Assembly (NCBI GenBank): GCA_903908245.1
Contig: CAIVRE010000018.1
Location: forward strand, 2,876 to 66,875
Source: Candidatus Omnitrophota bacterium
Lineage (GTDB): Bacteria; Omnitrophota; Gorgyraeia; Zapsychrales; Fredricksoniimonadaceae
Direction: 5' to 3'
DNA length: 64,000 nucleotides
Both the position numbers and the translations under genes were made by a program. How positions within the stretch are numbered: position 1 is the first letter of the stretch; each line of letters begins with the position of its first letter. This document shows positions 1-64,000 of the stretch, one piece after another. Below the pieces are notes generated by a model. That model did no database searches and had not been told where the DNA came from. It saw only the letters and a list, made by a program, of their open reading frames with translations.

Positions 1-57
1 CGATTGGTTTTATGATTCGTTTGTGCTATATTTGAAGCAAGAACAGAGGCGGGGCCA

Positions 58-255
58 ATGGTTGCTTATATTTCCAGAAGAAGATCAGGGCAAAGCACGG
101 TCGAATATATCCTGCTGGTAACAGCGGTTGCTGTCGTGGCGCTTACTTTATTGGCGAAGAACGGGTTGATGGCGGGACAAGTCAATAAAACCCTTAAAAT
201 GCCGGCTGATCTGCTCAACAAGAGCGGTATCGGTTTTACGGTCCATCCGAATTGA
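58..255 (+). CDS. Flp/Fap-family type IVb pilin precursor (65 aa)
   Basis: The N-terminus RRRSGQSTVEYILLVTAVAVVAL matches the class III leader plus G/xxxxEY plus hydrophobic segment typical of Flp pilins. It has the size of a pilin and an SD-like AGAGGCGGGG upstream. Confidence 0.6.
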   Translation: MVAYISRRRSGQSTVEYILLVTAVAVVALTLLAKNGLMAGQVNKTLKMPADLLNKSGIGFTVHPN

Positions 256-260
256 TCGTT

Positions 261-491
261 TCAGTGCTTGTTGCGTTCTATCCGGCTTTTTAAATCTTCC
301 ATCATACGGCGTTGACGTTCGGCGGTATTTTCGGCTCTTTCGGAGGACTGTTCACGGACGGATGAGCCCTGGTAGGCCGGTTTGGCCGGGTCATGGGCGA
401 ACTGGCGGGAGGTTGTTTTGACCAAAGCGCTCCCGAGGGCAATGGCCAGCGCGATAACAACCGCAATGCTGACGAATGTGTGATAACTCAT
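261..491 (-). CDS. hypothetical small single-pass membrane protein (about 76 aa from the MSYHT start)
   Basis: Minus-strand ORF with one hydrophobic helix (FVSIAVVIALAIALGSALV) followed by a charged tail. It is convergent with the pilin gene. No family recognised. Confidence 0.35.
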   Translation of the reverse strand: MSYHTFVSIAVVIALAIALGSALVKTTSRQFAHDPAKPAYQGSSVREQSSERAENTAERQRRMMEDLKSRIERNKH

Positions 492-541
492 AGTCAAAGT
501 ATATCCCGATTTCTTTAAAAAACAATTTTTTTCAAGAATAT

Positions 542-1075
542 ATGGCACTGTTTTTCCGGATAATATTCATTTTTTGGAGCGGTTTCTTTCTGGCCTGCGG
601 TCCGTCTTTTGCGCAGAAGGTCGATGCGGGTGCGGGTGCACCTGCCGATATTGAAGTGTACATGGCCGGCAAGAAATTTGCCTCCATCGGTCAGTATGAG
701 AAGAAGAAAGAACAGGCGGCCGCAGCATCTGCCGCCGCTTTTGATCCCCAGTTCGGCAAGACGCTGACCATAAGCCCTGACGGAACGGTCATTACCAGCC
801 ATACCACGATCGATGTGGGCAAGACCATCACGATCGAGCCTCAAAAAGGTACGGGGCGGGTGGCCGGGGTGGAGCCTTCCTTCAGCCAGGTGTCGAAGGA
901 TTTTGATTCGGGAGCGGCGAAGAACGGCGCCAGCCTTACGCCGGTGGCATCGGCGGCCGAGTTCGAGGAGAAGCTGCGCGATAAACTCCGCGGGCACCAG
1001 GGGCCGGTGCTTTTGATATCGGACAAGACCAGGGTCCGGGTGATGGAGTTGGAGGGGGGCGAGAAATCGCCTTGA
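542..1075 (+). CDS. hypothetical lipoprotein / secreted protein
   Basis: N-terminal signal peptide with the lipobox-like FLAC-G, then a Gly/Ala/Thr-rich soluble region. No recognisable catalytic motif. Confidence 0.5.
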   Translation: MALFFRIIFIFWSGFFLACGPSFAQKVDAGAGAPADIEVYMAGKKFASIGQYEKKKEQAAAASAAAFDPQFGKTLTISPDGTVITSHTTIDVGKTITIEPQKGTGRVAGVEPSFSQVSKDFDSGAAKNGASLTPVASAAEFEEKLRDKLRGHQGPVLLISDKTRVRVMELEGGEKSP

Positions 1076-1100
1076 CTTGAGGGGGGGGCAATAGTATAAT
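1072..1100 (+). promoter_or_regulatory. sigma70-type promoter for rpsO-pnp
   Basis: TTGACT (1072-1077), a 17-nt spacer, then TATAAT (1095-1100). It lies about 75 nt upstream of rpsO. Confidence 0.55.
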
Positions 1101-1174
1101 CACGGACTAATTTAGTGAAGGGCATTTTTGGAAGAGGGATTCCATAAACGGCGAAATACAGTATTAATTCTTTA

Positions 1175-1456
1175 ATGGAGGAAGCACAGTTGTTAGTCAA
1201 AGAGAAGAAATCCGAGGTCATAAGTAATTTTAAAGTTCACGCGAAGGACACTGGTTCTCCCGTCGTGCAGGTGGCGCTCATTACCGAGCGGATCAACGAT
1301 CTTAACGGCCATTTCAAAGCGCACAAGAAGGACAATCATTCACGCCGCGGGCTGCTTTTAATGATCGGTCAAAGGCGGCGTTTGCTGGCCTATCTCAAGA
1401 AGACCGACCTTAAGAAGTATGAAGAGACCATTAACAAATTAGGGTTGCGTAAATAA
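1175..1456 (+). CDS. rpsO: 30S ribosomal protein S15
   Basis: [54 protein letters not shown]...LGLRK is the canonical S15 sequence. An alternative in-frame TTG start at 1190 sits 8 nt after GGAGG and would give the canonical 88 aa. Confidence 0.9.
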
Positions 1457-1474
1457 CCCGGAAGGTTGTAAAAG

Positions 1475-3586
1475 ATGAGTTTAACTCGTGTGGAAGTTCC
1501 GTATGGGGATACGACTCTGGTCATTGAGACAGGGAAGATAGCAAAGCAGGCGGCAGGTTCCGTGGTCGTCAGCTGCGGGGAAACGATGGTGCTGGTCGCG
1601 GCGTGTATGGCCAAGAATGTCCGGGAAGGGATCGATTTCTTCCCGCTCACCGTTGAATACCAGGAAAAAACATATTCTGCCGGCCGTATTCCCGGCGGTT
1701 TCTTTAAACGTGAAGGCCGTTCGACGGAGAAAGAGATCCTCACGTCCCGTCTGATCGACCGTCCCCTGCGCCCGCTTTTTCCCGAGGGCCTCAAGAACGA
1801 AGTCCAGATCGTCGCGACCGTCCTTTCCGCGGACGACCAGTATGATCCTGATGTCCTTTCCATCATCGGCGCGTCCGCGGCCCTGATGGTGTCCGATATC
1901 CCCTTTGACGGCCCCATCAGCGCGGTGCGCATCGGAGCTGTCGACGGAAAGTTGATCGTTAATCCTACCTACGAGCAGCGCAAGGATGCCGAGCTTGATT
2001 TTATTATTGCCGGCGATGCGGAAGGTATCGTGATGGTCGAGGGTGAGGGCCACGAAGTGCCTGAAGCCCGCATTAAGGAAGTATTCGCGTTCGCGCACCA
2101 GGCTATCCAGGCTTCGCGTGATATCCAGAAAGAGCTTCAGAAGAAAGCGGGCAAGGCCAAGGTTGAAGTGAAGATCAAGGCGTTGCCTCCGGCGTTCATC
2201 GCCAAGGTCCGCAGCCTGGGAATGGCCCGTTTGACCGAGATATTCAATGGCATTACAGACAAGAAAGAGCGTGAGAACAAGGGCAATGACCTTTTCGCCT
2301 CTTTGACCGCGGACCTGACGGTTTATGCGGAATTCAAGAATGGCGATGCGGCAATATCGGCCAAGGATGTGGCCGCGGTCTTCGAGGTCATGCAGTATGA
2401 CCTTATCCGCAAAAATGTTTTTGAAAAGAGCGTCCGTGTGGACGGCCGCGGCCTCAACGAGATCCGTGCGATCTCTTCCGAAGCCGGCCTTTTACCCCGT
2501 ACGCATGGCAGTGCGCTGTTCACCCGCGGCCAGACCCAGGGCCTGGGCGTTATTACGCTCGGCACCAAGGTCGACGAGCAGCTGATGGAAGCGCTGGATG
2601 GTGTTACGTACCGCAATTTCATGTTGCATTACAATTTTCCGCCGTATTCGGTGGGTGAGACCAAGCCTATGCGCGGTCCCGGCCGCCGCGAGATCGGCCA
2701 TGGCAACCTGGCGCACCGCGCGCTCAAGGCGGTCATGCCGGATTCGGAAGTTTTCCCTTATACCGTTCGTCTGGTCTCCGAGATCCTTGAATCCAACGGA
2801 TCCTCCAGCATGGCGACTGTCTGCGCCGGTTCCCTGGCGATGATGGATGCCGGTGTTCCGCTGAAGGCGGCCGTGGCGGGGATCTCCGTCGGGCTTATTT
2901 CCGATGAAAAGCGTTCGGTCCTGATCACGGATATCCAGGGGATGGAAGATCATTTTGGCGATATGGATTTTAAGGTCGCCGGTTCTGCCAAGGGTGTTAC
3001 GGCGATCCAGCTGGACCTCAAGATCCGGCATATTGCCGTCGATCTTTTGTGCAAGGCGGTTGACCAGGCAACGGAAGGCCGCATGCATATTCTGGGCCTC
3101 ATGAACCAGACGCTTACAACGCACCGCCCGGCGCTGTCCCAGTACGCTCCGCGCATCGCGACCATACAGATCCCGCAGGACCGTATCGGCGAGGTCATCG
3201 GGCCCGGTGGAAAGACGATCCGCATGATCATCGAGATGACGGGCGCTACCGCGATCGATATTGATGATGACGGCAAAGCGTTCGTTTCCGCTCCCAACCA
3301 AGAATCCCTGGATAAAGTGACGAAGTATTTGTCGTCGTTGTTGATGGAGCCCGAGGTCGGGCAGGTGTATGAAGCCACGGTCGTCAAGATGATGGCTTTT
3401 GGCGCTTTCTGCGAGTTCATGCCCGGCAAGGAAGGCTTGTGCCATGTTTCCGAGCTTTCTGAAAAGTATGTGAAGGATCCGAACGAAGTGTGCAAGGTCG
3501 GGGATACGTTCAAGGTCTTGTTGAAAGAAGTCGATGACAAGGGCCGTTATAATCTGAGCCGTAAGAAAGTTCCCGCGAATTCATAG
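1475..3586 (+). CDS. pnp: polynucleotide phosphorylase (polyribonucleotide nucleotidyltransferase)
   Basis: 703 aa with two RNase PH domains, a KH domain and an S1 domain (C-terminal GKEGLCHVSELS...). It is in the conserved rpsO-pnp arrangement. Confidence 0.95.
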   Translation: MSLTRVEVPYGDTTLVIETGKIAKQAAGSVVVSCGETMVLVAACMAKNVREGIDFFPLTVEYQEKTYSAGRIPGGFFKREGRSTEKEILTSRLIDRPLRPLFPEGLKNEVQIVATVLSADDQYDPDVLSIIGASAALMVSDIPFDGPISAVRIGAVDGKLIVNPTYEQRKDAELDFIIAGDAEGIVMVEGEGHEVPEARIKEVFAFAHQAIQASRDIQKELQKKAGKAKVEVKIKALPPAFIAKVRSLGMARLTEIFNGITDKKERENKGNDLFASLTADLTVYAEFKNGDAAISAKDVAAVFEVMQYDLIRKNVFEKSVRVDGRGLNEIRAISSEAGLLPRTHGSALFTRGQTQGLGVITLGTKVDEQLMEALDGVTYRNFMLHYNFPPYSVGETKPMRGPGRREIGHGNLAHRALKAVMPDSEVFPYTVRLVSEILESNGSSSMATVCAGSLAMMDAGVPLKAAVAGISVGLISDEKRSVLITDIQGMEDHFGDMDFKVAGSAKGVTAIQLDLKIRHIAVDLLCKAVDQATEGRMHILGLMNQTLTTHRPALSQYAPRIATIQIPQDRIGEVIGPGGKTIRMIIEMTGATAIDIDDDGKAFVSAPNQESLDKVTKYLSSLLMEPEVGQVYEATVVKMMAFGAFCEFMPGKEGLCHVSELSEKYVKDPNEVCKVGDTFKVLLKEVDDKGRYNLSRKKVPANS

Positions 3587-3617
3587 ATCTTCGCATGGAC
3601 GATAACGCGTAAAAACC

Positions 3618-3668
3618 ATCCCCTCACTTCGGGCCTTATTCATGGTTCAGAGTGAGGGGATTTCATTC
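3618..3668 (+). terminator. hairpin terminator after pnp
   Basis: ATCCCCTCACT (3618-3628) pairs with AGTGAGGGGAT (3651-3661) to give an 11-bp stem, followed by TTTCATTCC. It overlaps the most upstream possible ftsK start at 3642, which argues for the ATG at 3681. Confidence 0.5.
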
Positions 3669-3680
3669 CAAAGGCCGAGA

Positions 3681-5966
3681 ATGAAGCAAGAACACTTCAA
3701 TGAGATCAAGGGGATCCTTCTTTTCGCGTTCGCGCTTATTTTCTTCGCGAGCCTCATTTCATATGTTCCCGATGACCTTATCTGGTTCACGTCCCATCCC
3801 AACAGCCCGGCCAAGAACCTGATCCGCGTGGCCGGTGCCTACAGCGCCGGGGCTTTGTTCGTTGTTTTCGGTTACAGCGCATACATGCTGGTGATGCTCC
3901 TTCTTTTTTGGAGCTGGAACATTTTTACGTCACGCCCGATGTATTTCAGCGCTGCGCGTAATGTCGCACTGGGTGTCCTTCTTTCGGTCCTTAGCTCCCT
4001 GTTCAGCCTGATGGGGTCGCCGCTCACGTCCAACCGGTTCCAGCGCGGGGGGATGGTCGGGCTGGTCTTCGCGGATTTCTTAAGCAAGTATTTCGGCGTG
4101 ATCGGGGCGTATATTATTTTATTCGCGCTGGCCGCTTTGTGCCTGGTGATCACGGTCGAGTTCCTGGTGTCGCCGTTATTAGTACGCGGGATGCGTGCGT
4201 TGATCGATCATTGGCATGCCTGGAGGGAGAGCGGTTTTGCGATGCCCTTCGGGTTCCCGGCAGGAAAGAAAACAGTTGTCGCGGCAAAAGTTTTTTCGCC
4301 GGAGAAGCCTGTGAAGAAGGTTTTAACAGAATTAAAAGAGGGCAACAAAGAGGATCCTGCCAGGAAAACGGCCGGGATCAAGGGGAAAGACGAAAAACCG
4401 GCCAGGCCCGAGCCTCCCAAAGCGCCCAATATCCGTATTATTCAGCAGAAAGAAGAAGCTCCCAAGGACAGGGAGGACAAGCCGTTGATCGTCGGGAATT
4501 ATCAGCTTCCGTCGTTTGACCTTTTGAATGATCCGGTTAAGCTTTCGGAAGGAAATGTCCAGGAGATCGTGGTCAGAGGTGCCAAAATGCTGGAAACGAC
4601 TCTGGCGAGTTTTGGCGTGACTGTCCGTGTGGTTGACATTGAAAGGGGCCCCGTTCTTACCAAGTATGAACTGGAACCGGCTCCGGGTGTGCGTGTGCAA
4701 AGTATCAATTCGCTGGCTGACGATATAGCGCTGGCGATGCAGGTTGCGGCGGTGCGCATCGAGGCGCCTATTCCCGGGAAGAACCGGGTAGGGATCGAAG
4801 TGCCCAATGGCGCTTCCGCGGCGGTGGTGCTTAAGGATGTCCTGATCGAGGCGGACATCCGTAATGCCAAGTCCAAGATCATGATGGCTTTGGGGAAAGA
4901 TACGGCGGGCAAGCCTATTGTGGCGGACCTGGCTGAAATGCCGCATTTGCTGGTGGCGGGGACGACGGGGGCCGGTAAATCGGTCTGTTTGAACGTGATC
5001 ATTATGTCCATTCTTTATAATGCCGCGCCCAATGAAGTGAAATTCATCATGGTCGATCCCAAGATGGTCGAGCTTAATCAATACAACGATCTGCCGCATA
5101 TGCTTTGCCCGGCGATCACCGACCATAAGAAAGTCGCGGCGGCGCTGGGATGGGTGGTGGCGGAAATGGAATCGCGCTATAAGACCCTGATGAAGCATCA
5201 GGTCAGGAACATCAAGGCCTATCACGCCAAGGGCTTTGAAATGCCCTATATCGTGGTGATCGTCGACGAGTTTGCCGATCTGATGCAGACGCAGGGTAAA
5301 GTCATCGAAAGCGCTGTTACCCGTCTTGCGCAATTGGCGCGCGCGGTGGGGATCCATCTGATCCTGGCGACCCAGCGCCCGTCGGTCAATGTGATCACGG
5401 GAACGATCAAGGCCAATTTGCCGGCGCGCGTCTCTTTCAAGACCAATTCCCAGATCGATTCCCGCACCATTCTTGACGAGAAGGGGGCGGAGGACCTGCT
5501 GGGAAAAGGCGATATGCTTTTTGTGAAGCCGGGGGATCCCAAGCCGATGCGCGGGCAATGCAGTTTTATTTCGGATGAGGAGATCCATAAGGTCATGGAT
5601 TTCATCCGCAAGCAGCAGAAGCCCGAGTACGATAATTCCGTAACGGCCAGGCCTGTGTCCACGGCGGGCGACGGTGACAGCGGTGAAAAGGACGAGATCT
5701 ACGAAGATGCCGTGCGGGTGGTCATGCAGACCCGCCAGGCGTCGGTGTCCATCCTGCAGCGCCGACTGAGCCTCGGTTATGGCCGTGCGGGCCGTTTGCT
5801 TGATGCCATGGAGCGGGGCGGTATCGTCGGCCCTTATTGCGGGAGTAAAGCGCGAGAGATTTTAGTTGACCCGGATGCCTGGCTGATAGAACATAATGGG
5901 GATAGTCAAGCCGCTGCCATGCAGAAGGCTGATAGCAAGGAAGATCCAAACCGCCCGTCAGCTTGA
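3681..5966 (+). CDS. ftsK: DNA translocase FtsK/SpoIIIE
   Basis: N-terminal polytopic membrane domain, then a Pro/Lys-rich linker, then a motor domain with Walker A GTTGAGKS, then a C-terminal winged-helix gamma domain (RQASVSILQRRLSLGYGRAGRLLD). Confidence 0.9.
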   Translation: MKQEHFNEIKGILLFAFALIFFASLISYVPDDLIWFTSHPNSPAKNLIRVAGAYSAGALFVVFGYSAYMLVMLLLFWSWNIFTSRPMYFSAARNVALGVLLSVLSSLFSLMGSPLTSNRFQRGGMVGLVFADFLSKYFGVIGAYIILFALAALCLVITVEFLVSPLLVRGMRALIDHWHAWRESGFAMPFGFPAGKKTVVAAKVFSPEKPVKKVLTELKEGNKEDPARKTAGIKGKDEKPARPEPPKAPNIRIIQQKEEAPKDREDKPLIVGNYQLPSFDLLNDPVKLSEGNVQEIVVRGAKMLETTLASFGVTVRVVDIERGPVLTKYELEPAPGVRVQSINSLADDIALAMQVAAVRIEAPIPGKNRVGIEVPNGASAAVVLKDVLIEADIRNAKSKIMMALGKDTAGKPIVADLAEMPHLLVAGTTGAGKSVCLNVIIMSILYNAAPNEVKFIMVDPKMVELNQYNDLPHMLCPAITDHKKVAAALGWVVAEMESRYKTLMKHQVRNIKAYHAKGFEMPYIVVIVDEFADLMQTQGKVIESAVTRLAQLARAVGIHLILATQRPSVNVITGTIKANLPARVSFKTNSQIDSRTILDEKGAEDLLGKGDMLFVKPGDPKPMRGQCSFISDEEIHKVMDFIRKQQKPEYDNSVTARPVSTAGDGDSGEKDEIYEDAVRVVMQTRQASVSILQRRLSLGYGRAGRLLDAMERGGIVGPYCGSKAREILVDPDAWLIEHNGDSQAAAMQKADSKEDPNRPSA

Positions 5967-5983
5967 TGAGATAATGAGGTCTA

Positions 5984-6880
5984 ATGGACAAGTCGAATGA
6001 TATCGGAACAATTTTAAAGGCTGAGCGTGAGCTGCGCGGGCTTACGCTGGAAGTGATCCAGGAAGCTACCAAGATCCCGATCGATTCGATCAAAGCCATT
6101 GAAGAAGGGTACAAGATCCGTACCCTGACCGCTTTTTATTATAAAAGTTTTGTCCGCCTTTACGCCCAGCATTTGGGCCTTGATCCGCAGCCGATCCTGG
6201 CGCTGATCCCGTCTTATCAGCCGGTCAGCAAGATCGTTCCCCTGGAGCGGCCTGCTTTTGCCAAGCCGGATCTCATCAAGCTTAATATCATCGCCGGGCC
6301 GGGCAAAACAGTGAATTGGAAGAGGGCGATCCCTTTTGTGGCAGTGGTATCGGCTGTTATTCTGGTGGGCGGGGGATTGTTCGTGGTTGTCAAGAATGTC
6401 GCCGAGAAAATAGCGGTCTCTTCGCATCAGTCGGCCCAGGCTAAAGCCGCGGTCTTGGACAGGGCCGATAGGCCTGCCAGGTCCCAGAAGGTGGCCAAGG
6501 CGGAAAAGAGCGAAAAGGGCGTCAGGTCGGTGAAGCCTGCGGTTGTTGAGGGCGTTGCTTCTTCTGGGACGAAAACCAGTGAATCGGCGGCCCCGTCCGC
6601 GGGAGAGGTCAAGGATGTCCGGAAGGTTTTCTTGACGGTGAAGGCGACCGTGACCACCTGGCTGACCGTCAGGAGCGACGGGAAGGTTGTGTTCAAGGGA
6701 AGTTTAAAAAAGGGCGGGAACGAGAGCTGGAGTGCCCTGAAAAAGATAGAGATATCCGGCAAGGAAGTGAACCTGCTGGAATATGAAGTGAACGGAAAGA
6801 ACATCGGCAAACTCGGCCGCCGCGATTCCAATGCCCGCAAAGTCGTTGTGACACCCGAAGGCCTGCTGGTCGAGAAGTGA
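5984..6880 (+). CDS. rodZ: RodZ-like cytoskeleton protein (HTH + TM + DUF4115-like C-terminal domain)
   Basis: N-terminal XRE-type HTH (LKAERELRGLTLEVIQEATKIPIDSIKAIEEG...FYYKSFVRLYAQHLGLD), a single TM helix, and a C-terminal beta-rich domain. Confidence 0.7.
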   Translation: MDKSNDIGTILKAERELRGLTLEVIQEATKIPIDSIKAIEEGYKIRTLTAFYYKSFVRLYAQHLGLDPQPILALIPSYQPVSKIVPLERPAFAKPDLIKLNIIAGPGKTVNWKRAIPFVAVVSAVILVGGGLFVVVKNVAEKIAVSSHQSAQAKAAVLDRADRPARSQKVAKAEKSEKGVRSVKPAVVEGVASSGTKTSESAAPSAGEVKDVRKVFLTVKATVTTWLTVRSDGKVVFKGSLKKGGNESWSALKKIEISGKEVNLLEYEVNGKNIGKLGRRDSNARKVVVTPEGLLVEK

Positions 6881-8160
6881 AAAGCCGGACAAGCGATACA
6901 TTCCATCAAGAACGACTTAAAGGATCCGTGCGTGTCGGCGTTATCAGCCTGGGATGCGTGCGCAACACGGTTGATTCCGAGACCATTCTCGGCGGAGCTT
7001 TGCGCCGGGGGCATGAGCACTCTGTGGTGGAAGAGGCGGATGTCGTGATCGTGAACACCTGCGGTTTTATCGAGGCGGCCAAGAAGGAATCCATTGATGT
7101 TATTAACGGGCTCGCTGTCCTCAAAAGGCAGGGTAAGGTCAAGCGGATCATTGTGGCCGGATGCCTGGCCCAGCGTTATGCGGATGAATTGCGCCGGGGA
7201 TTCCCGGAAGTGGACGCGTTCGTCGGGGCCTTGTCCCTCAAGACCAATTCCCGCCAGTCATCGCTGTCCCTCACGCCGTCGTATTTTTCCTATCTGAAGA
7301 TCTGCGAGAGCTGTTTTAACCATTGCAGTTTTTGCGCCATTCCGAATATCAAGGGCAGGTTTTTGTCGAGGTCTTTGGAGGCCATCCTGGAGGATGTCCG
7401 CCGTCTGGACGGGCAGGGCGTCAGGGAGCTGAATATTGTCGGGCAGGATATTACCGCCTATGGCATGGACCTTTATCATGAAAAGAAGCTGGCCGGCCTT
7501 TTAAAGGAGATCGCCTGTTCGGTCAGGGGCATTGAATGGGTCCGTCTTTTATATACTTACCCGGCGCATATTACCGACGAGCTGCTTGAGGTGATCGCGG
7601 CAACACCCGTGATCTGCAAGTATATTGATATGCCGTTGCAGCATATCAATGACAGGATCCTTGAGCGGATGGACCGTAACATGACCCGTTCGGGGATAGA
7701 GAAGCTGATCGCGAAGATCCGCCGCAGGGTTCCCGGGGCAGCGCTTCGGACGACTTTTATCGTAGGGTTCCCCGGGGAAACCCGGAAAGAGTTCAAGGAG
7801 CTTGTCGCGTTCATTAAAGACCATCCTTTTGAGCGCGTGGGCGCATTCATGTATTCCCGCGAGGACGGGACAAAAGCGTATGTTTTGGGGGATCCGGTTC
7901 CCGCCAGGACAAAGCAGGCGCGTTTAAAGAAGTTAATGTTTGAACAAGGGTCCGTGGCCGCTGCCTTGCAGGGCAGGTTTGTCGGGAAGACCCTGAAGGT
8001 CCTTGTTGACGGTGAGGGGACCGGCCGCAGCGAGTATGATGCGCCGGAGGTGGATGGCTGTGTTCATTTTTCAGGCGCGCCGGAGACCAGGCCCGGGCAA
8101 TTCGTTGATGTAAAAATAACCGCGGCCAGCGGGTATGACCTTGAGGGGATAGTGGTATAA
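6877..8160 (+). CDS. rimO: ribosomal protein S12 methylthiotransferase RimO
   Basis: MTTase N-terminus (VGVISLGCVRNTVDSE), the radical-SAM motif CxxxCxxC (CESCFNHCSFC), and a C-terminal TRAM domain. The GTG start overlaps the rodZ stop. Confidence 0.85.
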   Translation: MKSRTSDTFHQERLKGSVRVGVISLGCVRNTVDSETILGGALRRGHEHSVVEEADVVIVNTCGFIEAAKKESIDVINGLAVLKRQGKVKRIIVAGCLAQRYADELRRGFPEVDAFVGALSLKTNSRQSSLSLTPSYFSYLKICESCFNHCSFCAIPNIKGRFLSRSLEAILEDVRRLDGQGVRELNIVGQDITAYGMDLYHEKKLAGLLKEIACSVRGIEWVRLLYTYPAHITDELLEVIAATPVICKYIDMPLQHINDRILERMDRNMTRSGIEKLIAKIRRRVPGAALRTTFIVGFPGETRKEFKELVAFIKDHPFERVGAFMYSREDGTKAYVLGDPVPARTKQARLKKLMFEQGSVAAALQGRFVGKTLKVLVDGEGTGRSEYDAPEVDGCVHFSGAPETRPGQFVDVKITAASGYDLEGIVV

Positions 8161-8168
8161 TAAAAAAC

Positions 8169-8735
8169 ATGAACCTGCCTAATACCCTTACAGTGTCGCG
8201 GATATTCATGACCCTTGCCTTTGCGGTATTCACGCAAATGACGGGCGGGGCGGCTGCCTGGGCGGCATTGGGAGTGTTCGTGATCGCGGCCCTGACCGAC
8301 CTGGCCGACGGGTATATCGCCCGGAAATACGGAATGGTGACGACGTTCGGCCAGATCATGGACCCGATCGCCGACAAGCTGCTGATCCTGACCGCGCTTT
8401 TTATTTTTGCGTTCGAAGGTTCGATCCAGGTCTGGATGGTCGCACTGGTCGCCTGCCGCGAGATCCTGGTCACGGTCGCCCGCATCCATGCGTTGACGAC
8501 GGGCAGGGTCATTCCGGCGGAGTCTGCTGGAAAGTTGAAGGCGGCTTTTCAGATGACGGCGGTATCCCTGGCCTTGCTGTATCGCCTGGGGGTTATTTGT
8601 TTCCCGGAACTGGTGTTCATGAGGGATTATCGGGCCCAGTGGTTGTTCCTGATCAATGGGGTTATGATCGCCGCTGTCATTTTGACGCTTTGGTCGGGCG
8701 TTCTCTTTTTTAAGAATTTATTAAAGGACAATTGA
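8169..8735 (+). CDS. pgsA: CDP-diacylglycerol--glycerol-3-phosphate 3-phosphatidyltransferase
   Basis: CDP-alcohol phosphotransferase motif DLADGYIARKYGMVTTFGQIMDPIADK on a multi-TM protein. Confidence 0.85.
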   Translation: MNLPNTLTVSRIFMTLAFAVFTQMTGGAAAWAALGVFVIAALTDLADGYIARKYGMVTTFGQIMDPIADKLLILTALFIFAFEGSIQVWMVALVACREILVTVARIHALTTGRVIPAESAGKLKAAFQMTAVSLALLYRLGVICFPELVFMRDYRAQWLFLINGVMIAAVILTLWSGVLFFKNLLKDN

Positions 8736-8736
8736 T

Positions 8737-9192
8737 ATGGATCAGAAGCTGGCACGGTTCTTTGCGACATTCGGGTATATCGGCCATTTTCCGATGGCAC
8801 CCGGTTCGATCGCCAGTGCCGCCGGCGTGGGGTTGGCTTTTGCCTTGCGTGACCACGCGGTTATTTACGTGTTGGTGGCGTTTTTTGTGACAGCGATCGG
8901 ATTCTGTTCGGCCGGGATCGTGGAGAAAGCCGAAGGGAAGAAAGATCCGGGCTGTGTCGTGATCGACGAAGTATCGGGCATGATGATATCGTTATTCGGC
9001 CTGCCGCTCTCCTGGCCTGTGATGCTGGTCGGATTTTTCTTGTTTCGCGCCTTTGATATGTTTAAAATATATCCTGCCAACAAGCTTGAGGATATGGGCG
9101 GCAGTTTCGGGATCATGAGCGATGATATTGCTGCGGGCTTATACGCGAATTTAACGCTGCAGGTCGCGTTGCGGCTTGCGGGGTGGATGTAA
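8737..9192 (+). CDS. pgpA: phosphatidylglycerophosphatase A
   Basis: PgpA family motifs DPGCVVIDEVSGM and FRAFDMFKIYP. Adjacent to pgsA. Confidence 0.8.
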   Translation: MDQKLARFFATFGYIGHFPMAPGSIASAAGVGLAFALRDHAVIYVLVAFFVTAIGFCSAGIVEKAEGKKDPGCVVIDEVSGMMISLFGLPLSWPVMLVGFFLFRAFDMFKIYPANKLEDMGGSFGIMSDDIAAGLYANLTLQVALRLAGWM

Positions 9193-9195
9193 TAT

Positions 9196-9257
9196 GGGGA
9201 CACTTTACTTAATTCATTAGATGTCTATATTAAGAATGAATTAAGTAAAGTGTCCCC
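9196..9257. repeat. perfect 23-bp inverted repeat with a 16-nt spacer
   Basis: GGGGACACTTTACTTAATTCATT (9196-9218) and its exact reverse complement AATGAATTAAGTAAAGTGTCCCC (9235-9257). This is an AT-rich palindrome in a GC-rich genome, directly 3' of pgpA. Confidence 0.7.
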
Positions 9258-9271
9258 TTAATTAGGCAAAA

Positions 9272-9293
9272 GGGCGGCCACAGGGGGCCGCCC
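9272..9293 (+). terminator. GC-rich hairpin (possible pgpA terminator element)
   Basis: GGGCGGCC (9272-9279), then ACAGGG, then GGCCGCCC (9286-9293). No clear U-tract follows. Confidence 0.3.
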
Positions 9294-9358
9294 GTACATG
9301 CATATAGGGGCCGGTCCCTGTGCCGGCCCGATAAAAGTGTTCTTAGAAGAGGTGGTTT

Positions 9359-10156
9359 ATGTTCCGTTCATCCAATCCAACATTAAAAGATGGCCTGTTC
9401 TCGGAGGCGAGTATCCTTGCCGACGGCCAGGTGATGACCATTCAGGGGACGGTCAACAAGACGCTGATCATGCTGCTCCTGCTGGCGGCGGGTGCCGCGT
9501 GGGTGTGGCAGGGGATCACGCCGTTCTTATCGCAGGCGGCTCTTGCGTCGAGCGGGAGTATTGCCGCAGCAGTGTCCCAAGGCAGCGCCGTCGTATTGCC
9601 TTTTGCTATCGGCGGTTTTTTTGTCGCGCTTGTTCTCAGTTTTGTGATCGCGTTCAAGCCGAACTTCTCTCCTTATCTTGCGCCTGTTTACGCGGTGGCG
9701 GAAGGGTTTGCCCTGGGTGGTATTTCCGCCCTGATCGAGTTCCGGTTCCCCGGGATCGTCATGCAGGCTGTCCTGCTGACGTTCGCCACCTTGTTTTGCC
9801 TGTTAATGGCGTATAAGGTCGGGTTTATCCGTGTGACCGACAAGTTCCGTCTTGGAATTGTTGTGGCGACGATGGCGATCGCGCTTATTTATGTTGTCAA
9901 TATGGTCATGGGGTTTTTTCATGCATCGATCCCGTTCATTTCCGGCAGCGGGTTCTTCGGGATCGCGTTTAGCGTGTTCGTGGTAGGGATCGCCGCACTG
10001 AACCTGGTATTGGACTTTGACCTTGTGGAGCGCGGGGCGGAGTCGGGCGCGCCAAAGTATATGGAATGGTATGGCGGGTTTGCCCTGATGGTCACCCTTG
10101 TGTGGCTTTATATCGAGATCCTGAATCTGCTGATGAAGCTTAGAAGCCGCGATTGA
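9359..10156 (+). CDS. Bax inhibitor-1/YccA family membrane protein
   Basis: N-terminal SSNPTL... then seven hydrophobic helices. The overall architecture is that of TMBIM/YccA-like proteins. Confidence 0.7.
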   Translation: MFRSSNPTLKDGLFSEASILADGQVMTIQGTVNKTLIMLLLLAAGAAWVWQGITPFLSQAALASSGSIAAAVSQGSAVVLPFAIGGFFVALVLSFVIAFKPNFSPYLAPVYAVAEGFALGGISALIEFRFPGIVMQAVLLTFATLFCLLMAYKVGFIRVTDKFRLGIVVATMAIALIYVVNMVMGFFHASIPFISGSGFFGIAFSVFVVGIAALNLVLDFDLVERGAESGAPKYMEWYGGFALMVTLVWLYIEILNLLMKLRSRD

Positions 10157-10613
10157 CCGCTTGCGCGAGCAGTCCAAGGGCTGTCTGACTTGATTGTGTT
10201 TTGATCGAGGCCCGGGTTCCGGTAAAGAAACATTTTTTGACGATGGTATGCCGGCGCGATGCCAGCGCGATGAACACCAGCCCGACAGGTTTCCGGTCTG
10301 TTCCTCCGGCCGGCCCGGCGATACCGGTAGTGGCGATCGCAAGGTCAACATTGAACTGCTTGCGCGCGCCTTCGGCCATGGCTTTTGCCACTGCCGCCGA
10401 GACTGCCCCATGCGTTTTGATCATTCGGTCAGGGACCTTCAGGAAGCGGGTTTTTATCGTATTGGCATAGGCGATGATGCCGCCTGTCAGGAAGGCGGAT
10501 GAGCCGGGGATATTGGTCAGCGTATGGGCTATAAGGCCGCCGGTGCATGATTCAGCGGTAGCGAGTGTCAAACCCCTGGCAGTCAATGTTTTTGCGATCG
10601 CGCTCGTCTTCAT
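10140..10613 (-). CDS. pncC: CinA C-terminal domain protein / nicotinamide-nucleotide amidohydrolase PncC
   Basis: Hallmark CinA_C motif TLATAESCTGGLIA and ...IATTGIAGPAGG. This is one of only three credible minus-strand genes in the window. Confidence 0.8.
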   Translation of the reverse strand: MKTSAIAKTLTARGLTLATAESCTGGLIAHTLTNIPGSSAFLTGGIIAYANTIKTRFLKVPDRMIKTHGAVSAAVAKAMAEGARKQFNVDLAIATTGIAGPAGGTDRKPVGLVFIALASRRHTIVKKCFFTGTRASIKTQSSQTALGLLAQAVNRGF

Positions 10614-10715
10614 ACCCGTCTAATATACCCCAGGACAAATGGCTTGACAAGGGTGGATATTTCGGAATAATGAAACGATAATTTATCCTGTTTTAACTCT
10701 AAAAAAGGACCAAAC

Positions 10716-11915
10716 ATGTTCCATCCTATCCCCGAGATCCTTGAAGAACTTAAAGCCGGCCGTATGGTCATTGTGATGGATGACGAAAGCCGGGAGAATG
10801 AAGGCGACCTGTTAATAGCAGCCGAGCACGTGACCCCTGATGCCATTAATTTTATGGCAAAATACGCACGCGGTCTTGTTTGTGTGCCAATGGAGGCTGC
10901 CCGCCTTGACCTTCTTGGTCTTTTTCCGATGAAGGATGCCACGAGCGACCTTCACCAGCCGTGCAATACCGGTTGGGCTATTTCGGTGGATGCGGCGCAT
11001 GGCATAACAACAGGGATCTCCGCGGCCGACCGGTCGTATACGGTCAAGATCCTGATCGATAACAAGTCGACGGCGAAAGACCTGGTGACTCCGGGGCATT
11101 TATTCCCGCTGCGTGCCAAGAAAGGCGGGGTTCTGGTCCGTGCCGGGCATACAGAGGCGTCGGTTGACCTTACCAAGATGGCTGGCCTGTATCCGGCCGG
11201 GGTTATTTGCGAGATCATGAACGATGACGGCACAATGGCGCGGACTCTGGACCTGGTCGAATTTTCAAAGAAACACAAGCTCAAGATCTGCACGATCGAC
11301 AGCCTTATTGAATATCGCCGCAAGAACGAAAAGTTCATCATACGCCAGGCGGATGTGGCATTGCCGACAAAGTTCGGCGAGTTCCATATGGTGGTTTACA
11401 CCTCCAGGATCGATGATTTTGAGCACGTAGCTCTGGTGAAGGGGCAGATCGACCAGACCACGCCTGTTTTGGTGCGGGTCCAGTCGGAGTGCCTGACCGG
11501 GGATGTGTTCGGAAGCTTGCGTTGCGATTGCAACAGCCAGCTGGAAGAAGCCATGGACCGTATTGCCAAGGAAAAGTCCGGTATCCTGCTTTATATGCGT
11601 CAGGAAGGGCGCGGTATCGGTTTGCTCAATAAACTTAAGGCCTATGCCTTGCAGGACAAGGGAATGGATACGGTAGAAGCCAATGAGGCATTGGGTTTTG
11701 CGGCAGACCTTCGTGATTATGGTATCGGCGCGCAGATCCTGGTCGATCTCGGGGTAAAGCAGATCCGTTTATTGACCAATAATCCCCGCAAGATCGTTGG
11801 CCTGGAAGGGTATGGGCTTACGGTCGTGGAGCGGGTCGCCTTGTTGATCCCGCATAATGAACGCAACAAGAAGTATCTTGATGCCAAAAAGGCCAAGCTC
11901 GGGCACTGGTTATAA
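10716..11915 (+). CDS. ribBA: bifunctional 3,4-dihydroxy-2-butanone-4-phosphate synthase / GTP cyclohydrolase II
   Basis: DHBP synthase N-half ([16 protein letters not shown]) and a GTP cyclohydrolase II C-half with the zinc motif [14 protein letters not shown]. Confidence 0.9.
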
Positions 11916-11920
11916 TTCTT

Positions 11921-12394
11921 ATGCCGTCAAAACCGGGTTTTAAAAAAAGCAGTTGTTCAGCGAAAGCGCATTTCGCGGTGGTCGTGGCGCAGTTTAATGC
12001 GTCGATCGCCGAGAGCCTTCTCAAGGCGTGTCTTGACGAGTTTTCCCGCCTGGGTGTTTGCGAGTGTGATATTCATGTTGTGCATGTGCCGGGTGCATTC
12101 GAGATCCCTTTGACGGCGTTGAAACTTTCCCAAAAAAAGAATATCCAGGCGGTCATCGGCCTTGGCGCGGTCATTCGCGGACAGACGCTTCATTATGAGC
12201 TGGTGGCGGGCCAGGCGGCCCGGGCCATGATGGATATTTCCCTGCAGTCTGGGAAGCCTGTTGTCTTCGAGATCCTCGCGGCGGATACCGTTAAATTGTG
12301 TGAAGCCCGGGCTAAACCCGGTGATCGTGATAACAAGGGTGCCAGCGCGGCGCGGGTTGCGTTTGAAATGGCCGGGATATTGAGGGACCTATAG
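11921..12394 (+). CDS. ribH: 6,7-dimethyl-8-ribityllumazine synthase
   Basis: FAVVVAQFN...VPGAFEIP...GAVIRGQTLHYELVA are lumazine synthase motifs. Confidence 0.85.
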   Translation: MPSKPGFKKSSCSAKAHFAVVVAQFNASIAESLLKACLDEFSRLGVCECDIHVVHVPGAFEIPLTALKLSQKKNIQAVIGLGAVIRGQTLHYELVAGQAARAMMDISLQSGKPVVFEILAADTVKLCEARAKPGDRDNKGASAARVAFEMAGILRDL

Positions 12395-12397
12395 CTT

Positions 12398-12829
12398 ATG
12401 CGTAAAAGAAGCGTTGCCCGTGAATGTGCACTGAAGGTCCTTTATCAGGTCGAGCTTATCAAGATCGCGCCCGAGAGGGCTTTGCCTTCGTTCTGGGAGC
12501 AGGAGAGCGAGCATCCGGAGGATGTGCGCGCGTTTGCGGCGGATATTGTCAATAATGTCCGCGCCCGTGTGGAGGCTCTGGACCGGAAGATATCCGAGTA
12601 TGCCACGAACTGGCAGATCTCGCGCATGGCGGTGATCGACCGCAATGTCCTTCGGATGGGGGTTTACGAATTGATGTACGCACCGGGGATCCCTCCCAAG
12701 GTGGCCATCAATGAAGCGGTGGAACTGGCCAAGAAATACGGGGATACGGAGTCCAGTAAATTCGTCAATGGGATCCTCGACAAGATCCACAAACAGGAAG
12801 TTGTTCCCCCTGCCCCCAAAGATGCCTGA
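12398..12829 (+). CDS. nusB: transcription antitermination factor NusB
   Basis: The start [14 protein letters not shown] and overall length match NusB. It is in the conserved ribH-nusB adjacency. Confidence 0.85.
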
Positions 12830-13649
12830 GCGTCGCGCAGATCTTCATATCCATACCTATTTTTCCGATAGTACGATGTCGCCGCAAAATGTTGTGCGCG
12901 AAGCGAAGAAGGCCCGTCTGTCGTGTATTTCGATCACGGATCATGATACGGTCGACGGAATACCGGAAGCCAGGGCGGAAGGCCTGAAGCTGGAGGTGGA
13001 GGTCATTGCGGGCGTTGAGCTTTCGTCAGAATATGGCAAGAAAGATGTGCACATCCTGGGGTATGGTTTTGAGTTGAAGAAAAGCCCGCTGGCGTTAAAA
13101 TTGAACGAGATGCAGCAGGTCAGGATGGAGCGCATGAAGAAGATGGTCGCCAAGATCAATACGCTTGGCTTTCCCGATATTCGTTTTGAAGATGTGGCCA
13201 GCCGTACGCGGTCCAATGCGGTTGGCCGGCTGCATCTGGCTCAATTACTGGTTGAGAAGGGGGTTGTTACGGGCATCGAGATGGCGTTTGAGAAATATCT
13301 GGGTGAAGGAGAACAGGCGTATTTTTCGAAATTCCAACAGACGCCGGCGGAAGCTATAAAATTGATCAAGGATTCGGGTGGTGCCGCTGTACTGGCTCAT
13401 CCCATGCTGACGGCGCGTGACGAGATCATCCCTGAACTGGCGAGGGCCGGCCTGGACGGGCTCGAGGCGTATTATCCGAATTGTTCGATGGAAGTGGCCA
13501 ATTTCTATGTCCGGCTCGCCGCGAAGCACGGGCTGATCATTACCGGAGGGTCAGATTCTCATGGCGCCGGGAAAAAGAATACGTATATCGGTAAAGGTTA
13601 TTTGCCGTATGAGCTGGTGGAAGAATTAAAGAAAAGGATCCATGCCTGA
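12822..13649 (+). CDS. PHP-domain phosphoesterase (TrpH/YciV-like)
   Basis: N-terminal [15 protein letters not shown] motif with an ...ITDHDTVDG metal-binding pattern of PHP hydrolases. ATG 12822 overlaps the nusB stop (ATGCCTGA). The ORF-track start at 12711 lies inside nusB. Confidence 0.75.
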
Positions 13650-14721
13650 CGATATTTTTTACATGCGCCGTGCGTTGATGCTGGCCGGGAAAGGGCGGGG
13701 GGCGGTGTCGCCCAACCCCATGGTCGGGTGCGTGATCGTGAAGGCTGGCAGGATCATTGCCGAGGGGTGGCACAAGGGATACGGCGGTGATCATGCCGAG
13801 GTGGAGGCGTTAAAACAGGCCGGGATAAAGGCTAAAGGGTCTGTGATGTATGTGACGCTCGAACCATGTTCGCACTGGGGGCATACACCCCCGTGCGTGG
13901 ATGCGGTCCTGGCGGCTGGCATAAAAAAGGTGGTTATGGCCATGACTGATCCGAACCGGTTGACGAACGGAAAGTCGGCGGCGAAGTTGCGTGATGCAGG
14001 GATCGACGTTGTTGTGGGTGTGTGTGAAGCAGATGCCCGTGCGATGAACGCGCCTTTTATTAAATATATTTCTACGAAAACGCCTTTTGTGGTCGCCAAG
14101 ACGGCGCAAACGCTTGATGGCAGGATCGCGACCCGCAGCGGCGATTCAAAATGGATCACCTCCGAGACTTCGCGCGCTTTTGCCCGGGGAAAGCGCAATG
14201 ATTTTGACGCGATCCTGGCCGGGATCGGGACCGTCCTGGCGGATGACCCCGGCCTTGAAGCTCCGGCTAAAGCTATTAAAAAGATCGTGCTCGACAGTAA
14301 ACTCAGGATCCCTGTGAATGCCAGGTTGTTCAAGGGTGCCCAGCCGGGACAGGTTATTATTGCCGTTACCGGAAAAGCCTCGGAAGCCAGGATCCGCCGT
14401 TTGGAAAAACAGGGCGTGCGTGTTATCCTTTGCCCGGAAAAAAACGGCAGGGTGGACCTTAAGGCTTTGTTCAAAGCGCTTGCCAAAATGGGGATCGCGA
14501 GTATTTTAATAGAGGGCGGCGCGGCGGTTATCGGCAGTGCGCTTAAAGCCGGGCTGGTCGATGAGCTGAATGTTTATATCGCTCCACGGATCATCGGGGA
14601 TGATAAGGCCCGTCCGTCTGTGGTCGGATTGGATGTGATGAAAGTTTCTCAAGCGAAGGATTTTCAGTTAACAGCGGTCGACAGGATCGGCCTTGATATT
14701 TTATTAACATTAAAGGTGTAA
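13642..14721 (+). CDS. ribD: bifunctional riboflavin biosynthesis protein RibD (deaminase/reductase)
   Basis: CMP/dCMP deaminase zinc motif HAEVEAL...EPCSHWGHTPPC, then a C-terminal RibD reductase domain. Confidence 0.9.
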   Translation: MPDDIFYMRRALMLAGKGRGAVSPNPMVGCVIVKAGRIIAEGWHKGYGGDHAEVEALKQAGIKAKGSVMYVTLEPCSHWGHTPPCVDAVLAAGIKKVVMAMTDPNRLTNGKSAAKLRDAGIDVVVGVCEADARAMNAPFIKYISTKTPFVVAKTAQTLDGRIATRSGDSKWITSETSRAFARGKRNDFDAILAGIGTVLADDPGLEAPAKAIKKIVLDSKLRIPVNARLFKGAQPGQVIIAVTGKASEARIRRLEKQGVRVILCPEKNGRVDLKALFKALAKMGIASILIEGGAAVIGSALKAGLVDELNVYIAPRIIGDDKARPSVVGLDVMKVSQAKDFQLTAVDRIGLDILLTLKV

Positions 14722-14724
14722 TTT

Positions 14725-15309
14725 ATGTTCACGGGAATTGTAGAAACGGTCAGCTCCGTTGTTTCTTTGATAAAGAGGCAGAACCTTTTTGTCCTGGCGC
14801 TCAAGAAGCCCGGGGATTTTAATGATGTGAAGATCGGCGACAGTATCGCGGTCGACGGTGTGTGCCTGACGGTAACGTCCGTCAAGGGCGGCGCGTTCCA
14901 TTTTGACCTGATGAAAGAAACGCTGGAGGCCACGTCGTTAAAGGCATTAAGGCCCGGAGTGCCGGTCAACCTTGAGCGCGCGATGAAAGCCGAGGCGCGG
15001 GTGGGCGGGCATTTTGTGACAGGTCATGTGGATGCGGTGGGGAAGATCAAGGATGTACGCACCCTGCTGAATTATGTGGAATACCGCATCCTTTGCCCCA
15101 AGGGCCTGATGCGCTATGTGGTGCCCAAGGGGTCGGTGGCGCTCGATGGCATAAGCCTGACGGTCGGCGAGGTGAAAAAGCGGTGGTTCGCGGTGTATTT
15201 CATCCCGCATACGCTGACGGTAACAACGATCGGGAAAAAGAAGGCCGGGGACGAGGTCAATATCGAGACGGATCTGTTGGCCAAATACATTCTTAAATCA
15301 AGGAGTTGA
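14725..15309 (+). CDS. ribE: riboflavin synthase alpha subunit
   Basis: N-terminal MFTGIVE and the internal repeat SLTV are typical of riboflavin synthase. Confidence 0.85.
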   Translation: MFTGIVETVSSVVSLIKRQNLFVLALKKPGDFNDVKIGDSIAVDGVCLTVTSVKGGAFHFDLMKETLEATSLKALRPGVPVNLERAMKAEARVGGHFVTGHVDAVGKIKDVRTLLNYVEYRILCPKGLMRYVVPKGSVALDGISLTVGEVKKRWFAVYFIPHTLTVTTIGKKKAGDEVNIETDLLAKYILKSRS

Positions 15310-15310
15310 C

Positions 15311-15745
15311 ATGCAGCTGAATATTCAAGAGATCCAGAAGATCATTCCGCACCGTTTCCCGTTCCTGATGATCGACCGTGTCATTGAATGCACGCCTAAT
15401 GAGAAGCTGGTGGCGATCAAGAATGTATCGGTCAATGAAGCGCAGTTCCAGGGGCATTTCCCCGACGAGAAAGTTATGCCGGGCGTGCTGATGGTCGAGG
15501 CTCTGGCCCAGGCCGGGTGCATTTATTTTTATTACTCAAAGAATATGGAAGGCAAGAAGCTGATCTACTATCTGGCCAAGGTGTCTGCCAAATTCCATAA
15601 AGTGGTTGTGCCGGGGGACCAGCTGCGCATTGAGATCAAGACCATCAAGCTGATGGCGAAGCTCGGGTTCCTTGATTGCAAAGCCTTTGTTGGGGAAGAC
15701 CTTGCCGTTGAAGCCGAGATCGGATTTGGGGTTAAAGAGGTTTGA
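15311..15745 (+). CDS. fabZ: 3-hydroxyacyl-[ACP] dehydratase FabZ
   Basis: IPHRFPFLMIDRV...FQGHFPDEKVMPGVLMVEALAQ is the hot-dog fold FabZ signature. Confidence 0.9.
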   Translation: MQLNIQEIQKIIPHRFPFLMIDRVIECTPNEKLVAIKNVSVNEAQFQGHFPDEKVMPGVLMVEALAQAGCIYFYYSKNMEGKKLIYYLAKVSAKFHKVVVPGDQLRIEIKTIKLMAKLGFLDCKAFVGEDLAVEAEIGFGVKEV

Positions 15746-15771
15746 CGAAAGGTTTATTCGGTGTTAGAATT

Positions 15772-15795
15772 ACGCCTCTTTAGGCGTTCTTTCTT
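15772..15795 (+). terminator. small hairpin plus T-run after fabZ
   Basis: ACGCCT, then CTTT, then AGGCGT, followed by TCTTTCTT. A putative TTGACG-17-TAGAAT promoter (15744-15770) precedes it and may drive the tRNA. Confidence 0.3.
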
Positions 15796-15813
15796 GTGAT
15801 ATCGATATTTTTT

Positions 15814-15887
15814 CGGGGGGTAGCGCAGCTGGCTAGCGCGCAACGTTCGGGACGTTGAGGTCGTGGGTTCAAAACCCGCCCTCCCGA
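15814..15887 (+). tRNA. tRNA-Pro (anticodon CGG)
   Basis: A cloverleaf can be drawn by hand. The acceptor stem is CGGGGGG paired with CCTCCCG, with the C1:G72 pair typical of bacterial tRNA-Pro and discriminator A. The D-arm is GCGC-AGCTGGCTA-GCGC. The anticodon arm CAACG-TTCGGGA-CGTTG gives anticodon CGG. The T-arm is GTGGG-TTCAAAA-CCCGC. No CCA is encoded. Confidence 0.85.
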
Positions 15888-15925
15888 TTTTCTTTTGCCT
15901 TTTTTGGTTCGATCCCAGAGGCTGT

Positions 15926-16427
15926 ATGAACGAGAACCGCAGTATTTTTTCAGAACTATTCATCAATCTTCTTAGCCTTGTTTTTATTGCCGCCGGCCTT
16001 TTCATGGCTTTGCCTTCCGCCAAGAACCTTTATTACATTCAGACCTGCAGCGACTGGCCGCAGGTTGCGGGCCATGTTGTGTCTTCCAGTGTGCATCGCC
16101 GTTGGGCATCCCGCGGGGACGACCTCAGCCAGGATTATTTTGCGCGGGTATGGTTCAGTTACCAAGTGAACGGCCATCAGTATGTTTCCGATGGTGTTTC
16201 CGTTTCCCAGCCGTGGACCAAGATCCTCAGATCGGCAGAGGAGCTGGCCTCCAGGTATCCGGCCGGAAAGGCGGTCACGGTTTATTATCATCCGCAGGAT
16301 CCGGGCCTTGCGGTTCTGGACGTGACCGCTGTTTCGCCGATGGTATGTGTTTTTTTCGGTATCGGCATTTTCTTCGTCATGACAGGGGCCAGGGCCATTA
16401 TCGGAACTTTATTCAGGGGAGTTTTTC

Positions 16428-16441
<14 letters not shown>
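15926..16441 (+). CDS. DUF3592-like membrane protein
   Basis: TM helix, then a beta-rich domain (WPQVAGHVVSSSV...YFARVWFSYQVNGHQY...GKAVTVYYHPQDP), then a C-terminal TM helix. The ORF-track N-terminus at 15863 overlaps the tRNA, so Met 15926 was chosen. Confidence 0.5.
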
Positions 16442-19227
<2,786 letters not shown>

Positions 19228-19231
<4 letters not shown>

Positions 19232-20115
19232 AAGCACTGCTGGCTGAATTCCTGAATTATTTATCCGTTGAGCGGGGGTTGGCTAAAAACACTTTGATGG
19301 CGTACGAGCGGGATCTTCTGGCGTATGGTAAATTCCTTAAAGGCCATTGCGGAGTTGAGCCGGAAGCCGTGAAGCGGGAGCATGTGACCGATTATATGCT
19401 GAGCCAGAAGAATGCGGATATGGAGTCGACGTCCATTTGCCGGAGCCTGGCGGCGATACGCATGTTCCATCGTTTTTTGGTCAGGGAGAATTTTGCGAAA
19501 GAAGACCCGACAGACCTGGTCGACACCCCCAGGACATGGAAACGGATCCCGGCGGTATTGAACCAGGCCGAGATCGACGCGATGATCAAGGCGGCCCAGG
19601 GCCGCGGCTGGCAGGCGGAAAGGGACCGTGCGATCCTGGAGCTTTTTTATGCTTCAGGCCTGCGGGTCTCCGAGCTGGTGGGGTTAAAGGTCGAGAGCGT
19701 GAATCTGAATATGGGATTTGTCCGTTGTATCGGTAAAGGCAGCAAGGAGCGGCTTATTCCGGTGGGGGGCAAGGCGAAAGAGGCGGTTGAGAAATATTGC
19801 GCAGGCGGACGGAAAAAGATATCCACTGGCCGCGATACGGATATTCTGTTCCTGAGCCGCCTGGGCAAAGGGATGTCCCGGCAGAGCGCCTGGAAGATCA
19901 TCAAGCATTATGCGCGCAAGGCGGGAATAAAAAAGACGATCAAACCGCACACGCTGCGTCACACGTTCGCGACGCATTTGCTGGAGCATGGTGCGGACCT
20001 GCGCAGTGTCCAGGAAATGCTGGGCCATGCGGATATCGCTACGACGCAGATATATACTCATGTTGACCGCGAGCGTTTACGCGCGGTCCATAAAGAATTT
20101 CATCCTCGGGGTTAA
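19228..20115 (+). CDS. xerD: site-specific tyrosine recombinase XerD/XerC
   Basis: N-terminal FLNYLSVERGLAKNTLMAYERDL, and a C-terminal catalytic R...HxxR...Y pattern (HTLRHTFATHLLEHGADLRSVQEMLGHADIATTQIYTHV). Confidence 0.8.
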
Positions 20116-20117
20116 GC

Positions 20118-21041
20118 GTGAACATGCCGGATCTGAAGAAGCTGGACCTGAAGAAGCTGTCGCCGGATATTTATCAATTGCTGGTTGATATCGGGGCGCG
20201 GGCTGATGCCCGCGGATTGCCGGTCTTTCTGGTCGGAGGGATGGTGAGGGACCTGATCCTCGGGATCAAGAGCAGGGATGTCGATATCGTCGTTGAAGGC
20301 GACGGGATTCGGTTCGCGACGGAGCTGGCCACGCGCTGGGCAGCGAAGCTGCTGGTGCACAAGAAATTCAGCACCGCTGTTATCGAGCGTGGGGATGGGC
20401 TCAAGGTGGATGTTGTTATGGCCCGTCGTGAATCCTATGCCCGTCCGGGAGCTCTTCCGGATGTGGTGTCCGGTAATATCGCGGATGATCTTTTTCGCCG
20501 GGATTTTACGGTCAATGCGGTTGCGGTCTTGCTCAACCGGGGAGAGTTTGGTGTGGTCCAGGATGACTTTGACGGATATGCGGATATCTGCAACAAGCTT
20601 ATCCGTATCATGCATTACCGCAGTTTTATTGATGATCCGACCCGCATCCTGCGCGCGGTCCGTTATGAAAAAAGGCTCGGGTTCAAGTTCGAGCCAAGGA
20701 CATTGTCGGTGCTCAAGCAGGCCCTCGATGAGAATGCTTTCAGCTCAGTCACGCCGGCACGATATTTCGGGGAGTTAAAGCGCATCCTGCAGGAGGAGGA
20801 CCCGCGCGCGGCCTTGCGCCGCCTGGCCTTGCTTGACGGGTTGCGTTTTTTTGTGTATAACCCCGCGGTTGAATCTGCTTTTAAAGAAGTCCTGAACGGC
20901 GGCCTTAAGGGGGATGAACGCTGGATGAAATTCTTTTCGGTCCTGATCTCTTCCCTGGACCTCGAGTCTGCCGAAGAGTTGCTGGCGAGCTTTAATATCT
21001 CCCGTCAGGAAAAAAAGAAAATATTAAAGGATCTGATATGA
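20118..21041 (+). CDS. tRNA nucleotidyltransferase / poly(A) polymerase family protein (short, head domain only)
   Basis: Pol-beta-like nucleotidyltransferase motif GGMVRDLILGIKSRDVDIVVEG and RRDFTVNA. It is only 307 aa and has no HD domain. Confidence 0.7.
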   Translation: MNMPDLKKLDLKKLSPDIYQLLVDIGARADARGLPVFLVGGMVRDLILGIKSRDVDIVVEGDGIRFATELATRWAAKLLVHKKFSTAVIERGDGLKVDVVMARRESYARPGALPDVVSGNIADDLFRRDFTVNAVAVLLNRGEFGVVQDDFDGYADICNKLIRIMHYRSFIDDPTRILRAVRYEKRLGFKFEPRTLSVLKQALDENAFSSVTPARYFGELKRILQEEDPRAALRRLALLDGLRFFVYNPAVESAFKEVLNGGLKGDERWMKFFSVLISSLDLESAEELLASFNISRQEKKKILKDLI

Positions 21042-21433
21042 GCCGTATGGATAAGTTGAACCAGCAGTTCAAGCGGGAGATCAGCACGATGTTCCTGATG
21101 GGGGAAATAAGGGACCCTCGCGTGACTTTTGTAACGATCACGTTCGCGGACCTCAGCCGGGACCTGAGTTACGCTCATATCGGGTATAGTGTCCTTTCCG
21201 ATGACCCCCAGACGCTGCGGGCGGCGCAGGAGGGGCTGAATTCGGCCAGCGGCCGTGTGCGCAAGCTGGTCGGCGAGCGTATCGGGGTGCGGCATATTCC
21301 CGAGATCAAGTTCGTTTATGACGACTCGATCAGCCAGGCGGTCAGGATGACGAGGACCCTTGATGAGATAAAGAATGAGCGCGACGGGCGCGGAACAGGG
21401 AAGGATGTTGATAGTGGAAAAGAAGATCATTGA
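21038..21433 (+). CDS. rbfA: ribosome-binding factor A
   Basis: DPRVTFVTIT...LSYAHIGYSVL...VRHIPEIKFVYD is the RbfA KH-like pattern. Confidence 0.8.
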   Translation: MSRMDKLNQQFKREISTMFLMGEIRDPRVTFVTITFADLSRDLSYAHIGYSVLSDDPQTLRAAQEGLNSASGRVRKLVGERIGVRHIPEIKFVYDDSISQAVRMTRTLDEIKNERDGRGTGKDVDSGKEDH

Positions 21434-22370
21434 GGTTTTAAGGCGTTCGCAGAAGGTCCTGGTAACGATGCATGTTCATCCCGACCCCGACGCACTGGGT
21501 GCGGCCATTGCGATGACACTGTATCTGAAGTCCTGCGGCAAGGATGTGAGGCTCTATAATGAGGACGGTTGTCCGAAGTGGCTGGAGTTCATGCCGCGTG
21601 CGGCCTTGTGCCGAAAGATCACCGGCAGGGAAAAGTTTTTGCCCGATACGGCGGTCATCCTTGATTGCGGGGACCTTGAGCGCATTGGAAAGGCGAGGGC
21701 GTTCATCGGCGAGAAGACGCGCGTGATCAATATCGATCATCATGTGACGAACAACCGTTTTGCCAGCCTGAATTTTGTCAAGGACCGGTATTCGTCGACA
21801 TCCGAGATACTTTACGGGTTCCTGAAGCGCGCGGGATGCGTGCTGACGAAAGATATCGCGGTCTTGTTGTATCTCGGGATCCTGACGGATACAGGGTCGT
21901 TCGCTTTTGATTCAACGACCAGCCATACGCATGCGATCATTGCGGACCTTTTGAAATTCAATGTCCCTGTGGCCGAACTTTATCGCAAGGTTTACGAGAC
22001 TATGCCCAGGGAGGACCTGAAGGCTTTCTTGTTGACGATGAGCAGGCTGGAGCTTGTTGGTGATGCGCGGATCGCCTGCCTTACGATGACGAAAAAAGAG
22101 GTTTCTTTGTTCTCGGACGGTTTTGATGTTCGGGACAAGATCTTCGGTTTTTTGCGCGCCGTCAAGGGGCTGGATGTGATCGTGGTCATTACGGAGTCGG
22201 ATCATGGGCGTGTCCGGATCAATTTTCGCAGCCGGGGTGCTGTGGATGTCGCGCGTCTGGCCGGAAAGTTCAACGGGGGCGGGCATAAGAATGCCAGCGG
22301 GTGTTATGTCGACGGGACTCTCACGCAAGCCAAGGCTAGGATTTTTGCAGCTATTAAAGAGGTTCTCTGA
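21405..22370 (+). CDS. nrnA: DHH/DHHA1 phosphoesterase (NrnA-like oligoribonuclease/pAp phosphatase)
   Basis: DHH motifs HVHPDPDALGAA...DHH(V), and a C-terminal DHHA1 domain with GGGHKNASG. Confidence 0.75.
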   Translation: MLIVEKKIIEVLRRSQKVLVTMHVHPDPDALGAAIAMTLYLKSCGKDVRLYNEDGCPKWLEFMPRAALCRKITGREKFLPDTAVILDCGDLERIGKARAFIGEKTRVINIDHHVTNNRFASLNFVKDRYSSTSEILYGFLKRAGCVLTKDIAVLLYLGILTDTGSFAFDSTTSHTHAIIADLLKFNVPVAELYRKVYETMPREDLKAFLLTMSRLELVGDARIACLTMTKKEVSLFSDGFDVRDKIFGFLRAVKGLDVIVVITESDHGRVRINFRSRGAVDVARLAGKFNGGGHKNASGCYVDGTLTQAKARIFAAIKEVL

Positions 22371-23035
22371 TGGACGGGATCATTGTTGTAGACAAGCCGT
22401 CGGGCATGACATCGCATGATGTGGTGTCCCGCGTCCGCCGGTGTTTGAACATGAAACGTGTGGGCCATGCCGGGACGCTGGATCCTCTGGCAACCGGCGT
22501 CCTGATAATTCTGGTCGGGAACGCGACCAAACTTTTTGATACATTCGTCGGGTTTGACAAGGCGTATTTGGCGACGATGCAGCTGGGCCGCAAGACGCGC
22601 AGCGCGGATATCCAGGGAGAAACGCTGGAAGAGCGTCCTTTTGCCGGAATTGATCAGAAGGATATCGAGGCGGTCTTCGGCCGGTTTACCGGCGATATCG
22701 AGCAGGTCCCGCCGATGGTCTCCGCGGTGAAATATAAAGGAGAGCGTCTTTACAAGATCGCGCGCAAGGGGGTTACTGTCGAGCGTGAGCCGCGAAAAGT
22801 GCGGATCGACAAGCTCAAGGTCCTTGATTTTTCCTCTCCTTTTGTCAAGTTTTGCCTGGATTGTTCCAAGGGGACGTATGTCCGCCAGATCGCGGATGAT
22901 GTCGGCGACGTGTTGGGCTGTGGCGCATGCATTACCGAGATCCGCCGTACCAAGGTCGGGCCGTTCGCCATAGACGCGGCTGTTAAGCTTGAGGATCTTA
23001 ATGAAAGTCATCTTAAACGCTGGCCCGCTGCCTGA
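22370..23035 (+). CDS. truB: tRNA pseudouridine(55) synthase TruB
   Basis: GIIVVDKPSGMTSHDVV...GHAGTLDPLATGVL carries the catalytic Asp motif. Confidence 0.9.
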   Translation: MDGIIVVDKPSGMTSHDVVSRVRRCLNMKRVGHAGTLDPLATGVLIILVGNATKLFDTFVGFDKAYLATMQLGRKTRSADIQGETLEERPFAGIDQKDIEAVFGRFTGDIEQVPPMVSAVKYKGERLYKIARKGVTVEREPRKVRIDKLKVLDFSSPFVKFCLDCSKGTYVRQIADDVGDVLGCGACITEIRRTKVGPFAIDAAVKLEDLNESHLKRWPAA

Positions 23036-23951
23036 GCGTTATAAAAATATTGTCACGGCGATCGGTGTTTTTGACGGTGTGCATCGCGGTCACCAGAGTG
23101 TCATTGCCCGGGCGGTTGATGCGGCCCGAAATGCCCGGGGGACAAGTGTTGTCGTTACTTTTTTCCCTCATCCTGTCGAGGCCCTTTATCCAAAGGAGTT
23201 CGGCGGTTACGTTGTGACACTGGAGCATCGTCTGCGCCTGATCCGGTCGCTGGGGGCGGATGTCTGTTATGTCATCCCTTTCAGCCGGTCTTTTGCGCGC
23301 TGCTCCGCCGTTGATTTCGCCAGGGATTTTCTGATTAAAAGATTGCGGACAACAAAGGTTGTCGTTGGCGAGGATTTTCATTTCGGGAATCAGCGGCAGG
23401 GGTCGGTTGGCCTTTTCGCAGGTTTTGGTATTTCTGTCGAGACTGTCCCGCTTTTAAAAGTAAATAATATTAATATTAAAACGAGTCTATTGAAAAATTT
23501 TATAAGAGACGGAAATTTGTTGCGATTGAGGTCTTTTTTGGGCCGGGATCACGGGATCTTCGCCGAGGTCGAGCGCGGGAAGGGCATAGGACGGCGATTG
23601 GGGTTCCCTACGGCGAATTTGAAACAGGAAAACGTTATTATCCTTCCTCCCGGGATCTATGTTGTGCGTGTTCTTGCCGGCACAAAAGAGCATCCAGGTG
23701 TTTTTTATATTGGTGCGCGTCCTACGTTCAACAAGCAGCCCGGAGCTGTTGTTCTGGAGGCGCATATCCTTGATTTCAAGGGCGTATTGTATGGCAAAAA
23801 GATCGGTGTTGAGTTTTTGAAGAAGTTGCGGGACGATTCTTCATTTCCCGACGAGATATCGCTTGCGCGAGCGATCGCGCGCGATGTGAAAAATGCGCGT
23901 GTGTATTTCAGCAGGCATCCTTCCGGATCAGTATCGCCTTTTTCCTTTTAG
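23001..23951 (+). CDS. ribF: bifunctional riboflavin kinase / FMN adenylyltransferase
   Basis: GVFDGVHRGHQ nucleotidyltransferase motif, and a C-terminal riboflavin kinase domain (PTANL...GIY...GxRPT). Confidence 0.85.
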   Translation: MKVILNAGPLPERYKNIVTAIGVFDGVHRGHQSVIARAVDAARNARGTSVVVTFFPHPVEALYPKEFGGYVVTLEHRLRLIRSLGADVCYVIPFSRSFARCSAVDFARDFLIKRLRTTKVVVGEDFHFGNQRQGSVGLFAGFGISVETVPLLKVNNINIKTSLLKNFIRDGNLLRLRSFLGRDHGIFAEVERGKGIGRRLGFPTANLKQENVIILPPGIYVVRVLAGTKEHPGVFYIGARPTFNKQPGAVVLEAHILDFKGVLYGKKIGVEFLKKLRDDSSFPDEISLARAIARDVKNARVYFSRHPSGSVSPFSF

Positions 23952-24157
23952 AATTGATGCAGGACCGCAGTGCAATGCCCTGAAAACCATGAAAGTGGTT
24001 TAGGGGTGGTTTTCGCTTTTCCGGTATTCCCCCGCCATTAATATTTTCCTGTTCCATTCTTTGTTTTCCCGAAATGCTAGGCCTTCTTGAATTATATCGA
24101 CGACAAAGCCCATATTTTTTGCCCAGAAAAATATTGGATATTTACCTCTTTTCCTTG

Positions 24158-24223
24158 TTGACATTGCATGGAGCGGGGCATATACTTGTCATTGTGGTGG
24201 GGGGAAGTGGTGGAAAGTGGTGT
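24158..24223 (+). promoter_or_regulatory. Pmra-like promoter with MraZ-box direct repeats
   Basis: TTGACA (24158-24163), a 17-nt spacer, then TATACT (24181-24186). Three GTGGTG(G) direct repeats follow at 24194, 24207 and 24217, which is 10-13 bp periodicity, and lie 30 nt upstream of the mraZ RBS. Confidence 0.5.
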
Positions 24224-24252
24224 GACCTCCAAAACAGGCAAAAGGTGACGAT

Positions 24253-24690
24253 ATGTTCTACGGCGAATACGCACACAACCTGGACACGAAAGGAAGGCTT
24301 ATCCTTCCGTCACGTTTTCGTGATGTCGCCCGTGAGAATAATATTGAAAAGTTTTTTGTTACCCGCGGGCTTGAGAAGTGCATTTTCATGTTCACGGAAT
24401 ACGAGTGGAAGGTCCAGGAGCAGAAGTTCAAGGGGCTTTCTTTTACCAAGCAGGACAACCGCACGTTCAACCGCATGTTGTTCTCTGGCGCAGTGGATGT
24501 CGTTCCTGATAAGCAGGGCCGTTTTATTGTTCCCCAGTATTTAAAGGATTTCGCGGGTATTAAAAAGAATACCGTTCTGATCGGTGTTTCGAACCGTATC
24601 GAGATATGGGATACGTCGCGCTGGCAGGAATTCTATAGCAAGTCGACCGAGCTGTTTGAGCAAACAGCCGAGAAGATGATCGATCTGTAA
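24253..24690 (+). CDS. mraZ: transcriptional regulator MraZ
   Basis: MFYGEYAHNLDTKGRLILPSRFR...FIVPQYLKDFAGI shows the duplicated MraZ/SpoVT-AbrB fold. It is the first gene of the dcw cluster. Confidence 0.9.
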   Translation: MFYGEYAHNLDTKGRLILPSRFRDVARENNIEKFFVTRGLEKCIFMFTEYEWKVQEQKFKGLSFTKQDNRTFNRMLFSGAVDVVPDKQGRFIVPQYLKDFAGIKKNTVLIGVSNRIEIWDTSRWQEFYSKSTELFEQTAEKMIDL

Positions 24691-24718
24691 AAAACCTTTG
24701 CCGAACCAGGAGGCGCAC

Positions 24719-25006
24719 ATGATGACGCTGATCCACTCCAAACTCGTCTTTAAGCACATGGTGGAGCTTCCGCATTGTGAATGTGTGTTCTGTTCCACCC
24801 AGGAAGAATCCACCGGGCGGACCAGGATCTACCTGCTGTTCAAGGAGCGTCATAAGGTTTATCAGCGTAACGGCGCCAAGGGCAACTGGGAAGAGCTGCT
24901 TGATGCCGAGGACCGGCAGCATGTATGGGATGGTTTTGAGCAGGCGGTGATGGAGCGGAAGATCCCCAGTTTTGTGGCGGCCTCTTCTGACTTTGCGGCT
25001 TTATGA
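24719..25006 (+). CDS. hypothetical small Cys/His-containing protein (95 aa) inserted between mraZ and rsmH
   Basis: The ATG is 6 nt after AGGAGG. The stop overlaps the rsmH start (ATGA). It carries an HCECVFC motif. No family recognised. Confidence 0.45.
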   Translation: MMTLIHSKLVFKHMVELPHCECVFCSTQEESTGRTRIYLLFKERHKVYQRNGAKGNWEELLDAEDRQHVWDGFEQAVMERKIPSFVAASSDFAAL

Positions 25007-25938
25007 CATTAAGGCCTGCCGGAGGGATCGATGATGTTCCCGAAGAGCGTCTCGGGCACATATCGGTCATGAGCCGGGAGGTGGGGGCGGCTTTGAAGCT
25101 TGGCAAGGGCATGACGGTGGTGGATTGCACTCTGGGGCTTGGCGGGCATTCGCTCATGATGGCGGAGATCATCGGGGTAGGCGGAAGGCTGGTGGGGATA
25201 GATCAGGATGACCGGGCGATCGTGCTGGCCAAAGAGCGGCTAAAGGGGTTTTCCGGCCGGCTGGATATCGTTAAAAGCAATTTCCGGAACATGAATGAAG
25301 TTTTAGACGGCCTTGGGGTTCAAGCGGTGGATGCTGTTCTTTTTGACCTGGGAGTGTCAAGCATTCAGCTCGATGACCCCGCGCGCGGTTTCAGTTTTCG
25401 CCGTGACGGGCCTTTGGACATGAGGATGGATGCTGGCGCGCAAGTTTCGGCCTTTGATGTCGTCAATACATTTCCCGAGGAAGAGCTGGCGAGGGTCCTG
25501 TGGCAGTACGGTGAGGAGCGGTTCAGCCGGAGGATCGCCCGGAACATTGTCAAGGCCCGGGCGGCCAGCGTTATCAATACTACGGCAGAGTTGACGGCCA
25601 TTATCCTGCGGTCATTGCCCTATAAGCATTCACGGGAGGGGGCTCATCCGGCCACCCGTTCATTCCAGGGGATAAGGATCGCGGTCAATCAGGAATTGGA
25701 GTCCCTTGAGTCGGTGTTGGGCGTGGCGTTTACCCGGTTGAAGCCGGCAGGAAGGATGTGTGTTATTTCTTTTCATTCTCTTGAGGACCGTATCGTGAAG
25801 GAAAGGTTCCGTTCGCTTTCATTGGCCGGGAGCGCGGCCGTGTTGACCAAGAAACCATTAAGGCCGTCTCCGGAAGAAGAGTCGGCGAATCCCCGTTCAC
25901 GCAGTGCGCGGCTCCGGGCATTGGAAAGGATCCTATGA
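25003..25938 (+). CDS. rsmH: 16S rRNA (cytosine1402-N4)-methyltransferase RsmH (MraW)
   Basis: HISVMSREV...DCTLGLGGHS...DLGVSSIQLDDPARGFSF...DMRMD are RsmH signatures. Confidence 0.9.
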   Translation: MTLRPAGGIDDVPEERLGHISVMSREVGAALKLGKGMTVVDCTLGLGGHSLMMAEIIGVGGRLVGIDQDDRAIVLAKERLKGFSGRLDIVKSNFRNMNEVLDGLGVQAVDAVLFDLGVSSIQLDDPARGFSFRRDGPLDMRMDAGAQVSAFDVVNTFPEEELARVLWQYGEERFSRRIARNIVKARAASVINTTAELTAIILRSLPYKHSREGAHPATRSFQGIRIAVNQELESLESVLGVAFTRLKPAGRMCVISFHSLEDRIVKERFRSLSLAGSAAVLTKKPLRPSPEEESANPRSRSARLRALERIL

Positions 25939-26246
25939 AGGTCAGTGCTTTTTTGAAGGTTATGTGCATTATCACCACTATGGGGGTGCTTTATATTAAC
26001 CTTCAGATGAGTATTTATGACCTTGCCTACCAGGGCAAAAGAAAAGAGGACAGGATCGAGAAGCTTGCCGAGAATAATGTTATTATGAAGAACGATATTT
26101 TACGCCTGAAATCTTCCGATCATATCGGCCGGCAATTGCTGGTCAAAGAGAGCAATTACAAGTTCCTTGGCCGTAATAATGTGGTCGAAGTTGAGGAGGC
26201 GGGGGCCAGTCCGCTTTCAGGCCTTCTGGCATTTGCGAAATTTTAA
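25935..26246 (+). CDS. ftsL: cell division protein FtsL
   Basis: A small bitopic protein (TM, then a coiled-coil-like region) in the canonical position between rsmH and ftsI. Confidence 0.6.
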   Translation: MKVSAFLKVMCIITTMGVLYINLQMSIYDLAYQGKRKEDRIEKLAENNVIMKNDILRLKSSDHIGRQLLVKESNYKFLGRNNVVEVEEAGASPLSGLLAFAKF

Positions 26247-26329
26247 GGTTTTTACTTTTTTTCCCCCGAAATTTTCCTAGAATGAACGTATAAAACAAAA
26301 GATCAACCGTTCAAATAGAAGTCTATTCC

Positions 26330-28012
26330 TTGAATTCCCAGCGCTATCCTATACGCCTTGGCTTTATCTTTTCTGGCATATTCCTGCTTTTAGCGCTATT
26401 CACTGTCAAATTGTCCCTTATTCAGGTCTTCCGATCCAGTTATCTGGCAGATAAGGCGGATAAACAGCACAACCATGTGGTGGATCTGGAGCCTCGCCGG
26501 GGAACGATCTATGACCGGGAGTTGCGCGCGCTGGCGCTCAATGTCGCGGCGTATTCGCTCTTCGCGAACCCCAAGGCGATGACTCCGGAGCAGAAGTCGC
26601 TGGCCGCGCGAAAAGTTGCGGAGGTCCTTGGAGAAAGTGAAGCGTCCTTGCTCAGGAAAATGGAGAAGCCCAAAAATTTCGTGTGGCTGGCGCGGAAGGT
26701 CCCTCAGGCCGCATATGAAAGGTTAAAGACCGAGAAGATCCGCGGCCTGGCTTTTATTAAAGAAAGCAAAAGGTTTTACCCTAACGGGGAACTGGCCGCC
26801 CATGTGATCGGGTTCGCGAATATTGATAATGTCGGGCTTCAAGGTGTTGAGCTCGAGTTCAACAAGTACCTGCAGGGGACCAAAGGGGTGGCGCAGTTCC
26901 TGCGCGATGCCCGTCAGCGCGACCTGATGATCGAGAAGGACTTTATTGCGCCCAAGGACGGGCATGATATTGTGCTGACGATCGATGAGACCATTCAGTT
27001 CATCGCGGAAAAAGCCATTGAAAAGGCGTTCGTCAAATACAATGCCGCTTCCGCCAGTGTCATTGTCCTGAATCCGAAGACAGGAGAGGTGTTGGCGTTC
27101 GCAAACCGCCCGACCTTCCGTCCGGACGCGCCGGATAAAAGCCCGGTCGAGAACCGCACGAATCGCGCGGTGGCGTTTGTTTATGAACCAGGTTCTGTTT
27201 TCAAGATCGTGACAGCAACGGCCGCATTGGAAGAGGGCGTTACCAACGAGGAAGAGATTTTCTTTTGCGAGAACGGGAAATACCTGGTGGGGAACCATAT
27301 TCTTAAAGATGCGCATCCTAAAGGGAGGCTGACATTCCGCCAGGTCATAGAAGAGTCCAGCAATATCGGGACGGTCAAGGTGGCGCAGCGTCTTGGGCCG
27401 GACAAGATCTATGAGTATGCGCACCGGTTCCACTTTGGACAAAAGACCAACATCGGGATGACGGGAGAGGTCAGCGGCTTGTTAAAGCCGACCAGCCGCT
27501 GGTCGAAGACATCGATCGGCGCCATTCCTATCGGCCAGGAGGTAACGGTGACACCGGTGCAGCTGGTCATGGCTATTGCGGCTATCGCCAATGACGGGGT
27601 CATGATGAAGCCGTATTTTATAAAATATGTCAAGGCGCCGAATGGCATGGTCATTGAGGAGAATAAGCCCCAGGTGGTCGGACGGGTGATGCGCCCCGAA
27701 ATATCCCGGCGTGTGCGCAGTATCCTTCAGGGGGTCATTGATGAAGGAACGGCACAGATGGCCAAGATGAAGGATGTCCCTGCCGGCGGAAAGACAGGTA
27801 CCGCGCAAAAAGTGGTGGATGGCGTTTATTCGCACAGCAAATTCGTGGGGTCGTTCATCGGGTTTGCCCCGGTGGATGATGCGAAACTCGCGGTCGTGGT
27901 GACCGTGGATGAACCGCATCCGGCGTATTATGGCGGTGTGGTCGCCGGGCCGGTGTTCAAGGAGGTGGTGGAGGATTCATTGAAGTATCTGGCGGGGAGA
28001 AAAGGCCTTTAA
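26330..28012 (+). CDS. ftsI: peptidoglycan D,D-transpeptidase FtsI (class B PBP)
   Basis: N-terminal TM and PBP dimerisation domain, then a transpeptidase domain with SVFK (SxxK), SSN (SxN) and KTGTA (KTG). Confidence 0.85.
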   Translation: MNSQRYPIRLGFIFSGIFLLLALFTVKLSLIQVFRSSYLADKADKQHNHVVDLEPRRGTIYDRELRALALNVAAYSLFANPKAMTPEQKSLAARKVAEVLGESEASLLRKMEKPKNFVWLARKVPQAAYERLKTEKIRGLAFIKESKRFYPNGELAAHVIGFANIDNVGLQGVELEFNKYLQGTKGVAQFLRDARQRDLMIEKDFIAPKDGHDIVLTIDETIQFIAEKAIEKAFVKYNAASASVIVLNPKTGEVLAFANRPTFRPDAPDKSPVENRTNRAVAFVYEPGSVFKIVTATAALEEGVTNEEEIFFCENGKYLVGNHILKDAHPKGRLTFRQVIEESSNIGTVKVAQRLGPDKIYEYAHRFHFGQKTNIGMTGEVSGLLKPTSRWSKTSIGAIPIGQEVTVTPVQLVMAIAAIANDGVMMKPYFIKYVKAPNGMVIEENKPQVVGRVMRPEISRRVRSILQGVIDEGTAQMAKMKDVPAGGKTGTAQKVVDGVYSHSKFVGSFIGFAPVDDAKLAVVVTVDEPHPAYYGGVVAGPVFKEVVEDSLKYLAGRKGL

Positions 28013-28020
28013 AGGACAGT

Positions 28021-29553
28021 ATGGACAAAAAAACAGCTATTTTAAAGGTTAGCCTCGGTGTTGCGTTCATGGTGTTCTTTCTTTGGACGTTTTTTTCGTA
28101 TGTGCCTTTTAATATGGATGAGCTTTGTTCTTATCATGTGATCGCCTGCAATGAATATCCGTTGAACAAGCTCAATGTGTTCCGGGAGCGCTGTGATGCC
28201 TGCGACCTTTCGGTCCTGAAAGGCCCTTTTGTCCCCTTATTGACGTATTCGTATGTTGGAAGTTCTGCTGCTGCTGTTTATTATCCATTGTTCAAATTAT
28301 GGCGATCTCCGTATTCCATCAGATTCCTGGGGCTGCTGTTCCTGGCGGCGCAGGCGTTCCTTTTATATAAGATATTCCGTCTGGACCTCTTCTTCTGTTT
28401 CTTTTTCCTGTTGCTCTTCTTCCCGTATGCGTTTCAGCACATGGTTGATTTTGGGCCGAAGCTTCTGCAAACGACATCGATCTTTCTTGTTTTATATTTG
28501 TCGCGGCAGTGGCGCCTGGCGGCAGAGGCCGGATCGGGGAGCAGCTGGAAGTATCCCGCTTGCATAGGTGCGTTGATATTCCTGGGTGTGTGGACGAAGC
28601 TCGCGTATTTTCTTGTGGTGCCATCGATCCTTGTTCTTGTTGCGTATACTCTTTTTGAAGGGCGGGGGATGAGGGCTTTTGATTTGAAACAGTTCAAGCG
28701 CGGGTGGCTCTTCCTGGTTTTGACAGCGATCGTACCGAGTTACATTCTTTTGAATGGCGTTAATCGCTGGGGGGCAAAATATGCCAAGATCGCCGAGAAC
28801 GGGAAGTTTGTCCCATTATTCGATCTTGCCGGGTTGAGGGATCATTTTATAGCCCTTTCAAAATTCTTCACGAACCCGTTACAAAGTGCGCATGTGGTCT
28901 TTGAAGTAAAAGAGACCGCGACTTTTGCGGGAATATTCTTTTTGGTATTGATGGCCGGGTTTTTCTGTTTTGCTGTCTGGCGGATGTTTTCAAGCGGGAA
29001 AAGAGTCGCTTTTGTGGTATTGAATATAGCCCTTTTCTTTGTTGCATTGATCCTGATGGCGTATAACCAGAACGTTTGGGCCATGCATCATGTGGCGCTG
29101 GCATTCCCTTTTCTTCTTTTGGCTCTTTTTGATATCTTTTCCCAATGTTATAAGGACAAAGCGATGAAGATATTTCTTGCTGTCTTTATTTGTTCCAATC
29201 TTTTCTTTTATGGCGCTCTGACACAGGAAAAGCCTTTTGCGAACAGTTATCCGGGCCTGGTCCGTTTTAATGAATTTCTAAGCAAGGGGTATTCCAGGGA
29301 CCATGTTTTTGTTGTGATCGATTGGGGGATGTATTATTTGAAAAGCCTTTACGGCGAAAAGGATCAGTGCGTGATCTATATAGATCCTTTTACGGAAAAA
29401 GATGTGCCGGCGCTGAAGAAGATCCTTGAAACGACGAACAGAAGGCCGATGTTCATCGGCCGCAAGGACAGTTTTTATACCAGGGGGATCGCCGGGCATT
29501 TTACGGAAGTGACGCCCGGGTTTGATGTCGGCCCTTGGGCGGCCTGGCACTAG
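28021..29553 (+). CDS. polytopic membrane protein, putative GT-C-fold (ArnT/PMT-like) glycosyltransferase
   Basis: About 10-11 TM helices and a C-terminal soluble domain of about 100 aa. The first extracytoplasmic loop carries DExxxY (FNMDELCSYH), as in the PMT_2/ArnT family, plus 4 Cys. Local GC is visibly lower than in the flanking genes. Confidence 0.55.
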   Translation: MDKKTAILKVSLGVAFMVFFLWTFFSYVPFNMDELCSYHVIACNEYPLNKLNVFRERCDACDLSVLKGPFVPLLTYSYVGSSAAAVYYPLFKLWRSPYSIRFLGLLFLAAQAFLLYKIFRLDLFFCFFFLLLFFPYAFQHMVDFGPKLLQTTSIFLVLYLSRQWRLAAEAGSGSSWKYPACIGALIFLGVWTKLAYFLVVPSILVLVAYTLFEGRGMRAFDLKQFKRGWLFLVLTAIVPSYILLNGVNRWGAKYAKIAENGKFVPLFDLAGLRDHFIALSKFFTNPLQSAHVVFEVKETATFAGIFFLVLMAGFFCFAVWRMFSSGKRVAFVVLNIALFFVALILMAYNQNVWAMHHVALAFPFLLLALFDIFSQCYKDKAMKIFLAVFICSNLFFYGALTQEKPFANSYPGLVRFNEFLSKGYSRDHVFVVIDWGMYYLKSLYGEKDQCVIYIDPFTEKDVPALKKILETTNRRPMFIGRKDSFYTRGIAGHFTEVTPGFDVGPWAAWH

Positions 29554-29585
29554 TTTTTTCGCGCGCAAGATCTCGGCGAGGTTAA

Positions 29586-31007
29586 ATGCGGATATATCAT
29601 GTGGATGTTAACGCGGTTTGGGATGACTCCAGGCGAGTGACTCCGGGGAGTTTATTCGCGGCACTTGACGGCCCGGCCAGGAAGGGCGAGGAATTCATCC
29701 CGCAGGCTGTGGCTGGCGGGGCTTCGGTGATCGTATTGTCACGGGCCAGTGAAGCTGTATTCAGCCGCCAGTATCCGCAGGTCAAGTTCATCGGGGTGGA
29801 AGATCCCCGAATGGAGTTCAGGCAGGTCGTTGAGTCTTTTTACGGAAAGCCATCGGATAAGGTCAGGGTCATCGGGGTCACGGGAACGAACGGCAAGACA
29901 ACGATCACCTATTTCCTGGAGTCCATACTGGCTGCAGCGGGAAAGTCCTGCGGGGTTATCGGGACGGTCAATTATCGTGTGGCCGGTAAGGTTGTCCCGT
30001 CGACGAATACGACACCGGGCCTGTTGGACAATCAGATCTTTTTGAACGGGCTGGCTGCCGGGGGCATCCTTTATTCGGTGATGGAGGTTTCTTCGCATGC
30101 GCTTGATCAGGGGCGGGTGGACTTGATCGGGTTCAAGGGGGCTTTGTTCACGAACCTTACCGGCGATCATATCGACTATCATGGAACGATGGGGTCTTAT
30201 TTTGAAGCCAAGAGCCGGCTGTTCACAGGCCTTTCGGCGGATGCATATGCTGTTATTAATACCGATGATCTTTGGGGAAGAAAACTGGTGCCGTTGACGC
30301 GGGCCAGGGTCCTGACTTATGGTATTGACGAGGGGGCGGATGTTCGCGCAACGGCCATTGAGTCCGGGCGCAAGGGCGCGCGATTCGATGTTAAATTCCC
30401 CGGGGGAGAGGTTGAGATCAAGACCGTGTTCACGGGGAAGCATAATGTTTATAATATCTTGGCGGCGTTCGCGGCGGGCCTGGGCGAGGGGTTTGCGGCG
30501 GGTGTTATCAAAGAAGGGATAGAATCCCTTAAGAATGTCCCTGGCCGTCTGGAGCGGGTGGACTGCGGCCAGGAGTTTGATGTATTCATTGATTATGCGC
30601 ATACGGATGACGGGCTTAAGAATGTTCTGCAGGCTTTGCGGGAGGTCAGGCATAAGAAGCTGATCGTAGTGTTCGGCTGCGGAGGGGACCGCGACCGCAC
30701 CAAGCGCCCCCGGATGGGAACAGTGGCGTGTGAGCTGGCGGACTTTTCGATCATTACTTCGGATAATCCGCGCAGCGAGGACCCTCTGGGGATCATCCGT
30801 GAAGTGGTCCCCGGGTTCAGCAAGAAGACTTATGAGATCGTGGTCGAGCGTGAAGCGGCGATCCGCCGGGCGCTGGAATTGGCCGGGCCGGGAGACATTG
30901 TCCTTCTGGCCGGGAAAGGCCACGAGACATACCAGGTATTGAACGACAGGACCACTGATTGTGTCGAGAGGGATATTGTGGGCAGGATATTGTCAGAGAG
31001 GGGATAA
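29586..31007 (+). CDS. murE: UDP-N-acetylmuramoyl-L-alanyl-D-glutamate--2,6-diaminopimelate ligase
   Basis: Mur ligase P-loop GVTGTNGKTT, and the C-terminal DNPR motif (SDNPRSEDP) typical of meso-DAP-adding MurE. Confidence 0.9.
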   Translation: MRIYHVDVNAVWDDSRRVTPGSLFAALDGPARKGEEFIPQAVAGGASVIVLSRASEAVFSRQYPQVKFIGVEDPRMEFRQVVESFYGKPSDKVRVIGVTGTNGKTTITYFLESILAAAGKSCGVIGTVNYRVAGKVVPSTNTTPGLLDNQIFLNGLAAGGILYSVMEVSSHALDQGRVDLIGFKGALFTNLTGDHIDYHGTMGSYFEAKSRLFTGLSADAYAVINTDDLWGRKLVPLTRARVLTYGIDEGADVRATAIESGRKGARFDVKFPGGEVEIKTVFTGKHNVYNILAAFAAGLGEGFAAGVIKEGIESLKNVPGRLERVDCGQEFDVFIDYAHTDDGLKNVLQALREVRHKKLIVVFGCGGDRDRTKRPRMGTVACELADFSIITSDNPRSEDPLGIIREVVPGFSKKTYEIVVEREAAIRRALELAGPGDIVLLAGKGHETYQVLNDRTTDCVERDIVGRILSERG

Positions 31008-32371
31008 TGTTCAATGTCGCGGAGATCCTTGAAGTCACTGGCGGGAAATTATTGCAGGGGGCTGTGTCTTTGCGTGTGAACGGGGTCAGTACCGATACGC
31101 GCAAGGCTACCAAAGGCGATCTCTTTATTGCGATCAAGGGAGATAATTTTGACGGCCATGATTTTACGGCCAAGGCCGTTTGTAACGGGGCATTTGCTCT
31201 TCTGGTCAGCCGTGCGGATATTGAATGTCCTTTGGGCACGGCGGTTATCCTGGTCCAGGATACGGTCAAAGCCCTGGGTCTTCTTGCCAGGTATCATCGC
31301 GGGAGGTTTAAACTGCCGGTCATTGCCATTACCGGCAGCGCCGGGAAAACAACGACCAAGGAATTCATTGCCGCAGTCCTGGGGAAAAAATATCGTGTGC
31401 TTTATAACAAAGGCACAGAAAACAACCATATCGGGGTACCGATGACGCTGTTGCAGCTTAACAAGACCCATCAGGCTGCGGTCATTGAGGCGGGTACCAA
31501 TCATTTCGGGGAGATATCCTGGTTGGGCGAAGTCATTTGTCCGACGGTGGCTGTTTTTACCAATATCGGGCATTCGCACTTGGCCGGCCTGGAAAGCCCG
31601 GAGGGCGTTTTTAAAGAAAAAGTGACTTTGCTTGATCATCTGGCGAAGAACGGGACGGTTATCCTTAACAGTGATGATGAGCGTTTACGCGGGATCCTCA
31701 AGAGAAAGCCGAAGCCCAATATTGTCACTTACGGCGTCGAGCATAAAGCGGATATCAAGGCCATAGCGGTATATTCCAAAGGCAAGGGGCTGGAGGTTGA
31801 GCTGGACCGCGGGTTGAAGTTCAACCTGGCTGTGCCCGTGTGGGGGAATGTTGCCAATGCGCTGGCGGCTGTTGCGTGCGGCAAGCTTTTGAAGGTCCCT
31901 TTTAAGGGGATTGCATCGGCGTTGGGTCGGGTTGAGCCGGCAAAAGGCCGCCAGTGCTTCCATTCGGTCATGGGCGTGACCGTGATCGATGATACGTATA
32001 ACGCGAATCCGGTATCGTATCATAACGCAATCCGCACGTTGTCGCTTGTGCGGGGCCGTGGACGCACCTTCCTGGTGGCGGCGGATATGCTGGAGCTGGG
32101 CGGCCATTCGGAAGCCTTGCACGCGCAAGTCGGTGAGGCTGCTGCTGCCGCGGGGATCGATCATATTCTGACCATCGGCCGCTGGGCCGGGCTTGCAGGA
32201 GAAAAGGCGAAGAATATTGCCCCGTCAGTGTGGGTCAAGCATTATAGTAAACAGGAAGATATTTTTGTGGACCTCGGGACTTTGCTCCGGGAGGGCGATG
32301 TCGTTCTGGTGAAGGGGTCGCGCGGGATGCATATGGACCGGTTGGTTGAGAATTTGCTGGCAGTGAATTAA
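31007..32371 (+). CDS. murF: UDP-N-acetylmuramoyl-tripeptide--D-alanyl-D-alanine ligase
   Basis: Mur ligase P-loop GSAGKTTTKE. The gene order is murE-murF-mraY. The start overlaps the murE stop (TAATG). Confidence 0.9.
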   Translation: MFNVAEILEVTGGKLLQGAVSLRVNGVSTDTRKATKGDLFIAIKGDNFDGHDFTAKAVCNGAFALLVSRADIECPLGTAVILVQDTVKALGLLARYHRGRFKLPVIAITGSAGKTTTKEFIAAVLGKKYRVLYNKGTENNHIGVPMTLLQLNKTHQAAVIEAGTNHFGEISWLGEVICPTVAVFTNIGHSHLAGLESPEGVFKEKVTLLDHLAKNGTVILNSDDERLRGILKRKPKPNIVTYGVEHKADIKAIAVYSKGKGLEVELDRGLKFNLAVPVWGNVANALAAVACGKLLKVPFKGIASALGRVEPAKGRQCFHSVMGVTVIDDTYNANPVSYHNAIRTLSLVRGRGRTFLVAADMLELGGHSEALHAQVGEAAAAAGIDHILTIGRWAGLAGEKAKNIAPSVWVKHYSKQEDIFVDLGTLLREGDVVLVKGSRGMHMDRLVENLLAVN

Positions 32372-32396
32372 CCCGGATCAATCCGAGAGGCTGGAT

Positions 32397-33488
32397 ATGT
32401 TTTATTTTTTGTCCCAATTCAGGTATGAATTCTTTCCGTTGAATATTTTTAAATACATCACTTTTCGCGCCGGCCTGGCGGCCGTGACCACCTTTCTGAT
32501 CATGGTTGTCATAGGGCCATGGTTCATCCGGAAACTGGGGGAATGGGGCCTGGGGGAGAAGCCGGTGCTGGGAGGAGGAAGGGAAGCAGTTCTGGGGGCA
32601 GAGCTTAAACCCAAGGTCGGGACTCCGACGATGGGGGGGGTGCTGATCATCGGGAGTATTTTATTGTCCGTACTGCTTTGGGCGGACATGACCAATCCGT
32701 ATATCCTGCTGACGATGTTCACGATGGTCTGGATGGCGCTGGTCGGGTTTGCGGATGATTATATGAAGATCTCCGGCATGAACAAGAACGGGATGCCGGC
32801 GCGGACGAAAATGATATGCCAGGCGATCCTTGCGATCATTGTAAGTTTTTATGTTTATGCCTATCTTGACGTGTCAACGGCCCTGGATGTCCCTTTTATG
32901 AAGAAAATGGTGATCAACCTCGGGCCTTTCTATATGGTGCTGGTCATGCTGATCCTGATAGGCTCGTCCAACGCGGTCAACCTGACCGACGGGCTTGACG
33001 GGTTGGCGATCGGATGCACGCTGCTGGTGGCATTGACACTGGCCATTCTTTGTTATGTAACGGGGAATGTGCATATCAGTGATTATCTGTTTATCCCCTA
33101 TATCCCCGGCTCCGGAGAGCTCACGATCTTTTGTACGGCGATCGTGGGGGCCAGCCTGGGGTTCTTGTGGTTCAACGCCTATCCGGCAACGGTGTTCATG
33201 GGGGATGTCGGCGCGCTGGCTCTGGGGGGGACGCTGGGGATCATAGCGGTTTTTATCAAGAAGGAGTTCCTGCTTGTTATTCTCGGCGGGGTATTTGTCT
33301 GGGAGGCTTTGTCGGTCATTATGCAGGTGACATCGTTTAAATTGACCGGCAAGCGGATATTCCTGTGTTCTCCCTACCATCATCATCTTCAGAAGTTGAA
33401 CTGGAAAGAATCCAAGATCGTGATCCGTTTCTGGATCGTGGGGATCATCCTGGCGTTTGTGACATTGACGACGTTGAAAATCCGTTAA
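32397..33488 (+). CDS. mraY: phospho-N-acetylmuramoyl-pentapeptide-transferase
   Basis: 10-TM protein with the DDxxD-like motifs (GFADDYMKI, NAVNLTDGLDGLA). Confidence 0.95.
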   Translation: MFYFLSQFRYEFFPLNIFKYITFRAGLAAVTTFLIMVVIGPWFIRKLGEWGLGEKPVLGGGREAVLGAELKPKVGTPTMGGVLIIGSILLSVLLWADMTNPYILLTMFTMVWMALVGFADDYMKISGMNKNGMPARTKMICQAILAIIVSFYVYAYLDVSTALDVPFMKKMVINLGPFYMVLVMLILIGSSNAVNLTDGLDGLAIGCTLLVALTLAILCYVTGNVHISDYLFIPYIPGSGELTIFCTAIVGASLGFLWFNAYPATVFMGDVGALALGGTLGIIAVFIKKEFLLVILGGVFVWEALSVIMQVTSFKLTGKRIFLCSPYHHHLQKLNWKESKIVIRFWIVGIILAFVTLTTLKIR

Positions 33489-33497
33489 CGGGTTATT

Positions 33498-34745
33498 ATG
33501 GATATAAGGAATAAAAGGGTCTGTATCATCGGCGCGGCGAAAAGCGGGGTTGCGGCTGCGAACCTGGCGCAAGCTATGGGCGGGGCCGTCCGGATCTCGG
33601 ACAGCCAGCCTTTGGCAAAGCTCGACCGGGCGTTGGCGGGGCTCAAGGACCGCGGCCGTGTTGAGGTTGAAGCGGGGGGGCATACCCGGGATTTTGTGAC
33701 CGCGAGCGACCTGGTGGTCGCAAGCCCCGGTGTCTGGAAGGATGCGCCGCCGCTCGAATGGGCGCGCGCGGCCGGTATCCCGGTGATGGGAGAGATCGAG
33801 TTCGCGTGGCGTTTTTGCACCAAGCCGGTGATCGCGGTAACGGGATCGAACGGCAAGACAACAACGGTCTCGCTGATCGCCCGTGTCCTGGAGGCCGGCG
33901 GCAAGAAAGTTTCTTTATGCGGCAATATCGGTACGCCCTTCTCCGATAAGGTGATCGACGGGGATGTCGAGATCTTTGTGGTGGAGATCAGTTCATTTCA
34001 GCTGGAGCTTTGCACGACGTTCCGTCCAAAGGTCGCGCTGATCACGAATTTCAGCCAGAACCATCTGGACCGGCACCCGACGATGGAGGAGTATTTCGAG
34101 GCCAAAAAGCGCCTGTTCATGAACCAGACGGCGGATGATCACGCGATCTTGAATGCACGGGACCCTTTGGTCGCCAGGCTGAAAGATGAAATCAGTTCCC
34201 GGGTCAGTTTCTTTAATGCTGAGGGGGAGAAAGACAATCCGAATTATCTTGCGGTGTTGGCCGTCGCGCGGATATTGGGAATTGCAGAGGCGGTGACAGG
34301 AAAGGTTCTTGATGAGTTTACCGGCGTTGAGCATCGTTTGGAGCATGTGCGGTCTCTGGATGGGGTCGAATATATTAATGATTCCAAGTCCACAACGGCC
34401 GAGGCCGGGCGTTGGGCGCTTGAGCGGATGCAGAAGCCTGTCGTGCTTATTGTCGGAGGATTTGACAAGCACATTGATTATGCCTGTTTACGGGATCTGG
34501 CTTGTCAGAAAGTTCGCGTGATGGTGGCGTTTGGCGCCATCAGGCAGCAGTTCAAGGATACATTCGGGGATGTTCTTGCGGTTGAGGTCATTGATGGCGG
34601 GTTGGATTCGGCCGTGGCATATGCGCGTAGTGTGGCGCATTCCGGTGATTGCGTTCTGCTGTCCCCGATGACTTCAAGTTTTGATATGTTCAAGAAGTTC
34701 GAGCATCGGGGTGAAGTGTTCAAGGATATTGTGAGGGCTTTTTGA
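33498..34745 (+). CDS. murD: UDP-N-acetylmuramoylalanine--D-glutamate ligase
   Basis: Rossmann N-terminal domain (VCIIGAAKSG) and Mur ligase P-loop GSNGKTTT. Confidence 0.9.
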   Translation: MDIRNKRVCIIGAAKSGVAAANLAQAMGGAVRISDSQPLAKLDRALAGLKDRGRVEVEAGGHTRDFVTASDLVVASPGVWKDAPPLEWARAAGIPVMGEIEFAWRFCTKPVIAVTGSNGKTTTVSLIARVLEAGGKKVSLCGNIGTPFSDKVIDGDVEIFVVEISSFQLELCTTFRPKVALITNFSQNHLDRHPTMEEYFEAKKRLFMNQTADDHAILNARDPLVARLKDEISSRVSFFNAEGEKDNPNYLAVLAVARILGIAEAVTGKVLDEFTGVEHRLEHVRSLDGVEYINDSKSTTAEAGRWALERMQKPVVLIVGGFDKHIDYACLRDLACQKVRVMVAFGAIRQQFKDTFGDVLAVEVIDGGLDSAVAYARSVAHSGDCVLLSPMTSSFDMFKKFEHRGEVFKDIVRAF

Positions 34746-35842
34746 TGCGTGAGACCAGGGCAGCGTTATTCATGATCTTCAGTATCCTCATGGCGATCGG
34801 CGTGGTGATGATCTACAGTTCAAGCGGGATCTACGCGCTTGAGGTTATGCACAACAGTTCCTATTTTCTTTTCAGGCATCTGATGTTCCTGGGGATCGGG
34901 ACGGGCCTGATGTTCGGCGTTATGCTGATGGACTATCGCCTTCTGCGTAAGTGGGCGCGGCCGATCCTGGTGCTGATCATCGTGATGCTGGTGCTGGTCC
35001 TTGTCCCCGGCATCGGCAAGATATCTTCGGGCGCCCGCCGCTGGTTCAATCTCGGGCCAATTAATTTTCAGCCTTCCGAAATGGCCAAGGTCGGTCTGAT
35101 CATTTATCTGGCGGATTTTTGCGCGCGCAAGCAGGATTGCATCCGGAATTTATGGAAAGGGTTTGTCCCTGCGTTCCTGGTGATGGGGGTATTATCGGTC
35201 CTGATCATGAAGCAGCCGGATATGGGCAATACTGTCCTTGTATTCCTGATCACGATGACGATGTTGTTTGTCGCCGGGGCACGGCTGAAGCACCTGGTCA
35301 ATGTCCTTTGGCCGGCGATCCCTTTGGGGGTTTTCCTGGTATTGATGGAGCCGTACCGCATACGCCGTGTTGTTGCGTTCATGAACCCGTGGGAGGACCC
35401 CCAGGGCGCGGGGTTCCAGTTGTCCCAGTCGCAGATCGCGCTGGGTTCCGGGGGGTTCTGGGGGGTAGGCCTGGGCAGGAGCGAGCAGAAGCTGTTGTAC
35501 CTTCCGGCGGCGCACACGGATTTTATTTTTTCCATTATCGGTGAAGAGCTGGGATTCCTCGGGGCCCTGGCGGTGATCGTCCTGTTCGCCCTGTTCCTCT
35601 GGCAGGTTATCCGGATCCTGCGTCAGACGGTCGATCCGTTCGGCTATTATCTGATCTTCGGGATCCTGATGATGCTCAGTGTCCAGGTGGTCGTGAATTT
35701 CGGGGTCAGTATCGGCGCTTTGCCAACGAAAGGGCTTCCTCTGCCGTTCATCAGTTATGGGGGGTCCGCCTTGATCTTCAATATGATGGTGGTCGGGCTT
35801 ATTCTTAACGTTTCGCGCACACAGGACCTTGGCAGTGGATAA
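34745..35842 (+). CDS. ftsW: FtsW (SEDS-family peptidoglycan glycosyltransferase)
   Basis: 10-TM SEDS protein with the conserved FQPSE.KV and LPxxHTDFIFS motifs. The ATG overlaps the murD stop. Confidence 0.85.
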   Translation: MRETRAALFMIFSILMAIGVVMIYSSSGIYALEVMHNSSYFLFRHLMFLGIGTGLMFGVMLMDYRLLRKWARPILVLIIVMLVLVLVPGIGKISSGARRWFNLGPINFQPSEMAKVGLIIYLADFCARKQDCIRNLWKGFVPAFLVMGVLSVLIMKQPDMGNTVLVFLITMTMLFVAGARLKHLVNVLWPAIPLGVFLVLMEPYRIRRVVAFMNPWEDPQGAGFQLSQSQIALGSGGFWGVGLGRSEQKLLYLPAAHTDFIFSIIGEELGFLGALAVIVLFALFLWQVIRILRQTVDPFGYYLIFGILMMLSVQVVVNFGVSIGALPTKGLPLPFISYGGSALIFNMMVVGLILNVSRTQDLGSG

Positions 35843-36917
35843 GAACAAGAGTTTAATTATTGCGACAGGCGGCACCGGCGGACATATTTATCCGGCGATT
35901 GTGACTGCGGAGGAATTGCGCCGGCGCGGGTGGAATGTCCGGTTCATCGGCGCGTTTGGCCCCGCAGGGGATAAACTTGCTTTTCGGGGGTTTGAATACA
36001 AGGATATTGTCGTGAAGGGGTTTGTTTCGAAAGACCTGAAGGCGATGTTTTCGGCGTTGATCTGCCTTTTAAAGGCGTGCATTTCCTGTGCAAAAGATAT
36101 TTCCCGTGCGAGGGCGGATGTGATCCTCGGTTTTGGCGGGTACAGCTCTTTTCCGGCCGTGATCGCCGGAAAGCTGATGGGCGTCAAAACCATGATCCAT
36201 GAGCAGAATGTTTGCCCCGGTGAGGCCAACAAGGTCCTGGGCGGGATCGTAAAAAAGGTCGCCATCAGTTTCAAGGATACCCAGAGTTTTTTTGCCGGAC
36301 GGGATGTTGTTTGGACCGGATATCCGATGCGGTCGCTCGACCCCGGGCGGTCGCGTAAAGAGGTGCTCCGGGTATTTGGCCTGCAGCAAGGGCGTAAGAC
36401 CATTCTTGTTTTTGGGGGAAGCCAGGGCAGCCGGGCGATCAATCATGCCGTGCTTGATTGCCTTGAAATGGTCAGCCGGGACATGCCATGGCAGGTTTTT
36501 CATCTTGCCGGTAAGGGCGGGGCGGAAGAATTAAGGCCGCGTTACGCCAAACTTCCATTCCCTTTTTATTTGCAGGATTATATGGAGAACATGTCGGATG
36601 CTTACGCGGTCGCCGACCTGGTGATCGCCCGTTCCGGCGCGGGGACTGTTACAGAGCTTGGCCTTTTGGGGGTTCCGGCCATTTTGATCCCGTATCCTTA
36701 TGCGAATGGTCATCAGGAAGCCAACGCGCAGGTTCTGGCACGTCGTTCGGCCGCTGTAATAATTCGGGAAAAAGACTTGAACCCCGCCATGCTTGGGGAT
36801 AAGATTTTTTCCGGGCTTGAAACGGGCTCGTCCGCAGAAGTGCTACGCCAGGGATTATCCAAGGATATTGTATCTGACGCAGTTATTCGGCTCGCTGATG
36901 AGGTTGAATTATTGTGA
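35829..36917 (+). CDS. murG: undecaprenyldiphospho-muramoylpentapeptide beta-N-acetylglucosaminyltransferase
   Basis: N-terminal G-loop ATGGTGGHIYPA, with a C-terminal GT-B domain. Confidence 0.85.
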   Translation: MAVDKNKSLIIATGGTGGHIYPAIVTAEELRRRGWNVRFIGAFGPAGDKLAFRGFEYKDIVVKGFVSKDLKAMFSALICLLKACISCAKDISRARADVILGFGGYSSFPAVIAGKLMGVKTMIHEQNVCPGEANKVLGGIVKKVAISFKDTQSFFAGRDVVWTGYPMRSLDPGRSRKEVLRVFGLQQGRKTILVFGGSQGSRAINHAVLDCLEMVSRDMPWQVFHLAGKGGAEELRPRYAKLPFPFYLQDYMENMSDAYAVADLVIARSGAGTVTELGLLGVPAILIPYPYANGHQEANAQVLARRSAAVIIREKDLNPAMLGDKIFSGLETGSSAEVLRQGLSKDIVSDAVIRLADEVELL

Positions 36918-37699
36918 CCATGCTCCGGTGTGCTTTATTGGCATTATTGTTCATGTTCCCGGCTTTGATGGCCAGTTCCGCCGAATGGCATGAGGTCAAG
37001 GCCGAGCATTTTATCGTTTATTACAAGAATGCCTCGGCCCGTTTTGTGGAAAATACGGTGTCCAGGGCGGAAGAGGATTATAAGGCTACGGCCACAAGTC
37101 TGGGATTCACCCGGTATAAGGGCTGGACCTGGAATGGCCGCGTGAAGATCTATATTTACGATAATGCCGAAGATTACAAAGCTTCATCGGGGCTTGGGTG
37201 GTCGGCAGGGTCGGTGCAGACCAGGTCGAAGGTCATTTCGGCATATCCGTCGGCGCACGGGTTCTTTGATTCCACATTGCCCCATGAGATCGGGCATATT
37301 ATTTTTCGCGATTTTGTCGGGGAGGATGCGGCGGTCCCTTTGTGGCTCGAGGAGGGTGTCGCGATGTTCCAGGAGGAGTCCGGGCGCTGGGGTTCGGATG
37401 ATGAGGTGCGGCGCATCATGGAGGAAAACAAGTTCATTTCCCTTGCGGACCTGACGGGCCTTGAATTGAACCGGAATTCCGACCCGGAGCTGGTGCGTAT
37501 TTTTTATGTTGAGGCGGCCAGCCTGGTCAGTTTTTTGCTTGATGAAGGAGAGATGTACCGTTTCGCGCGCCTTTGCCGGGAATTAAAAAGCGGTACGCGT
37601 TTTGAATGGGCATTGAAGAAAGCTTATATGAAGTATCAGACGATCAATGCCCTCGAGGCGGCCTGGAAGGACCATTTAAGCTATGAAAAGAAAAAATAA
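36914..37699 (+). CDS. secreted putative gluzincin-type metallopeptidase (Peptidase_MA-like)
   Basis: Signal peptide (ALLALLFMFPALMASSA). HEIGH zinc-binding motif, with a downstream Glu in LEEG about 18 residues after the second His, giving HEXXH-X18-E. Both ends overlap neighbours: murG at the start and murC-ddl at the stop. Confidence 0.55.
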   Translation: MTMLRCALLALLFMFPALMASSAEWHEVKAEHFIVYYKNASARFVENTVSRAEEDYKATATSLGFTRYKGWTWNGRVKIYIYDNAEDYKASSGLGWSAGSVQTRSKVISAYPSAHGFFDSTLPHEIGHIIFRDFVGEDAAVPLWLEEGVAMFQEESGRWGSDDEVRRIMEENKFISLADLTGLELNRNSDPELVRIFYVEAASLVSFLLDEGEMYRFARLCRELKSGTRFEWALKKAYMKYQTINALEAAWKDHLSYEKKK

Positions 37700-40085
37700 T
37701 CTTAAGACCAAAATAAAAAAATATCATTTTATAGGGATCGGCGGAATGGGGATGGGGAATCTGGCCCTGTTGATGCTGGCCAAGGGGTATTCTATCAGCG
37801 GGTCCGATGAGAAAGAGGGCGATCTGACGCGCCAGCTGCGGGACAGGGGCGCGAAGGTGTATATCGGCCATGACCTGCGTAATATTGACGGTGCCGATTG
37901 CGTGGTATATTCTTCGGCGATCTCGGCAAGCAACCCGGAAATGTTCGAGGCGGTGCGTTTGCATATGCCGATCCTTAAAAGGGCGGAGTTGCTGGCCCAA
38001 TTGGTGAACAAGGAAGTGGGCATCACTGTTGCCGGTGCCCACGGCAAGACCACAACATCCTCCATGGCGTCCCTGCTTTTGATCAACGCCGGGCTGAATC
38101 CTACCACCGCTATCGGGGGGGTCGTCCTCCAGGGATATAACGCGAATCTCGGGATAGGGCGGCATATTGTGGCGGAAGTTGATGAGAGCGACGGTTCTTT
38201 CCTGTATTTTTCTCCGCATTTCTCGATCATCACCAATATCGATCGCGAGCATCTGGATCATTACAAGACCATGGATAATGTCCGGGGGGCTTATGCCAAG
38301 TTCGTGGAGCGCACGGTGCCGGGTGGCGTTGTTATTGCCTGCGGGGATAATCAGGAGCTGCGCGTGATCGTTGAGAATGGCGGGCGCCGTTATGTGACTT
38401 ATGGTTTTGCCGATGATAACGAGTGGGTGGCGACGAATATTCAGTGTGATGCCAACGGTTCTTCTTATGATTGCTATTATCATCAGCAGATGATCGGGCG
38501 TTTTGGCCTTACGGTGCCGGGGAAACACAATATCCTCAATTCCCTTGCGGTCATTGTGCTGGGGTTTGAGCTGAAGATCGAGGTCCCGGTCATCATGGAA
38601 ACGCTGGCGGCTTTTCAGGGGGTCAAGCGCCGCTTTGAGCGCAAGGGGGAAGTGGGAGGGGTCCTGGTGGTGGATGATTATGGCCATCATCCGACGGAGA
38701 TCGCGGCGACCCTTCAGGCCGCGCGTACGCTGGGCCGCAAGCGCCTGATCGTGGCGTTTCAGCCGCATCGTTATTCCCGTACCCAGCTTCTGATGAGCGA
38801 GTTCGCGGCTTGTTTTACCCTGGCGGATCAGTTGATCCTGACGGATATCTATTCCGCCGGAGAAAAGCCTGTTGAAGGGGTTACGACGGAGGTCCTCCTG
38901 GAAAAGGTGCATGCCCAGCGTCCCCAGGAGCTCGCGTATTTGAAGAAAGAGGCGATCGTCCCTCATTTATTATCCATTGTCCATCCGGGAGACCTGGTCT
39001 TGACGCTTGGCGCCGGTGATATCACACGGATATCCGATGAGCTGGTCCGTGCGCTCGAGGGGCGCGTCGGGTTCGATCATATTCCGCCGGCACGGGAGCG
39101 TTCGGTCGATGAAATCAGGGCGCTCGGTACCATTGGTGTTGTCCTGGGCGGTTGTTCGTCAGAGAGGGAGGTTTCCCTCCGGTCGGGGGGCGCGGTGGTC
39201 AAGGCTTTGACAGGAGCGGGATGCCGGGTCAAGGTCCTCGACCTGGTCACTGAAGATCGCGACCTGGTCAAGGAGTGGTTCAGATCGGAGAAGATCGATG
39301 TGGTGTTCATCGCATTGCACGGGCGGTTCGGCGAGGATGGCGGGCTGCAGGCAATACTCGACGAGATGGATATCCCTTATCAGGGCTGCGGTCCTTCGGC
39401 CAGTTACGCGGCGTTCAATAAATCGGTGGCCCAGAAGCAGTTCGAAGACAAGGGCGTGCGTACTCCAAGGACTGTGACCATTAAAGGGGCCGCAGCCTTG
39501 TGCCTTGATGATATTTTCAAGGGGGTCGGGCCTTTTCCGATGGTGGTAAAGCCCGCGTGTGAAGGGTCGAGCATCGGGGTCGTTCTTGCAAGGGACGAGG
39601 CCTTGTTACGCGATGCCGTGCTCAAGGCGGAAGTGTTCGGCAGGGATATTGTTATCCAGGAGTATATCCGTGGCCGGGAACTGACGGTCGGCATCCTGGG
39701 CAGCTGTCCGCTGCCGGTCGTCGAGATCTGTGTCCCGCCGGAGGATGGCCTGATCTTTGATGTTTCGGCGAAATATGAAAAGACTACGACACGGTATATT
39801 GTTCCGGCCGATCTTTCGCCGGATGTGACGGCCGATGTCCAGGCAGAGGCTCTTAAGGCTTACCGGGCGCTTCGTTGCGAAGGGTTCGGGAGAGTGGATG
39901 TCCTGCTTGACGCGAATAATATCCCTGTGGTCCTGGAGATCAATACCATTCCCGGGTTCACTGCGACCAGCCTTTTGCCCAAAGCGGCTCGTGCTGCCGG
40001 ACTGGATTTTACGCAGCTGTGCCTGACACTGGTTGAAATGGCGTATGGCAAAAAGAAATCAGAATCGATCTCCCATCAGCATTGA
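37683..40085 (+). CDS. murC: bifunctional UDP-N-acetylmuramate--L-alanine ligase / D-alanine--D-alanine ligase (MurC-Ddl fusion)
   Basis: 800 aa. The N-half is MurC (IGIGGMGMG, GAHGKTTT). The C-half from about residue 470 is Ddl, an ATP-grasp domain (GVVLGGCSSEREVSLRSG...KPACEGSSIGV...). Confidence 0.85.
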   Translation: MKRKNNLKTKIKKYHFIGIGGMGMGNLALLMLAKGYSISGSDEKEGDLTRQLRDRGAKVYIGHDLRNIDGADCVVYSSAISASNPEMFEAVRLHMPILKRAELLAQLVNKEVGITVAGAHGKTTTSSMASLLLINAGLNPTTAIGGVVLQGYNANLGIGRHIVAEVDESDGSFLYFSPHFSIITNIDREHLDHYKTMDNVRGAYAKFVERTVPGGVVIACGDNQELRVIVENGGRRYVTYGFADDNEWVATNIQCDANGSSYDCYYHQQMIGRFGLTVPGKHNILNSLAVIVLGFELKIEVPVIMETLAAFQGVKRRFERKGEVGGVLVVDDYGHHPTEIAATLQAARTLGRKRLIVAFQPHRYSRTQLLMSEFAACFTLADQLILTDIYSAGEKPVEGVTTEVLLEKVHAQRPQELAYLKKEAIVPHLLSIVHPGDLVLTLGAGDITRISDELVRALEGRVGFDHIPPARERSVDEIRALGTIGVVLGGCSSEREVSLRSGGAVVKALTGAGCRVKVLDLVTEDRDLVKEWFRSEKIDVVFIALHGRFGEDGGLQAILDEMDIPYQGCGPSASYAAFNKSVAQKQFEDKGVRTPRTVTIKGAAALCLDDIFKGVGPFPMVVKPACEGSSIGVVLARDEALLRDAVLKAEVFGRDIVIQEYIRGRELTVGILGSCPLPVVEICVPPEDGLIFDVSAKYEKTTTRYIVPADLSPDVTADVQAEALKAYRALRCEGFGRVDVLLDANNIPVVLEINTIPGFTATSLLPKAARAAGLDFTQLCLTLVEMAYGKKKSESISHQH

Positions 40086-40827
40086 CCTTGTGCGTTTCGG
40101 GGTCATTGCCGTTTTTGTTCTGTTGGCGCTGGTCATCTCCGGGGTCGCCCTGACGTCATTTGTGCGTCATTCCGGCCTCTTTGTGATACGGGATGTTGTG
40201 ATCAGCGAAAGCCTGGGGGAGGTCAATGTCCCCGAGCTTGCGAAGTTGAAGGGGCAGAATATTTTTCTGGTCGATCTTGAAAAGGTCGAGCAGAAGGTGA
40301 TCTCCCGGTATCCGGGGATCGCCGGCCTCGAGGTCCTGCGGCGTTTCCCGGATGAGATATTAGTGGCGGGGGCGCGCCGGACAGCGTTCGCGGCGGCATT
40401 GATGGATGGTAAAAGTGTGCTGCTGTCCCGTGACGGTTGTTTTATCGGCGCTTTGGGAAAAGAGGATGGGCCCCTTGCCGTTATCAAAGGGATGCGGCAT
40501 CAGAAGGTTTCGTCCGGTATAATGCTTAACGATCCTTTTGGCCTGGAAGCCTTGAAAGCGGTTGAACTGGTCTATAAAGACCCGGCATTGGCTGCACTGC
40601 ATTTGCGCGGCCTGGATGTGAGCGACCCGAACAAGATCGTGTTCACTTTTGGCCTGGCGGAAGATCCGGCCAGATTCGAGGTTATGGTGGATAAGGATAA
40701 TTACGCGTTAAAGCTCAAGACCCTTTCGGTCATGGTCGCCAGGACGGAGCTCGCGGTCAATGAGGTTAAATATATCGACCTCAGGTTTGAAACGCCTGTG
40801 ATCGGCAAGAGGAAGACAAAAAAATGA
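40033..40827 (+). CDS. ftsQ: cell division protein FtsQ (POTRA-containing)
   Basis: Short basic cytoplasmic tail, one TM helix, then a POTRA-like/beta-rich periplasmic domain, in the canonical position before ftsA. The start is uncertain: ATG 40033 overlaps murC-ddl, and GTG 40090 is the alternative. Confidence 0.65.
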   Translation: MKWRMAKRNQNRSPISIDLVRFGVIAVFVLLALVISGVALTSFVRHSGLFVIRDVVISESLGEVNVPELAKLKGQNIFLVDLEKVEQKVISRYPGIAGLEVLRRFPDEILVAGARRTAFAAALMDGKSVLLSRDGCFIGALGKEDGPLAVIKGMRHQKVSSGIMLNDPFGLEALKAVELVYKDPALAALHLRGLDVSDPNKIVFTFGLAEDPARFEVMVDKDNYALKLKTLSVMVARTELAVNEVKYIDLRFETPVIGKRKTKK

Positions 40828-42077
40828 AAAAAGTCAGGGATCTTGTCGGACAGTTTTTTCGGGAGCGCATTTTCTGCGGGCTGGATATCGGGTCGCAGAA
40901 GATCAAGGCCAGCCTTTGCAAGGTCCAGGATGCGGAGAATTTTGAATTGCTGGGGGTCTATGAAGTGGATACCCGGGGGTTCAAGGACGCTTCGGTCAAT
41001 GACCTGGGCGAGTTCTCGGGGGCGATCAGTGCGGCGCTCGACGGCCTGGCCAGGAAGACCAAGACAGGGTCCAGGTTCCGGGATGTTTATCTTGGCCTCG
41101 GAGGAGAGTTGGTGGAGACCCGGATGAGCCGGGCGGTCATTCCGCTCACCGAGCGCGGGAATAAAGTGATCGTTCCCAGTGATGTGAAGGCGGCCCGTCA
41201 GCAGGCGCGCCTGCTGGGAATGCGGCTTGAGGAAGATGTCGTTGAAGATTTTGTCCGGCAGTTCAAGATCGACGATATCAATGTGGCGCTCAATCCGGTC
41301 GGGCTTTACGGGCGCAAGCTGGAGGTCGAGGTCCTGCTGGTGCTGATAAACAATACACGGTTGCGGAATATTCAGAAGGCGGTCAAACAGGCCGGCTATG
41401 AGGTCAATAAAGTGTTCTTTAACGGTGCGGCGTTGAGTGAGGCGTCCATTGGCCATCAGAGGCGCAATGATGGTTGCGTGCTGGTCGATGTGGGGGCCAG
41501 GAAGACGGAAATATATATTTTCAAGGAAGGGCTTCTTAAACATTTCAATTTTGCCTTGTTCGGCGGGGACCGGATCACGGCCCGTCTGGCGAAAGAGCTG
41601 AAGATCTCTTTCGCCCTGGCGGAAGACATTAAAAAAAGTTATGGCCGCCTGGGTGATAAAACGCAGCATGGTGCGGAGGATATCATTATCAAGAAGGACC
41701 AGGGGTTTATCCCTATCAGGCATGCCGCTATCCGCGGTCCGATCGATGAAGAGGTCGGTGTGCTGATCGAGCATATCCGTGACAGTATCGCGGCTTCAGG
41801 GTATGAAGGGCAGATCCGCTCCGGTATTGTTATGGCGGGCGGAGGGGCTTTGATGCCGGGCCTGATGGAGCATGTTGAGATCTCTCTTGGCCTTCCTGTT
41901 ACAGCGGCGCGCAGTATCCCCGGCCTTGTCCCGGCGTTGTTGTATGCGGTATCCACCAGCATCGCGGAAATGGGGTACAAGGGCAGCATGCGGTATGTCT
42001 TTGATACACGAAAACCGAAGGACTGGTGGGATGCCCTGGTGTCCAGGTTCAGGGAAATGTGCAACGAGTATTTTTGA
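40824..42077 (+). CDS. ftsA: cell division protein FtsA (actin-like ATPase)
   Basis: SHS2/actin-fold motifs (GLDIGSQKIKA, VLVDVGARKTEI, IVMAGGGALMPGL), a C-terminal amphipathic helix, 417 aa. It follows ftsQ. It could alternatively be PilM-like, but the context favours FtsA. Confidence 0.75.
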   Translation: MKKVRDLVGQFFRERIFCGLDIGSQKIKASLCKVQDAENFELLGVYEVDTRGFKDASVNDLGEFSGAISAALDGLARKTKTGSRFRDVYLGLGGELVETRMSRAVIPLTERGNKVIVPSDVKAARQQARLLGMRLEEDVVEDFVRQFKIDDINVALNPVGLYGRKLEVEVLLVLINNTRLRNIQKAVKQAGYEVNKVFFNGAALSEASIGHQRRNDGCVLVDVGARKTEIYIFKEGLLKHFNFALFGGDRITARLAKELKISFALAEDIKKSYGRLGDKTQHGAEDIIIKKDQGFIPIRHAAIRGPIDEEVGVLIEHIRDSIAASGYEGQIRSGIVMAGGGALMPGLMEHVEISLGLPVTAARSIPGLVPALLYAVSTSIAEMGYKGSMRYVFDTRKPKDWWDALVSRFREMCNEYF

Positions 42078-42085
42078 CGGCTGTT

Positions 42086-42445
42086 TTATTCGTCGTTGAT
42101 GTTGCGGTCTGTCCTGCGGCGCGCGAGGTTGAAGTCCATGTTCTTGAGGACACTGCGGATCTTGAGCATCCCGGAGAACATGAACAGCATCCAGAAAGAG
42201 TTGAGGAGCATCAGGAATACGATCAAAAGCCCAAGGTAGTTCTGGTTGAGCAGAAGCCGTTCCGTGAGCGATATTTTTGCGATATCGGCCGTTGTATTAA
42301 TGGTGTTGAGGGAAAGGATAAAGAACACGACGAACGCCACGATCAGGATCATTTCAAAGAAAAGCACGTAGAAGTGGCGTACGAACCACTGATTGGAGCG
42401 GTTATCCCACTGACGGACCTGGTTCATGAAAGAAGTTAATGACAT
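42086..42445 (-). CDS. hypothetical two-TM membrane protein
   Basis: Minus-strand ORF convergent with ftsA, with two long hydrophobic helices. Start taken at MSLTSF, but the longer start at 42493 is possible. The local sequence is AT-richer than its surroundings. Confidence 0.4.
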   Translation of the reverse strand: MSLTSFMNQVRQWDNRSNQWFVRHFYVLFFEMILIVAFVVFFILSLNTINTTADIAKISLTERLLLNQNYLGLLIVFLMLLNSFWMLFMFSGMLKIRSVLKNMDFNLARRRTDRNINDE

Positions 42446-42510
42446 GGGAATCATTTTATGTGTTTTGTCGATGAGTGTCAATTTTTTAAACATATAACCC
42501 TTGTGAGAAC

Positions 42511-42888
42511 ATGATCCCCAAGATCCTTATTGTTGACGATGACCGGATCAATATCACCCTGCTGAAATTCACGCTTAAAGAGAAGCGTTATGATGTGCTG
42601 ACCGCGGGCGACGGCATTGAAGGTTTAAAGGCGGTGGCGGAGTTCAGGCCCGACCTGATCATCCTTGATGTCCAGATGCCTAAGATGAATGGTTTTGAGT
42701 TCATGTCCGAGTTGAAATGCCTGCCGGAGGGAGGGGCTACGCCGGTCATTATGCTGACATCCAATGACAATATGCAGGACATGTTCTATTCGGAAGGGGT
42801 GAAGGGCTATTTTGTGAAACCGGTCGATCCGCTGAAGATGGAAGCTAGGATCCGTCAGCTTCTGGGGATCACGGGTGAGATCCTTTAA
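42511..42888 (+). CDS. single-domain response regulator (CheY-like receiver)
   Basis: Acidic pocket DDD, the phospho-acceptor Asp in LIILDVQMP, Thr in MLTSN, and Lys in FVKP. It has no output domain. Confidence 0.8.
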   Translation: MIPKILIVDDDRINITLLKFTLKEKRYDVLTAGDGIEGLKAVAEFRPDLIILDVQMPKMNGFEFMSELKCLPEGGATPVIMLTSNDNMQDMFYSEGVKGYFVKPVDPLKMEARIRQLLGITGEIL

Positions 42889-43892
42889 TGCGTCTTTCCG
42901 ATTTTGATTATCATCTGCCTGAAACGCTGGTCGCCCAGTATCCTGTGGCAAAGCGTGATGAGGCCCGCCTTCTGGTGATCGACCGGGCCGCGCGGACCAT
43001 TCGTCATGATGTTTTTTATAATATCAGCCGTTATCTTCCCGCTCAAAGCCTTCTCGTTGTTAATAACAGCAGGGTGATCCATGCCCGGTTGCTCGGCCAT
43101 AAGCCGCGCACGGGGGGGCAGGTTGAAGTTTTTTTATTGAAGGATCTGGGAAGCCGGCGTTTTAAGGCCCTGGTGCGGCCGCTGGCGAAGATCAATCTCG
43201 GTGAGCCGCTGGTCTTCGCCGGCGGGGTGACCGCCCGCCTTGTCGATCGGGAGGCCAGGGTGGTTGAGTTCGACCAGGATAATGTATTAAAAGTGCTGGA
43301 GAATGTGGGGCATATCCCGTTACCGCCGTATATTAACCGGCCGGATGAGGAGGCTGACCGTGTGAATTATCAGACGGTGTATGCAAAGGCCGCTGGGTCA
43401 GTGGCGGCTCCGACGGCGGGCTTGCACTTTACCAGGCCGCTCATGGTTGCCCTGAAAGGACAGGGGCATTCTTTTGCCCAGACGACGCTTCATGTGAATT
43501 ACGGGACATTCAAGCCGGTTGAGGCAGAGGATGTTGTTTCACATCCGATGCATAGTGAAGATTACGCGATATTACCGTCCCAATTGAAGGCGGTGCTGGC
43601 GGCGAAGGCGGACAAACGGCCTGTGGTTGCGGTCGGCACGACCAGTTGCCGTGTGCTCGAGTCTTATGCCCGCTCCGGCGAGGCGAAGGCTTCGACCCGG
43701 TTATTCCTGTATCCGGGCGCGGACTTTCGGATGGTCGACGCGCTGATCACCAATTTTCATCTTCCCAAAAGCACTCTTCTGATGCTTGTTTCGGCTTTTG
43801 GCGGGCTTGATCTTATCCGTCAGGCGTATGCTGAGGCTATCCGTGAAAAATACCGCTTTTACAGTTATGGCGACGCGATGTTGATCGTCTGA
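42888..43892 (+). CDS. queA: S-adenosylmethionine:tRNA ribosyltransferase-isomerase
   Basis: The start MRLSDFDYHLPETLVAQYP, plus ...PLPPYI and GTTSxR, are QueA signatures. Confidence 0.9.
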   Translation: MRLSDFDYHLPETLVAQYPVAKRDEARLLVIDRAARTIRHDVFYNISRYLPAQSLLVVNNSRVIHARLLGHKPRTGGQVEVFLLKDLGSRRFKALVRPLAKINLGEPLVFAGGVTARLVDREARVVEFDQDNVLKVLENVGHIPLPPYINRPDEEADRVNYQTVYAKAAGSVAAPTAGLHFTRPLMVALKGQGHSFAQTTLHVNYGTFKPVEAEDVVSHPMHSEDYAILPSQLKAVLAAKADKRPVVAVGTTSCRVLESYARSGEAKASTRLFLYPGADFRMVDALITNFHLPKSTLLMLVSAFGGLDLIRQAYAEAIREKYRFYSYGDAMLIV

Positions 43893-44318
43893 AGTTTTTG
43901 TGCTCTTTTTACGTGTTTGCGGGATTTGGGCTACGGCATATCATCATCTGCTCAGACAGCACGTCCATCCTTTGGGAGTAATAAAAGACAGGTGGAAGGA
44001 TGGCCGTGAACTCGCATCTGATGATATGCCTTCGCCCAAGACGATATGCTGGCCTCGATCAGGCGAGTGTGATGATGCCTGCATTTTTCTGTAAATCTTC
44101 GGAGACATTTGCCGAAAATCCTTGCTTCTTCAAAGTTGTTCAGAAAAAAAGGATTCCTCGCTTTTGAACACATTGGCGAGAAATCATCTGATTGCTCACA
44201 GATGGATCTTTCCGTGACCTCTTCACGATGCAGTGTGTATTTCTGTTTAACTATATGGTATTATATACATTCGTGTAGGCGGAGCTTGTTTCCTGTAAGG
44301 GGTAAATTGGAGGTTTTT

Positions 44319-46326
<2,008 letters not shown>

Positions 46327-46352
46327 TGCCCTTTTTTTTCTTGCCTTTTTTG

Positions 46353-46386
46353 TTAGCCATGCTAACCTTATTGTTAGCTTAGCTAA
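46353..46386. promoter_or_regulatory. tandem palindromic operator sites (putative MarR autoregulatory boxes)
   Basis: TTAGC-CAT-GCTAA (46353-46365) and TTAGC-TTA-GCTAA (46374-46386). Each is preceded by TG, and their centres are 21 bp apart. They lie 17 nt upstream of the marR start. Confidence 0.5.
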
Positions 46387-46402
46387 TAAGAAAGGACGAT
46401 TC

Positions 46403-46822
46403 ATGACAGACCTGTCCCATATTGCAGAAGAGATCGCTCTCATCGGCCCTCGTATTGGCCGCAGGATCTTCCTTGATATTTTTCAATCGTCGGATATTTC
46501 TCATTCCCAGCTCTTTGTGATCATGACACTGGTCCATAACGGGCCGTCGCGTTCATCGGATATCGGCAAAGAACTCAAGGTCGCGCCTCCGACCGCGACG
46601 GGTATTATCGGGCGTTTGGAAAGATCTGGTTATGTCCGTCGCGTGGCCGATAAAGGAGACCGCCGTGCGGTCATTGTTGACCTGACGCCTGAAGGGCGTA
46701 AACTGGCGCAAAAATTACGCGCTATCGTTGTTAACCGCTGGACAAAAATACTGTCGAAGATCTCCCGCGAGGATGCGGAGAAATACCTGGAAATATTAAA
46801 GAAAATCAACGAGGCCCTATGA
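46403..46822 (+). CDS. MarR-family transcriptional regulator
   Basis: Winged-HTH pattern (SHSQLFVIMTLVHNGPSRSSDIGKELKVAPPTATGIIGRLERSGYVRRVADKGDRRAVIVDLTPEGRKL). The ORF-track N-terminal extension (from 46241) overlaps tgt and the operator region, so it is unlikely to be translated. Confidence 0.75.
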   Translation: MTDLSHIAEEIALIGPRIGRRIFLDIFQSSDISHSQLFVIMTLVHNGPSRSSDIGKELKVAPPTATGIIGRLERSGYVRRVADKGDRRAVIVDLTPEGRKLAQKLRAIVVNRWTKILSKISREDAEKYLEILKKINEAL

Positions 46823-48069
46823 AGATGCTTAAAGTTCTTGTCCTGCCGGTCATGATCGTCGTTGCCTGCGCGGCATTGGCCATGGCCCAGAATGTTCCGC
46901 TGACCTTGAAGGATTGCTATAGGCTTGCGTTGGCGCGCAGTGAATCCATCGGCATTCAGAAAGAGCTTATTAAGGAAACCGAAGGCCTGATGCTCCAGTC
47001 GCTGAGCACGGCATTGCCGAAAGTGGCATTTGCTTATTCCGAAAAGTGGCAGGACCTGAGGCCGAACAATACGTTCGGCGGTTATCAGCCGGAAGCCAAG
47101 TTTACGTTTTCCCAGCCACTGTTCACCGGGTTCAGGGAGTTCGCTGCCGTGCGCGCCAGCAAGCATATCGGGAAACAGCGGGCGGCGGAGTTCAAGCGCG
47201 CCGAACAGCTTCTTTTGACGGATGTATCGGATGCGTTCTATCTTTATTCAAGTTATCAGGAGGATCTTAAGGTCCAGGAAGATATTCAAAAGATCCTGGC
47301 CGACCGGGTCACGGAATTAAAAAAGCGCGAGGCCCTGGGCAAGTCCCGTTCCAGCGAGGTGGCCAGTGCGGAGGCTAATCTGTTGCGCACAGAAGCCGGT
47401 ATTGACTCTTCCCGCGGGCAGATGGAGGTCGCTGGTCAGCTGCTGGAATTCCTGATCGGTCAGCCGGTCGATCAACTGGTGTCTGAACCATTACCGCAAG
47501 GGACGGAAGACCTTCCATCGCTGGTGCGCAAAGCGGATGACCGCCCTGATGTAATGGCGGCGCGGGAATCGCTGGCATCCTATAAGAATAATATTACGGT
47601 GGCGAGGTCCTCGTTCCTTCCGTCAGTGGCGTTGACCGGGAATTCTTATGCCAAGCGCTCCGACACGAATGAAGGCAATAACTGGGACGCGACGCTCAGC
47701 GTGAATGTGCCGTTGTTCAACGGCTTAAGCGATGTCGGACAGGTCCGTCAGGCCAGGGCGCAGGCCAATGAAGCCGATCTGAAATTGAGCCAGGCCCTGC
47801 GTATGGCCGCGCTTGATATCCGCAATGCTTTTACAAAATTGGAGGCCGCGCGGAAGAATTTTGAGGCGTTATCGAAAGCGGTCGTTGCTTCAGACAGGAA
47901 CTACAAATTGCAGGCAGAGGATTTTCAGAGGGATCTGGTCAACAACCTGGATGTCCTTCAGGCGTTGGTGGACCTTCAGAGCGTACGGCGTGATAATGTG
48001 GCTGCCGCTACGGCCGTTAACCGCGCGTACTGGGCCCTTCAAGTCGCAACAGGGGAGAATTTAAAATGA
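46819..48069 (+). CDS. TolC-family outer membrane efflux protein (OMF)
   Basis: Signal peptide, then two OEP-type repeat halves with coiled-coil heptads. It sits immediately upstream of an RND pump gene. Confidence 0.8.
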   Translation: MKMLKVLVLPVMIVVACAALAMAQNVPLTLKDCYRLALARSESIGIQKELIKETEGLMLQSLSTALPKVAFAYSEKWQDLRPNNTFGGYQPEAKFTFSQPLFTGFREFAAVRASKHIGKQRAAEFKRAEQLLLTDVSDAFYLYSSYQEDLKVQEDIQKILADRVTELKKREALGKSRSSEVASAEANLLRTEAGIDSSRGQMEVAGQLLEFLIGQPVDQLVSEPLPQGTEDLPSLVRKADDRPDVMAARESLASYKNNITVARSSFLPSVALTGNSYAKRSDTNEGNNWDATLSVNVPLFNGLSDVGQVRQARAQANEADLKLSQALRMAALDIRNAFTKLEAARKNFEALSKAVVASDRNYKLQAEDFQRDLVNNLDVLQALVDLQSVRRDNVAAATAVNRAYWALQVATGENLK

Positions 48070-51000
48070 GTTTGTCAGATACTGCAATACGGCGCCCTGT
48101 ATTCGCGTGGATGGTCATGGCCGCGCTGATGATCTTCGGGCTTATCAGTTACAACCGCCTGGGAGTGAGCCAGCTGCCGAATATTGATTTCCCTGTTGTG
48201 AGTGTGGGGCTTTCCTGGACCGGGGCGGCTCCCGAGGTTATGGAGAAAGACGTGATCGATGCTATTGAGCAGGCGGTCATGACCGTGCAGGGGGTTAAAG
48301 AGGTTTCTTCGACCTGCCGGCAGGGGCAGGCTACAGTGACCGTTGAATTTGAACTGGGGCGGGATATTGATGCCGCGGTACAGGATATTCAGAACAAGAT
48401 CAGCCAGACCCAGCGCAATCTTCCCAAAGACCTGGATCCGCCGGTGATCAGGCGCTCGAATCCGGCAGACCAGCCTATTATGTGGCTTGCGGTGACCAGC
48501 GAACGCAGCAGGGTCCAGGTGATGGAATATGTCGAAAAATATTTGCGCGACAAGTTCACCAGTATCAGCGGAGTTGGCGAGGTCATGTTGGGCGGTTATA
48601 TTGACCCGAATTTACGTGTCTGGGTCGATAATGAAAAACTGAATTCTTACGAGTTGACGGTGGATGATGTTTTGGCTGCGATCGCCTCCGGTCATAGTGA
48701 ACTTCCTGCCGGACGTATCGAAACGGACAAGATCGAGCAAAGTGTCCGTGTTATGGGTGAGGCGAAGAGCCCCGAAGAATTCGGGAATATTTTGATCAGC
48801 GGACGGGCGGGGAAGCCGAATTATGTGCCTATCCGTATCAAGGATGTGGCGCGTATTGAGGACGGCCTCGCAGATATCCGCAGTATTTCGCGATTCAACG
48901 GAGAACCATCTGTTGGTTTAGGCATCAAGAAGCAAAGCGGGTCGAATGATGTGGCAATTGCCCATGCGATCAAAAAACGCCTGCTGGAAGTCCAAAAAAT
49001 GCTGCCTCCGGATATCCATATCGGGATTGTTGTTGACCGTACAAAATTCATTGAGGATTCGATCCACGATCTGACATATACCCTGGTCCTTTCCGCGCTG
49101 GTAACGTCCCTCGTGTGCTGGTTCTTCCTGGGAGCATGGAGCGCGACCTTGAACATCCTTTTGGCTATACCGACATCTATCCTCGGGACATTCATCATTA
49201 TTTATTTCCTGCATTTTACGCTTAATACGTTCACGGTGCTCGCCCTGTCTCTGGCGGTTGGTATCGTTGTTGATGATTCGATCATGGTCCTGGAGAATAT
49301 CGTCCGGTTCCGGGAGCACGGGGAAGATATGGTATCGGCCGCCGGTAAAGGCGCGAACCAGATCGCGGGAGCGGCGCTGGCGACCACCATGGCGATCACG
49401 GCCATTTTTATTCCGGTTATCTTTATTTCCGGGATCATGGGAAAATTCTTTTTCGAGTTCGGTATTACTATTGCCGTTGCGGTGGGGCTGTCGCTGCTTG
49501 AGGCATTGATGTTGACCCCGATGCGCTGTTCGCAGTTCCTGCAGGTCGGCCGTTCTACAGGGTTTGGGCGCGGGGTGGACGAGGGATTTAAAAGGTTGGC
49601 AGCGTTCTACGCCAGGACACTGACCTGGGCGCTTAAACATGCTGTTTTGATCATTTTTCTTTCGATCATTATGTTCGCCGCATCATTAAAGCTTGTCGGG
49701 CTCATGCGCAAGGAATTTGTGCCGCCGCAAGACCAGAGCATGTTCATGGTGAGTTTTCAGGCTCCTCCGGGATCCTCCATTACATATACTGACGGACGTT
49801 TCCGTGAGGCGGAAAAGTTTGTTGCCTCCCGTCCGGAGGTCTTGCGATATTTTACAGCCGTGGGAGGGTTTGGCGGCGGTGATGTCAATACGGGGATCAT
49901 TTTTATCACATTCAAGGAGCCCAAAGACCGTCCAATCGATGTTAAAGCGGGGCATCGGTTGACACAGGGTGAGCTGATGGGTATTTTCCGTAAGGAGTTG
50001 AACAAGATCCATGATTTTAAGGCAAAGGTGCAGGACCTTTCATTGAGTGGTTTCTCGGCTCAGAGGGGTTTTCCTATTGAGTTTAGTGTGCGCGGGCCTG
50101 ATTGGGATAAACTTATAGAGTATGCGGCCCTGATGCAGGATAAGATGGAAAAAAGCGGGATGATGGTCGACGTGGATTCTGACTATCAGGCAGGTGTTTC
50201 CGAGATCCGGGTGGAACCTGACCGTCAGAAGGCAGATGAGCGCGGGGTGAGCATGGAATCGATGGGGAGCGCGGTCAATGCTCTTTTTGGCGGTCAACTT
50301 GCGGGCAAGTATTCGAGCGCGGACCGGAGGTATGATGTGCGCGTTCTTTTACAGCCGGATCAAAGATTGAAAATGTCGGATATTGATGATGTTTGGGTCT
50401 GGAACAACCGCGGCGAGCGGGTCCAGCTTAAGGATGTGGTGAATATTGTTGAGCGGCCGACAACGCTTACCATTACCCGGCGGGCGCGCGAGCGCGCCAT
50501 TTCAGTTTATGCGAACGTCGCGGCGGGAAAGTCCATGACCGATGCGCTGGCTGTGGCGCAGAAGATAGCCAAAGAATCCCTTCCTGAGGGGTATCGGGCC
50601 GTTCTTGGCGGGACTTCTCAGACATTCCAGGAGTCTTCCAACGGGATGGGGATGATCTTTATCCTGGGTATTTTGGTTGCTTACATGGTGATCGGGTCCC
50701 AGTATAACAGTTTTCTTCAGCCCTTCATTGTGCTATTGGCGCTTCCGTTCAGTATTTCAGGAGCTTTTATCGCGCTTCTGATGAGTAATCAGTCCCTTAA
50801 TCTTTATAGTATTATCGGGATCATCCTCTTGATGGGGATCGTAAAAAAGAATTCGATCCTTCTGGTTGATTTTACGAATCAGGTCAGGGGGCAGGGGAAG
50901 AAAGTTGAAGAGGCTTTGCTTGTGGCCTGCCCTATCCGTTTGCGTCCGATCCTGATGACATCCCTGGCAACCATTGCGGCGGCGATCCCTCCGGCATTAG

Positions 51001-51164
51001 CGATCGGCGCCGGAGCTGAAGTACGCGCGCCTATGGCGATCGCTGTCATAGGAGGCGTTTCGGTCTCGACATTCTTTACTCTTTTTGTAGTGCCATGCGT
51101 CTATCGCCTGACCGTACGCGACAGTTGGGCCGTAAAGAACGTGTCGGACGTCCGGGAGGCATAA
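48066..51164 (+). CDS. RND (HAE1/AcrB-type) efflux transporter permease
   Basis: 1032 aa, 12 TM helices and two large periplasmic loops. It has the AcrB-like N-terminus IRRPVFAWMVMAALMIFG and the conserved GxxxD region in TM4. Confidence 0.9.
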   Translation: MSLSDTAIRRPVFAWMVMAALMIFGLISYNRLGVSQLPNIDFPVVSVGLSWTGAAPEVMEKDVIDAIEQAVMTVQGVKEVSSTCRQGQATVTVEFELGRDIDAAVQDIQNKISQTQRNLPKDLDPPVIRRSNPADQPIMWLAVTSERSRVQVMEYVEKYLRDKFTSISGVGEVMLGGYIDPNLRVWVDNEKLNSYELTVDDVLAAIASGHSELPAGRIETDKIEQSVRVMGEAKSPEEFGNILISGRAGKPNYVPIRIKDVARIEDGLADIRSISRFNGEPSVGLGIKKQSGSNDVAIAHAIKKRLLEVQKMLPPDIHIGIVVDRTKFIEDSIHDLTYTLVLSALVTSLVCWFFLGAWSATLNILLAIPTSILGTFIIIYFLHFTLNTFTVLALSLAVGIVVDDSIMVLENIVRFREHGEDMVSAAGKGANQIAGAALATTMAITAIFIPVIFISGIMGKFFFEFGITIAVAVGLSLLEALMLTPMRCSQFLQVGRSTGFGRGVDEGFKRLAAFYARTLTWALKHAVLIIFLSIIMFAASLKLVGLMRKEFVPPQDQSMFMVSFQAPPGSSITYTDGRFREAEKFVASRPEVLRYFTAVGGFGGGDVNTGIIFITFKEPKDRPIDVKAGHRLTQGELMGIFRKELNKIHDFKAKVQDLSLSGFSAQRGFPIEFSVRGPDWDKLIEYAALMQDKMEKSGMMVDVDSDYQAGVSEIRVEPDRQKADERGVSMESMGSAVNALFGGQLAGKYSSADRRYDVRVLLQPDQRLKMSDIDDVWVWNNRGERVQLKDVVNIVERPTTLTITRRARERAISVYANVAAGKSMTDALAVAQKIAKESLPEGYRAVLGGTSQTFQESSNGMGMIFILGILVAYMVIGSQYNSFLQPFIVLLALPFSISGAFIALLMSNQSLNLYSIIGIILLMGIVKKNSILLVDFTNQVRGQGKKVEEALLVACPIRLRPILMTSLATIAAAIPPALAIGAGAEVRAPMAIAVIGGVSVSTFFTLFVVPCVYRLTVRDSWAVKNVSDVREA

Positions 51165-52402
51165 TGTTCCGTTCGTTGAAGCATTATAATCTGCGGCTCT
51201 TCCTTGCCGGCCAGCTTTGCTCGCTCATTGGCACCTGGATGCAGATCGTGGCGGGAAGCTGGCTGGTCTACCGCCTGACGAATTCGCCGTTCCTTCTTGG
51301 AGCTTTTGCTTTTGCGATGAATTTCCCGGCGCTTGTTTTTTCTCCGTTGGCGGGTGTTGCCGCCGATCGTTTTGACCGCCGCAGCCTTCTGGTCCTTATT
51401 AACACCTTGTCGATGGTGCAGGCCTTCATCCTTTGGGTGCTGGTTTTTACGAATATGGTCCAGGTATGGCACATTATGGCCTTGAGTGTCGTATCAGGGA
51501 TCCTTACCGCTTACGAAATGCCGATCCGTCAGTCGTTCATCAGTAAAATGATCGACGACCCCAAAGACCTGGCCAATGCGGTTGCGCTGAATTCTTCCGT
51601 TTTTAACGGATCCCGCCTGATCGGCCCGGCGATCGCGGGCATGACGATCGCGGTCTTCGGGGAAGGGGTCTGTTTTTTGTTCAACGCCCTGAGCTTCCTT
51701 CCTGTCATCGCGGCGTTGTGCCTGATGCGCTTATCCTATGTTAAGCCCGAGAGGTTGATGTCATCGAAAGGAAGCCTGGTGGAGGGGTTCCGTTATGTGT
51801 ATCATTCGATGCCGATCCGGCTTTTACTTGTCATGGTATCGGTCCTAAGCATGCTCAGCGGCGCGTTCCACTCGCTCGCGCCGATCTTTGCCAAAGAGGT
51901 CTTCGGCGGTGGGCCGAAGACCTTGGGGCTTCTTCTGTCTTTTTCGGGGGCCGGGGCTTTCCTGGGGGCCTTGTATCTGGCGGGAAGGCGCACGGTGATC
52001 GGTCTGGGGCGGGTGACAGCGGTTGCGGCCGGTGGAGCGGCGGTTTCTTTAATGCTGTTCGCGGTGATACGCGATATCCATTGGGCGGTTGTGGCTGTTT
52101 TTTTGAGCGGGCTTGGAATGATCATGAGCATCGGCGGAATGAATGTGATCATTCAAACGCTGGTGGAGGAAGAAAAGCGCGGGAGGGTGATGAGCCTTTA
52201 TGGCATTGCGCTGGTCGGCATAGCGCCGTTCGGAAGCCTTGCGGCCGGGGCGATCGCCAGTCATTCCGGGGTATCAGCCGCCTTGATGTCCGTTGGGATA
52301 TTCGCACTGATCGCGTCCGGTTTTTTCTGGTTCCATCTGCCGGTCTTTCGTTCGTTCGTCCGTCCTATTTATGCCGCGAAGGGGATCATTCCGGAAGCAT
52401 AG
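51164..52402 (+). CDS. MFS transporter (MFS_3/EntS-like family)
   Basis: 12 TM helices. The N-terminal FRSLKHYNLRLFLAGQLCSLIGTWM...GVAADRFDRR motif is typical of the EntS/YbdA-like subfamily. The ATG overlaps the RND stop (TAATG). Confidence 0.7.
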   Translation: MFRSLKHYNLRLFLAGQLCSLIGTWMQIVAGSWLVYRLTNSPFLLGAFAFAMNFPALVFSPLAGVAADRFDRRSLLVLINTLSMVQAFILWVLVFTNMVQVWHIMALSVVSGILTAYEMPIRQSFISKMIDDPKDLANAVALNSSVFNGSRLIGPAIAGMTIAVFGEGVCFLFNALSFLPVIAALCLMRLSYVKPERLMSSKGSLVEGFRYVYHSMPIRLLLVMVSVLSMLSGAFHSLAPIFAKEVFGGGPKTLGLLLSFSGAGAFLGALYLAGRRTVIGLGRVTAVAAGGAAVSLMLFAVIRDIHWAVVAVFLSGLGMIMSIGGMNVIIQTLVEEEKRGRVMSLYGIALVGIAPFGSLAAGAIASHSGVSAALMSVGIFALIASGFFWFHLPVFRSFVRPIYAAKGIIPEA

Positions 52403-52537
52403 TGTATCGGTTCGGGACACATAGAATTTTCTGCTTCTTAAGATGTAGGGAAAATTCAATATGTCCCGTGCGTGAGATTAATGAGGTTTAAAAAATTCTT
52501 TTTCTTAAAATCAGGGAATAAGGTATCATTCACTCCT

Positions 52538-53224
52538 ATGCTACGCATCGACATTATTACCATATTCCCCGGGATGTTCGCCGCTGTGCTTGATGAATCC
52601 ATCATGAAGCGCGCGCAGGCGAAGAAGCTGGTGGATTTTCGCGTGCATGACCTGAGGGATTTTTCCAAAGATCCCCATCGGAAGGTGGATGACCGTCCTT
52701 TCGGCGGGGGCCCGGGCATGGTGATGACGCCCCAGCCGCTGGTCGATGCGGTCAAAAAGATAAAAGGCCGCCGCAAGGCCAAAGTGATCTATATGTGCCC
52801 CGGCGGAACGGTGTTCACCCAGGTGAAAGCGAAGTTGTTCGCAAAAGAAAAGAACCTGGTCCTTATCTGCGGCCATTATGAGGGTATCGACGAACGCGTG
52901 CGGGAACTGGTGGTGGATGAAAGCGTTTCTGTCGGCGATTATGTTCTTACCGGCGGGGAATTGCCGGCGATGGCGGTGGCTGACGCTGTGGTCCGGCTGA
53001 TCCCCGGTGTACTTGGCAAGGAGGCGTCCCTGGAGGATGAATCGTTCGAGCGCAACCTGCTGGAATATCCCCAGTACACACGTCCTGCAGATTTTTGTGG
53101 AAAAAAAACACCTCTTGTGTTATTATCCGGCAATCATAAAGCCGTAAAACAATGGCGGAATGAGCAGGCAGTGGCCCGCACAAGAAAATTCCGCCCGGAT
53201 TTATTAAAGGAAAGCAGGCAATAA
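52538..53224 (+). CDS. trmD: tRNA (guanine37-N1)-methyltransferase
   Basis: MLRIDIITIFPGMF...RPFGGGPGMVM, and the SPOUT knot motif GHYEGIDERV. Confidence 0.9.
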   Translation: MLRIDIITIFPGMFAAVLDESIMKRAQAKKLVDFRVHDLRDFSKDPHRKVDDRPFGGGPGMVMTPQPLVDAVKKIKGRRKAKVIYMCPGGTVFTQVKAKLFAKEKNLVLICGHYEGIDERVRELVVDESVSVGDYVLTGGELPAMAVADAVVRLIPGVLGKEASLEDESFERNLLEYPQYTRPADFCGKKTPLVLLSGNHKAVKQWRNEQAVARTRKFRPDLLKESRQ

Positions 53225-53225
53225 A

Positions 53226-53633
53226 ATGGCAAGCCGTATCGAGAAGCTCAAGAAATTTGAAGCAGGTTTTGTCCGCAAGGATATCCCGTCATTCAATGTG
53301 GGTGACACCGTCAAGATGAAGATCAAGGTTCAGGAGGCCGATAAGATCCGTTTGCACTCCTGGGAAGGTATTGTTATTGGCCGTCGGGGGGCCGGGATCA
53401 AGGAGGTCTTTACGGTCCGCAAGATCTCTTTTGGCGAAGGCGTTGAGAAGGCGTTCCCGATCCATTCACCTGTGATCGAGAGTTTGAAAGTTATCAGCAA
53501 GGGGTCAGTGAAGCGCGCAAAGCTTTTCTACCTGCGTGACCGCAGTGGAAAAGGGGCCCGTATCGAGACGGAAGCGGTCAGGGAGCTTTCTGCTTCTGCT
53601 GCCGCAGCTGCGGCGCAGCCTGTTGCCGCCTGA
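53226..53633 (+). CDS. rplS: 50S ribosomal protein L19
   Basis: FNVGDTVKMKIKVQEADKIRLHSWEGIVIGRRGAGIKEVFTVRKIS. It shows the trmD-rplS adjacency. Confidence 0.9.
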   Translation: MASRIEKLKKFEAGFVRKDIPSFNVGDTVKMKIKVQEADKIRLHSWEGIVIGRRGAGIKEVFTVRKISFGEGVEKAFPIHSPVIESLKVISKGSVKRAKLFYLRDRSGKGARIETEAVRELSASAAAAAAQPVAA

Positions 53634-54292
53634 TGGTGTTGACGGCGGTTGGCAGTATCCAGGAATTAATTGAATTTGATCAACAAGCGAAAGCCGGCAA
53701 CGGCTTTCGCTTTCTTTTTGGGGTCGATGAAGCTGGGCGCGGGCCATTGGCCGGTCCGGTCGTGGCGGGCGCGGTGTTGCTTAAGGCAACCGATTTTTCT
53801 GTCCGTATCGGAGATTCAAAGAAATTGAGCGCAGCCCAGCGTGCGAAGGCGTTCCTCCAGATCCATGAGCGGGCGTATGTCGGCGTGGGGATCGTCAGTG
53901 AGGCCGTGATCGATGAGATCAATATTCTGCGCGCGTCCCATCTGGCCATGGCCGATGCCGTCAGGGACCTGGTGAAGAATCTACCGGACCAGGTCCGCAG
54001 CCAGGAAGGCTTTGTTGCGGCGGTAAAACTTCTGATCGACGGGAATTTATTCACGGAGACGGTCCCGTACAAGGTTCAAACTGTTGTTGCGGGGGATGCC
54101 AAAAGTTTATCGATCGCCTGCGCGAGCATCATTGCCAAGGTCACCCGCGACCGTATTATTGATGCGTATGATGCCGAATACCCGCAGTATGGTTTTCGCC
54201 AGCATAAGGGTTATCCGACCGCGGCCCATCGCGCGGCGATCCGGGAACACGGTCTTTCACCCATTCACCGTAAAACATTCAGATCGGCATGA
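53633..54292 (+). CDS. rnhB: ribonuclease HII
   Basis: GVDEAGRGPLAGPVV...DSKKLS...DAKSLSIACASIIAK are RNase HII catalytic motifs. Confidence 0.9.
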   Translation: MVLTAVGSIQELIEFDQQAKAGNGFRFLFGVDEAGRGPLAGPVVAGAVLLKATDFSVRIGDSKKLSAAQRAKAFLQIHERAYVGVGIVSEAVIDEINILRASHLAMADAVRDLVKNLPDQVRSQEGFVAAVKLLIDGNLFTETVPYKVQTVVAGDAKSLSIACASIIAKVTRDRIIDAYDAEYPQYGFRQHKGYPTAAHRAAIREHGLSPIHRKTFRSA

Positions 54293-54654
54293 GCAAATTA
54301 ACAAAGAAATTAGGGCAGGACGGGGAAGATTTTGCCGTGGATTTTCTTAAGTCCAGGGGCTATGAGATCCTGGAAAAGAACTATCGGGCCAAGTGCGGGG
54401 AGATCGATATTGTTGCCCGCGAGGCCGGGATCATTGTTTTCATCGAAGTTAAAACCCGGCAGGAAGACGGCTGGGATGCGTTTGAAGCGGTTCATTCATC
54501 AAAACAGCGGAAGCTTTATCGGACGGCGCAGCATTTTCTTTTAAACCGTTTGAATACGGTGGATATTAACGGCCGTTTTGATGTTCTGGCGGTGTATGCT
54601 GTCCCTGACGGCTCTTTTCGCGGTGACCTTCTCAAGAACGCTTTTTTCAAATAA
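54289..54654 (+). CDS. yraN: YraN-family (UPF0102) putative endonuclease
   Basis: GEDFAVDFLKSRGYEILEKNYRAKCGEIDIVA...IVFIEVKTR is the PD-(D/E)xK-like UPF0102 pattern. It shows the rnhB-yraN adjacency. Confidence 0.75.
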   Translation: MSKLTKKLGQDGEDFAVDFLKSRGYEILEKNYRAKCGEIDIVAREAGIIVFIEVKTRQEDGWDAFEAVHSSKQRKLYRTAQHFLLNRLNTVDINGRFDVLAVYAVPDGSFRGDLLKNAFFK

Positions 54655-54772
54655 AATAATCAAATATTGCCAAATTTGCTCTTTTTCGTTACTATAAATA
54701 TAAATTAAAGGAAAGCAGTTCTCGCGTTGCGTTTTTTAACATCTATTGTCCTTTCACTCGTATTCAATCCTA

Positions 54773-55261
54773 ATGGTCTGTTACGCAAACAACAGTTTAT
54801 CGGAATACCTTGAACGTCTGGCCGCCCGTGAGCCTGTGCCTGGCGGCGGGTCTGCCGCAGCTGTTTCAGCGGCCATGGGGGCGGCATTGATCGTTATGTC
54901 CATCCGTTATTCGGTCGGCAAGGGCAAGACCAGGGGCATTGAGGCGCGTTTGGAGAAAATAATGGCTGAGGCTGAGAAAGTCCGCAAGCGCTTTATCGCG
55001 GACATCAGTCGTGATGCGCAGGTTTATTTGAATGTGGTCGCGGCCAGGAAGAACGGCGGTAAGGCTGCGCTAAGGAAGGCGAATCGTGCGGCGGCCATTG
55101 TTCCGCGGGAGCTGGTCAGGGCGTGCCGCGCGCTTTTAAAGTCCGTGCCTTTCCTGAAGAAAGAAGTGAACAGATATTTGGTCAGCGATATGCTCGCGGC
55201 CGAAGTGTTCTTGAATGCGGCGATCAATGCCGCGCAGGCTATGGTTGAAGCCAATCAATGA
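54773..55261 (+). CDS. cyclodeaminase/cyclohydrolase-family protein (FTCD C-terminal-like, FchA-like)
   Basis: LSEYLERLAAREPVPGGGSAAAVSAAMGAALIVM matches the formiminotransferase-cyclodeaminase C-domain / methenyl-THF cyclohydrolase family. It is encoded directly upstream of folD. Confidence 0.6.
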   Translation: MVCYANNSLSEYLERLAAREPVPGGGSAAAVSAAMGAALIVMSIRYSVGKGKTRGIEARLEKIMAEAEKVRKRFIADISRDAQVYLNVVAARKNGGKAALRKANRAAAIVPRELVRACRALLKSVPFLKKEVNRYLVSDMLAAEVFLNAAINAAQAMVEANQ

Positions 55262-56124
55262 GTGCTTATATCCTTGATGGAAAAGCTTTAGCGCAAAAGC
55301 TTCAGTCCGAGCTTAAGGATGAGGTTGACCGTCTTCGCGCGCGTACGGGCAAGACCCCGCGTTTCATGAATATTGCCATTGGACAGGACCTGTGCGCGGG
55401 CTCCTATGGCAAGTCCCAGAAACGGGCGGCCGAGTTCATCGGCATCGATTATCAATTTTCAAATTTGTCGTCGCATCTTTCTCAAAAAGAGCTTATTGAT
55501 CATATTCATTTCTTGAATGAAGATGCGAATGTTCATGGCATTATGCTCCATAAGCCTGTCCCTTCGCAGATCGATTTTCAGCAGGCGGTCAATGCCATTA
55601 CCCCCAAGAAAGACATTGAGGGGATGAACATCGCCAATCTCGGGCGATTGATGCTGGGGACCACCAGTATTATTCCGGCCACGCCGGCCGCGGCAATGGC
55701 CCTGTTGCTTTCATCGGGCGTGAATATTGCCGGTAAAGAAGCGGTGCTCATCGGCCGCAGCGAGATCGTCGGCAAACCCATGATGATGCTGTTGCTGGAA
55801 AAGAATGCCACGGTCACGGTATGCCATAGCGCGACCAGCAAAGCCGGGTGCCTGGCGGACCATGTGAAAAGGGCGGAGATCCTCGTGGTGGCCATGGGCA
55901 AGCCCGGATCGGTCAAGGGAGAATGGGTGCGCGAAGGCGCCATTGTCATCGATATCGGCATCAATCCTGTCGACGGAAAGATCACGGGCGATGTCGAGTT
56001 TGATGCGGCGGCCGGCCGCGCGGCGTTCATCACTCCTGTTCCCGGCGGTGTCGGCCCGGTCACGGCGGTCATGTTAATGAAGAACGGTATTGAAACCTTT
56101 AAGATCCAGCTTGAGCATCCATAA
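55258..56124 (+). CDS. folD: bifunctional methylenetetrahydrofolate dehydrogenase / methenyltetrahydrofolate cyclohydrolase
   Basis: ILDGKALAQKL...GRSEIVGKPMMMLLL...TVCHSAT...GGVGPVTAVMLM are FolD signatures. Confidence 0.9.
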   Translation: MSAYILDGKALAQKLQSELKDEVDRLRARTGKTPRFMNIAIGQDLCAGSYGKSQKRAAEFIGIDYQFSNLSSHLSQKELIDHIHFLNEDANVHGIMLHKPVPSQIDFQQAVNAITPKKDIEGMNIANLGRLMLGTTSIIPATPAAAMALLLSSGVNIAGKEAVLIGRSEIVGKPMMMLLLEKNATVTVCHSATSKAGCLADHVKRAEILVVAMGKPGSVKGEWVREGAIVIDIGINPVDGKITGDVEFDAAAGRAAFITPVPGGVGPVTAVMLMKNGIETFKIQLEHP

Positions 56125-57107
56125 TGCCTAAACTTGTTATTATCGGACAATCTCCTGCGGCTTATTCCGCCATCCGGACATTGCGCGCCAGCGGCGCGGA
56201 CTGGACAGCCACGCTTATTTCAACCGATACCCACCTGCCGTATGACCGCGGATCTTTTCCCGGGCTGATCGCGCGCAAGGTCAAAGAAAAGGATCTTTTT
56301 TATTCGACGGAAGATTTTTATAGGGAGGGCAAGGTTGAGATGATCCTCGACAAGGAATTGTCGCGCATTAATTTCAATCGCCGCAAGGTTTACCTGGCCG
56401 ACAGGGTTGTGGTGGATTATGACGCTCTTCTTATTACGGATGCTCCCCAGGTACGCCTGCCGGAGGTTAAGGGTTTTCGCCGGCCGGGGGTATTTGATAC
56501 CGCCAGGCTGGACTCCATGCGCCGTCTTTTGAAGCGACTGGTGTTCGTTGAAACGGCTGTGGTTGTTCCCGTTTCACTGCGCGGGATCGAGATCGCTCTT
56601 GCTTTAAAAGAAGCCGGGAAAGAAGTCGTGCTGGTATCTGCCGAGGAGAAGGTCCTTGCTTCGGGATGTCCTGATGCCCAGGCGGAGTCTTTGGCCGGAT
56701 CGATCGAAAAAAGCGGATTGCGTGTCGTGGCGAATAACAGTATCGAGGATATCCTTGGCGAGGGCGAGGTTCAGGCTGTGCGCTTCAAGTCGGGGAAAGT
56801 GATGGCGTGTGAAACGGTCCTCCTTGAGGAGGCGGCCCCTGACCTCCGGTTCTTAACGGATACCGGTTTATTGATCCGCGAGAGGATCTGTGTTCATACA
56901 ACGATGCGGACGAATATTCCCGATGTTTATGCGGCGGATGCTGTGATGGAATTTGCCGCACCTGTTTTTGTAGGGACATATGGTATGGACAGCACTATGT
57001 CCATGCGCCAGGGAGAATGTGCGGCGCGAACGATCCTTGGAGGAGAAGAACATTTTCAGTTCATTGCTCCGGACCCGTTGGAAGAGATATTGCGGGGGGC
57101 CATATGA
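56124..57107 (+). CDS. pyridine nucleotide-disulfide oxidoreductase-like protein with degenerate dinucleotide-binding motifs
   Basis: Two Rossmann-like beta-alpha-beta starts (KLVIIGQSPAAYSA; AVVVPVSLRGIEIALAL) where GxGxxG is not conserved, plus a C-terminal DVYAADAV motif resembling the FAD-site end motif of the Pyr_redox_2 family. Its ATG overlaps the folD stop. Confidence 0.5.
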   Translation: MPKLVIIGQSPAAYSAIRTLRASGADWTATLISTDTHLPYDRGSFPGLIARKVKEKDLFYSTEDFYREGKVEMILDKELSRINFNRRKVYLADRVVVDYDALLITDAPQVRLPEVKGFRRPGVFDTARLDSMRRLLKRLVFVETAVVVPVSLRGIEIALALKEAGKEVVLVSAEEKVLASGCPDAQAESLAGSIEKSGLRVVANNSIEDILGEGEVQAVRFKSGKVMACETVLLEEAAPDLRFLTDTGLLIRERICVHTTMRTNIPDVYAADAVMEFAAPVFVGTYGMDSTMSMRQGECAARTILGGEEHFQFIAPDPLEEILRGAI

Positions 57108-57901
57108 TAAAGGGTATTGGTTGCTCGGCGGTTTTTCTTTTGACAGCGCTATTTTCATATACCGTGTCAGCTCAATCTGATGAGAGCGAGTCGGTCCTGT
57201 CGCGCCGTCAGGGGTATGCTTTTCAGGAACTGGGGGAGTACAGGAAAGCCCTTTTTTATTATCAGCGGGCACTGGCCCTTCAGCCGGAAAGTGCGGCGAT
57301 CTGTAATGACGCCGCCTTGATGCAGGAATATATCGGCGAGAACAAAGAGGCTGAACTGGGGTATTTGAAAGCTATCAGCCTGGACCGCAAGTATCTGCCG
57401 GCCTACGCGAATCTGGGGGTGTTTTATTCCAGGCAGGGTCAGTATGTCATGGCGGTAAAGTATTTGCGTCAGCGCGTTGATATGGGGCGTCCGCAGGACC
57501 CCTGGACCGTCAAGGCCCAGGAAGAACTGTTTAAGGCCTATAAACACGTGCCCGCGCTTGAAGCCGAGCGTGTGCGCGCCCAGGCAGAGGAATTTTCTGA
57601 AAAGATCGTGCAGGCCAAAGAGCAAATGAAACGTTCCGCCGATCGTAACCGGTCCCTGGATTTTGAAACGGCGTATCAAAAGGGGCTTGATGCCATCCGT
57701 GCGAGGCGTTTTGGCGAGGCAGTGGAAGCGCTGGAGACGGCGGTCATGATCAATCCCCGGAGCAATGGCGCCCGCGAGGCGCTCAAACATGCCCGTTTCG
57801 GGAAAGAAAAAACCCTGCTTGAGTCCCAGGCCGCGATGTTGCAGCTGGATGTTAAAAACCGCAGTGTTGCCGAGACCCTCGATGACGTATCTTCACGTTA
57901 G
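57104..57901 (+). CDS. secreted TPR-repeat protein
   Basis: Signal peptide (AVFLLTALFSYTVSAQS), then several TPR-like helical repeats (YRKALFYYQRALALQP; AYANLGVFYSRQGQY). It overlaps the upstream gene by 4 nt. Confidence 0.55.
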   Translation: MIKGIGCSAVFLLTALFSYTVSAQSDESESVLSRRQGYAFQELGEYRKALFYYQRALALQPESAAICNDAALMQEYIGENKEAELGYLKAISLDRKYLPAYANLGVFYSRQGQYVMAVKYLRQRVDMGRPQDPWTVKAQEELFKAYKHVPALEAERVRAQAEEFSEKIVQAKEQMKRSADRNRSLDFETAYQKGLDAIRARRFGEAVEALETAVMINPRSNGAREALKHARFGKEKTLLESQAAMLQLDVKNRSVAETLDDVSSR

Positions 57902-57915
57902 GCATTGATCTTATT

Positions 57916-60474
57916 ATGGCGACAGCTTCCAGAATAGTGTTGATCGATGCGCACGGGTTGTGCTACCGGGCGTTCTATGCGGTTAAGGACCTGCGTAATT
58001 CCAGGGGGCAGCCGACGAACGCGGTGTTCGGTTTCGTGAATATTCTCAAGAAAATATTGTTGCGTTACCGGCCTGGTTATGTCGCGGCGTGTTTTGATGT
58101 CGGCCGGCATACCAGGCGGACGGAGAAATTCGCGGATTATAAGGCCCAGCGTTCTTCCATGCCCGAGGACCTTGTTTCGCAGATCCCTCTTATCAAGGAT
58201 GTTGTGACAGGGTTTCGCATTCCGGTCTTTGCCATGGAGGGCCATGAGGCGGATGATATTATCGCGGTGCTGGCACGGCGGTTCTCTTCGCCGGAGCACG
58301 AGGTGATCATTGTGTCTGACGACAAGGACCTGCATCAGGTGTTATCCCCGGGCATACGGATCTACAACAGCCGCCGGGATGATCTGCTCGGGCCCAACGA
58401 TACCCAGGAGCGTTTCGGTGTTACTCCGTCGCAGATGGTCGATTATCTGGCGTTGGCGGGGGATGCCAGCGACAATATCCCCGGTGTCGACGGTATAGGG
58501 GAAGTAACGGCGCGTAAACTGATCGGGCAGTACGGTTCGCTGGACAATGTGTTGGCGCATGCAGATGAACTTAATGGCAAGCTGAAGGAAAAGATCCTCA
58601 TGGGCCGTGAATCCGCGCTGTTGAGCCGGGAGCTGGCGACATTGGACGTTGATATCGCTGTTGATTGCACTCTTGATGATATTAAATGGAATGGCCCGGA
58701 CAGTGTCCGTTTAAAAGAGATATTCAGGGGGCTTGAGTTCCGCGTCCTTCTGGATGGTTTGTTCAGGCAGGAGGCGGCTCAACCGGAAATGCCCCGGCCG
58801 GTCGTTGAGACGTTCTCTTTTATGGCAGTAGGTGATGCCGACGCATTGAGAAAAGAGGCTGTTACTACCGGCCGCGCGGCTTTCTTGCTCGATGATGAGG
58901 GGAATGTTTCTGTGGCCGCGGGCAGTGCCTGTTTTGAGTGCCATATCAGCGGCCTTGCTGTTATCGGTGATATTCTGGCTTCGAGCAGCATTTTGAAAGT
59001 GCTTTATGATTCCAAGTCGGTGCGCAAGGTTTTTGCCCTGGCGGGGTTGACGATCGACGGGAAGATATTTGACGCTTTTCTGGCCGGCTACCTGACCTGT
59101 GCCGGGCAGTCGGCGTACGGCATTGGGCCCCTGGCATGGAGTTTGCTCAAGAGGCCGATGGAAGAGGGCGCTACCCTGGCGCAAAAAGCGCAGGTCCTGC
59201 TGGCTCTTTATGATCCGCTTCTCAGCAGGCTTCAAGAGCTCGGCCTTCTTGATCTTTATCAGGGCGTTGAGTATCCACTCAGCGAAGTTCTTTTTGAAAT
59301 GGAGAAACAGGGCGTCGGCCTTGACCTTAAGCTTTTGGAAAAGTTGAGTCTTGACAGTACGACCAGGATCGCGGCAATGACCGTCAGGCTGCACGCGCTT
59401 GCCGGTGAAGAGTTCAATTGCAATTCGCCGAAACAGCTGGGGCATGTTCTCTTTGAGAAGTTGAAATTGCCGGTCATTAAGAAAACCAAGACCGGAGCTT
59501 CGACCGATGAGGAAGTCCTGACCCGCCTGGCGTCCCAGCATGAACTTCCGGCTCTGGTCCTGGAATATCGTCAGCTGGCCAAGCTGAAATCCACCTACAT
59601 TGACGCGTTGCCGAAAATGGTTTCTCCGGTAACGGGGCGTATCCATTGTTCTTTTAATCAGGCCGGGACGGAAACGGGGCGGTTGAGTTCCAGCCAGCCG
59701 AATTTGCAGAATATCCCGATCCGTACGCAGGAAGGGCGGATGATCCGCAGTGCGTTCATTCCCTCTTCGATGGACCGGGTATTGTTATCGGCGGATTATT
59801 CACAGATCGAGCTGCGGGTGCTGGCGCATTTGGCCGATGAGCCGAACTTGAAGAAGGCATTTATTAACGGGGAAGATATTCATCGTTATACCGCGGCGCT
59901 TATTTTTGATGTGGAACAGAAAGACGTGACCACTGAAATGCGTTATAGCGCGAAACGGATCAACTTCGGCATTATTTACGGAATGAGCGCTTTCGGCCTG
60001 GCCAAAGACCTGGGCGTTTCCAACAAGGAAGCGAAGGGATTCATTGACCGGTATTTTCTGCGCTATCCCGGCATTCAGGTGTTCATGGACCATGAGGTCG
60101 AAAATGCCAGGGCGCTTGGTTATAGCGAGACCATGTTCCATCGCCGGCGTTATTTGCCGGATATCAACAGCAAGAATCCGATGGTGAGGCATTTCGCGGA
60201 GCGCCAGGCCATCAATACCCCCGTGCAGGGCACAGCCGCGGATATTATCAAGATCGCGATGGTCCATATGGCGGGTGCGATCAGCTCTGGCGGGTTGAAA
60301 GGCCGGATGATCATTACGGTCCACGATGAACTGGTGTTTGATGTCCACAGGGATGAAGCCAGGTCATTGGCCGTGATCGTAAAAGAGACCATGGAAAAGG
60401 CTGTTGTGCTTTCAGTCGGGATCGATGTCATGGTTAAATCCGGTCCGAACTGGGCGGAGATGCGGGAGATATGA
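57916..60474 (+). CDS. polA: DNA polymerase I
   Basis: 5'-3' exonuclease domain (IVLIDAHGLCYRAFYA), then a family-A polymerase domain with motif A (LLSADYSQIELRVLAHL), motif B (RYSAKRINFGIIYG) and motif C (VHDELVFD). Confidence 0.95.
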   Translation: MATASRIVLIDAHGLCYRAFYAVKDLRNSRGQPTNAVFGFVNILKKILLRYRPGYVAACFDVGRHTRRTEKFADYKAQRSSMPEDLVSQIPLIKDVVTGFRIPVFAMEGHEADDIIAVLARRFSSPEHEVIIVSDDKDLHQVLSPGIRIYNSRRDDLLGPNDTQERFGVTPSQMVDYLALAGDASDNIPGVDGIGEVTARKLIGQYGSLDNVLAHADELNGKLKEKILMGRESALLSRELATLDVDIAVDCTLDDIKWNGPDSVRLKEIFRGLEFRVLLDGLFRQEAAQPEMPRPVVETFSFMAVGDADALRKEAVTTGRAAFLLDDEGNVSVAAGSACFECHISGLAVIGDILASSSILKVLYDSKSVRKVFALAGLTIDGKIFDAFLAGYLTCAGQSAYGIGPLAWSLLKRPMEEGATLAQKAQVLLALYDPLLSRLQELGLLDLYQGVEYPLSEVLFEMEKQGVGLDLKLLEKLSLDSTTRIAAMTVRLHALAGEEFNCNSPKQLGHVLFEKLKLPVIKKTKTGASTDEEVLTRLASQHELPALVLEYRQLAKLKSTYIDALPKMVSPVTGRIHCSFNQAGTETGRLSSSQPNLQNIPIRTQEGRMIRSAFIPSSMDRVLLSADYSQIELRVLAHLADEPNLKKAFINGEDIHRYTAALIFDVEQKDVTTEMRYSAKRINFGIIYGMSAFGLAKDLGVSNKEAKGFIDRYFLRYPGIQVFMDHEVENARALGYSETMFHRRRYLPDINSKNPMVRHFAERQAINTPVQGTAADIIKIAMVHMAGAISSGGLKGRMIITVHDELVFDVHRDEARSLAVIVKETMEKAVVLSVGIDVMVKSGPNWAEMREI

Positions 60475-61865
60475 GGATCGTTTTCGTTGCGTCAGAAGTT
60501 CTTCCTTTTGCCAAGACCGGCGGGTTGGCCGATGTATGCGGAGCATTGCCGCTGGAGCTTGAAGCCGCCGGCCATGAGCTGTTGATCATAATGCCTTATT
60601 ATAAAGAGGTTGGGACAAAGCCTTCCTTTAATGACCGGGCCTGCGTTGATACCGTCGGCAAGGGGGTTAAGGTTTATTTTATCAAGAATAAGGCGTTCTT
60701 TGGCCGTTCAAGCCTTTATGGCGAGAATATGAATGATTATCCCGATAATCTGGAAAGGTTCGCATTTTTCTGCCGCGAAACATTGGAGTTGTTAAAAGAC
60801 ATCGGCCAGCCTGTTGATATCATTCACTGTCACGATTGGCAGACCGGTCTTCTTCCGGTCCTGTTGAAGGATCCTTATTTGAATGATCCGTTCTTTGTGC
60901 AGACAAAGACTGTTTTTACCATTCACAACCTGGCGTATCAAGGCGTCTTTCCGAAAGAGGAATATGCGAAGCTCGGTGTTGACGCAAGATTCTTCAATGA
61001 CGGGCAGGTTGAATTCTACGGGAAGGTGAACCTGATGAAGGCCGGCATCGTCTTTAGCGATTATGTGACGACGGTCAGCCCTCAGTATGCCAAAGAGATC
61101 CAGACCAAAGAATGGGGTTGCGGATTGGAAGGTGTCTTGCAGGAAAGGAAGGGGCGGATCGTCGGGATACTCAATGGCCTCGATTATGAGCGCTGGGATC
61201 CCGGTCATGACGGGTTCATTGATCCGTCCTATACGCCGCAGGACCAGCTGGCGAAGAAGATCCATAAGGTAAAATTGCAAAAGATCTCCGGATTGCCGGT
61301 GATGTCGGATATCCCTGTCCTGGGTTTTGTCGGCCGGCTTTGTTATCAGAAGGGGTTTGACCTTGTCGCAAGTTCTTTTGAAGGGTTGGTCCAGCGTCCG
61401 ATACAGATGGTGTTCCTGGGCGTGGGGGAAAAGAAATATCAGGACCTGTTGAAAAAGCTGGCCAGGAACAACCCCGGGCGGTTCGCAGTCCATGTCAAGT
61501 ATGATGAGGACATCGCGCATCAGGTTTACGCGGGGTCGGATTTTTTTCTGATGCCTTCCGTGTATGAGCCCTGCGGGCTTACGCAGATGATCGCGTTGCG
61601 TTATGGCGCTATTCCCATCGTTTCCGGGGTAGGCGGGTTCCTCGACACGGTGTTTGATTTCGTTTCAAATAAAAAACAGGGTAATGGCCTTGTCCTGCCT
61701 TCGTACAGTGTTTCCGGTTTGCTCGAATCCGTTGATCGCGCGCTCGGGTTCTATAACCAGAAAGATAAATTCGCCGTTATGATCGCTCATGCCATGAATT
61801 GCCGTTTTACCTGGGCTGAAGCGGTCAAACATTATATTGAGGTTTATAACGAATGCCGGTCATAG
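60471..61865 (+). CDS. glgA: glycogen (starch) synthase, ADP-glucose type
   Basis: N-terminal KTGGLADV motif (KxGGL), a GT-B fold, and HCHDWQT. Confidence 0.85.
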   Translation: MRIVFVASEVLPFAKTGGLADVCGALPLELEAAGHELLIIMPYYKEVGTKPSFNDRACVDTVGKGVKVYFIKNKAFFGRSSLYGENMNDYPDNLERFAFFCRETLELLKDIGQPVDIIHCHDWQTGLLPVLLKDPYLNDPFFVQTKTVFTIHNLAYQGVFPKEEYAKLGVDARFFNDGQVEFYGKVNLMKAGIVFSDYVTTVSPQYAKEIQTKEWGCGLEGVLQERKGRIVGILNGLDYERWDPGHDGFIDPSYTPQDQLAKKIHKVKLQKISGLPVMSDIPVLGFVGRLCYQKGFDLVASSFEGLVQRPIQMVFLGVGEKKYQDLLKKLARNNPGRFAVHVKYDEDIAHQVYAGSDFFLMPSVYEPCGLTQMIALRYGAIPIVSGVGGFLDTVFDFVSNKKQGNGLVLPSYSVSGLLESVDRALGFYNQKDKFAVMIAHAMNCRFTWAEAVKHYIEVYNECRS

Positions 61866-62464
61866 GGGTTACGGGCAGTTTTGGGTCGGGTAAAAGCACG
61901 GTCGCCGGGATGTTCGGCCGGCGCGGGGCATTGGTGTTCGATGCGGATAAGGCGGTCCATGAGCTGTTAAAAGGGCCGGGGCCGGCGGTCAGGGCTGTTG
62001 TAAAGATATTCGGGCCGCAGATCTGTTCGTCGGGAGGGATCGATCGCGTAAAACTTGCCCGGCTTGTTTTTAATGACAGGACAAAGTTGAAGGCCCTGAC
62101 GGACATTTTGCATCCTTTCGCCAGGCGCCAGGCTTTGATGTTCATTCGCCGTGAGGACCGCCGACGGATGTTGGTGATGGATGTTCCGCTGCTCATCGAG
62201 TCCGGATGGGACAAGCTGGTGGATGTGGTCGTGGTGGTCAAAGCGGCGCAAAAAGAGCAGCTGGAGCGTTTGTTCAAACGGTCGGGAACGGGCAGAGCCC
62301 AGGCGTTGAAGCGTATCAGGATGCAGATGTCTCTTAGGACAAAAATCAAATTCGCGGACTATGTCGTCGATAATAACGGCACGCTGTCTGATACAAATAT
62401 ACAGGTTCAGGCGATCATTAAAGAACTTACAGAAAAGCAACGACTAATCGGGAGAAGTGTATGA
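61853..62464 (+). CDS. coaE: dephospho-CoA kinase
   Basis: The P-loop [13 protein letters not shown] at the N-terminus, and 203 aa. Confidence 0.8.
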
Positions 62465-63849
62465 CAAAGGAAAAGAACGGGACCAAAGCCAATGCCGAGC
62501 TTGAGGAGAACGGGGCGGCGGTGGTGTCTTCGACCGTAACGGCGGCCGCGCCGGCAGCACCGGTAGTATCGGCAGCTATGGCGGGTGGTAATGGCAAGGC
62601 CCTGAATATCGAGGTCCTTAAGGAAATGAAGATGGGGGATCTTTCCAAGATCGCCCAGGGTTTTAATGTGGAGGGGGTCAGTGCGCTTAAAAAGCAGGAC
62701 CTGATCTTCAAGATCCTTCAGGCGCAGGCGGAGAAAGAGGGCCTTATGTTCGGCTCCGGAGTGCTTGAGATCCTGACCGAAGGGTTCGGGTTCCTTCGCA
62801 GCTACAAATATAATTATCTGCCCTGCCCTGATGATATTTATATTTCTCCATCGCAGATCCGGCGTTTTGATCTGAAGACCGGAGACACGGTGAGCGGGCA
62901 GATCCGGCCTCCCAAGGAAGGCGAGAAATATTTCGCGCTGCTTAAGGTGGAAGCGGTCAATTTTGAGAATCCCGAGAAGGCCAAGGACAAGATCCTGTTC
63001 GATAATCTTACGCCGTTGTACCCGAATCAGCATCTCAAGCTTGAGACGGCCCCCAATGAGATCTCGACCCGTGTCCTTGACCTCCTTGCGCCTATCGGCA
63101 AAGGCCAGCGCGCGCTTTTTGTGGCGCCGCCCTATAGTGGCAAGACGGTGCTCTTGCAGAAGGTCGCGAACGCCATTACGATCAATCATCCGGAAGTTGT
63201 GATGATCGTTCTTCTGATCGATGAGCGCCCTGAAGAGGTCACGGATATGCAGCGCTCGGTCAAGGCCGAGGTCGTCTCCTCCACGTTCGATGAACCGGCC
63301 GAGCGTCATGTCCAGGTGGCCGAGATCGTGATCGAGAAGGCCAAGCGTCTGGTCGAGCATAAGCGTGATGTGGTCATTCTGCTGGATTCCATCACACGCC
63401 TGGCGCGTGCGTATAATACGGTCGTGCCGCATTCGGGCAAGATCCTTTCCGGTGGTGTTGATTCCAATGCCCTTCATAAACCGAAGAGGTTCTTTGGTGC
63501 CGCGAGGAATATTGAAGAAGGCGGCTCTTTGACCATTATTGCAACAGCGCTGGTCGATACCGGCAGCCGAATGGACGAAGTTATTTTTGAAGAGTTCAAG
63601 GGGACTGGCAATATGGAGCTTCAGCTCGACCGAACGCTTTTTCAGCGCCGTATCTATCCGGCGATCGATATCAAGCGCTCCAATACTCGCCATGAGGAGC
63701 TTCTGGTGGACAAGGATACCCTGCAACGGGTCTGGCTTTTACGCAAGGCGCTCAACGACCTCAATTCCGCGGAAGCGATGGAGCTTTTGATCGGAAAGAT
63801 GGCGCAATCCAAGAACAATGTGGAGTTCTTGCAAAATATGAACAGATAG
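62461..63849 (+). CDS. rho: transcription termination factor Rho
   Basis: OB-fold RNA-binding domain, Walker A APPYSGKT, and the Q- and R-loops, and it ends in ...[10 protein letters not shown]. It carries an N-terminal extension of about 45 aa rich in Ala/Val/Thr. Confidence 0.95.
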
Positions 63850-63902
63850 TATATAATTCGGCACTAAATTCGATACTAAACAAATGCAAGGGGAAAAGTC
63901 CA

Positions 63903-64000
63903 ATGAAAGCCGCGATCCATCCTGACTACACGGATACAACCATTACCTGCGCCTGCGGTAAAGTTTTTCATACCCGCGCGACGAAAAAGAATATGCGCGT
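63903..64000 (+). CDS. rpmE: 50S ribosomal protein L31 (5' partial, runs off the window)
   Basis: MKAAIHPDYTDTTITCACGKVFHTRATKKNMR matches the L31 N-terminus with its CxC zinc ribbon half. Rho-rpmE adjacency is common. Confidence 0.7.
   Translation, partial: MKAAIHPDYTDTTITCACGKVFHTRATKKNMR

What the first reader, a model, noticed from the sequence alone, without database searches (positions are those of the whole stretch)
28021..29553. A GT-C-like polytopic membrane protein inserted between ftsI and murE in the dcw cluster
Canonical dcw clusters run ftsI directly into murE. Here a 510-aa protein sits between them, 8 nt after the ftsI stop and about 30 nt before murE. It has about 10-11 TM helices, a C-terminal extracytoplasmic domain, and a DExxxY motif (FNMDELCSYH) in the first loop after TM1, with four loop cysteines. 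A first-loop acidic DE motif is the catalytic hallmark of lipid-carrier-dependent GT-C glycosyltransferases (ArnT, PMT, PglB, AftD). The gene is visibly AT- and Phe-codon-richer than the flanking 58-60% GC genes, so it may be a later acquisition. An undecaprenyl-linked-sugar transferase embedded in the peptidoglycan synthesis/division operon would suggest a dedicated envelope or septal glycosylation step. Alternatively it could be a non-enzymatic divisome membrane component.
Basis: partly seen in the sequence, partly recalled or inferred. Interest (0 to 1): 0.75.

Follow-up and report, generated by a model that had tools for sequence, protein, structure and literature searches.

The report
Accessory GT-C glycosyltransferase inserted in dcw
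A 510-residue membrane protein wedged between the cell-division genes ftsI and murE of an uncultured Omnitrophota bacterium has the GT-C glycosyltransferase fold and belongs to an unnamed family, but it is a recent, lineage-specific insertion that close relatives lack, so no dedicated role in cell division is shown.

Summary
ORF 28021-29553 (510 aa) lies 8 nt after ftsI and 32 nt before murE. It has 11 TM helices, an outside-facing first loop with a DE motif, and an outside C-terminal domain.

No Pfam or NCBIfam model matches it. It belongs to an unnamed family of about 860 clusters, seen here in MAGs labelled Omnitrophota, Peribacteria and (one) Chlamydiota.

The dcw position is not a family trait. 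The other homolog loci lie outside dcw, often beside glycan genes such as GT2, PMT_2 paralogs and Wzy. Six close relatives (FtsI 68-88% identical) run ftsI straight into murE. Only one related lineage (FtsI 89%, X 66%) shares the insertion.

Best reading: an accessory periplasmic glycosyltransferase using a polyprenyl-phosphate sugar, recently inserted into the dcw operon and transcribed with it. Its acceptor is unknown, and a septal or peptidoglycan role is not excluded but is unsupported.

The parts
28021..29553 (+). Gene X: 510-aa polytopic membrane protein with a GT-C_A-type fold, member of an unnamed family
   Evidence: ORF. Model pLDDT 93.2, pTM 0.92. Top fold hits are all GT-C-fold proteins. 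About 860 family clusters. No Pfam, NCBIfam or PDB sequence hit.
28021..28761 (+). N-terminal 7-TM module (aa 1-247). TM helices are about 7-27, 97-119, 123-142, 147-166, 177-192, 194-212 and 228-247.
   Evidence: DSSP helices, hydropathy, positive-inside tally. The layout matches the GT-C_A definition of a 7-TM conserved module (PMC13503287).
28102..28308 (+). Extracytoplasmic loop 1 (aa 28-96), with two short helices (32-45, 47-51) and conserved P29, C43, C58, P72, Y78, G80, P89
   Evidence: The two-helix first loop is the GT-C_A hallmark.
28117..28122 (+). D33-E34, the putative catalytic base motif at the N-terminus of the first loop-1 helix
   Evidence: D is present in 97 and E in 96 of 100 diverse members. 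The position corresponds to the catalytic base of GT-C_A enzymes, e.g. ALG12 E35. Inferred, not tested.
28240..28242 (+). L74: the family consensus is Arg (86%). Among the close subfamily, the substitution is shared only with the other dcw-located copy (L010).
28321..28323 (+). R101, invariant, at the outer end of TM2. Candidate ligand for the donor phosphate.
   Evidence: 100 of 100. The role is inferred by analogy with the basic phosphate ligands of GT-C_A enzymes.
28597..28599 (+). K193, the only basic residue in a short outside loop (TM5-TM6 turn). Basic in 99% of members.
   Evidence: K in 88 and R in 11 of 100. ALG12 uses R185 in the TM5-TM6 loop to bind the donor phosphate. Analogy by topological position, not by superposition.
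28762..28920 (+). Long extracytoplasmic loop 4 (aa 248-300) with helices and the NPL motif. Equivalent in position to the loop that bridges the donor groove.
28921..29220 (+). Variable module of four TM helices (aa 301-400), including H356-H357 (95-96% conserved) and P363-F364 at the outer end of TM10
   Evidence: ALG9 and ALG12 likewise have 4 further TMs plus a luminal domain.
29221..29550 (+). C-terminal extracytoplasmic alpha/beta domain (aa 401-510) with the conserved D-W-G-x-Y-Y...L-Y-G...Q motif and W506
26330..28012 (+). ftsI (class-B PBP), upstream neighbour
28013..28020 (+). 8-nt ftsI-X spacer carrying an AGGA ribosome-binding site. The same spacing occurs in L010.
29554..29585 (+). 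32-nt X-murE spacer with a GAGG ribosome-binding site and no terminator
29586..31007 (+). murE, downstream neighbour

Best explanation
Gene X encodes an inverting, lipid-carrier-dependent glycosyltransferase of the GT-C_A structural class. It belongs to a sequence family that no database names.

Proposed mechanism (inferred):
- A polyprenyl-monophosphate sugar is made on the cytoplasmic face by a GT2-type synthase and flipped outward.
- It enters a groove between the 7-TM conserved module and loop 4.
- Its phosphate is held by basic or polar residues at the outer membrane face: R101, K193, H356/H357, and R74 in most family members.
- D33/E34, at the start of the first loop helix, deprotonates a hydroxyl of a periplasmic acceptor, which attacks the anomeric carbon.
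- The four variable TMs and the C-terminal alpha/beta domain select the acceptor. This is most likely an envelope glycan or glycoconjugate, as for Gtr-type, ArnT-type and PMT_2-type enzymes.

History (shown):
- The gene is accessory.
- It was inserted once into a translationally coupled ftsI/murE junction in a shallow Omnitrophota clade. Its origin was probably a lower-GC source.
- It has no promoter or terminator of its own, so it is probably read through from the dcw promoter. That gives it constitutive, growth-coupled expression.
- Its position need not reflect a role in division.
For: Fold:
- Model pLDDT 93.2, pTM 0.92.
- The Foldseek top 24 PDB hits are all GT-C (AglB E 6e-5; ArnT TM 0.52/0.50). 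Probability then collapses for transporters.

Architecture:
- 7+4 TMs, a two-helix loop 1, a long loop 4 and a C-terminal outside domain match the published GT-C_A description. ALG9 and ALG12 have the same layout.

Catalytic signature:
- D33 97%, E34 96%, R101 100%, K193 99% basic, D143 94%, H356/H357 95-96%, all at the outer face.
- The window protein keeps every residue that is at least 80% conserved, except R74.

Topology:
- 12 versus 1 K/R in short loops.
- C43 and C58 co-occur in a 77/20/3 split.

Functional gene:
- dN 0.27 with saturated dS against L010.
- The identical gene occurs in at least 4 independent assemblies.

Glycan context of homologs:
- Wzy_C x2 plus GT4 and GT2 (L007).
- A GT2 with GT2_TM_C plus YfhO (L011).
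- PMT_2 paralogs (L006, L008, L016, L018).
- GT2s (L003, L018).
- A CBM_4_9 fusion in P0027.

Accessory and inserted:
- Empty ftsI-murE junctions in L025-L028, L030 and L031 (FtsI 68-88%).
- MAG GCA_015233765.1 has a canonical dcw cluster (L031) and keeps its family member in a glycan locus (L006).
- GC3 is lower than ftsI in both carriers (0.556 vs 0.668; 0.498 vs 0.672).
- No promoter, terminator or repeat signal above chance.
Against: - There is no biochemical evidence, and donor and acceptor are unknown.
- No polyprenyl-phosphate sugar synthase or flippase gene lies within the 64-kb window. The donor pathway would have to be encoded elsewhere.
- No sequence-level link to any characterised GT-C family exists for the catalytic N-terminal module.
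- Residue roles are assigned by topological position, not by structural superposition.
- The window protein lacks the family's R74, which could be a phosphate ligand.
- Tight operon embedding, and retention in two lineages, could instead mean a peptidoglycan- or division-linked role.
Confidence: 0.62

Rival explanations
1. X has a role specific to the dcw cluster. As a GT-C enzyme, it would glycosylate lipid II, nascent peptidoglycan or a divisome protein such as FtsI at the septum. That would explain why it was fixed exactly between ftsI and murE.
For: - X is seamlessly embedded in the operon, with 8-nt and 32-nt spacers and its own ribosome-binding site.
- It is retained at the same site in a second lineage under purifying selection.
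- The R74L change is specific to this lineage and shared only by the two dcw-located copies among the close subfamily. This is compatible with an altered substrate.
- One homolog (L017) sits beside an L,D-transpeptidase.
Against: - Relatives as close as FtsI 88% (L030) and 85% (L031) lack X and keep ftsI overlapping murE.
- The other homolog loci examined have no dcw genes nearby, and many lie in glycan-type clusters.
- X evolves about 4 times faster than ftsI at non-synonymous sites. That is typical of accessory surface-modifying genes rather than core divisome parts.
- No literature precedent was found.
Confidence: 0.15
2. X is a non-catalytic GT-C-fold membrane scaffold, like PIG-U/GAB1 of GPI transamidase. 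It would bind a lipid or glycan, or a divisome partner, without transferring sugar.
For: - There is no sequence match to catalytic GT-C families.
Against: - The acidic pair sits exactly at the catalytic-base position and is 96-97% conserved.
- An invariant Arg, a 99%-basic residue and an HH pair lie at the outer face, down to about 20% overall identity.
- The best fold matches are active enzymes with higher Z (16-18).
- Homologs co-occur with GT2 donor-synthase-like genes.
Confidence: 0.08
3. X is a decaying passenger: a neutral insertion with no current function, on its way to loss.
For: - Patchy presence among close relatives.
- Elevated dN.
- Loss of the conserved R74.
Against: - The full-length ORF is intact and identical in at least 4 independent assemblies.
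- All other conserved residues are retained.
- pN is 0.23 against pS 0.77 versus L010, which indicates purifying selection.
- The apparent truncation in L010 is an Illumina adapter artefact.
Confidence: 0.07

Closest known systems
ALG12 / ALG9 (CAZy GT22), Dol-P-Man-dependent ER mannosyltransferases
   Same: - Same layout: 7-TM conserved module, 4 further TMs and a C-terminal luminal or outside domain.
- Catalytic acidic residue near position 33-35 at the start of the first loop helix (ALG12 E35).
- Basic residue in the TM5-TM6 loop (ALG12 R185, X K193).
   Different: - About 10% sequence identity.
- No Pfam Glyco_transf_22 hit.
- Bacterial rather than eukaryotic.
- The acceptor cannot be a Dol-PP oligosaccharide of the N-glycan pathway.
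- X's loop-1 motif is NMDEF with a Cys pair.
ArnT (GT83), undecaprenyl-phosphate-L-Ara4N:lipid A transferase
   Same: - Best Foldseek TM-score (5ezm 0.52/0.50).
- A bacterial inner-membrane enzyme with a periplasmic C-terminal domain and a polyprenyl-monophosphate sugar donor.
   Different: - 8-11% identity and no PMT_2 hit.
- 11 rather than 13 TMs.
- No arn operon partners (ArnC-type GT2, ArnE/F flippase) in the window.
GT39 / PMT_2-type bacterial GT-C proteins (annotated 'glycosyltransferase family 39 protein'), including the paralogs next to X homologs in L006, L016 and L018
   Same: - An invariant DE pair in loop 1 (WNDEL versus NMDEF).
- Similar size (about 490 aa).
- The C-terminal module (last two TMs plus outside domain) aligns with Prob 71%, E 3.8e-5.
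- They often sit next to X homologs.
   Different: - The N-terminal catalytic module shows no significant profile-profile similarity.
- No X family member reaches any Pfam PMT_2 or PMT score.
Gtr-type and GT136 three-component periplasmic glycan-modification systems
   Same: - Same logic: a GT-C enzyme using a lipid-monophosphate sugar to decorate a finished glycan outside the cytoplasm.
- Accessory, patchy and fast-evolving.
- A GT2 with a C-terminal TM (GtrB/ArnC type) lies beside homolog P0002.
- GT136 was likewise founded on fold plus activity without sequence similarity (PMC11127046).
   Different: - No synthase or flippase partner lies next to X in the window.
- The location inside a dcw operon is unprecedented for such systems in the literature searched.

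Membership tests
GT-C_A structural class (as described in PMC13503287, which cites an earlier classification) | Polytopic membrane protein whose overall fold matches solved GT-C enzymes | tested here: met
   [not shown]
GT-C_A structural class | N-terminal conserved module of seven TM helices followed by a variable C-terminal module | tested here: met
   7 TMs (aa 7-247), then 4 TMs and a 110-aa domain. Helix counting is from DSSP and hydropathy, not from superposition.
GT-C_A structural class | First extracytoplasmic loop with two helices, the first carrying the catalytic acidic residue | tested here: met
   Helices 32-45 and 47-51. D33/E34 lie at the N-terminus of the first helix and are 97% and 96% conserved. 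The catalytic role itself was not tested.
GT-C_A structural class | Catalytic loop and acceptor-binding domain face the extracytoplasmic side | tested here: met
   Positive-inside rule gives 12 versus 1 K/R in short loops, and family means agree. The loop-1 Cys pair co-occurs 77/20/3. This is a prediction only.
GT-C_A structural class | Long loop 4 after TM7 bridging the donor groove, with basic residues positioned to bind the donor phosphate | tested here: inconclusive
   A 53-residue loop 248-300 with helices is present. R101, K193 and H356/H357 are conserved at the outer face. Spatial clustering could not be checked because no coordinates were accessible.
GT-C_A structural class | Transfers sugar from a polyprenyl-phosphate-linked donor | not testable with these tools
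   Needs biochemistry.
Pfam PMT_2 (PF13231) / PMT (PF02366), i.e. CAZy GT39/GT83-type | Score above the Pfam gathering threshold | tested here: not met
   No hit in the window protein or in any of 29 members at E of 0.01 or below.
Pfam PMT_2 / GT39-type | Profile-profile homology across the catalytic N-terminal module | tested here: not met
   hhalign of residues 1-250 against a 52-sequence GT39-type profile gives Prob below 1%. Only the C-terminal module aligns (Prob 71%).
Glyco_transf_22 (ALG9/ALG12/PIG-B family) | Pfam or sequence match | tested here: not met
   No Pfam hit. No PDB sequence hit by phmmer or by profile. The similarity is at fold level only.
Core dcw/divisome component | Conserved presence and position in the dcw cluster across related genomes | tested here: not met
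   Present in 2 lineages. Absent from 6 relatives at FtsI 68-88% identity. The other homolog loci examined are outside dcw.
Three-component periplasmic glycosylation system (Gtr/GT136 type) | Adjacent polyprenyl-phosphate sugar synthase and flippase genes | tested here: not met
   None in the 64-kb window. Candidate GT2 partners are present next to some homologs (L011, L007, L018, L003).

The most novel reading that the evidence does not exclude
X is a GT-C enzyme that this Omnitrophota clade has recruited into the dcw operon to add a sugar to lipid II, to septal peptidoglycan or to a divisome protein. That would be a peptidoglycan- or division-coupled extracytoplasmic glycosylation step, expressed in step with FtsI and MurE. 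The clade-specific R74L change would reflect a switch of donor or acceptor.
Probability: 0.12. Interest if true: 0.75.

Novelty: new member of a known kind. Interest (0 to 1): 0.42.

Why it matters
- It defines an unannotated family of GT-C_A-fold proteins. The family has about 860 clusters at 50% identity. Every family member to which a source gave a name is called 'hypothetical protein'. It has a clear catalytic-type signature (NMDEF in loop 1, invariant R101, basic K193, HH356-357, a DWGxYY C-terminal domain). This could seed a new Pfam or CAZy family and improve annotation of Omnitrophota and CPR envelopes.
- It is a clean, datable example of an accessory gene inserted into one of the most conserved junctions of the bacterial dcw operon. 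In relatives, ftsI and murE overlap at that junction. The insertion shows that the operon tolerates cargo and can lend it expression.
- If the minority reading is right and X acts on peptidoglycan or the divisome, it would be a new kind of cell-wall modification. The carrier and non-carrier sister lineages identified here are the natural comparison.

Tried and rejected
- **Sequence searches with no useful result:** Pfam, NCBIfam and PDB-sequence searches of X and of the family profile gave nothing. There were only sub-threshold TgpA_N and FixQ hits in 1 of 29 members, treated as noise.
- **AFDB50 fold search:** the library was unavailable.
- **hhalign to a single PMT_2 sequence:** not significant. 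It did place FNMDEL on FWNDEL, which is suggestive only.
- **hhalign of the N-terminal modules of both profiles:** not significant.
- **Genome-collection scan with the 29-sequence alignment:** failed for lack of a conserved stretch. It was repeated with 10 sequences and returned 9 loci.
- **Mobile-element origin:** no flanking repeats, no transposase or integrase nearby. The XerC/D-type recombinase at 19228-20115 is 8 kb away among housekeeping genes.
- **Own promoter or terminator:** counts do not exceed shuffled expectation.
- **Pseudogene in L010:** rejected, because the stop codon lies in Illumina adapter sequence.
- **Transporter or WaaL/Wzy-type fold:** rejected, Foldseek probability 0.12 or below.
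- **Organism name from cluster records:** none on record. The phylum was inferred from named MurE relatives instead.
- **Partner genes in the window:** none found.
Full report
**1. Observation**

The ORF is exactly as described: 28021-29553 on the + strand, 510 aa.
- Upstream, 26330-28012 is a class-B penicillin-binding protein (Transpeptidase 1.4e-79, PBP_dimer 2.4e-23).
- Downstream, 29586-31007 is a Mur ligase whose close relatives are annotated MurE.
- The wider region is a standard dcw cluster: mraZ, a small ORF, rsmH, ftsL, ftsI, X, murE, murF, mraY, murD, ftsW, murG, then further genes.
- The spacers are 8 nt (AGGACAGT, with an AGGA ribosome-binding site) and 32 nt (with GAGG before the murE ATG).
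- FNMDELCSYH and the four loop cysteines are present.
- The composition claim is right in direction but overstated. X is 46.4% GC with GC3 0.556. The flanks are 54-56% GC, not 58-60%, with GC3 0.62-0.75. A few other genes in the window are as low as X.

**2. What the protein is**

Sequence methods say nothing.
- No Pfam family is above threshold for X or for any of 29 relatives.
- There is no NCBIfam hit.
- There is no PDB sequence match with either the single sequence or the profile.

Homologs exist.
- There are 31 clusters in the word-indexed search. Every one that carries a source name is called 'hypothetical protein', and the named ones are Candidatus Omnitrophota.
- The exhaustive profile search gives 860 representative clusters at E of 1e-3 or below, and 312 at 1e-30 or below.
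- Genome hits are labelled Omnitrophota, Candidatus Peribacteria and one 'Chlamydiota' MAG.

The fold is GT-C.
- An AlphaFold2 model built on the family alignment is very confident (pLDDT 93.2, pTM 0.92).
- In Foldseek against the PDB, the first 24 hits are all GT-C glycosyltransferases: AglB, ArnT, PglB, STT3, ALG12, DPY19, ALG3, AftA/B, Emb, Pmt4 and PimE. Probability then falls to 0.12 or below for transporters.

**3. Anatomy against the published GT-C_A description (PMC13503287)**

DSSP helices, hydropathy and charge distribution give 11 TM helices with the N-terminus inside.
- Short loops assigned to the cytoplasm hold 12 Lys/Arg. Those assigned outside hold one, the conserved K193. Family averages agree.
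- This places three parts outside: loop 1 (aa 28-96), loop 4 (aa 248-300) and the C-terminal alpha/beta domain (aa 401-510).
- Loop 1 contains two short helices, and D33-E34 sit at the start of the first. That is where GT-C_A enzymes carry their catalytic base (ALG12 E35, ALG3 D71, ALG9 D82).
- After seven TMs and a long loop 4 come four more TMs and an outside domain. This is the layout described for ALG9 and ALG12.

Conservation in 100 diverse members, down to about 20% identity:

| Residue | Conservation |
|---|---|
| G80, R101 | invariant |
| D33 | 97% |
| E34 | 96% |
| D143 | 94% |
| K193 | 99% basic |
| H356 / H357 | 95% / 96% |
| P363 / F364 | 92% / 93% |
| G436, G445, Q449, W506 | over 90% |

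- C43 and C58 are present together in 77 members, absent together in 20 and split in only 3. That is what a disulfide in an oxidising compartment would give.
- The assignment of R101, K193 and HH356-357 as phosphate ligands is an inference from their topological positions. ALG12 uses an Arg in the TM5-TM6 loop, and ALG3 a His in the loop before TM10. I could not superpose coordinates.

**4. Relation to named families**

A GT39/PMT_2-type family sits beside several X homologs and has an invariant WNDEL in loop 1.
- Profile-profile comparison with the X family gives Prob 71%, E 3.8e-5. The alignment covers only the last two TMs and the C-terminal domain.
- The N-terminal catalytic modules do not align significantly.
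- X is therefore not a member of PMT_2/GT39 or of any other sequence-defined family tested. It is a separate family within the GT-C_A fold class.
- GT136 was recently founded in the same way, on fold and activity without sequence similarity (PMC11127046).

**5. Genomic context elsewhere**

None of the other homolog loci examined has a dcw gene within 6-7 kb. Many sit in glycan-type neighbourhoods:
- two Wzy_C genes, GT4 and GT2 (L007);
- a GT2 with a C-terminal TM domain of GtrB/ArnC type, plus a YfhO-like protein (L011);
- PMT_2-type GT-C paralogs (L006, L008, L016, L018);
- GT2s (L003, L018);
- B12/radical-SAM enzymes and methyltransferases (L003, L007, L008);
- carbamoyltransferase plus SxtJ (L006, L016).

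In three loci an FAD amine-oxidase-like gene lies immediately upstream (L001, L003, L009). One member is fused to a CBM_4_9 carbohydrate-binding domain. A few contexts are uninformative (L004, L019). The family is therefore associated with envelope-glycan loci, not with cell division.

**6. History of the dcw insertion**

The identical gene in the same position occurs in at least four independent assemblies, so it is not a chimera.

| Locus | FtsI identity to window | X present? | Notes |
|---|---|---|---|
| L010 | 89% | yes | X 66% identical; FtsL 87%, RsmH 78%; same 8-nt gap |
| L030 | 88% | no | ftsI runs into murE |
| L031 | 85% | no | |
| L025 | 79% | no | murE ATG overlaps the end of ftsI |
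| L028 | 76% | no | murE ATG overlaps the end of ftsI |
| L026 | 70% | no | |
| L027 | 68% | no | |

- The L010 ORF's apparent stop at 302 aa lies in Illumina adapter sequence at the contig end. The copy is merely cut off.
- L031 comes from the same MAG as L006. That genome has a canonical dcw cluster and keeps its family member (43% identical to X) in a PMT_2/carbamoyltransferase locus.
- Concatenated RsmH, FtsL and FtsI weakly favour ((window, L010), L030), with 14, 10 and 4 informative sites for the three groupings. This fits a single gain in a shallow clade.
- In both carriers X has lower GC3 than ftsI (0.556 vs 0.668 and 0.498 vs 0.672).
- There are no flanking repeats, no nearby mobile-element genes, and no promoter or terminator signal above shuffled expectation.
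- Between the two carriers X has dN 0.27, against 0.065 for ftsI and 0.145 for rsmH. Synonymous sites are saturated (pS 0.77), so X is under purifying selection but evolves about four times faster than ftsI.
- The window protein departs from the at-least-80% family consensus at a single position, R74L. L010 shares the change, and no other close subfamily member does.

**7. Interpretation**

Shown:
- the GT-C_A fold;
- outside-facing conserved acidic and basic residues at the expected places;
- a recurrent glycan-locus context for the family;
- a recent, clade-restricted insertion into a normally overlapping ftsI/murE junction;
- purifying selection on X.

Inferred:
- X is an active inverting glycosyltransferase using a polyprenyl-monophosphate sugar.
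- It is transcribed by read-through from the dcw promoter.
- Its acceptor is an envelope glycan or glycoconjugate.

Unknown: the donor sugar, the acceptor, and the whereabouts of the donor-synthesis genes, which are not in this window.

A peptidoglycan- or divisome-directed role is not excluded. The operon embedding, the retention in two lineages and the R74L change would all fit it. But equally close relatives manage without X, and the family at large has no dcw link. I give that reading about 0.12-0.15. A non-catalytic scaffold (PIG-U-like) is unlikely given the conservation pattern.

**8. Novelty and score**

No paper in the searchable library links a GT-C enzyme to a dcw cluster. The kind of enzyme is well known. 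What is new is an unnamed family and an unusual, recently acquired genomic position.

I rate it a new member of a known kind, with moderate interest (0.42). It is useful for annotation, and it is a neat case of cargo insertion into the dcw operon. A minority possibility of a new cell-wall modification deserves a cheap experimental test.

Noticed in passing
window 24719-25006 (+), between mraZ and rsmH: A roughly 95-aa ORF (MMTLIHSKLVFKHMVELPHCECVFCSTQEE...) is conserved at 60-88% identity at the same position in relatives L010, L030, L031, L029 and L026. It carries a Cys-rich motif (HCECVFC), and no Pfam family is on record for the called gene in the relatives. It looks like a clade-specific small dcw protein (gene calls).
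   Followed up: partly
window 36914-37699 (+): A 261-aa Peptidase_MA_2 (zinc metallopeptidase superfamily) gene sits between murG and murC, overlapping both ends. It is a second non-canonical gene inside this dcw cluster.
   Followed up: no
window 37683-40085 (+): An 800-aa MurC-Ddl fusion protein: Mur_ligase N, M and C domains followed by the D-Ala-D-Ala ligase N and C domains.
   Followed up: no
window 40824-42888: ftsA (40824-42077) is not followed by ftsZ. The next ORF (42026-42439, 137 aa, GC3 0.43, no family) looks spurious. A response-regulator receiver gene and queA come next. PMC12283558 reports dcw genes as highly conserved in Omnitrophota, so ftsZ may be encoded elsewhere.
   Followed up: no
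L010 5100-5160 (ENA ERZ4200879 NODE_15523): The public contig ends in Illumina TruSeq adapter sequence (AGATCGGAAGAGCACACGTCTGAACTCCAGTCAC). This creates a false stop codon and a falsely 'complete' 302-aa protein, P0004, in the protein database.
   Followed up: yes
L001 4530-5969, L003 4665-5945, L009 4558-6000: In three unrelated loci a 426-480-aa FAD protein (NAD_binding_8 plus Amino_oxidase) lies immediately upstream of the X homolog on the same strand, with a gap of 0-55 nt. This suggests a functional pair, for example modification of the sugar or lipid donor. There is no counterpart in the window.
   Followed up: no
L006 3561-11696 and L016: A recurring cassette: carbamoyltransferase, an SxtJ-like protein, DUF5989, the X homolog, then up to three tandem PMT_2/GT39-type GT-C paralogs. 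This implies multi-GT-C envelope-glycan loci in Omnitrophota.
   Followed up: partly
L003 6001-7641 and 9492-11018: Two paralogs of the X family lie in one locus, among four B12-radical-SAM genes, GT2s, a polysaccharide deacetylase and methyltransferases.
   Followed up: no
L025 about 3130-3150, L028 about 1390-1405: In relatives without X, the murE ATG lies inside the last codons of ftsI (..AATGCACTTTGA..). This is tight translational coupling, which the X insertion replaced with two separate ribosome-binding sites.
   Followed up: yes
L020 (JBAXOY010000086.1, labelled Chlamydiota): This MAG, labelled Chlamydiota, carries an X homolog flanked by the same 710-aa and roughly 480-aa minus-strand genes as locus L008. 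Possibly a mislabelled or mis-binned contig.
   Followed up: no

Follow-up and report, generated by a model that had tools for sequence, protein, structure and literature searches.

A gene encoding a predicted exported zinc peptidase of clan MA (gluzincins), named pepMA here, was identified as a fixed member of the dcw operon of Omnitrophota, among the loci recovered through the peptidase. A sister lineage of the same family was fixed in type II secretion system (T2SS) operons. The product of pepMA probably assists machines that traverse the cell wall, in a role not described before. The identity and the location of the gene were assigned with high confidence.

Gene location and sequence features

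The window, i.e., the whole 64-kb stretch of DNA that was analyzed, contains a dcw cluster. The gene order was mraZ, rsmH, ftsL-like, ftsI, an unknown membrane protein gene, murE, murF, mraY, murD, ftsW, murG, pepMA, murC-ddl, ftsQ, and ftsA. The features of the region are listed below.

24253..42077, + strand: dcw cluster containing pepMA (ORF calls and Pfam)
35829..36917, + strand: murG, the coupled gene upstream (Pfam Glyco_transf_28 and Glyco_tran_28_C)
36900..36903, + strand: GAGG, Shine-Dalgarno-like site within murG, 10 nt 5' of the GTG (read from the sequence; its role is inferred)
36914..36917, + strand: GTGA, pepMA start codon overlapping the murG stop (read from the sequence; predicted translational coupling)
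36914..37699, + strand: pepMA, CDS of the predicted exported MA-clan (gluzincin) zinc peptidase, 261 aa, GTG start
36914..36982, + strand: predicted Sec signal peptide, residues 1 to approximately 20-23 (MTMLRCALLALLFMFPALMA/SSA, candidate cleavage site; hydrophobicity and small-x-small heuristic)
37283..37297, + strand: HEIGH zinc-binding and catalytic motif (His124, Glu125, and His128; residues 124-128; sequence and alignment A1)
37343..37357, + strand: W144-L-E-E147-G148 motif with the presumed third zinc ligand Glu147 (W144, E147, and G148 invariant in the alignment)
37683..37699, + strand: pepMA 3' end overlapping the murC-ddl start by 17 nt (read from the sequence)
37683..40085, + strand: murC-ddl fusion, 800 aa, the coupled gene downstream (Mur_ligase, Mur_ligase_M, Mur_ligase_C, Dala_Dala_lig_N, and Dala_Dala_lig_C)

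The original prediction had placed a 261-aa ORF between murG and murC-ddl, with its ends overlapping the murG stop and the murC start. The ORF was confirmed at 36914-37699 on the forward strand, and both overlaps were found in the sequence, i.e., 4 nt (GTGA) and 17 nt. The GTG start codon lies at 36914-36916 and the murG stop codon TGA at 36915-36917. The TAA stop of pepMA ends at 37699, and the ATG of murC-ddl starts at 37683. The downstream neighbor, judged by its three Mur ligase and two D-Ala-D-Ala ligase domains, is a true MurC-Ddl fusion. An alternative ATG for pepMA was present at 36920, two codons 3' of the GTG. The GTG start is supported because the closest relatives share a GTG(-4) start. 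One database entry for the identical protein (P0001, 248 aa) begins 13 codons further in. This later start is probably a miscalled start codon, since part of the signal peptide would be lost.

The GC content of pepMA (0.51-0.54) was the same as that of its neighbors. Within the dcw cluster, the scan for promoter-like and terminator-like sites showed none above background. No paralog of pepMA was found within the 64-kb window. Against the closest relatives, dN/dS was approximately 0.11-0.17, with dS near saturation, and pepMA is a real gene under purifying selection.

Peptidase family and predicted active site

The protein matched Pfam PF13485 (Peptidase_MA_2) at 46.2 bits, above the gathering cut-off of 32.4 (E 6e-12). 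The match spanned residues 73-255 and covered positions 17-199 of the 201 profile positions. Thus, the HMM search proposed in the original prediction returned Peptidase_MA_2, whereas PF01433 (M1) showed no match. In the NCBIfam search, only a sub-threshold match to flagellinolysin was obtained (15.9 bits against a cut-off of 205).

The HEXXH-X18-E signature, which had been read from the single sequence, was found as described: HEIGH occupies residues 124-128, and 18 residues lie between His128 and Glu147. LEEG corresponds to residues 145-148, and Glu147 to nucleotides 37352-37354. His124, Glu125, His128, and Glu147 were invariant in all 24 diverse orthologs of alignment A1. Residue 146 alternates between Glu and Asp among relatives, whereas Glu147 is invariant. 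The spacing of the signature was off by one residue in a minority of relatives. The HExxH motif was retained in 216 of the 218 family sequences examined and, together with the Pfam score above the gathering cut-off, this places the motif of pepMA beyond chance. The alignment also showed a conserved strand motif, W96-S-x-G99. Judged from these sequences, pepMA carries a complete gluzincin active site, i.e., His124, Glu125, His128, and Glu147. Tyr198 is suspected to be the transition-state residue, and roles are also suspected for Cys221 and Arg222.

The AlphaFold model built from the 24 orthologs was confident (pLDDT 87.5, pTM 0.83), and its best structural matches were all gluzincins. The model agreed with a thermolysin-like fold of two subdomains, in which a mixed sheet and the active-site helix form the N-terminal part and a helical bundle forms the C-terminal part. 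A non-peptidase fold had been named as an outcome that would overturn the prediction; the modeled fold matched gluzincins instead. The gluzincin-type assignment was upheld by the PF13485 score, the structural matches, and the invariant ligands. A chance ORF or a fortuitous HEXXH was ruled out by the Pfam score, fold, conservation, and dN/dS. All of the nearest structural neighbors act on proteins or peptides, in which they cleave ordinary L-peptide bonds.

When solved structures were searched by sequence, neither the single protein nor the profile gave a significant match. The best profile match was the Deinococcus M1 peptidase 6a8z (E=1.7, not significant), in which PHELGH...PLWLEEG was aligned with HELAH...WLSEG. 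In the viral structure library, the matches were baculovirus enhancin-like metalloproteases only. No phage lysins were among them, and lysin-like activity was therefore unsupported.

The mature protein is approximately 240 aa with a single domain, a pI of 5.6, and one conserved Cys. Its small size and predicted solubility should make it easy to express for direct biochemistry. No wall-binding module (LysM, SPOR, PG_binding, or SH3b) was detected by Pfam, and no interaction domain of the PDZ or TPR type was found. The M15/LAS, M23, M14, M74, NlpC/P60, and YkuD families gave no Pfam or NCBIfam match and were absent from the listed structural matches.

Predicted export

The N-terminus of pepMA has Arg5, a hydrophobic core with a mean KD of 2.9, and small-x-small sites at residues 20-23, by heuristic reading. 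The same heuristic scan was applied to 106 homologs with complete N-termini. An h-region was found in 105 of them and a positive n-region in 100, and a small-x-small site lay right before the conserved Trp25 in all 106. The cleavable signal peptide of the original prediction is therefore retained as a predicted feature that is conserved in 105 of the 106 homologs. A lipobox-like motif was seen in only 5 of the 106, and a lipoprotein or membrane anchor was ruled out on this ground.

The window also encodes TolC-type (OEP) and AcrB-type (ACR_tran) proteins. Their presence points to a cell with two membranes, and hence with an outer membrane and a periplasm. From these sequence features, pepMA is predicted to be exported to the periplasm.

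Conserved position in the dcw clusters of Omnitrophota

Protein search returned 897 pepMA homologs. The best of these were approximately 259 aa and all carried PF13485, and the best homologs with names were from Candidatus Omnitrophota MAGs. In the genome scan, with one genome per species, relatives were found at 275 loci, and the best 80 (41-76% identity) were analyzed. Synteny was determined by tblastn with the window's own proteins, and all loci had been recovered by way of the peptidase itself.

The order mraY-murD-ftsW-murG-X-murC(-ddl)-ftsQ-ftsA was kept in the best 80 of the 275 loci, as far as the contigs reach. Almost all of these 80 were labeled Omnitrophota. In addition, the divergent relatives P0126, P0250, and P0334 (loci L081, L088, and L093) lay between murG and murC, two of which, P0250 and P0334, share only 30-33% identity with pepMA. 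The check on whether orthologs keep the murG-X-murC position thus came out positive at all 80 best loci and in three divergent relatives. The idea of a recent random insertion fails, since the position was kept in all relatives recovered. Recent insertion or mobile DNA was ruled out by the neighbor-like GC content, the lack of a paralog in the window, and the conserved position.

In 74 related loci, the commonest junction at both ends of the gene was a 4-nt ATGA/GTGA overlap, and in most of these loci the murC start overlapped by 4-23 nt. Through translational coupling of this kind, pepMA would be co-translated at a fixed dose with MurG and MurC.

Few gene arrays in bacteria are as conserved as the dcw cluster, and murG and murC are normally direct neighbors. 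The published content of the cluster includes no peptidase and comprises the enzymes for wall precursors, the proteins of division, MraZ, and MraW (PMC10214165), in agreement with the original claim that no peptidase is normally found at this position. In many Actinobacteria, MurG and MurC occur as a fusion (PMC10214165), which makes a secreted protease between them all the more unusual. In the literature on the Omnitrophota dcw cluster, type II secretion, peptidoglycan and FtsZ, or PF13485, no description of pepMA was found. The Omnitrophota and PVC literature mentions intact peptidoglycan and dcw genes, without the peptidase. The PF13485 family and the NCBI label on some orthologs are already known, but the status of pepMA as a conserved dcw gene and its twin in the T2SS operon appear to be undescribed so far.

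Omnitrophota are ultra-small bacteria, most of them uncultured, that probably depend on hosts. The retention of a secreted protease between murG and murC suggests that their wall growth or division includes a step specific to this lineage.

Sister lineage in type II secretion operons

In an exhaustive profile search, 227 cluster representatives passed E<=1e-30 and 8093 passed E<=0.001. Among the more distant representatives, whose contexts were sampled, a sister lineage was fixed in T2SS operons with the order secretin/gspE-gspF-X-gspG-...-gspK. The slot between gspF and gspG was confirmed one by one at five loci (L084, L086, L087, L090, and L091). At L087, L097, and L098, the T2SS operon lay directly 3' of a PBP2-RodA gene pair. 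Named relatives of this lineage were from Omnitrophica or "PVC group" MAGs. The T2SS-operon twin offers a comparative handle on the lineage-specific step.

The metagenome scan seeded with the T2SS lineage returned 80 loci, of which 4 were too short and 76 were informative. The T2SS slot was found at 54 of the informative loci, the dcw slot at 21, and neither at 1. The pepMA family therefore has two operon contexts and almost no other. In a neighbor-joining tree (no support values), the main dcw copies formed a monophyletic clade, with separate branches for the T2SS-linked sequences and the deep dcw-linked ones. W-S-x-G, LPHExxH, and PLWxEG were conserved in both contexts.

Taken together with the predicted active site and export, pepMA is best read as a catalytically competent periplasmic endopeptidase that serves envelope-spanning machines. 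Other readings of the two contexts were weighed against this one. A non-catalytic scaffold or pseudo-enzyme, which would only bind a ligand, is extremely improbable. One relative outside both operons (P0230, L085) has RELAR in place of HExxH and has lost both zinc histidines, which shows that the fold can persist without catalysis. However, every dcw-linked and T2SS-linked copy examined keeps HExxH and the downstream Glu.

It is also quite unlikely that the protein is a general housekeeping peptidase of the periplasm, acting on peptides or misfolded envelope proteins, whose dcw position is a frozen accident. The size and diversity of the superfamily (the 8093 representatives above), a few relatives in unrelated contexts (L082, L085, L089, L092, and L155), and the difficulty of undoing operon positions with overlapping codons fit such a role. 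By accident alone, however, two independent conserved slots in operons of envelope machines, which make up 75 of the 76 informative loci, would not be expected, and the dcw linkage holds down to 30% identity.

A further reading takes the T2SS copy as exported cargo, i.e., an extracellular protease released by the T2SS against hosts or prey, with the dcw copy a co-opted or coincidental duplicate. Substrates of the T2SS are Sec-exported folded hydrolases and often metalloproteases, and they are sometimes encoded beside the secretion genes, as in SslE of E. coli and PulA of Klebsiella. Omnitrophota are moreover thought to be host-dependent or predatory (preprint 10.64898/2026.06.07.730766). Still, this reading was considered highly improbable: genes for cargo are usually variable and peripheral, whereas the pepMA kin were fixed between gspF and gspG in 54 loci. 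Nor does it explain why, in every relative recovered, a copy is coupled to murG and murC.

Possible function in the periplasm

For the endopeptidase role, the tentatively favored proposal is that pepMA acts as an accessory hydrolase, serving machines that have to rebuild the cell wall or pass through it. The enzyme would cut something in the periplasm that stands in the way of both the divisome and the secretion system. This obstacle may be peptide links within the peptidoglycan sacculus, or proteins that are embedded in the sacculus or tethered to it. Once the obstacle was cut, new septal wall could be inserted, or the secretion apparatus could be assembled. The proposal is drawn from the two operon contexts, which both encode machines that build or pass through peptidoglycan, and such machines often carry their own hydrolase. 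Wall hydrolases are often encoded within the operons of envelope machines, e.g., FlgJ for flagella and VirB1 for type IV secretion. EtgA (type III secretion) and TagX (type VI secretion) are further dedicated wall hydrolases.

The main weakness of a wall-hydrolase mechanism is chemical. We know of no MA-clan gluzincin that cuts peptidoglycan, whose stem peptides and direct cross-links hold D-amino acids and gamma links. The enzymes known for peptidoglycan peptides (M15/LAS, M23, M14, NlpC/P60, YkuD, and serine PBPs) have folds other than that of pepMA. The lack of a wall-binding module in pepMA and its structural neighbors, all protein or peptide hydrolases, also speak against the mechanism. 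Besides, a gene position can last by inertia, as overlapping codons make excision costly.

In its boldest form, the proposal would make the pepMA family the first clan-MA (gluzincin) cell-wall hydrolase, a phylum-specific "gate-opener" for peptidoglycan peptides or wall-tethered proteins. One paralog would serve the divisome and wall-synthesis operon and the other the T2SS. This form was judged unlikely. If it were true, Omnitrophota would remodel their wall in another way than model bacteria, which use amidase, M23, and lytic-transglycosylase systems. With the wall itself as the substrate, peptidoglycan hydrolysis would be extended to the gluzincin fold.

The same observations are compatible with a protease for regulation or turnover, which would cleave protein parts or partners of the machine of its operon and so activate, trim, or remove them. 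Candidate substrates would be pseudopilins for the T2SS copy and, for the dcw copy, either FtsQ, FtsL, or FtsI, cut in their periplasmic domains, or enzymes that hydrolyze or synthesize the wall. Prc/NlpI, CtpA/LbcA, and RasP of model bacteria would be analogs of such a protease. The gluzincin fold with its protein- and peptide-hydrolyzing neighbors and the lack of a wall-binding module agree with such a role. Each paralog is in one fixed slot, the operon products include bitopic periplasmic proteins, and translational coupling would link the dose of the protease to that of the machine. On the other hand, two substrate sets would be required despite near-identical active-site surroundings (WSxG, LPHExxH, and PLWxEG), and an interaction domain of the PDZ or TPR type is absent. 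This role is possible, if somewhat doubtful. A machine protein as the substrate would mean a new layer of proteolytic control in division and secretion.

Comparison with known systems

pepMA is a member of Peptidase_MA_2 (PF13485), and several orthologs are labeled "peptidase MA family metallohydrolase" at NCBI. PF13485 is a broad catch-all family that is functionally uncharacterized, and no characterized member was found in the literature search. The pepMA subfamily differs from PF13485 at large in being single-domain and signal-peptide-bearing. As far as seen, it is confined to Omnitrophota-type genomes and, within them, to two operon slots.

With M1 aminopeptidases, pepMA shares the HEXXH-X18-E spacing and the third-ligand motif, i.e., the equivalent of WLxEG. 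Unlike these enzymes and leukotriene A4 hydrolase, it has no GXMEN, with W-S-x-G on the equivalent strand, and it lacks the N-terminal beta-sandwich, the C-terminal helical domain, and a PF01433 match. The M1 enzymes and leukotriene A4 hydrolase are also much longer (600-900 aa against approximately 240 aa). The missing GXMEN and flanking M1 domains and the small size indicate that pepMA is not an M1 enzyme and is more likely an endopeptidase.

Likeness at the level of fold, with 12-16% identity, was seen to the M9 collagenases (ColG, ColH, ColT, and the Vibrio and Grimontia enzymes). Pfam Peptidase_M9 did not match pepMA. In M9 enzymes, the third ligand follows HEXXH at a distance of approximately 28-30 residues, and an activator domain is required. 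The M30 hyicolysin family, represented by lugdulysin (PDB 7bb8), showed 15% identity to pepMA. Lugdulysin is an extracellular staphylococcal protease with a propeptide and has no operon link to wall synthesis.

The likeness to FlgJ, VirB1, EtgA, and TagX, to AmiA/B/C with EnvC/NlpD, and to MepM and MepS is a functional analogy only. The shared point is a periplasmic hydrolase that is encoded in, or acts with, a machine crossing or splitting the sacculus. Those wall hydrolases have other folds (lytic transglycosylases, amidases, M23, LAS, and NlpC/P60), and no relation of pepMA to them in sequence or fold was found. Prc-NlpI, CtpA-LbcA, and BepA are likewise functional analogs, i.e., exported proteases that control wall hydrolases, PBP3 processing, and outer-membrane assembly. 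Unlike pepMA, Prc and CtpA are serine proteases of family S41, and BepA is an M48 enzyme with a TPR domain. To our knowledge, none of the three is encoded in a dcw cluster.

Relatives in other contexts

Some relatives were observed in other surroundings. The relative at L082 adjoins metH, and that at L089 follows the genes of a two-component system. The relatives at L085 and L092 lie beside giant genes and an ATP synthase operon, and a further relative was found in an unrelated context at L155. In P0205, another relative, a TlpA-like thioredoxin domain is fused to the protein.

Start codon and murC-ddl fusion

The database has a copy of the same protein as the peptidase, pepMA, under P0001 (248 aa). 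Its annotation is 13 codons shorter and begins at Met14, a start that would truncate the signal peptide; the stretch concerned is 36914-36955 of the window. From the sequence comparison, the longer form starting at 36914 is favoured, because the -4 overlapping start is conserved among relatives.

The gene that follows pepMA carries murC and ddl in one ORF:

37683-40085, + strand, murC-ddl fusion ORF, 800 aa

Among the 74 related loci analyzed, a MurC ORF of this kind (~780-840 aa) was found in only about 16, and the remaining loci had a separate murC of ~460-480 aa. In more distant relatives, the order was murC-murB-ddl, each being its own gene. MurC-Ddl chimeras have been recorded in Chlamydiae and Firmicutes (PMC10214165).

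Other features of the dcw cluster and its surroundings

A second atypical, uncharacterised insert was observed in the dcw cluster of the window, between ftsI and murE:

28021-29553, + strand, ORF of 510 aa, approximately nine hydrophobic segments

Its sole Pfam match was sub-threshold, i.e., TgpA_N at 25.4 bits vs the cut-off of 30.

No ftsZ lies 3' of ftsA (window 42078-43892). The stretch after ftsA, which leads to queA, has a reduced GC content of ~0.46 and includes two ORFs:

42086-42493, - strand, small membrane-protein ORF, after ftsA
42511-42888, receiver-domain-like ORF, followed by queA

The tubulin signature GGGTG[STA]G was not found in any of the six frames of the window or of the 80 related loci (L001-L080). 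The ftsZ gene may be placed at another site of the genome.

The window also encodes three proteins in a row:

46819-52402, + strand, TolC-like outer-membrane factor, AcrB-type RND pump and MFS transporter

Because these proteins are encoded, the cell envelope is considered to have two membranes.

Paralogues and divergent relatives

Paralogues of the peptidase were found in type II secretion (T2SS) operons, at one constant position with gspF on one side and the major pseudopilin gene on the other. This slot was occupied in five inspected loci of distant relatives (L084, L086, L087, L090, and L091) and in 54 of the 80 metagenome loci L094-L173. In L087, L097, and L098, a PBP2-RodA pair was located directly 5' of the peptidase-bearing operon.

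One relative, P0230, is encoded outside dcw and T2SS operons:

L085, 6001-6777, peptidase relative P0230

On one side of this gene is an unknown gene and on the other the gene of a GGDEF response regulator, and a giant Big_13 protein is encoded nearby. In P0230, both zinc-binding histidines are gone, with RELAR replacing HExxH, and the conserved Cys is also gone. Because of these losses, P0230 is probably a pseudo-enzyme.

The metagenome protein P0205 (409 aa) is a natural fusion that combines the peptidase domain with a TlpA-like thioredoxin domain (AhpC-TSA/Redoxin). This fusion is consistent with a periplasmic site for the peptidase family, and it may hint at a redox link.

Taxonomic labels of related genomes

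In several genome records (L006, L010, L018, L027, L035, L036, and other loci), the Omnitrophota-type dcw arrangement was found together with close peptidase orthologues. These records are labelled 'uncultured Planctomycetales', 'Elusimicrobia bacterium' or 'Lysobacterales bacterium'. The non-Omnitrophota titles of these MAGs are probably taxonomic mislabels.

Follow-up and report, generated by a model that had tools for sequence, protein, structure and literature searches.

Among described systems, the division gene complements closest to the one analysed here are those of the Chlamydiae and Planctomycetes. Both are PVC relatives of the Omnitrophota and, like them, have kept the peptidoglycan genes of the dcw cluster together with ftsW, ftsI, ftsQ and ftsK, and carry no ftsZ in the cluster. 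The resemblance extends to a rodZ-like gene, also present in the 64-kb stretch of Omnitrophota DNA that was analysed here at its full length (hereafter, the window). A fusion of murC and ddl, as encoded in the window, is also known from Chlamydia. The likeness ends at ftsA, which has been lost as well from the Chlamydiae and most Planctomycetes, but which the Omnitrophota have kept under clear constraint.

That Omnitrophica can have FtsA without FtsZ is not new: Pende et al. 2021 (PMC8178401) tabulated such cases. The supplementary table of that study covers five Omnitrophica genomes, the published absences of FtsZ in this phylum coming from a few incomplete MAGs or SAGs: three genomes (Ca. 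Omnitrophus magneticus, RIFOXYB12_FULL_50_7 and WOR_2 SM23_29) encode FtsA and neither FtsZ nor SepF, one lacks all three proteins, and OLB16, filed as Omnitrophica, is the sole genome with FtsZ and has ftsA and ftsZ adjacent. A figure legend in the same study lists the Omnitrophica among the FtsZ-less PVC phyla. Table S1 of Rivas-Marin et al. 2016 (PMC5147048) also records Ca. O. magneticus as having FtsA and lacking FtsZ, and within the Omnitrophica this study reports FtsZ only in OLB16. PVC reviews, in turn, describe the Omnitrophica as FtsZ-positive, a statement that relies on one genome, and a 2025 iScience study groups the Omnitrophota with phyla conserving dcw genes; the PVC literature is contradictory on FtsZ in this phylum. 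The two surveys (PMC8178401, PMC5147048) hence document the same FtsA-positive, FtsZ-negative, SepF-negative pattern in the same phylum as presence/absence entries and a figure-legend mention, and do not cover gene order, decay of FtsA or the membrane protein described below. Three elements are new with respect to the literature searched: a gene order shared across the phylum, decay of the site in FtsA that binds FtsZ, and linkage of a hairpin protein to ftsA.

The dcw cluster and its terminal ftsA

Pfam matches and open reading frames outlined the following features in the window.

5984-6880: rodZ-like gene
24253-24690, plus strand: mraZ
25003-25938, plus strand: mraW
25935-26246, plus strand: ftsL-like gene
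26330-28012, plus strand: ftsI
28021-29553, plus strand: gene for a 510-aa membrane protein, lineage-specific insert
29586-31007, plus strand: murE
30959-32371, plus strand: murF
32397-33488, plus strand: mraY
33498-34745, plus strand: murD
34742-35842, plus strand: ftsW
35829-36917, plus strand: murG
36914-37699, plus strand: Peptidase_MA_2 gene, lineage-specific insert
37683-40085, plus strand: murC-ddl fusion
40045-40827, plus strand: ftsQ (POTRA_1 and weak FtsQ_DivIB_C matches; start as set by gene callers, although the reading frame could start at 40033)
40824-42077, plus strand: ftsA (417 aa), last gene of the dcw cluster
42078-42085: 8-nt spacer between convergent stop codons
42086-42445, minus strand: small membrane protein gene (119 aa, ATG at 42445, two transmembrane segments)
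42481 to 42453, minus strand: putative sigma-70-like promoter (TTGACA, 17-nt spacer, TAAAAT; 11 of 12 consensus positions matched)
42511-42888, plus strand: receiver gene (Pfam Response_reg, single domain)
42888-43892, plus strand: queA

The canonical gene order mraZ-mraW-ftsL-ftsI-murE-murF-mraY-murD-ftsW-murG-murC-ddl-ftsQ-ftsA is preserved, with two inserts and with murC and ddl fused, and ftsA occupies the terminal position after ftsQ; the canonical ftsZ directly downstream of ftsA is absent from the window. The preliminary description had placed the end of ftsA at 42077 and a convergent two-TM gene at 42086-42445 on the minus strand, and both sets of coordinates were confirmed.

The product of ftsA scored 200.6 bits against the NCBIfam equivalog model TIGR01174 (cut-off 175.85), and 62.1 and 37.3 bits against Pfam PF14450 and PF02491 (cut-offs 31.8 and 25.4, respectively). 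Pfam placed the SHS2_FTSA (1C) insert at residues 97-173, and the actin-fold nucleotide-binding residues D21, G23, D222, G224, T228 and G339-G341 were invariant in an alignment of six FtsAs with 33-86% mutual identity, including relatives at no more than 33-41%. The score against TIGR01174, the presence of the 1C insert and the invariance of the nucleotide-binding residues identify this protein as a genuine FtsA orthologue. Named relatives of this FtsA all carried Candidatus Omnitrophica or Omnitrophota labels. One relative is filed at NCBI as Candidatus Elulimicrobium.

The C-terminus of the protein (FREMCNEYF) belongs to a conserved amphipathic tail, typically R.KELYQEYF, which terminates in EYF in 70 of 78 FtsAs of the Omnitrophota type. 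This tail, which resembles the ...WLRKEF tail of E. coli FtsA, is predicted to form a membrane-targeting amphipathic helix, and among the loci compared its EYF terminus did not co-vary with the presence of the small membrane protein gene. FtsA is also known to polymerise and to recruit late divisome proteins via its 1C domain, and the earlier assertion that FtsA normally exists only to tether FtsZ is therefore too strong.

FtsZ and its contact site in FtsA

In the 64-kb window, the best tblastn match to E. coli FtsZ had an E-value of 0.28 and no tubulin motif of the GGGTG[ST]G type was present in any frame, which bears out the initial observation that the cluster ends at ftsA without ftsZ. On the 144-kb source contig, the flanking 10 kb on either side of the window held no Tubulin/FtsZ Pfam match, which brings the source sequence covered for ftsZ to 84 kb. 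The comparative analysis drew on 80 metagenomic loci fetched via the six-FtsA alignment, with FtsAs 32-75% identical to that of the window, and on further loci added from look-ups of small-protein and FtsA homologues. No ftsZ adjoined ftsA at about 85 related loci with flanks of up to 10 kb. At an E-value of 1e-5 or less, the sole tblastn match to E. coli FtsZ among the fetched loci was the control, an unrelated Lachnospiraceae locus (L012) in which ftsZ directly follows ftsA, and its recovery indicates that the test works. Loci L097-L099 yielded no tblastn match to E. coli FtsZ.

In a deep clade (L085-L096), ftsA is directly followed by yggS and proC. These two genes follow ftsZ in many other bacteria, and their position directly after ftsA has the appearance of ftsZ having been cleanly excised. 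Overall, ftsZ is gone from the dcw cluster across the sampled Omnitrophota loci.

The residues of FtsA that contact the C-terminal peptide of FtsZ offer a second line of evidence. In subdomain 2B of T. maritima FtsA, R301 and E304 are reported to be joined to the FtsZ tail by salt bridges in a peptide complex (Szwedziak 2012), and Pichoff and Lutkenhaus are reported to have identified the equivalent R300 and E303 of E. coli FtsA genetically in 2007. The T. maritima sequence that was aligned has 419 residues, as does the PDB chain, and its R301 and E304 fall in the E. coli R300 and E303 columns. A published paper describes the contact between FtsA and the FtsZ peptide as three salt bridges.

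Each of the six reference FtsAs (E. coli, X. poinarii, V. maritimus, S. aureus, T. maritima and Lachnospiraceae) has arginine in the R300 column, as part of an I-E-[AP]-R motif. Among 78 distinct FtsAs of the Omnitrophota lineage, arginine was present in only 2 and absent from 76; the column instead contained E (26), V (9), Q (8) or S (8) as its most frequent residues, with the commonest, glutamate, yielding I-E-P-E. The E303 column was likewise variable in these 78 sequences (K in 15, E in 12, Q in 9, L in 9, and others). The hydrophobic columns flanking both positions remain conserved, indicating that the alignment register is sound. The reported FtsZ-tail contact residues thus appear to have decayed in the Omnitrophota FtsAs, and a loss of constraint at exactly these positions in an otherwise conserved protein is what would be expected in cells without an FtsZ tail to bind. 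Such a loss would weaken the notion that these proteins tether FtsZ, not their assignment as FtsA orthologues, and FtsZ could bind them in another way.

The lack of ftsZ near ftsA at about 85 loci, the published genomes with FtsA and without FtsZ, and the decay of the contact residues lend indirect support to division without FtsZ. Most of these genomes have most likely lost ftsZ and would divide independently of FtsZ, and the genome that contains the window probably lacks the gene. It could alternatively be argued that the cluster has only been fragmented, with ftsZ residing elsewhere, FtsA tethering it as usual (perhaps through other contacts) and the small membrane protein having no division role and staying in place by positional inertia. 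The extent of the ftsZ search, which covered 84 kb of genome, leaves room for such an account, as do the FtsZ of OLB16, the PVC reviews and 2025 iScience study that put the Omnitrophota with FtsZ-using phyla, and the short gaps between genes across the whole window, which fit a compact genome. We nevertheless regard it as unlikely, since Pende et al. 2021 (PMC8178401) detected FtsZ in only one of the five Omnitrophica genomes they surveyed, three of the other four having FtsA, and the contact arginine has disappeared from nearly all the FtsAs aligned. The argument from inertia is further weakened by the gene order described below.

A membrane protein gene convergent with ftsA

For the gene facing ftsA, gene callers place the start at 42493 instead, which gives a minus-strand ORF of 135 aa (42086-42493). 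The 119-aa form is judged the better start call, given that homologues are 113-122 aa long and begin at the corresponding methionine, and that a promoter-like site lies just 5' of the ATG at 42445, inside the longer reading frame. This sigma-70-like site was found once against 1.4 expected in shuffled sequence, and is a consensus match only. It ends 8 nt upstream of the ATG, so that a leaderless or near-leaderless mRNA is predicted for the small gene. The gene had been described as AT-richer, and it is, mildly so: its GC content is 48.3%, whereas that of ftsA is 55.2% and that of the window 53.5%. Such a difference is expected when the encoded protein contains many F, I, L and N residues.

The protein presents hydrophobic segments at residues ~25-46 and ~70-93, its termini have a net positive charge (+2 and +3) and the loop is neutral. 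AlphaFold modelled two long helices (residues 3-54 and 60-116; mean pLDDT 80). The protein is hence predicted to be a membrane hairpin with both termini in the cytoplasm and with helices extending into it. A search recovered 31 homologues, with identities of 39-100%, and a profile HMM built from them matched in 66 loci, which shows the gene to be genuine rather than a spurious reading frame. Twelve columns are invariant in the family. They include R11, D14 and W20 of the N-terminal cytoplasmic helix, as well as S83 and F84, which belong to a conserved polar LLNSFW motif in TM2; the C-terminal helix follows the pattern LK[DN]I.[FY].L.R. Conserved polar residues in a transmembrane segment and cytoplasmic extensions are what would be expected of a small adaptor contacting both membrane and cytoplasmic partners. 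Proteins identical to both the window FtsA and the small protein were observed on stratified-lake metagenome contigs and on a 144-kb contig of a freshwater MAG (ENA ERZ1426827).

Among 1.84 billion proteins the family comprises 30 representative clusters, nearly all of 115-130 aa and standalone, and by these matches it is an uncharacterised family seen only under Omnitrophota names. Searches with the 31 members against Pfam (E-values up to 10) returned sub-threshold transmembrane noise among the best 25 of 50 families, and there was no match in NCBIfam. The best hit of a profile search against the PDB (E = 0.55) was also transmembrane noise, and Foldseek against the PDB returned generic helical hairpins only (best E = 0.75). 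Across Pfam, NCBIfam, PDB and Foldseek, the small protein thus has no detectable homology to divisome proteins.

Two candidate motifs were considered and rejected. The C-terminal tail LKNMDFNLARRR was assessed as a mimic of the FtsZ C-terminal peptide (DIPAFLRK), and its conserved residues are out of register. The N-terminus, assessed as an FtsN-like FtsA-binding motif, resembles that motif only vaguely, in a D-[FY]...R pattern, and is predicted to be helical and continuous with TM1.

In almost all the profile-matched loci, the small gene lies on the opposite strand immediately 3' of ftsA. When FtsAs were clustered at 70% identity, 34 of the 44 informative lineages, defined as those with enough sequence downstream of ftsA, had a convergent small gene no more than 400 nt away from it; clustering at 90% identity gave 44 of 58. 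The gap between the two stop codons has a median of ~20 nt, and 10 of 52 loci have overlapping genes. The small gene is not beside ftsA in the ten remaining lineages at 70% identity. Departures from the arrangement take the form of a 2035-aa gene inserted between ftsA and the small gene (L075 and L076), of sugar-epimerase-type genes after ftsA (L078, L082 and L083) and of the yggS and proC genes of the deep clade described above (L085-L096).

Beyond the small gene, by contrast, the neighbourhood varies: receiver and queA in the window, glycine-cleavage genes in L013, a HIT-family gene in L015 and unknown genes in L098. The variation of these far-side genes next to a preserved junction indicates that rearrangement has occurred repeatedly beside the small gene and rarely between it and ftsA. 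Positional inertia would have to account for this difference, which argues against a small protein retained without a division role. The ftsA/small-gene arrangement is, as read from these loci, phylum-wide and not a local accident, although tight packing of the two genes may simply reflect compact genomes. It is this conserved pairing across the phylum that sustains the suggestion of the preliminary description that the small protein is a candidate division factor.

The receiver on the far side was also considered as the actual partner of the small gene. The 125-aa protein matched PF00072 with 89.3 bits (cut-off 30.2) over residues 5-114 and has no output domain; its score against the DivK-like model NF045717 (60.5 bits) was below the cut-off of 160. 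It had been called unrelated, and the order receiver-queA after the small gene is as described, but a receiver recurs in divergent orientation to the small gene in ~20 related loci, and the qualifier is too simple. The two genes could form a signalling or stress module at the membrane that has nothing to do with FtsA, the position of the small gene at the end of the cluster serving only transcript termination or insulation. The short common promoter region of the divergent pair, found at loci that include distant ones, and the absence from the small protein of any domain pointing to the divisome are compatible with such a module. We consider it quite improbable, however, as most lineages have no receiver and still preserve the linkage to ftsA, which is the more constant neighbour, and a spacing of 8 nt between stop codons, with overlap in ten loci, rules out a simple insulator with its own terminator.

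Candidate roles and related division proteins

The explanation that fits these observations best, to which we assign a probability of about 0.5, is that the ftsA-ftsZ pair has been broken and that division proceeds without FtsZ, based on FtsA with the hairpin protein as its partner. The ancestral pair would have been disrupted in the Omnitrophota lineage, and division would have become FtsZ-independent, with FtsA retained together with its ATP-binding fold, its 1C domain and its membrane-binding C-terminal helix. The hairpin protein would act as a membrane partner, anchor, organiser or regulator of FtsA, its cytoplasmic helices contacting FtsA and its TM2 contacting the transmembrane segments of FtsW, FtsI, FtsQ or FtsL. 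The neighbouring single-domain receiver may control the hairpin protein. Gene linkage is what marks the small protein as a candidate for this role.

The junction itself suggests a further layer of control. The 8-nt spacer that separates ftsA from the small gene in the window is too short for a terminator; a scan found no credible intergenic terminator, and only weak sites inside the small gene. With 3' ends that abut or overlap, transcripts reading through from the dcw cluster would run antisense to the small gene, whose expression may thereby be coupled, perhaps inversely, to that of the cluster. The same features can be read in the opposite sense, with the small gene encoding a division inhibitor or checkpoint protein that is repressed by antisense read-through and made when dcw transcription falls. 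The abutting or overlapping convergent ends, the lack of a credible terminator in the scan and the apparent promoter of its own predicted for the small gene all suit an inhibitor. A positive factor fits this architecture equally well, however, and compact genomes often have stop codons that overlap. We regard an inhibitor as very unlikely.

Extending FtsA-based division with a hairpin partner to most Omnitrophota yields a more speculative proposal, which we put forward as a possibility only: an FtsA-centred, FtsZ-less divisome in which membrane-bound FtsA filaments, no longer tied to a Z-ring, would be organised or activated by the hairpin protein, possibly under control by receiver phosphorylation. 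Were it correct, the presence/absence entries of supplementary tables would become concrete, testable protein pairs.

Small membrane proteins of other bacteria provide points of comparison for the proposed partner. CrgA of the Actinobacteria is a lineage-restricted protein of ~90-120 aa with two transmembrane segments and cytoplasmic termini, and has been proposed as a bridge between the cytoskeletal and the peptidoglycan-synthesis parts of the divisome. Unlike the small gene, crgA is not known to be linked to ftsA, and CrgA acts in cells that use FtsZ; the CrgA model (PF06781) was not among the best 25 of 50 Pfam families for the 31 small-protein members at E-values up to 10. YlmG/YggT, encoded downstream of ftsZ in Gram-positive and cyanobacterial dcw clusters, is likewise a small two-TM protein at the distal end of the cluster. 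Its gene is co-oriented with ftsZ and sepF, whereas the small gene is convergent with ftsA, and the YGGT model (PF02325) was also missing from the best 25 of 50 Pfam families in the same search of the 31 members (E-values up to 10).

The role proposed is of the kind played by FtsN and ZipA of the gamma-proteobacteria, lineage-restricted membrane proteins that engage the FtsA/FtsZ layer through cytoplasmic segments. These are bitopic proteins with large extra domains (SPOR and ZipA_C), while the small protein consists of a bare hairpin, lacks such domains and does not resemble them in sequence; the FtsN tail, moreover, is basic and unstructured, in contrast with the helical N-terminus predicted for the small protein. 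Functionally, the small protein would thus resemble the class formed by CrgA, YlmG/YggT or FtsN/ZipA, while being a member of none of these families. Set against the Chlamydiae and Planctomycetes, the Omnitrophota would differ in having an FtsA under selection, with its FtsZ-binding residues unconstrained, and an FtsA-linked membrane protein as its candidate partner. If this is true, they would represent a third way of dividing without FtsZ among PVC bacteria, and the first to be based on FtsA.

Neighbourhood of the small membrane gene and of ftsA in related loci

The comparison of related loci (fetched by FtsA or by the small two-TM membrane protein, and numbered with the prefix L) outlined a recurrent neighbourhood 3' of ftsA. 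A single-domain receiver gene (42511-42888 in the window) and the small membrane gene are transcribed divergently in the window and in about 20 related loci, and this divergent pairing reaches distant lineages (L016, L022, L037, L062 and L073). Its recurrence in many lineages, distant ones included, suggests that ftsA, the small membrane gene and the receiver gene constituted an ancestral neighbourhood of three genes. In loci L075 and L076, a giant ORF of 2035 aa (11221-17328) separates ftsA from the small membrane gene, which lies 6.8 kb away with its convergent orientation kept. In the window, the antisense strand of the small membrane gene also carries a 137-aa ORF (42026-42439, plus strand); this ORF lacks any support as a gene and is most likely a shadow ORF.

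A different arrangement was observed in a deep clade of loci (L085-L096), the FtsA proteins of which present 30-35% identity with that of the window. In these loci, ftsA is directly followed by yggS, encoding a PLP-binding protein, by proC and by an MTA-phosphorylase-like gene. Since yggS and proC are located downstream of ftsZ in many other bacteria, the ftsA-yggS-proC order looks like the outcome that a clean deletion of ftsZ would produce.

Additional genes and a gene fusion within the dcw cluster

Three genes of the division and cell-wall (dcw) cluster were considered individually:

28021-29553, 510-aa membrane protein gene, between ftsI and murE
36914-37699, Peptidase_MA_2 gene (Pfam), between murG and murC
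37683-40085, murC-ddl fusion, a single 800-aa gene

The Peptidase_MA_2 gene occupies the murG-murC interval in the window and in distant Omnitrophota loci (L013, L015 and L098), and is absent between murG and murC in the dcw clusters of L016 and L097. It is a lineage-specific insert, the rest of the dcw cluster being canonical. For the 510-aa membrane protein, the sole Pfam resemblance was a weak, sub-threshold match to TgpA_N, and an NCBIfam search returned no match.

The fused murC-ddl gene is common to the window and its close relatives (L001-L011); murC and ddl are unfused in more distant Omnitrophota (L013, L015, L016, L097 and L098). One of these close relatives, L011 (DYOU01000015.1), bears the NCBI name Candidatus Elulimicrobium, within the Patescibacteria group in NCBI taxonomy. 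Given that its FtsA is 76% identical to that of the window and that its entire gene neighbourhood is common to genomes named Omnitrophota, this filing looks like a naming conflict.

Other genes near the start of the window and parallels with Chlamydia

Just upstream of window position 1 lies a gene for a 389-aa ParA/MipZ-like ATPase with an AMPK1_CBM carbohydrate-binding domain, followed by a gene encoding a 97-aa MamF_MmsF-family protein. This pair was seen on the 144-kb contig of ENA MAG assembly ERZ1426827, which contains the window, and in locus L100 (1469-2924). Two further genes fall inside the window:

3642-5966, ftsK
5984-6880, rodZ-like gene with HTH_25 and RodZ_C domains, immediately after ftsK

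RodZ has been implicated in the FtsZ-independent division of Chlamydia, which also has a MurC-Ddl fusion.
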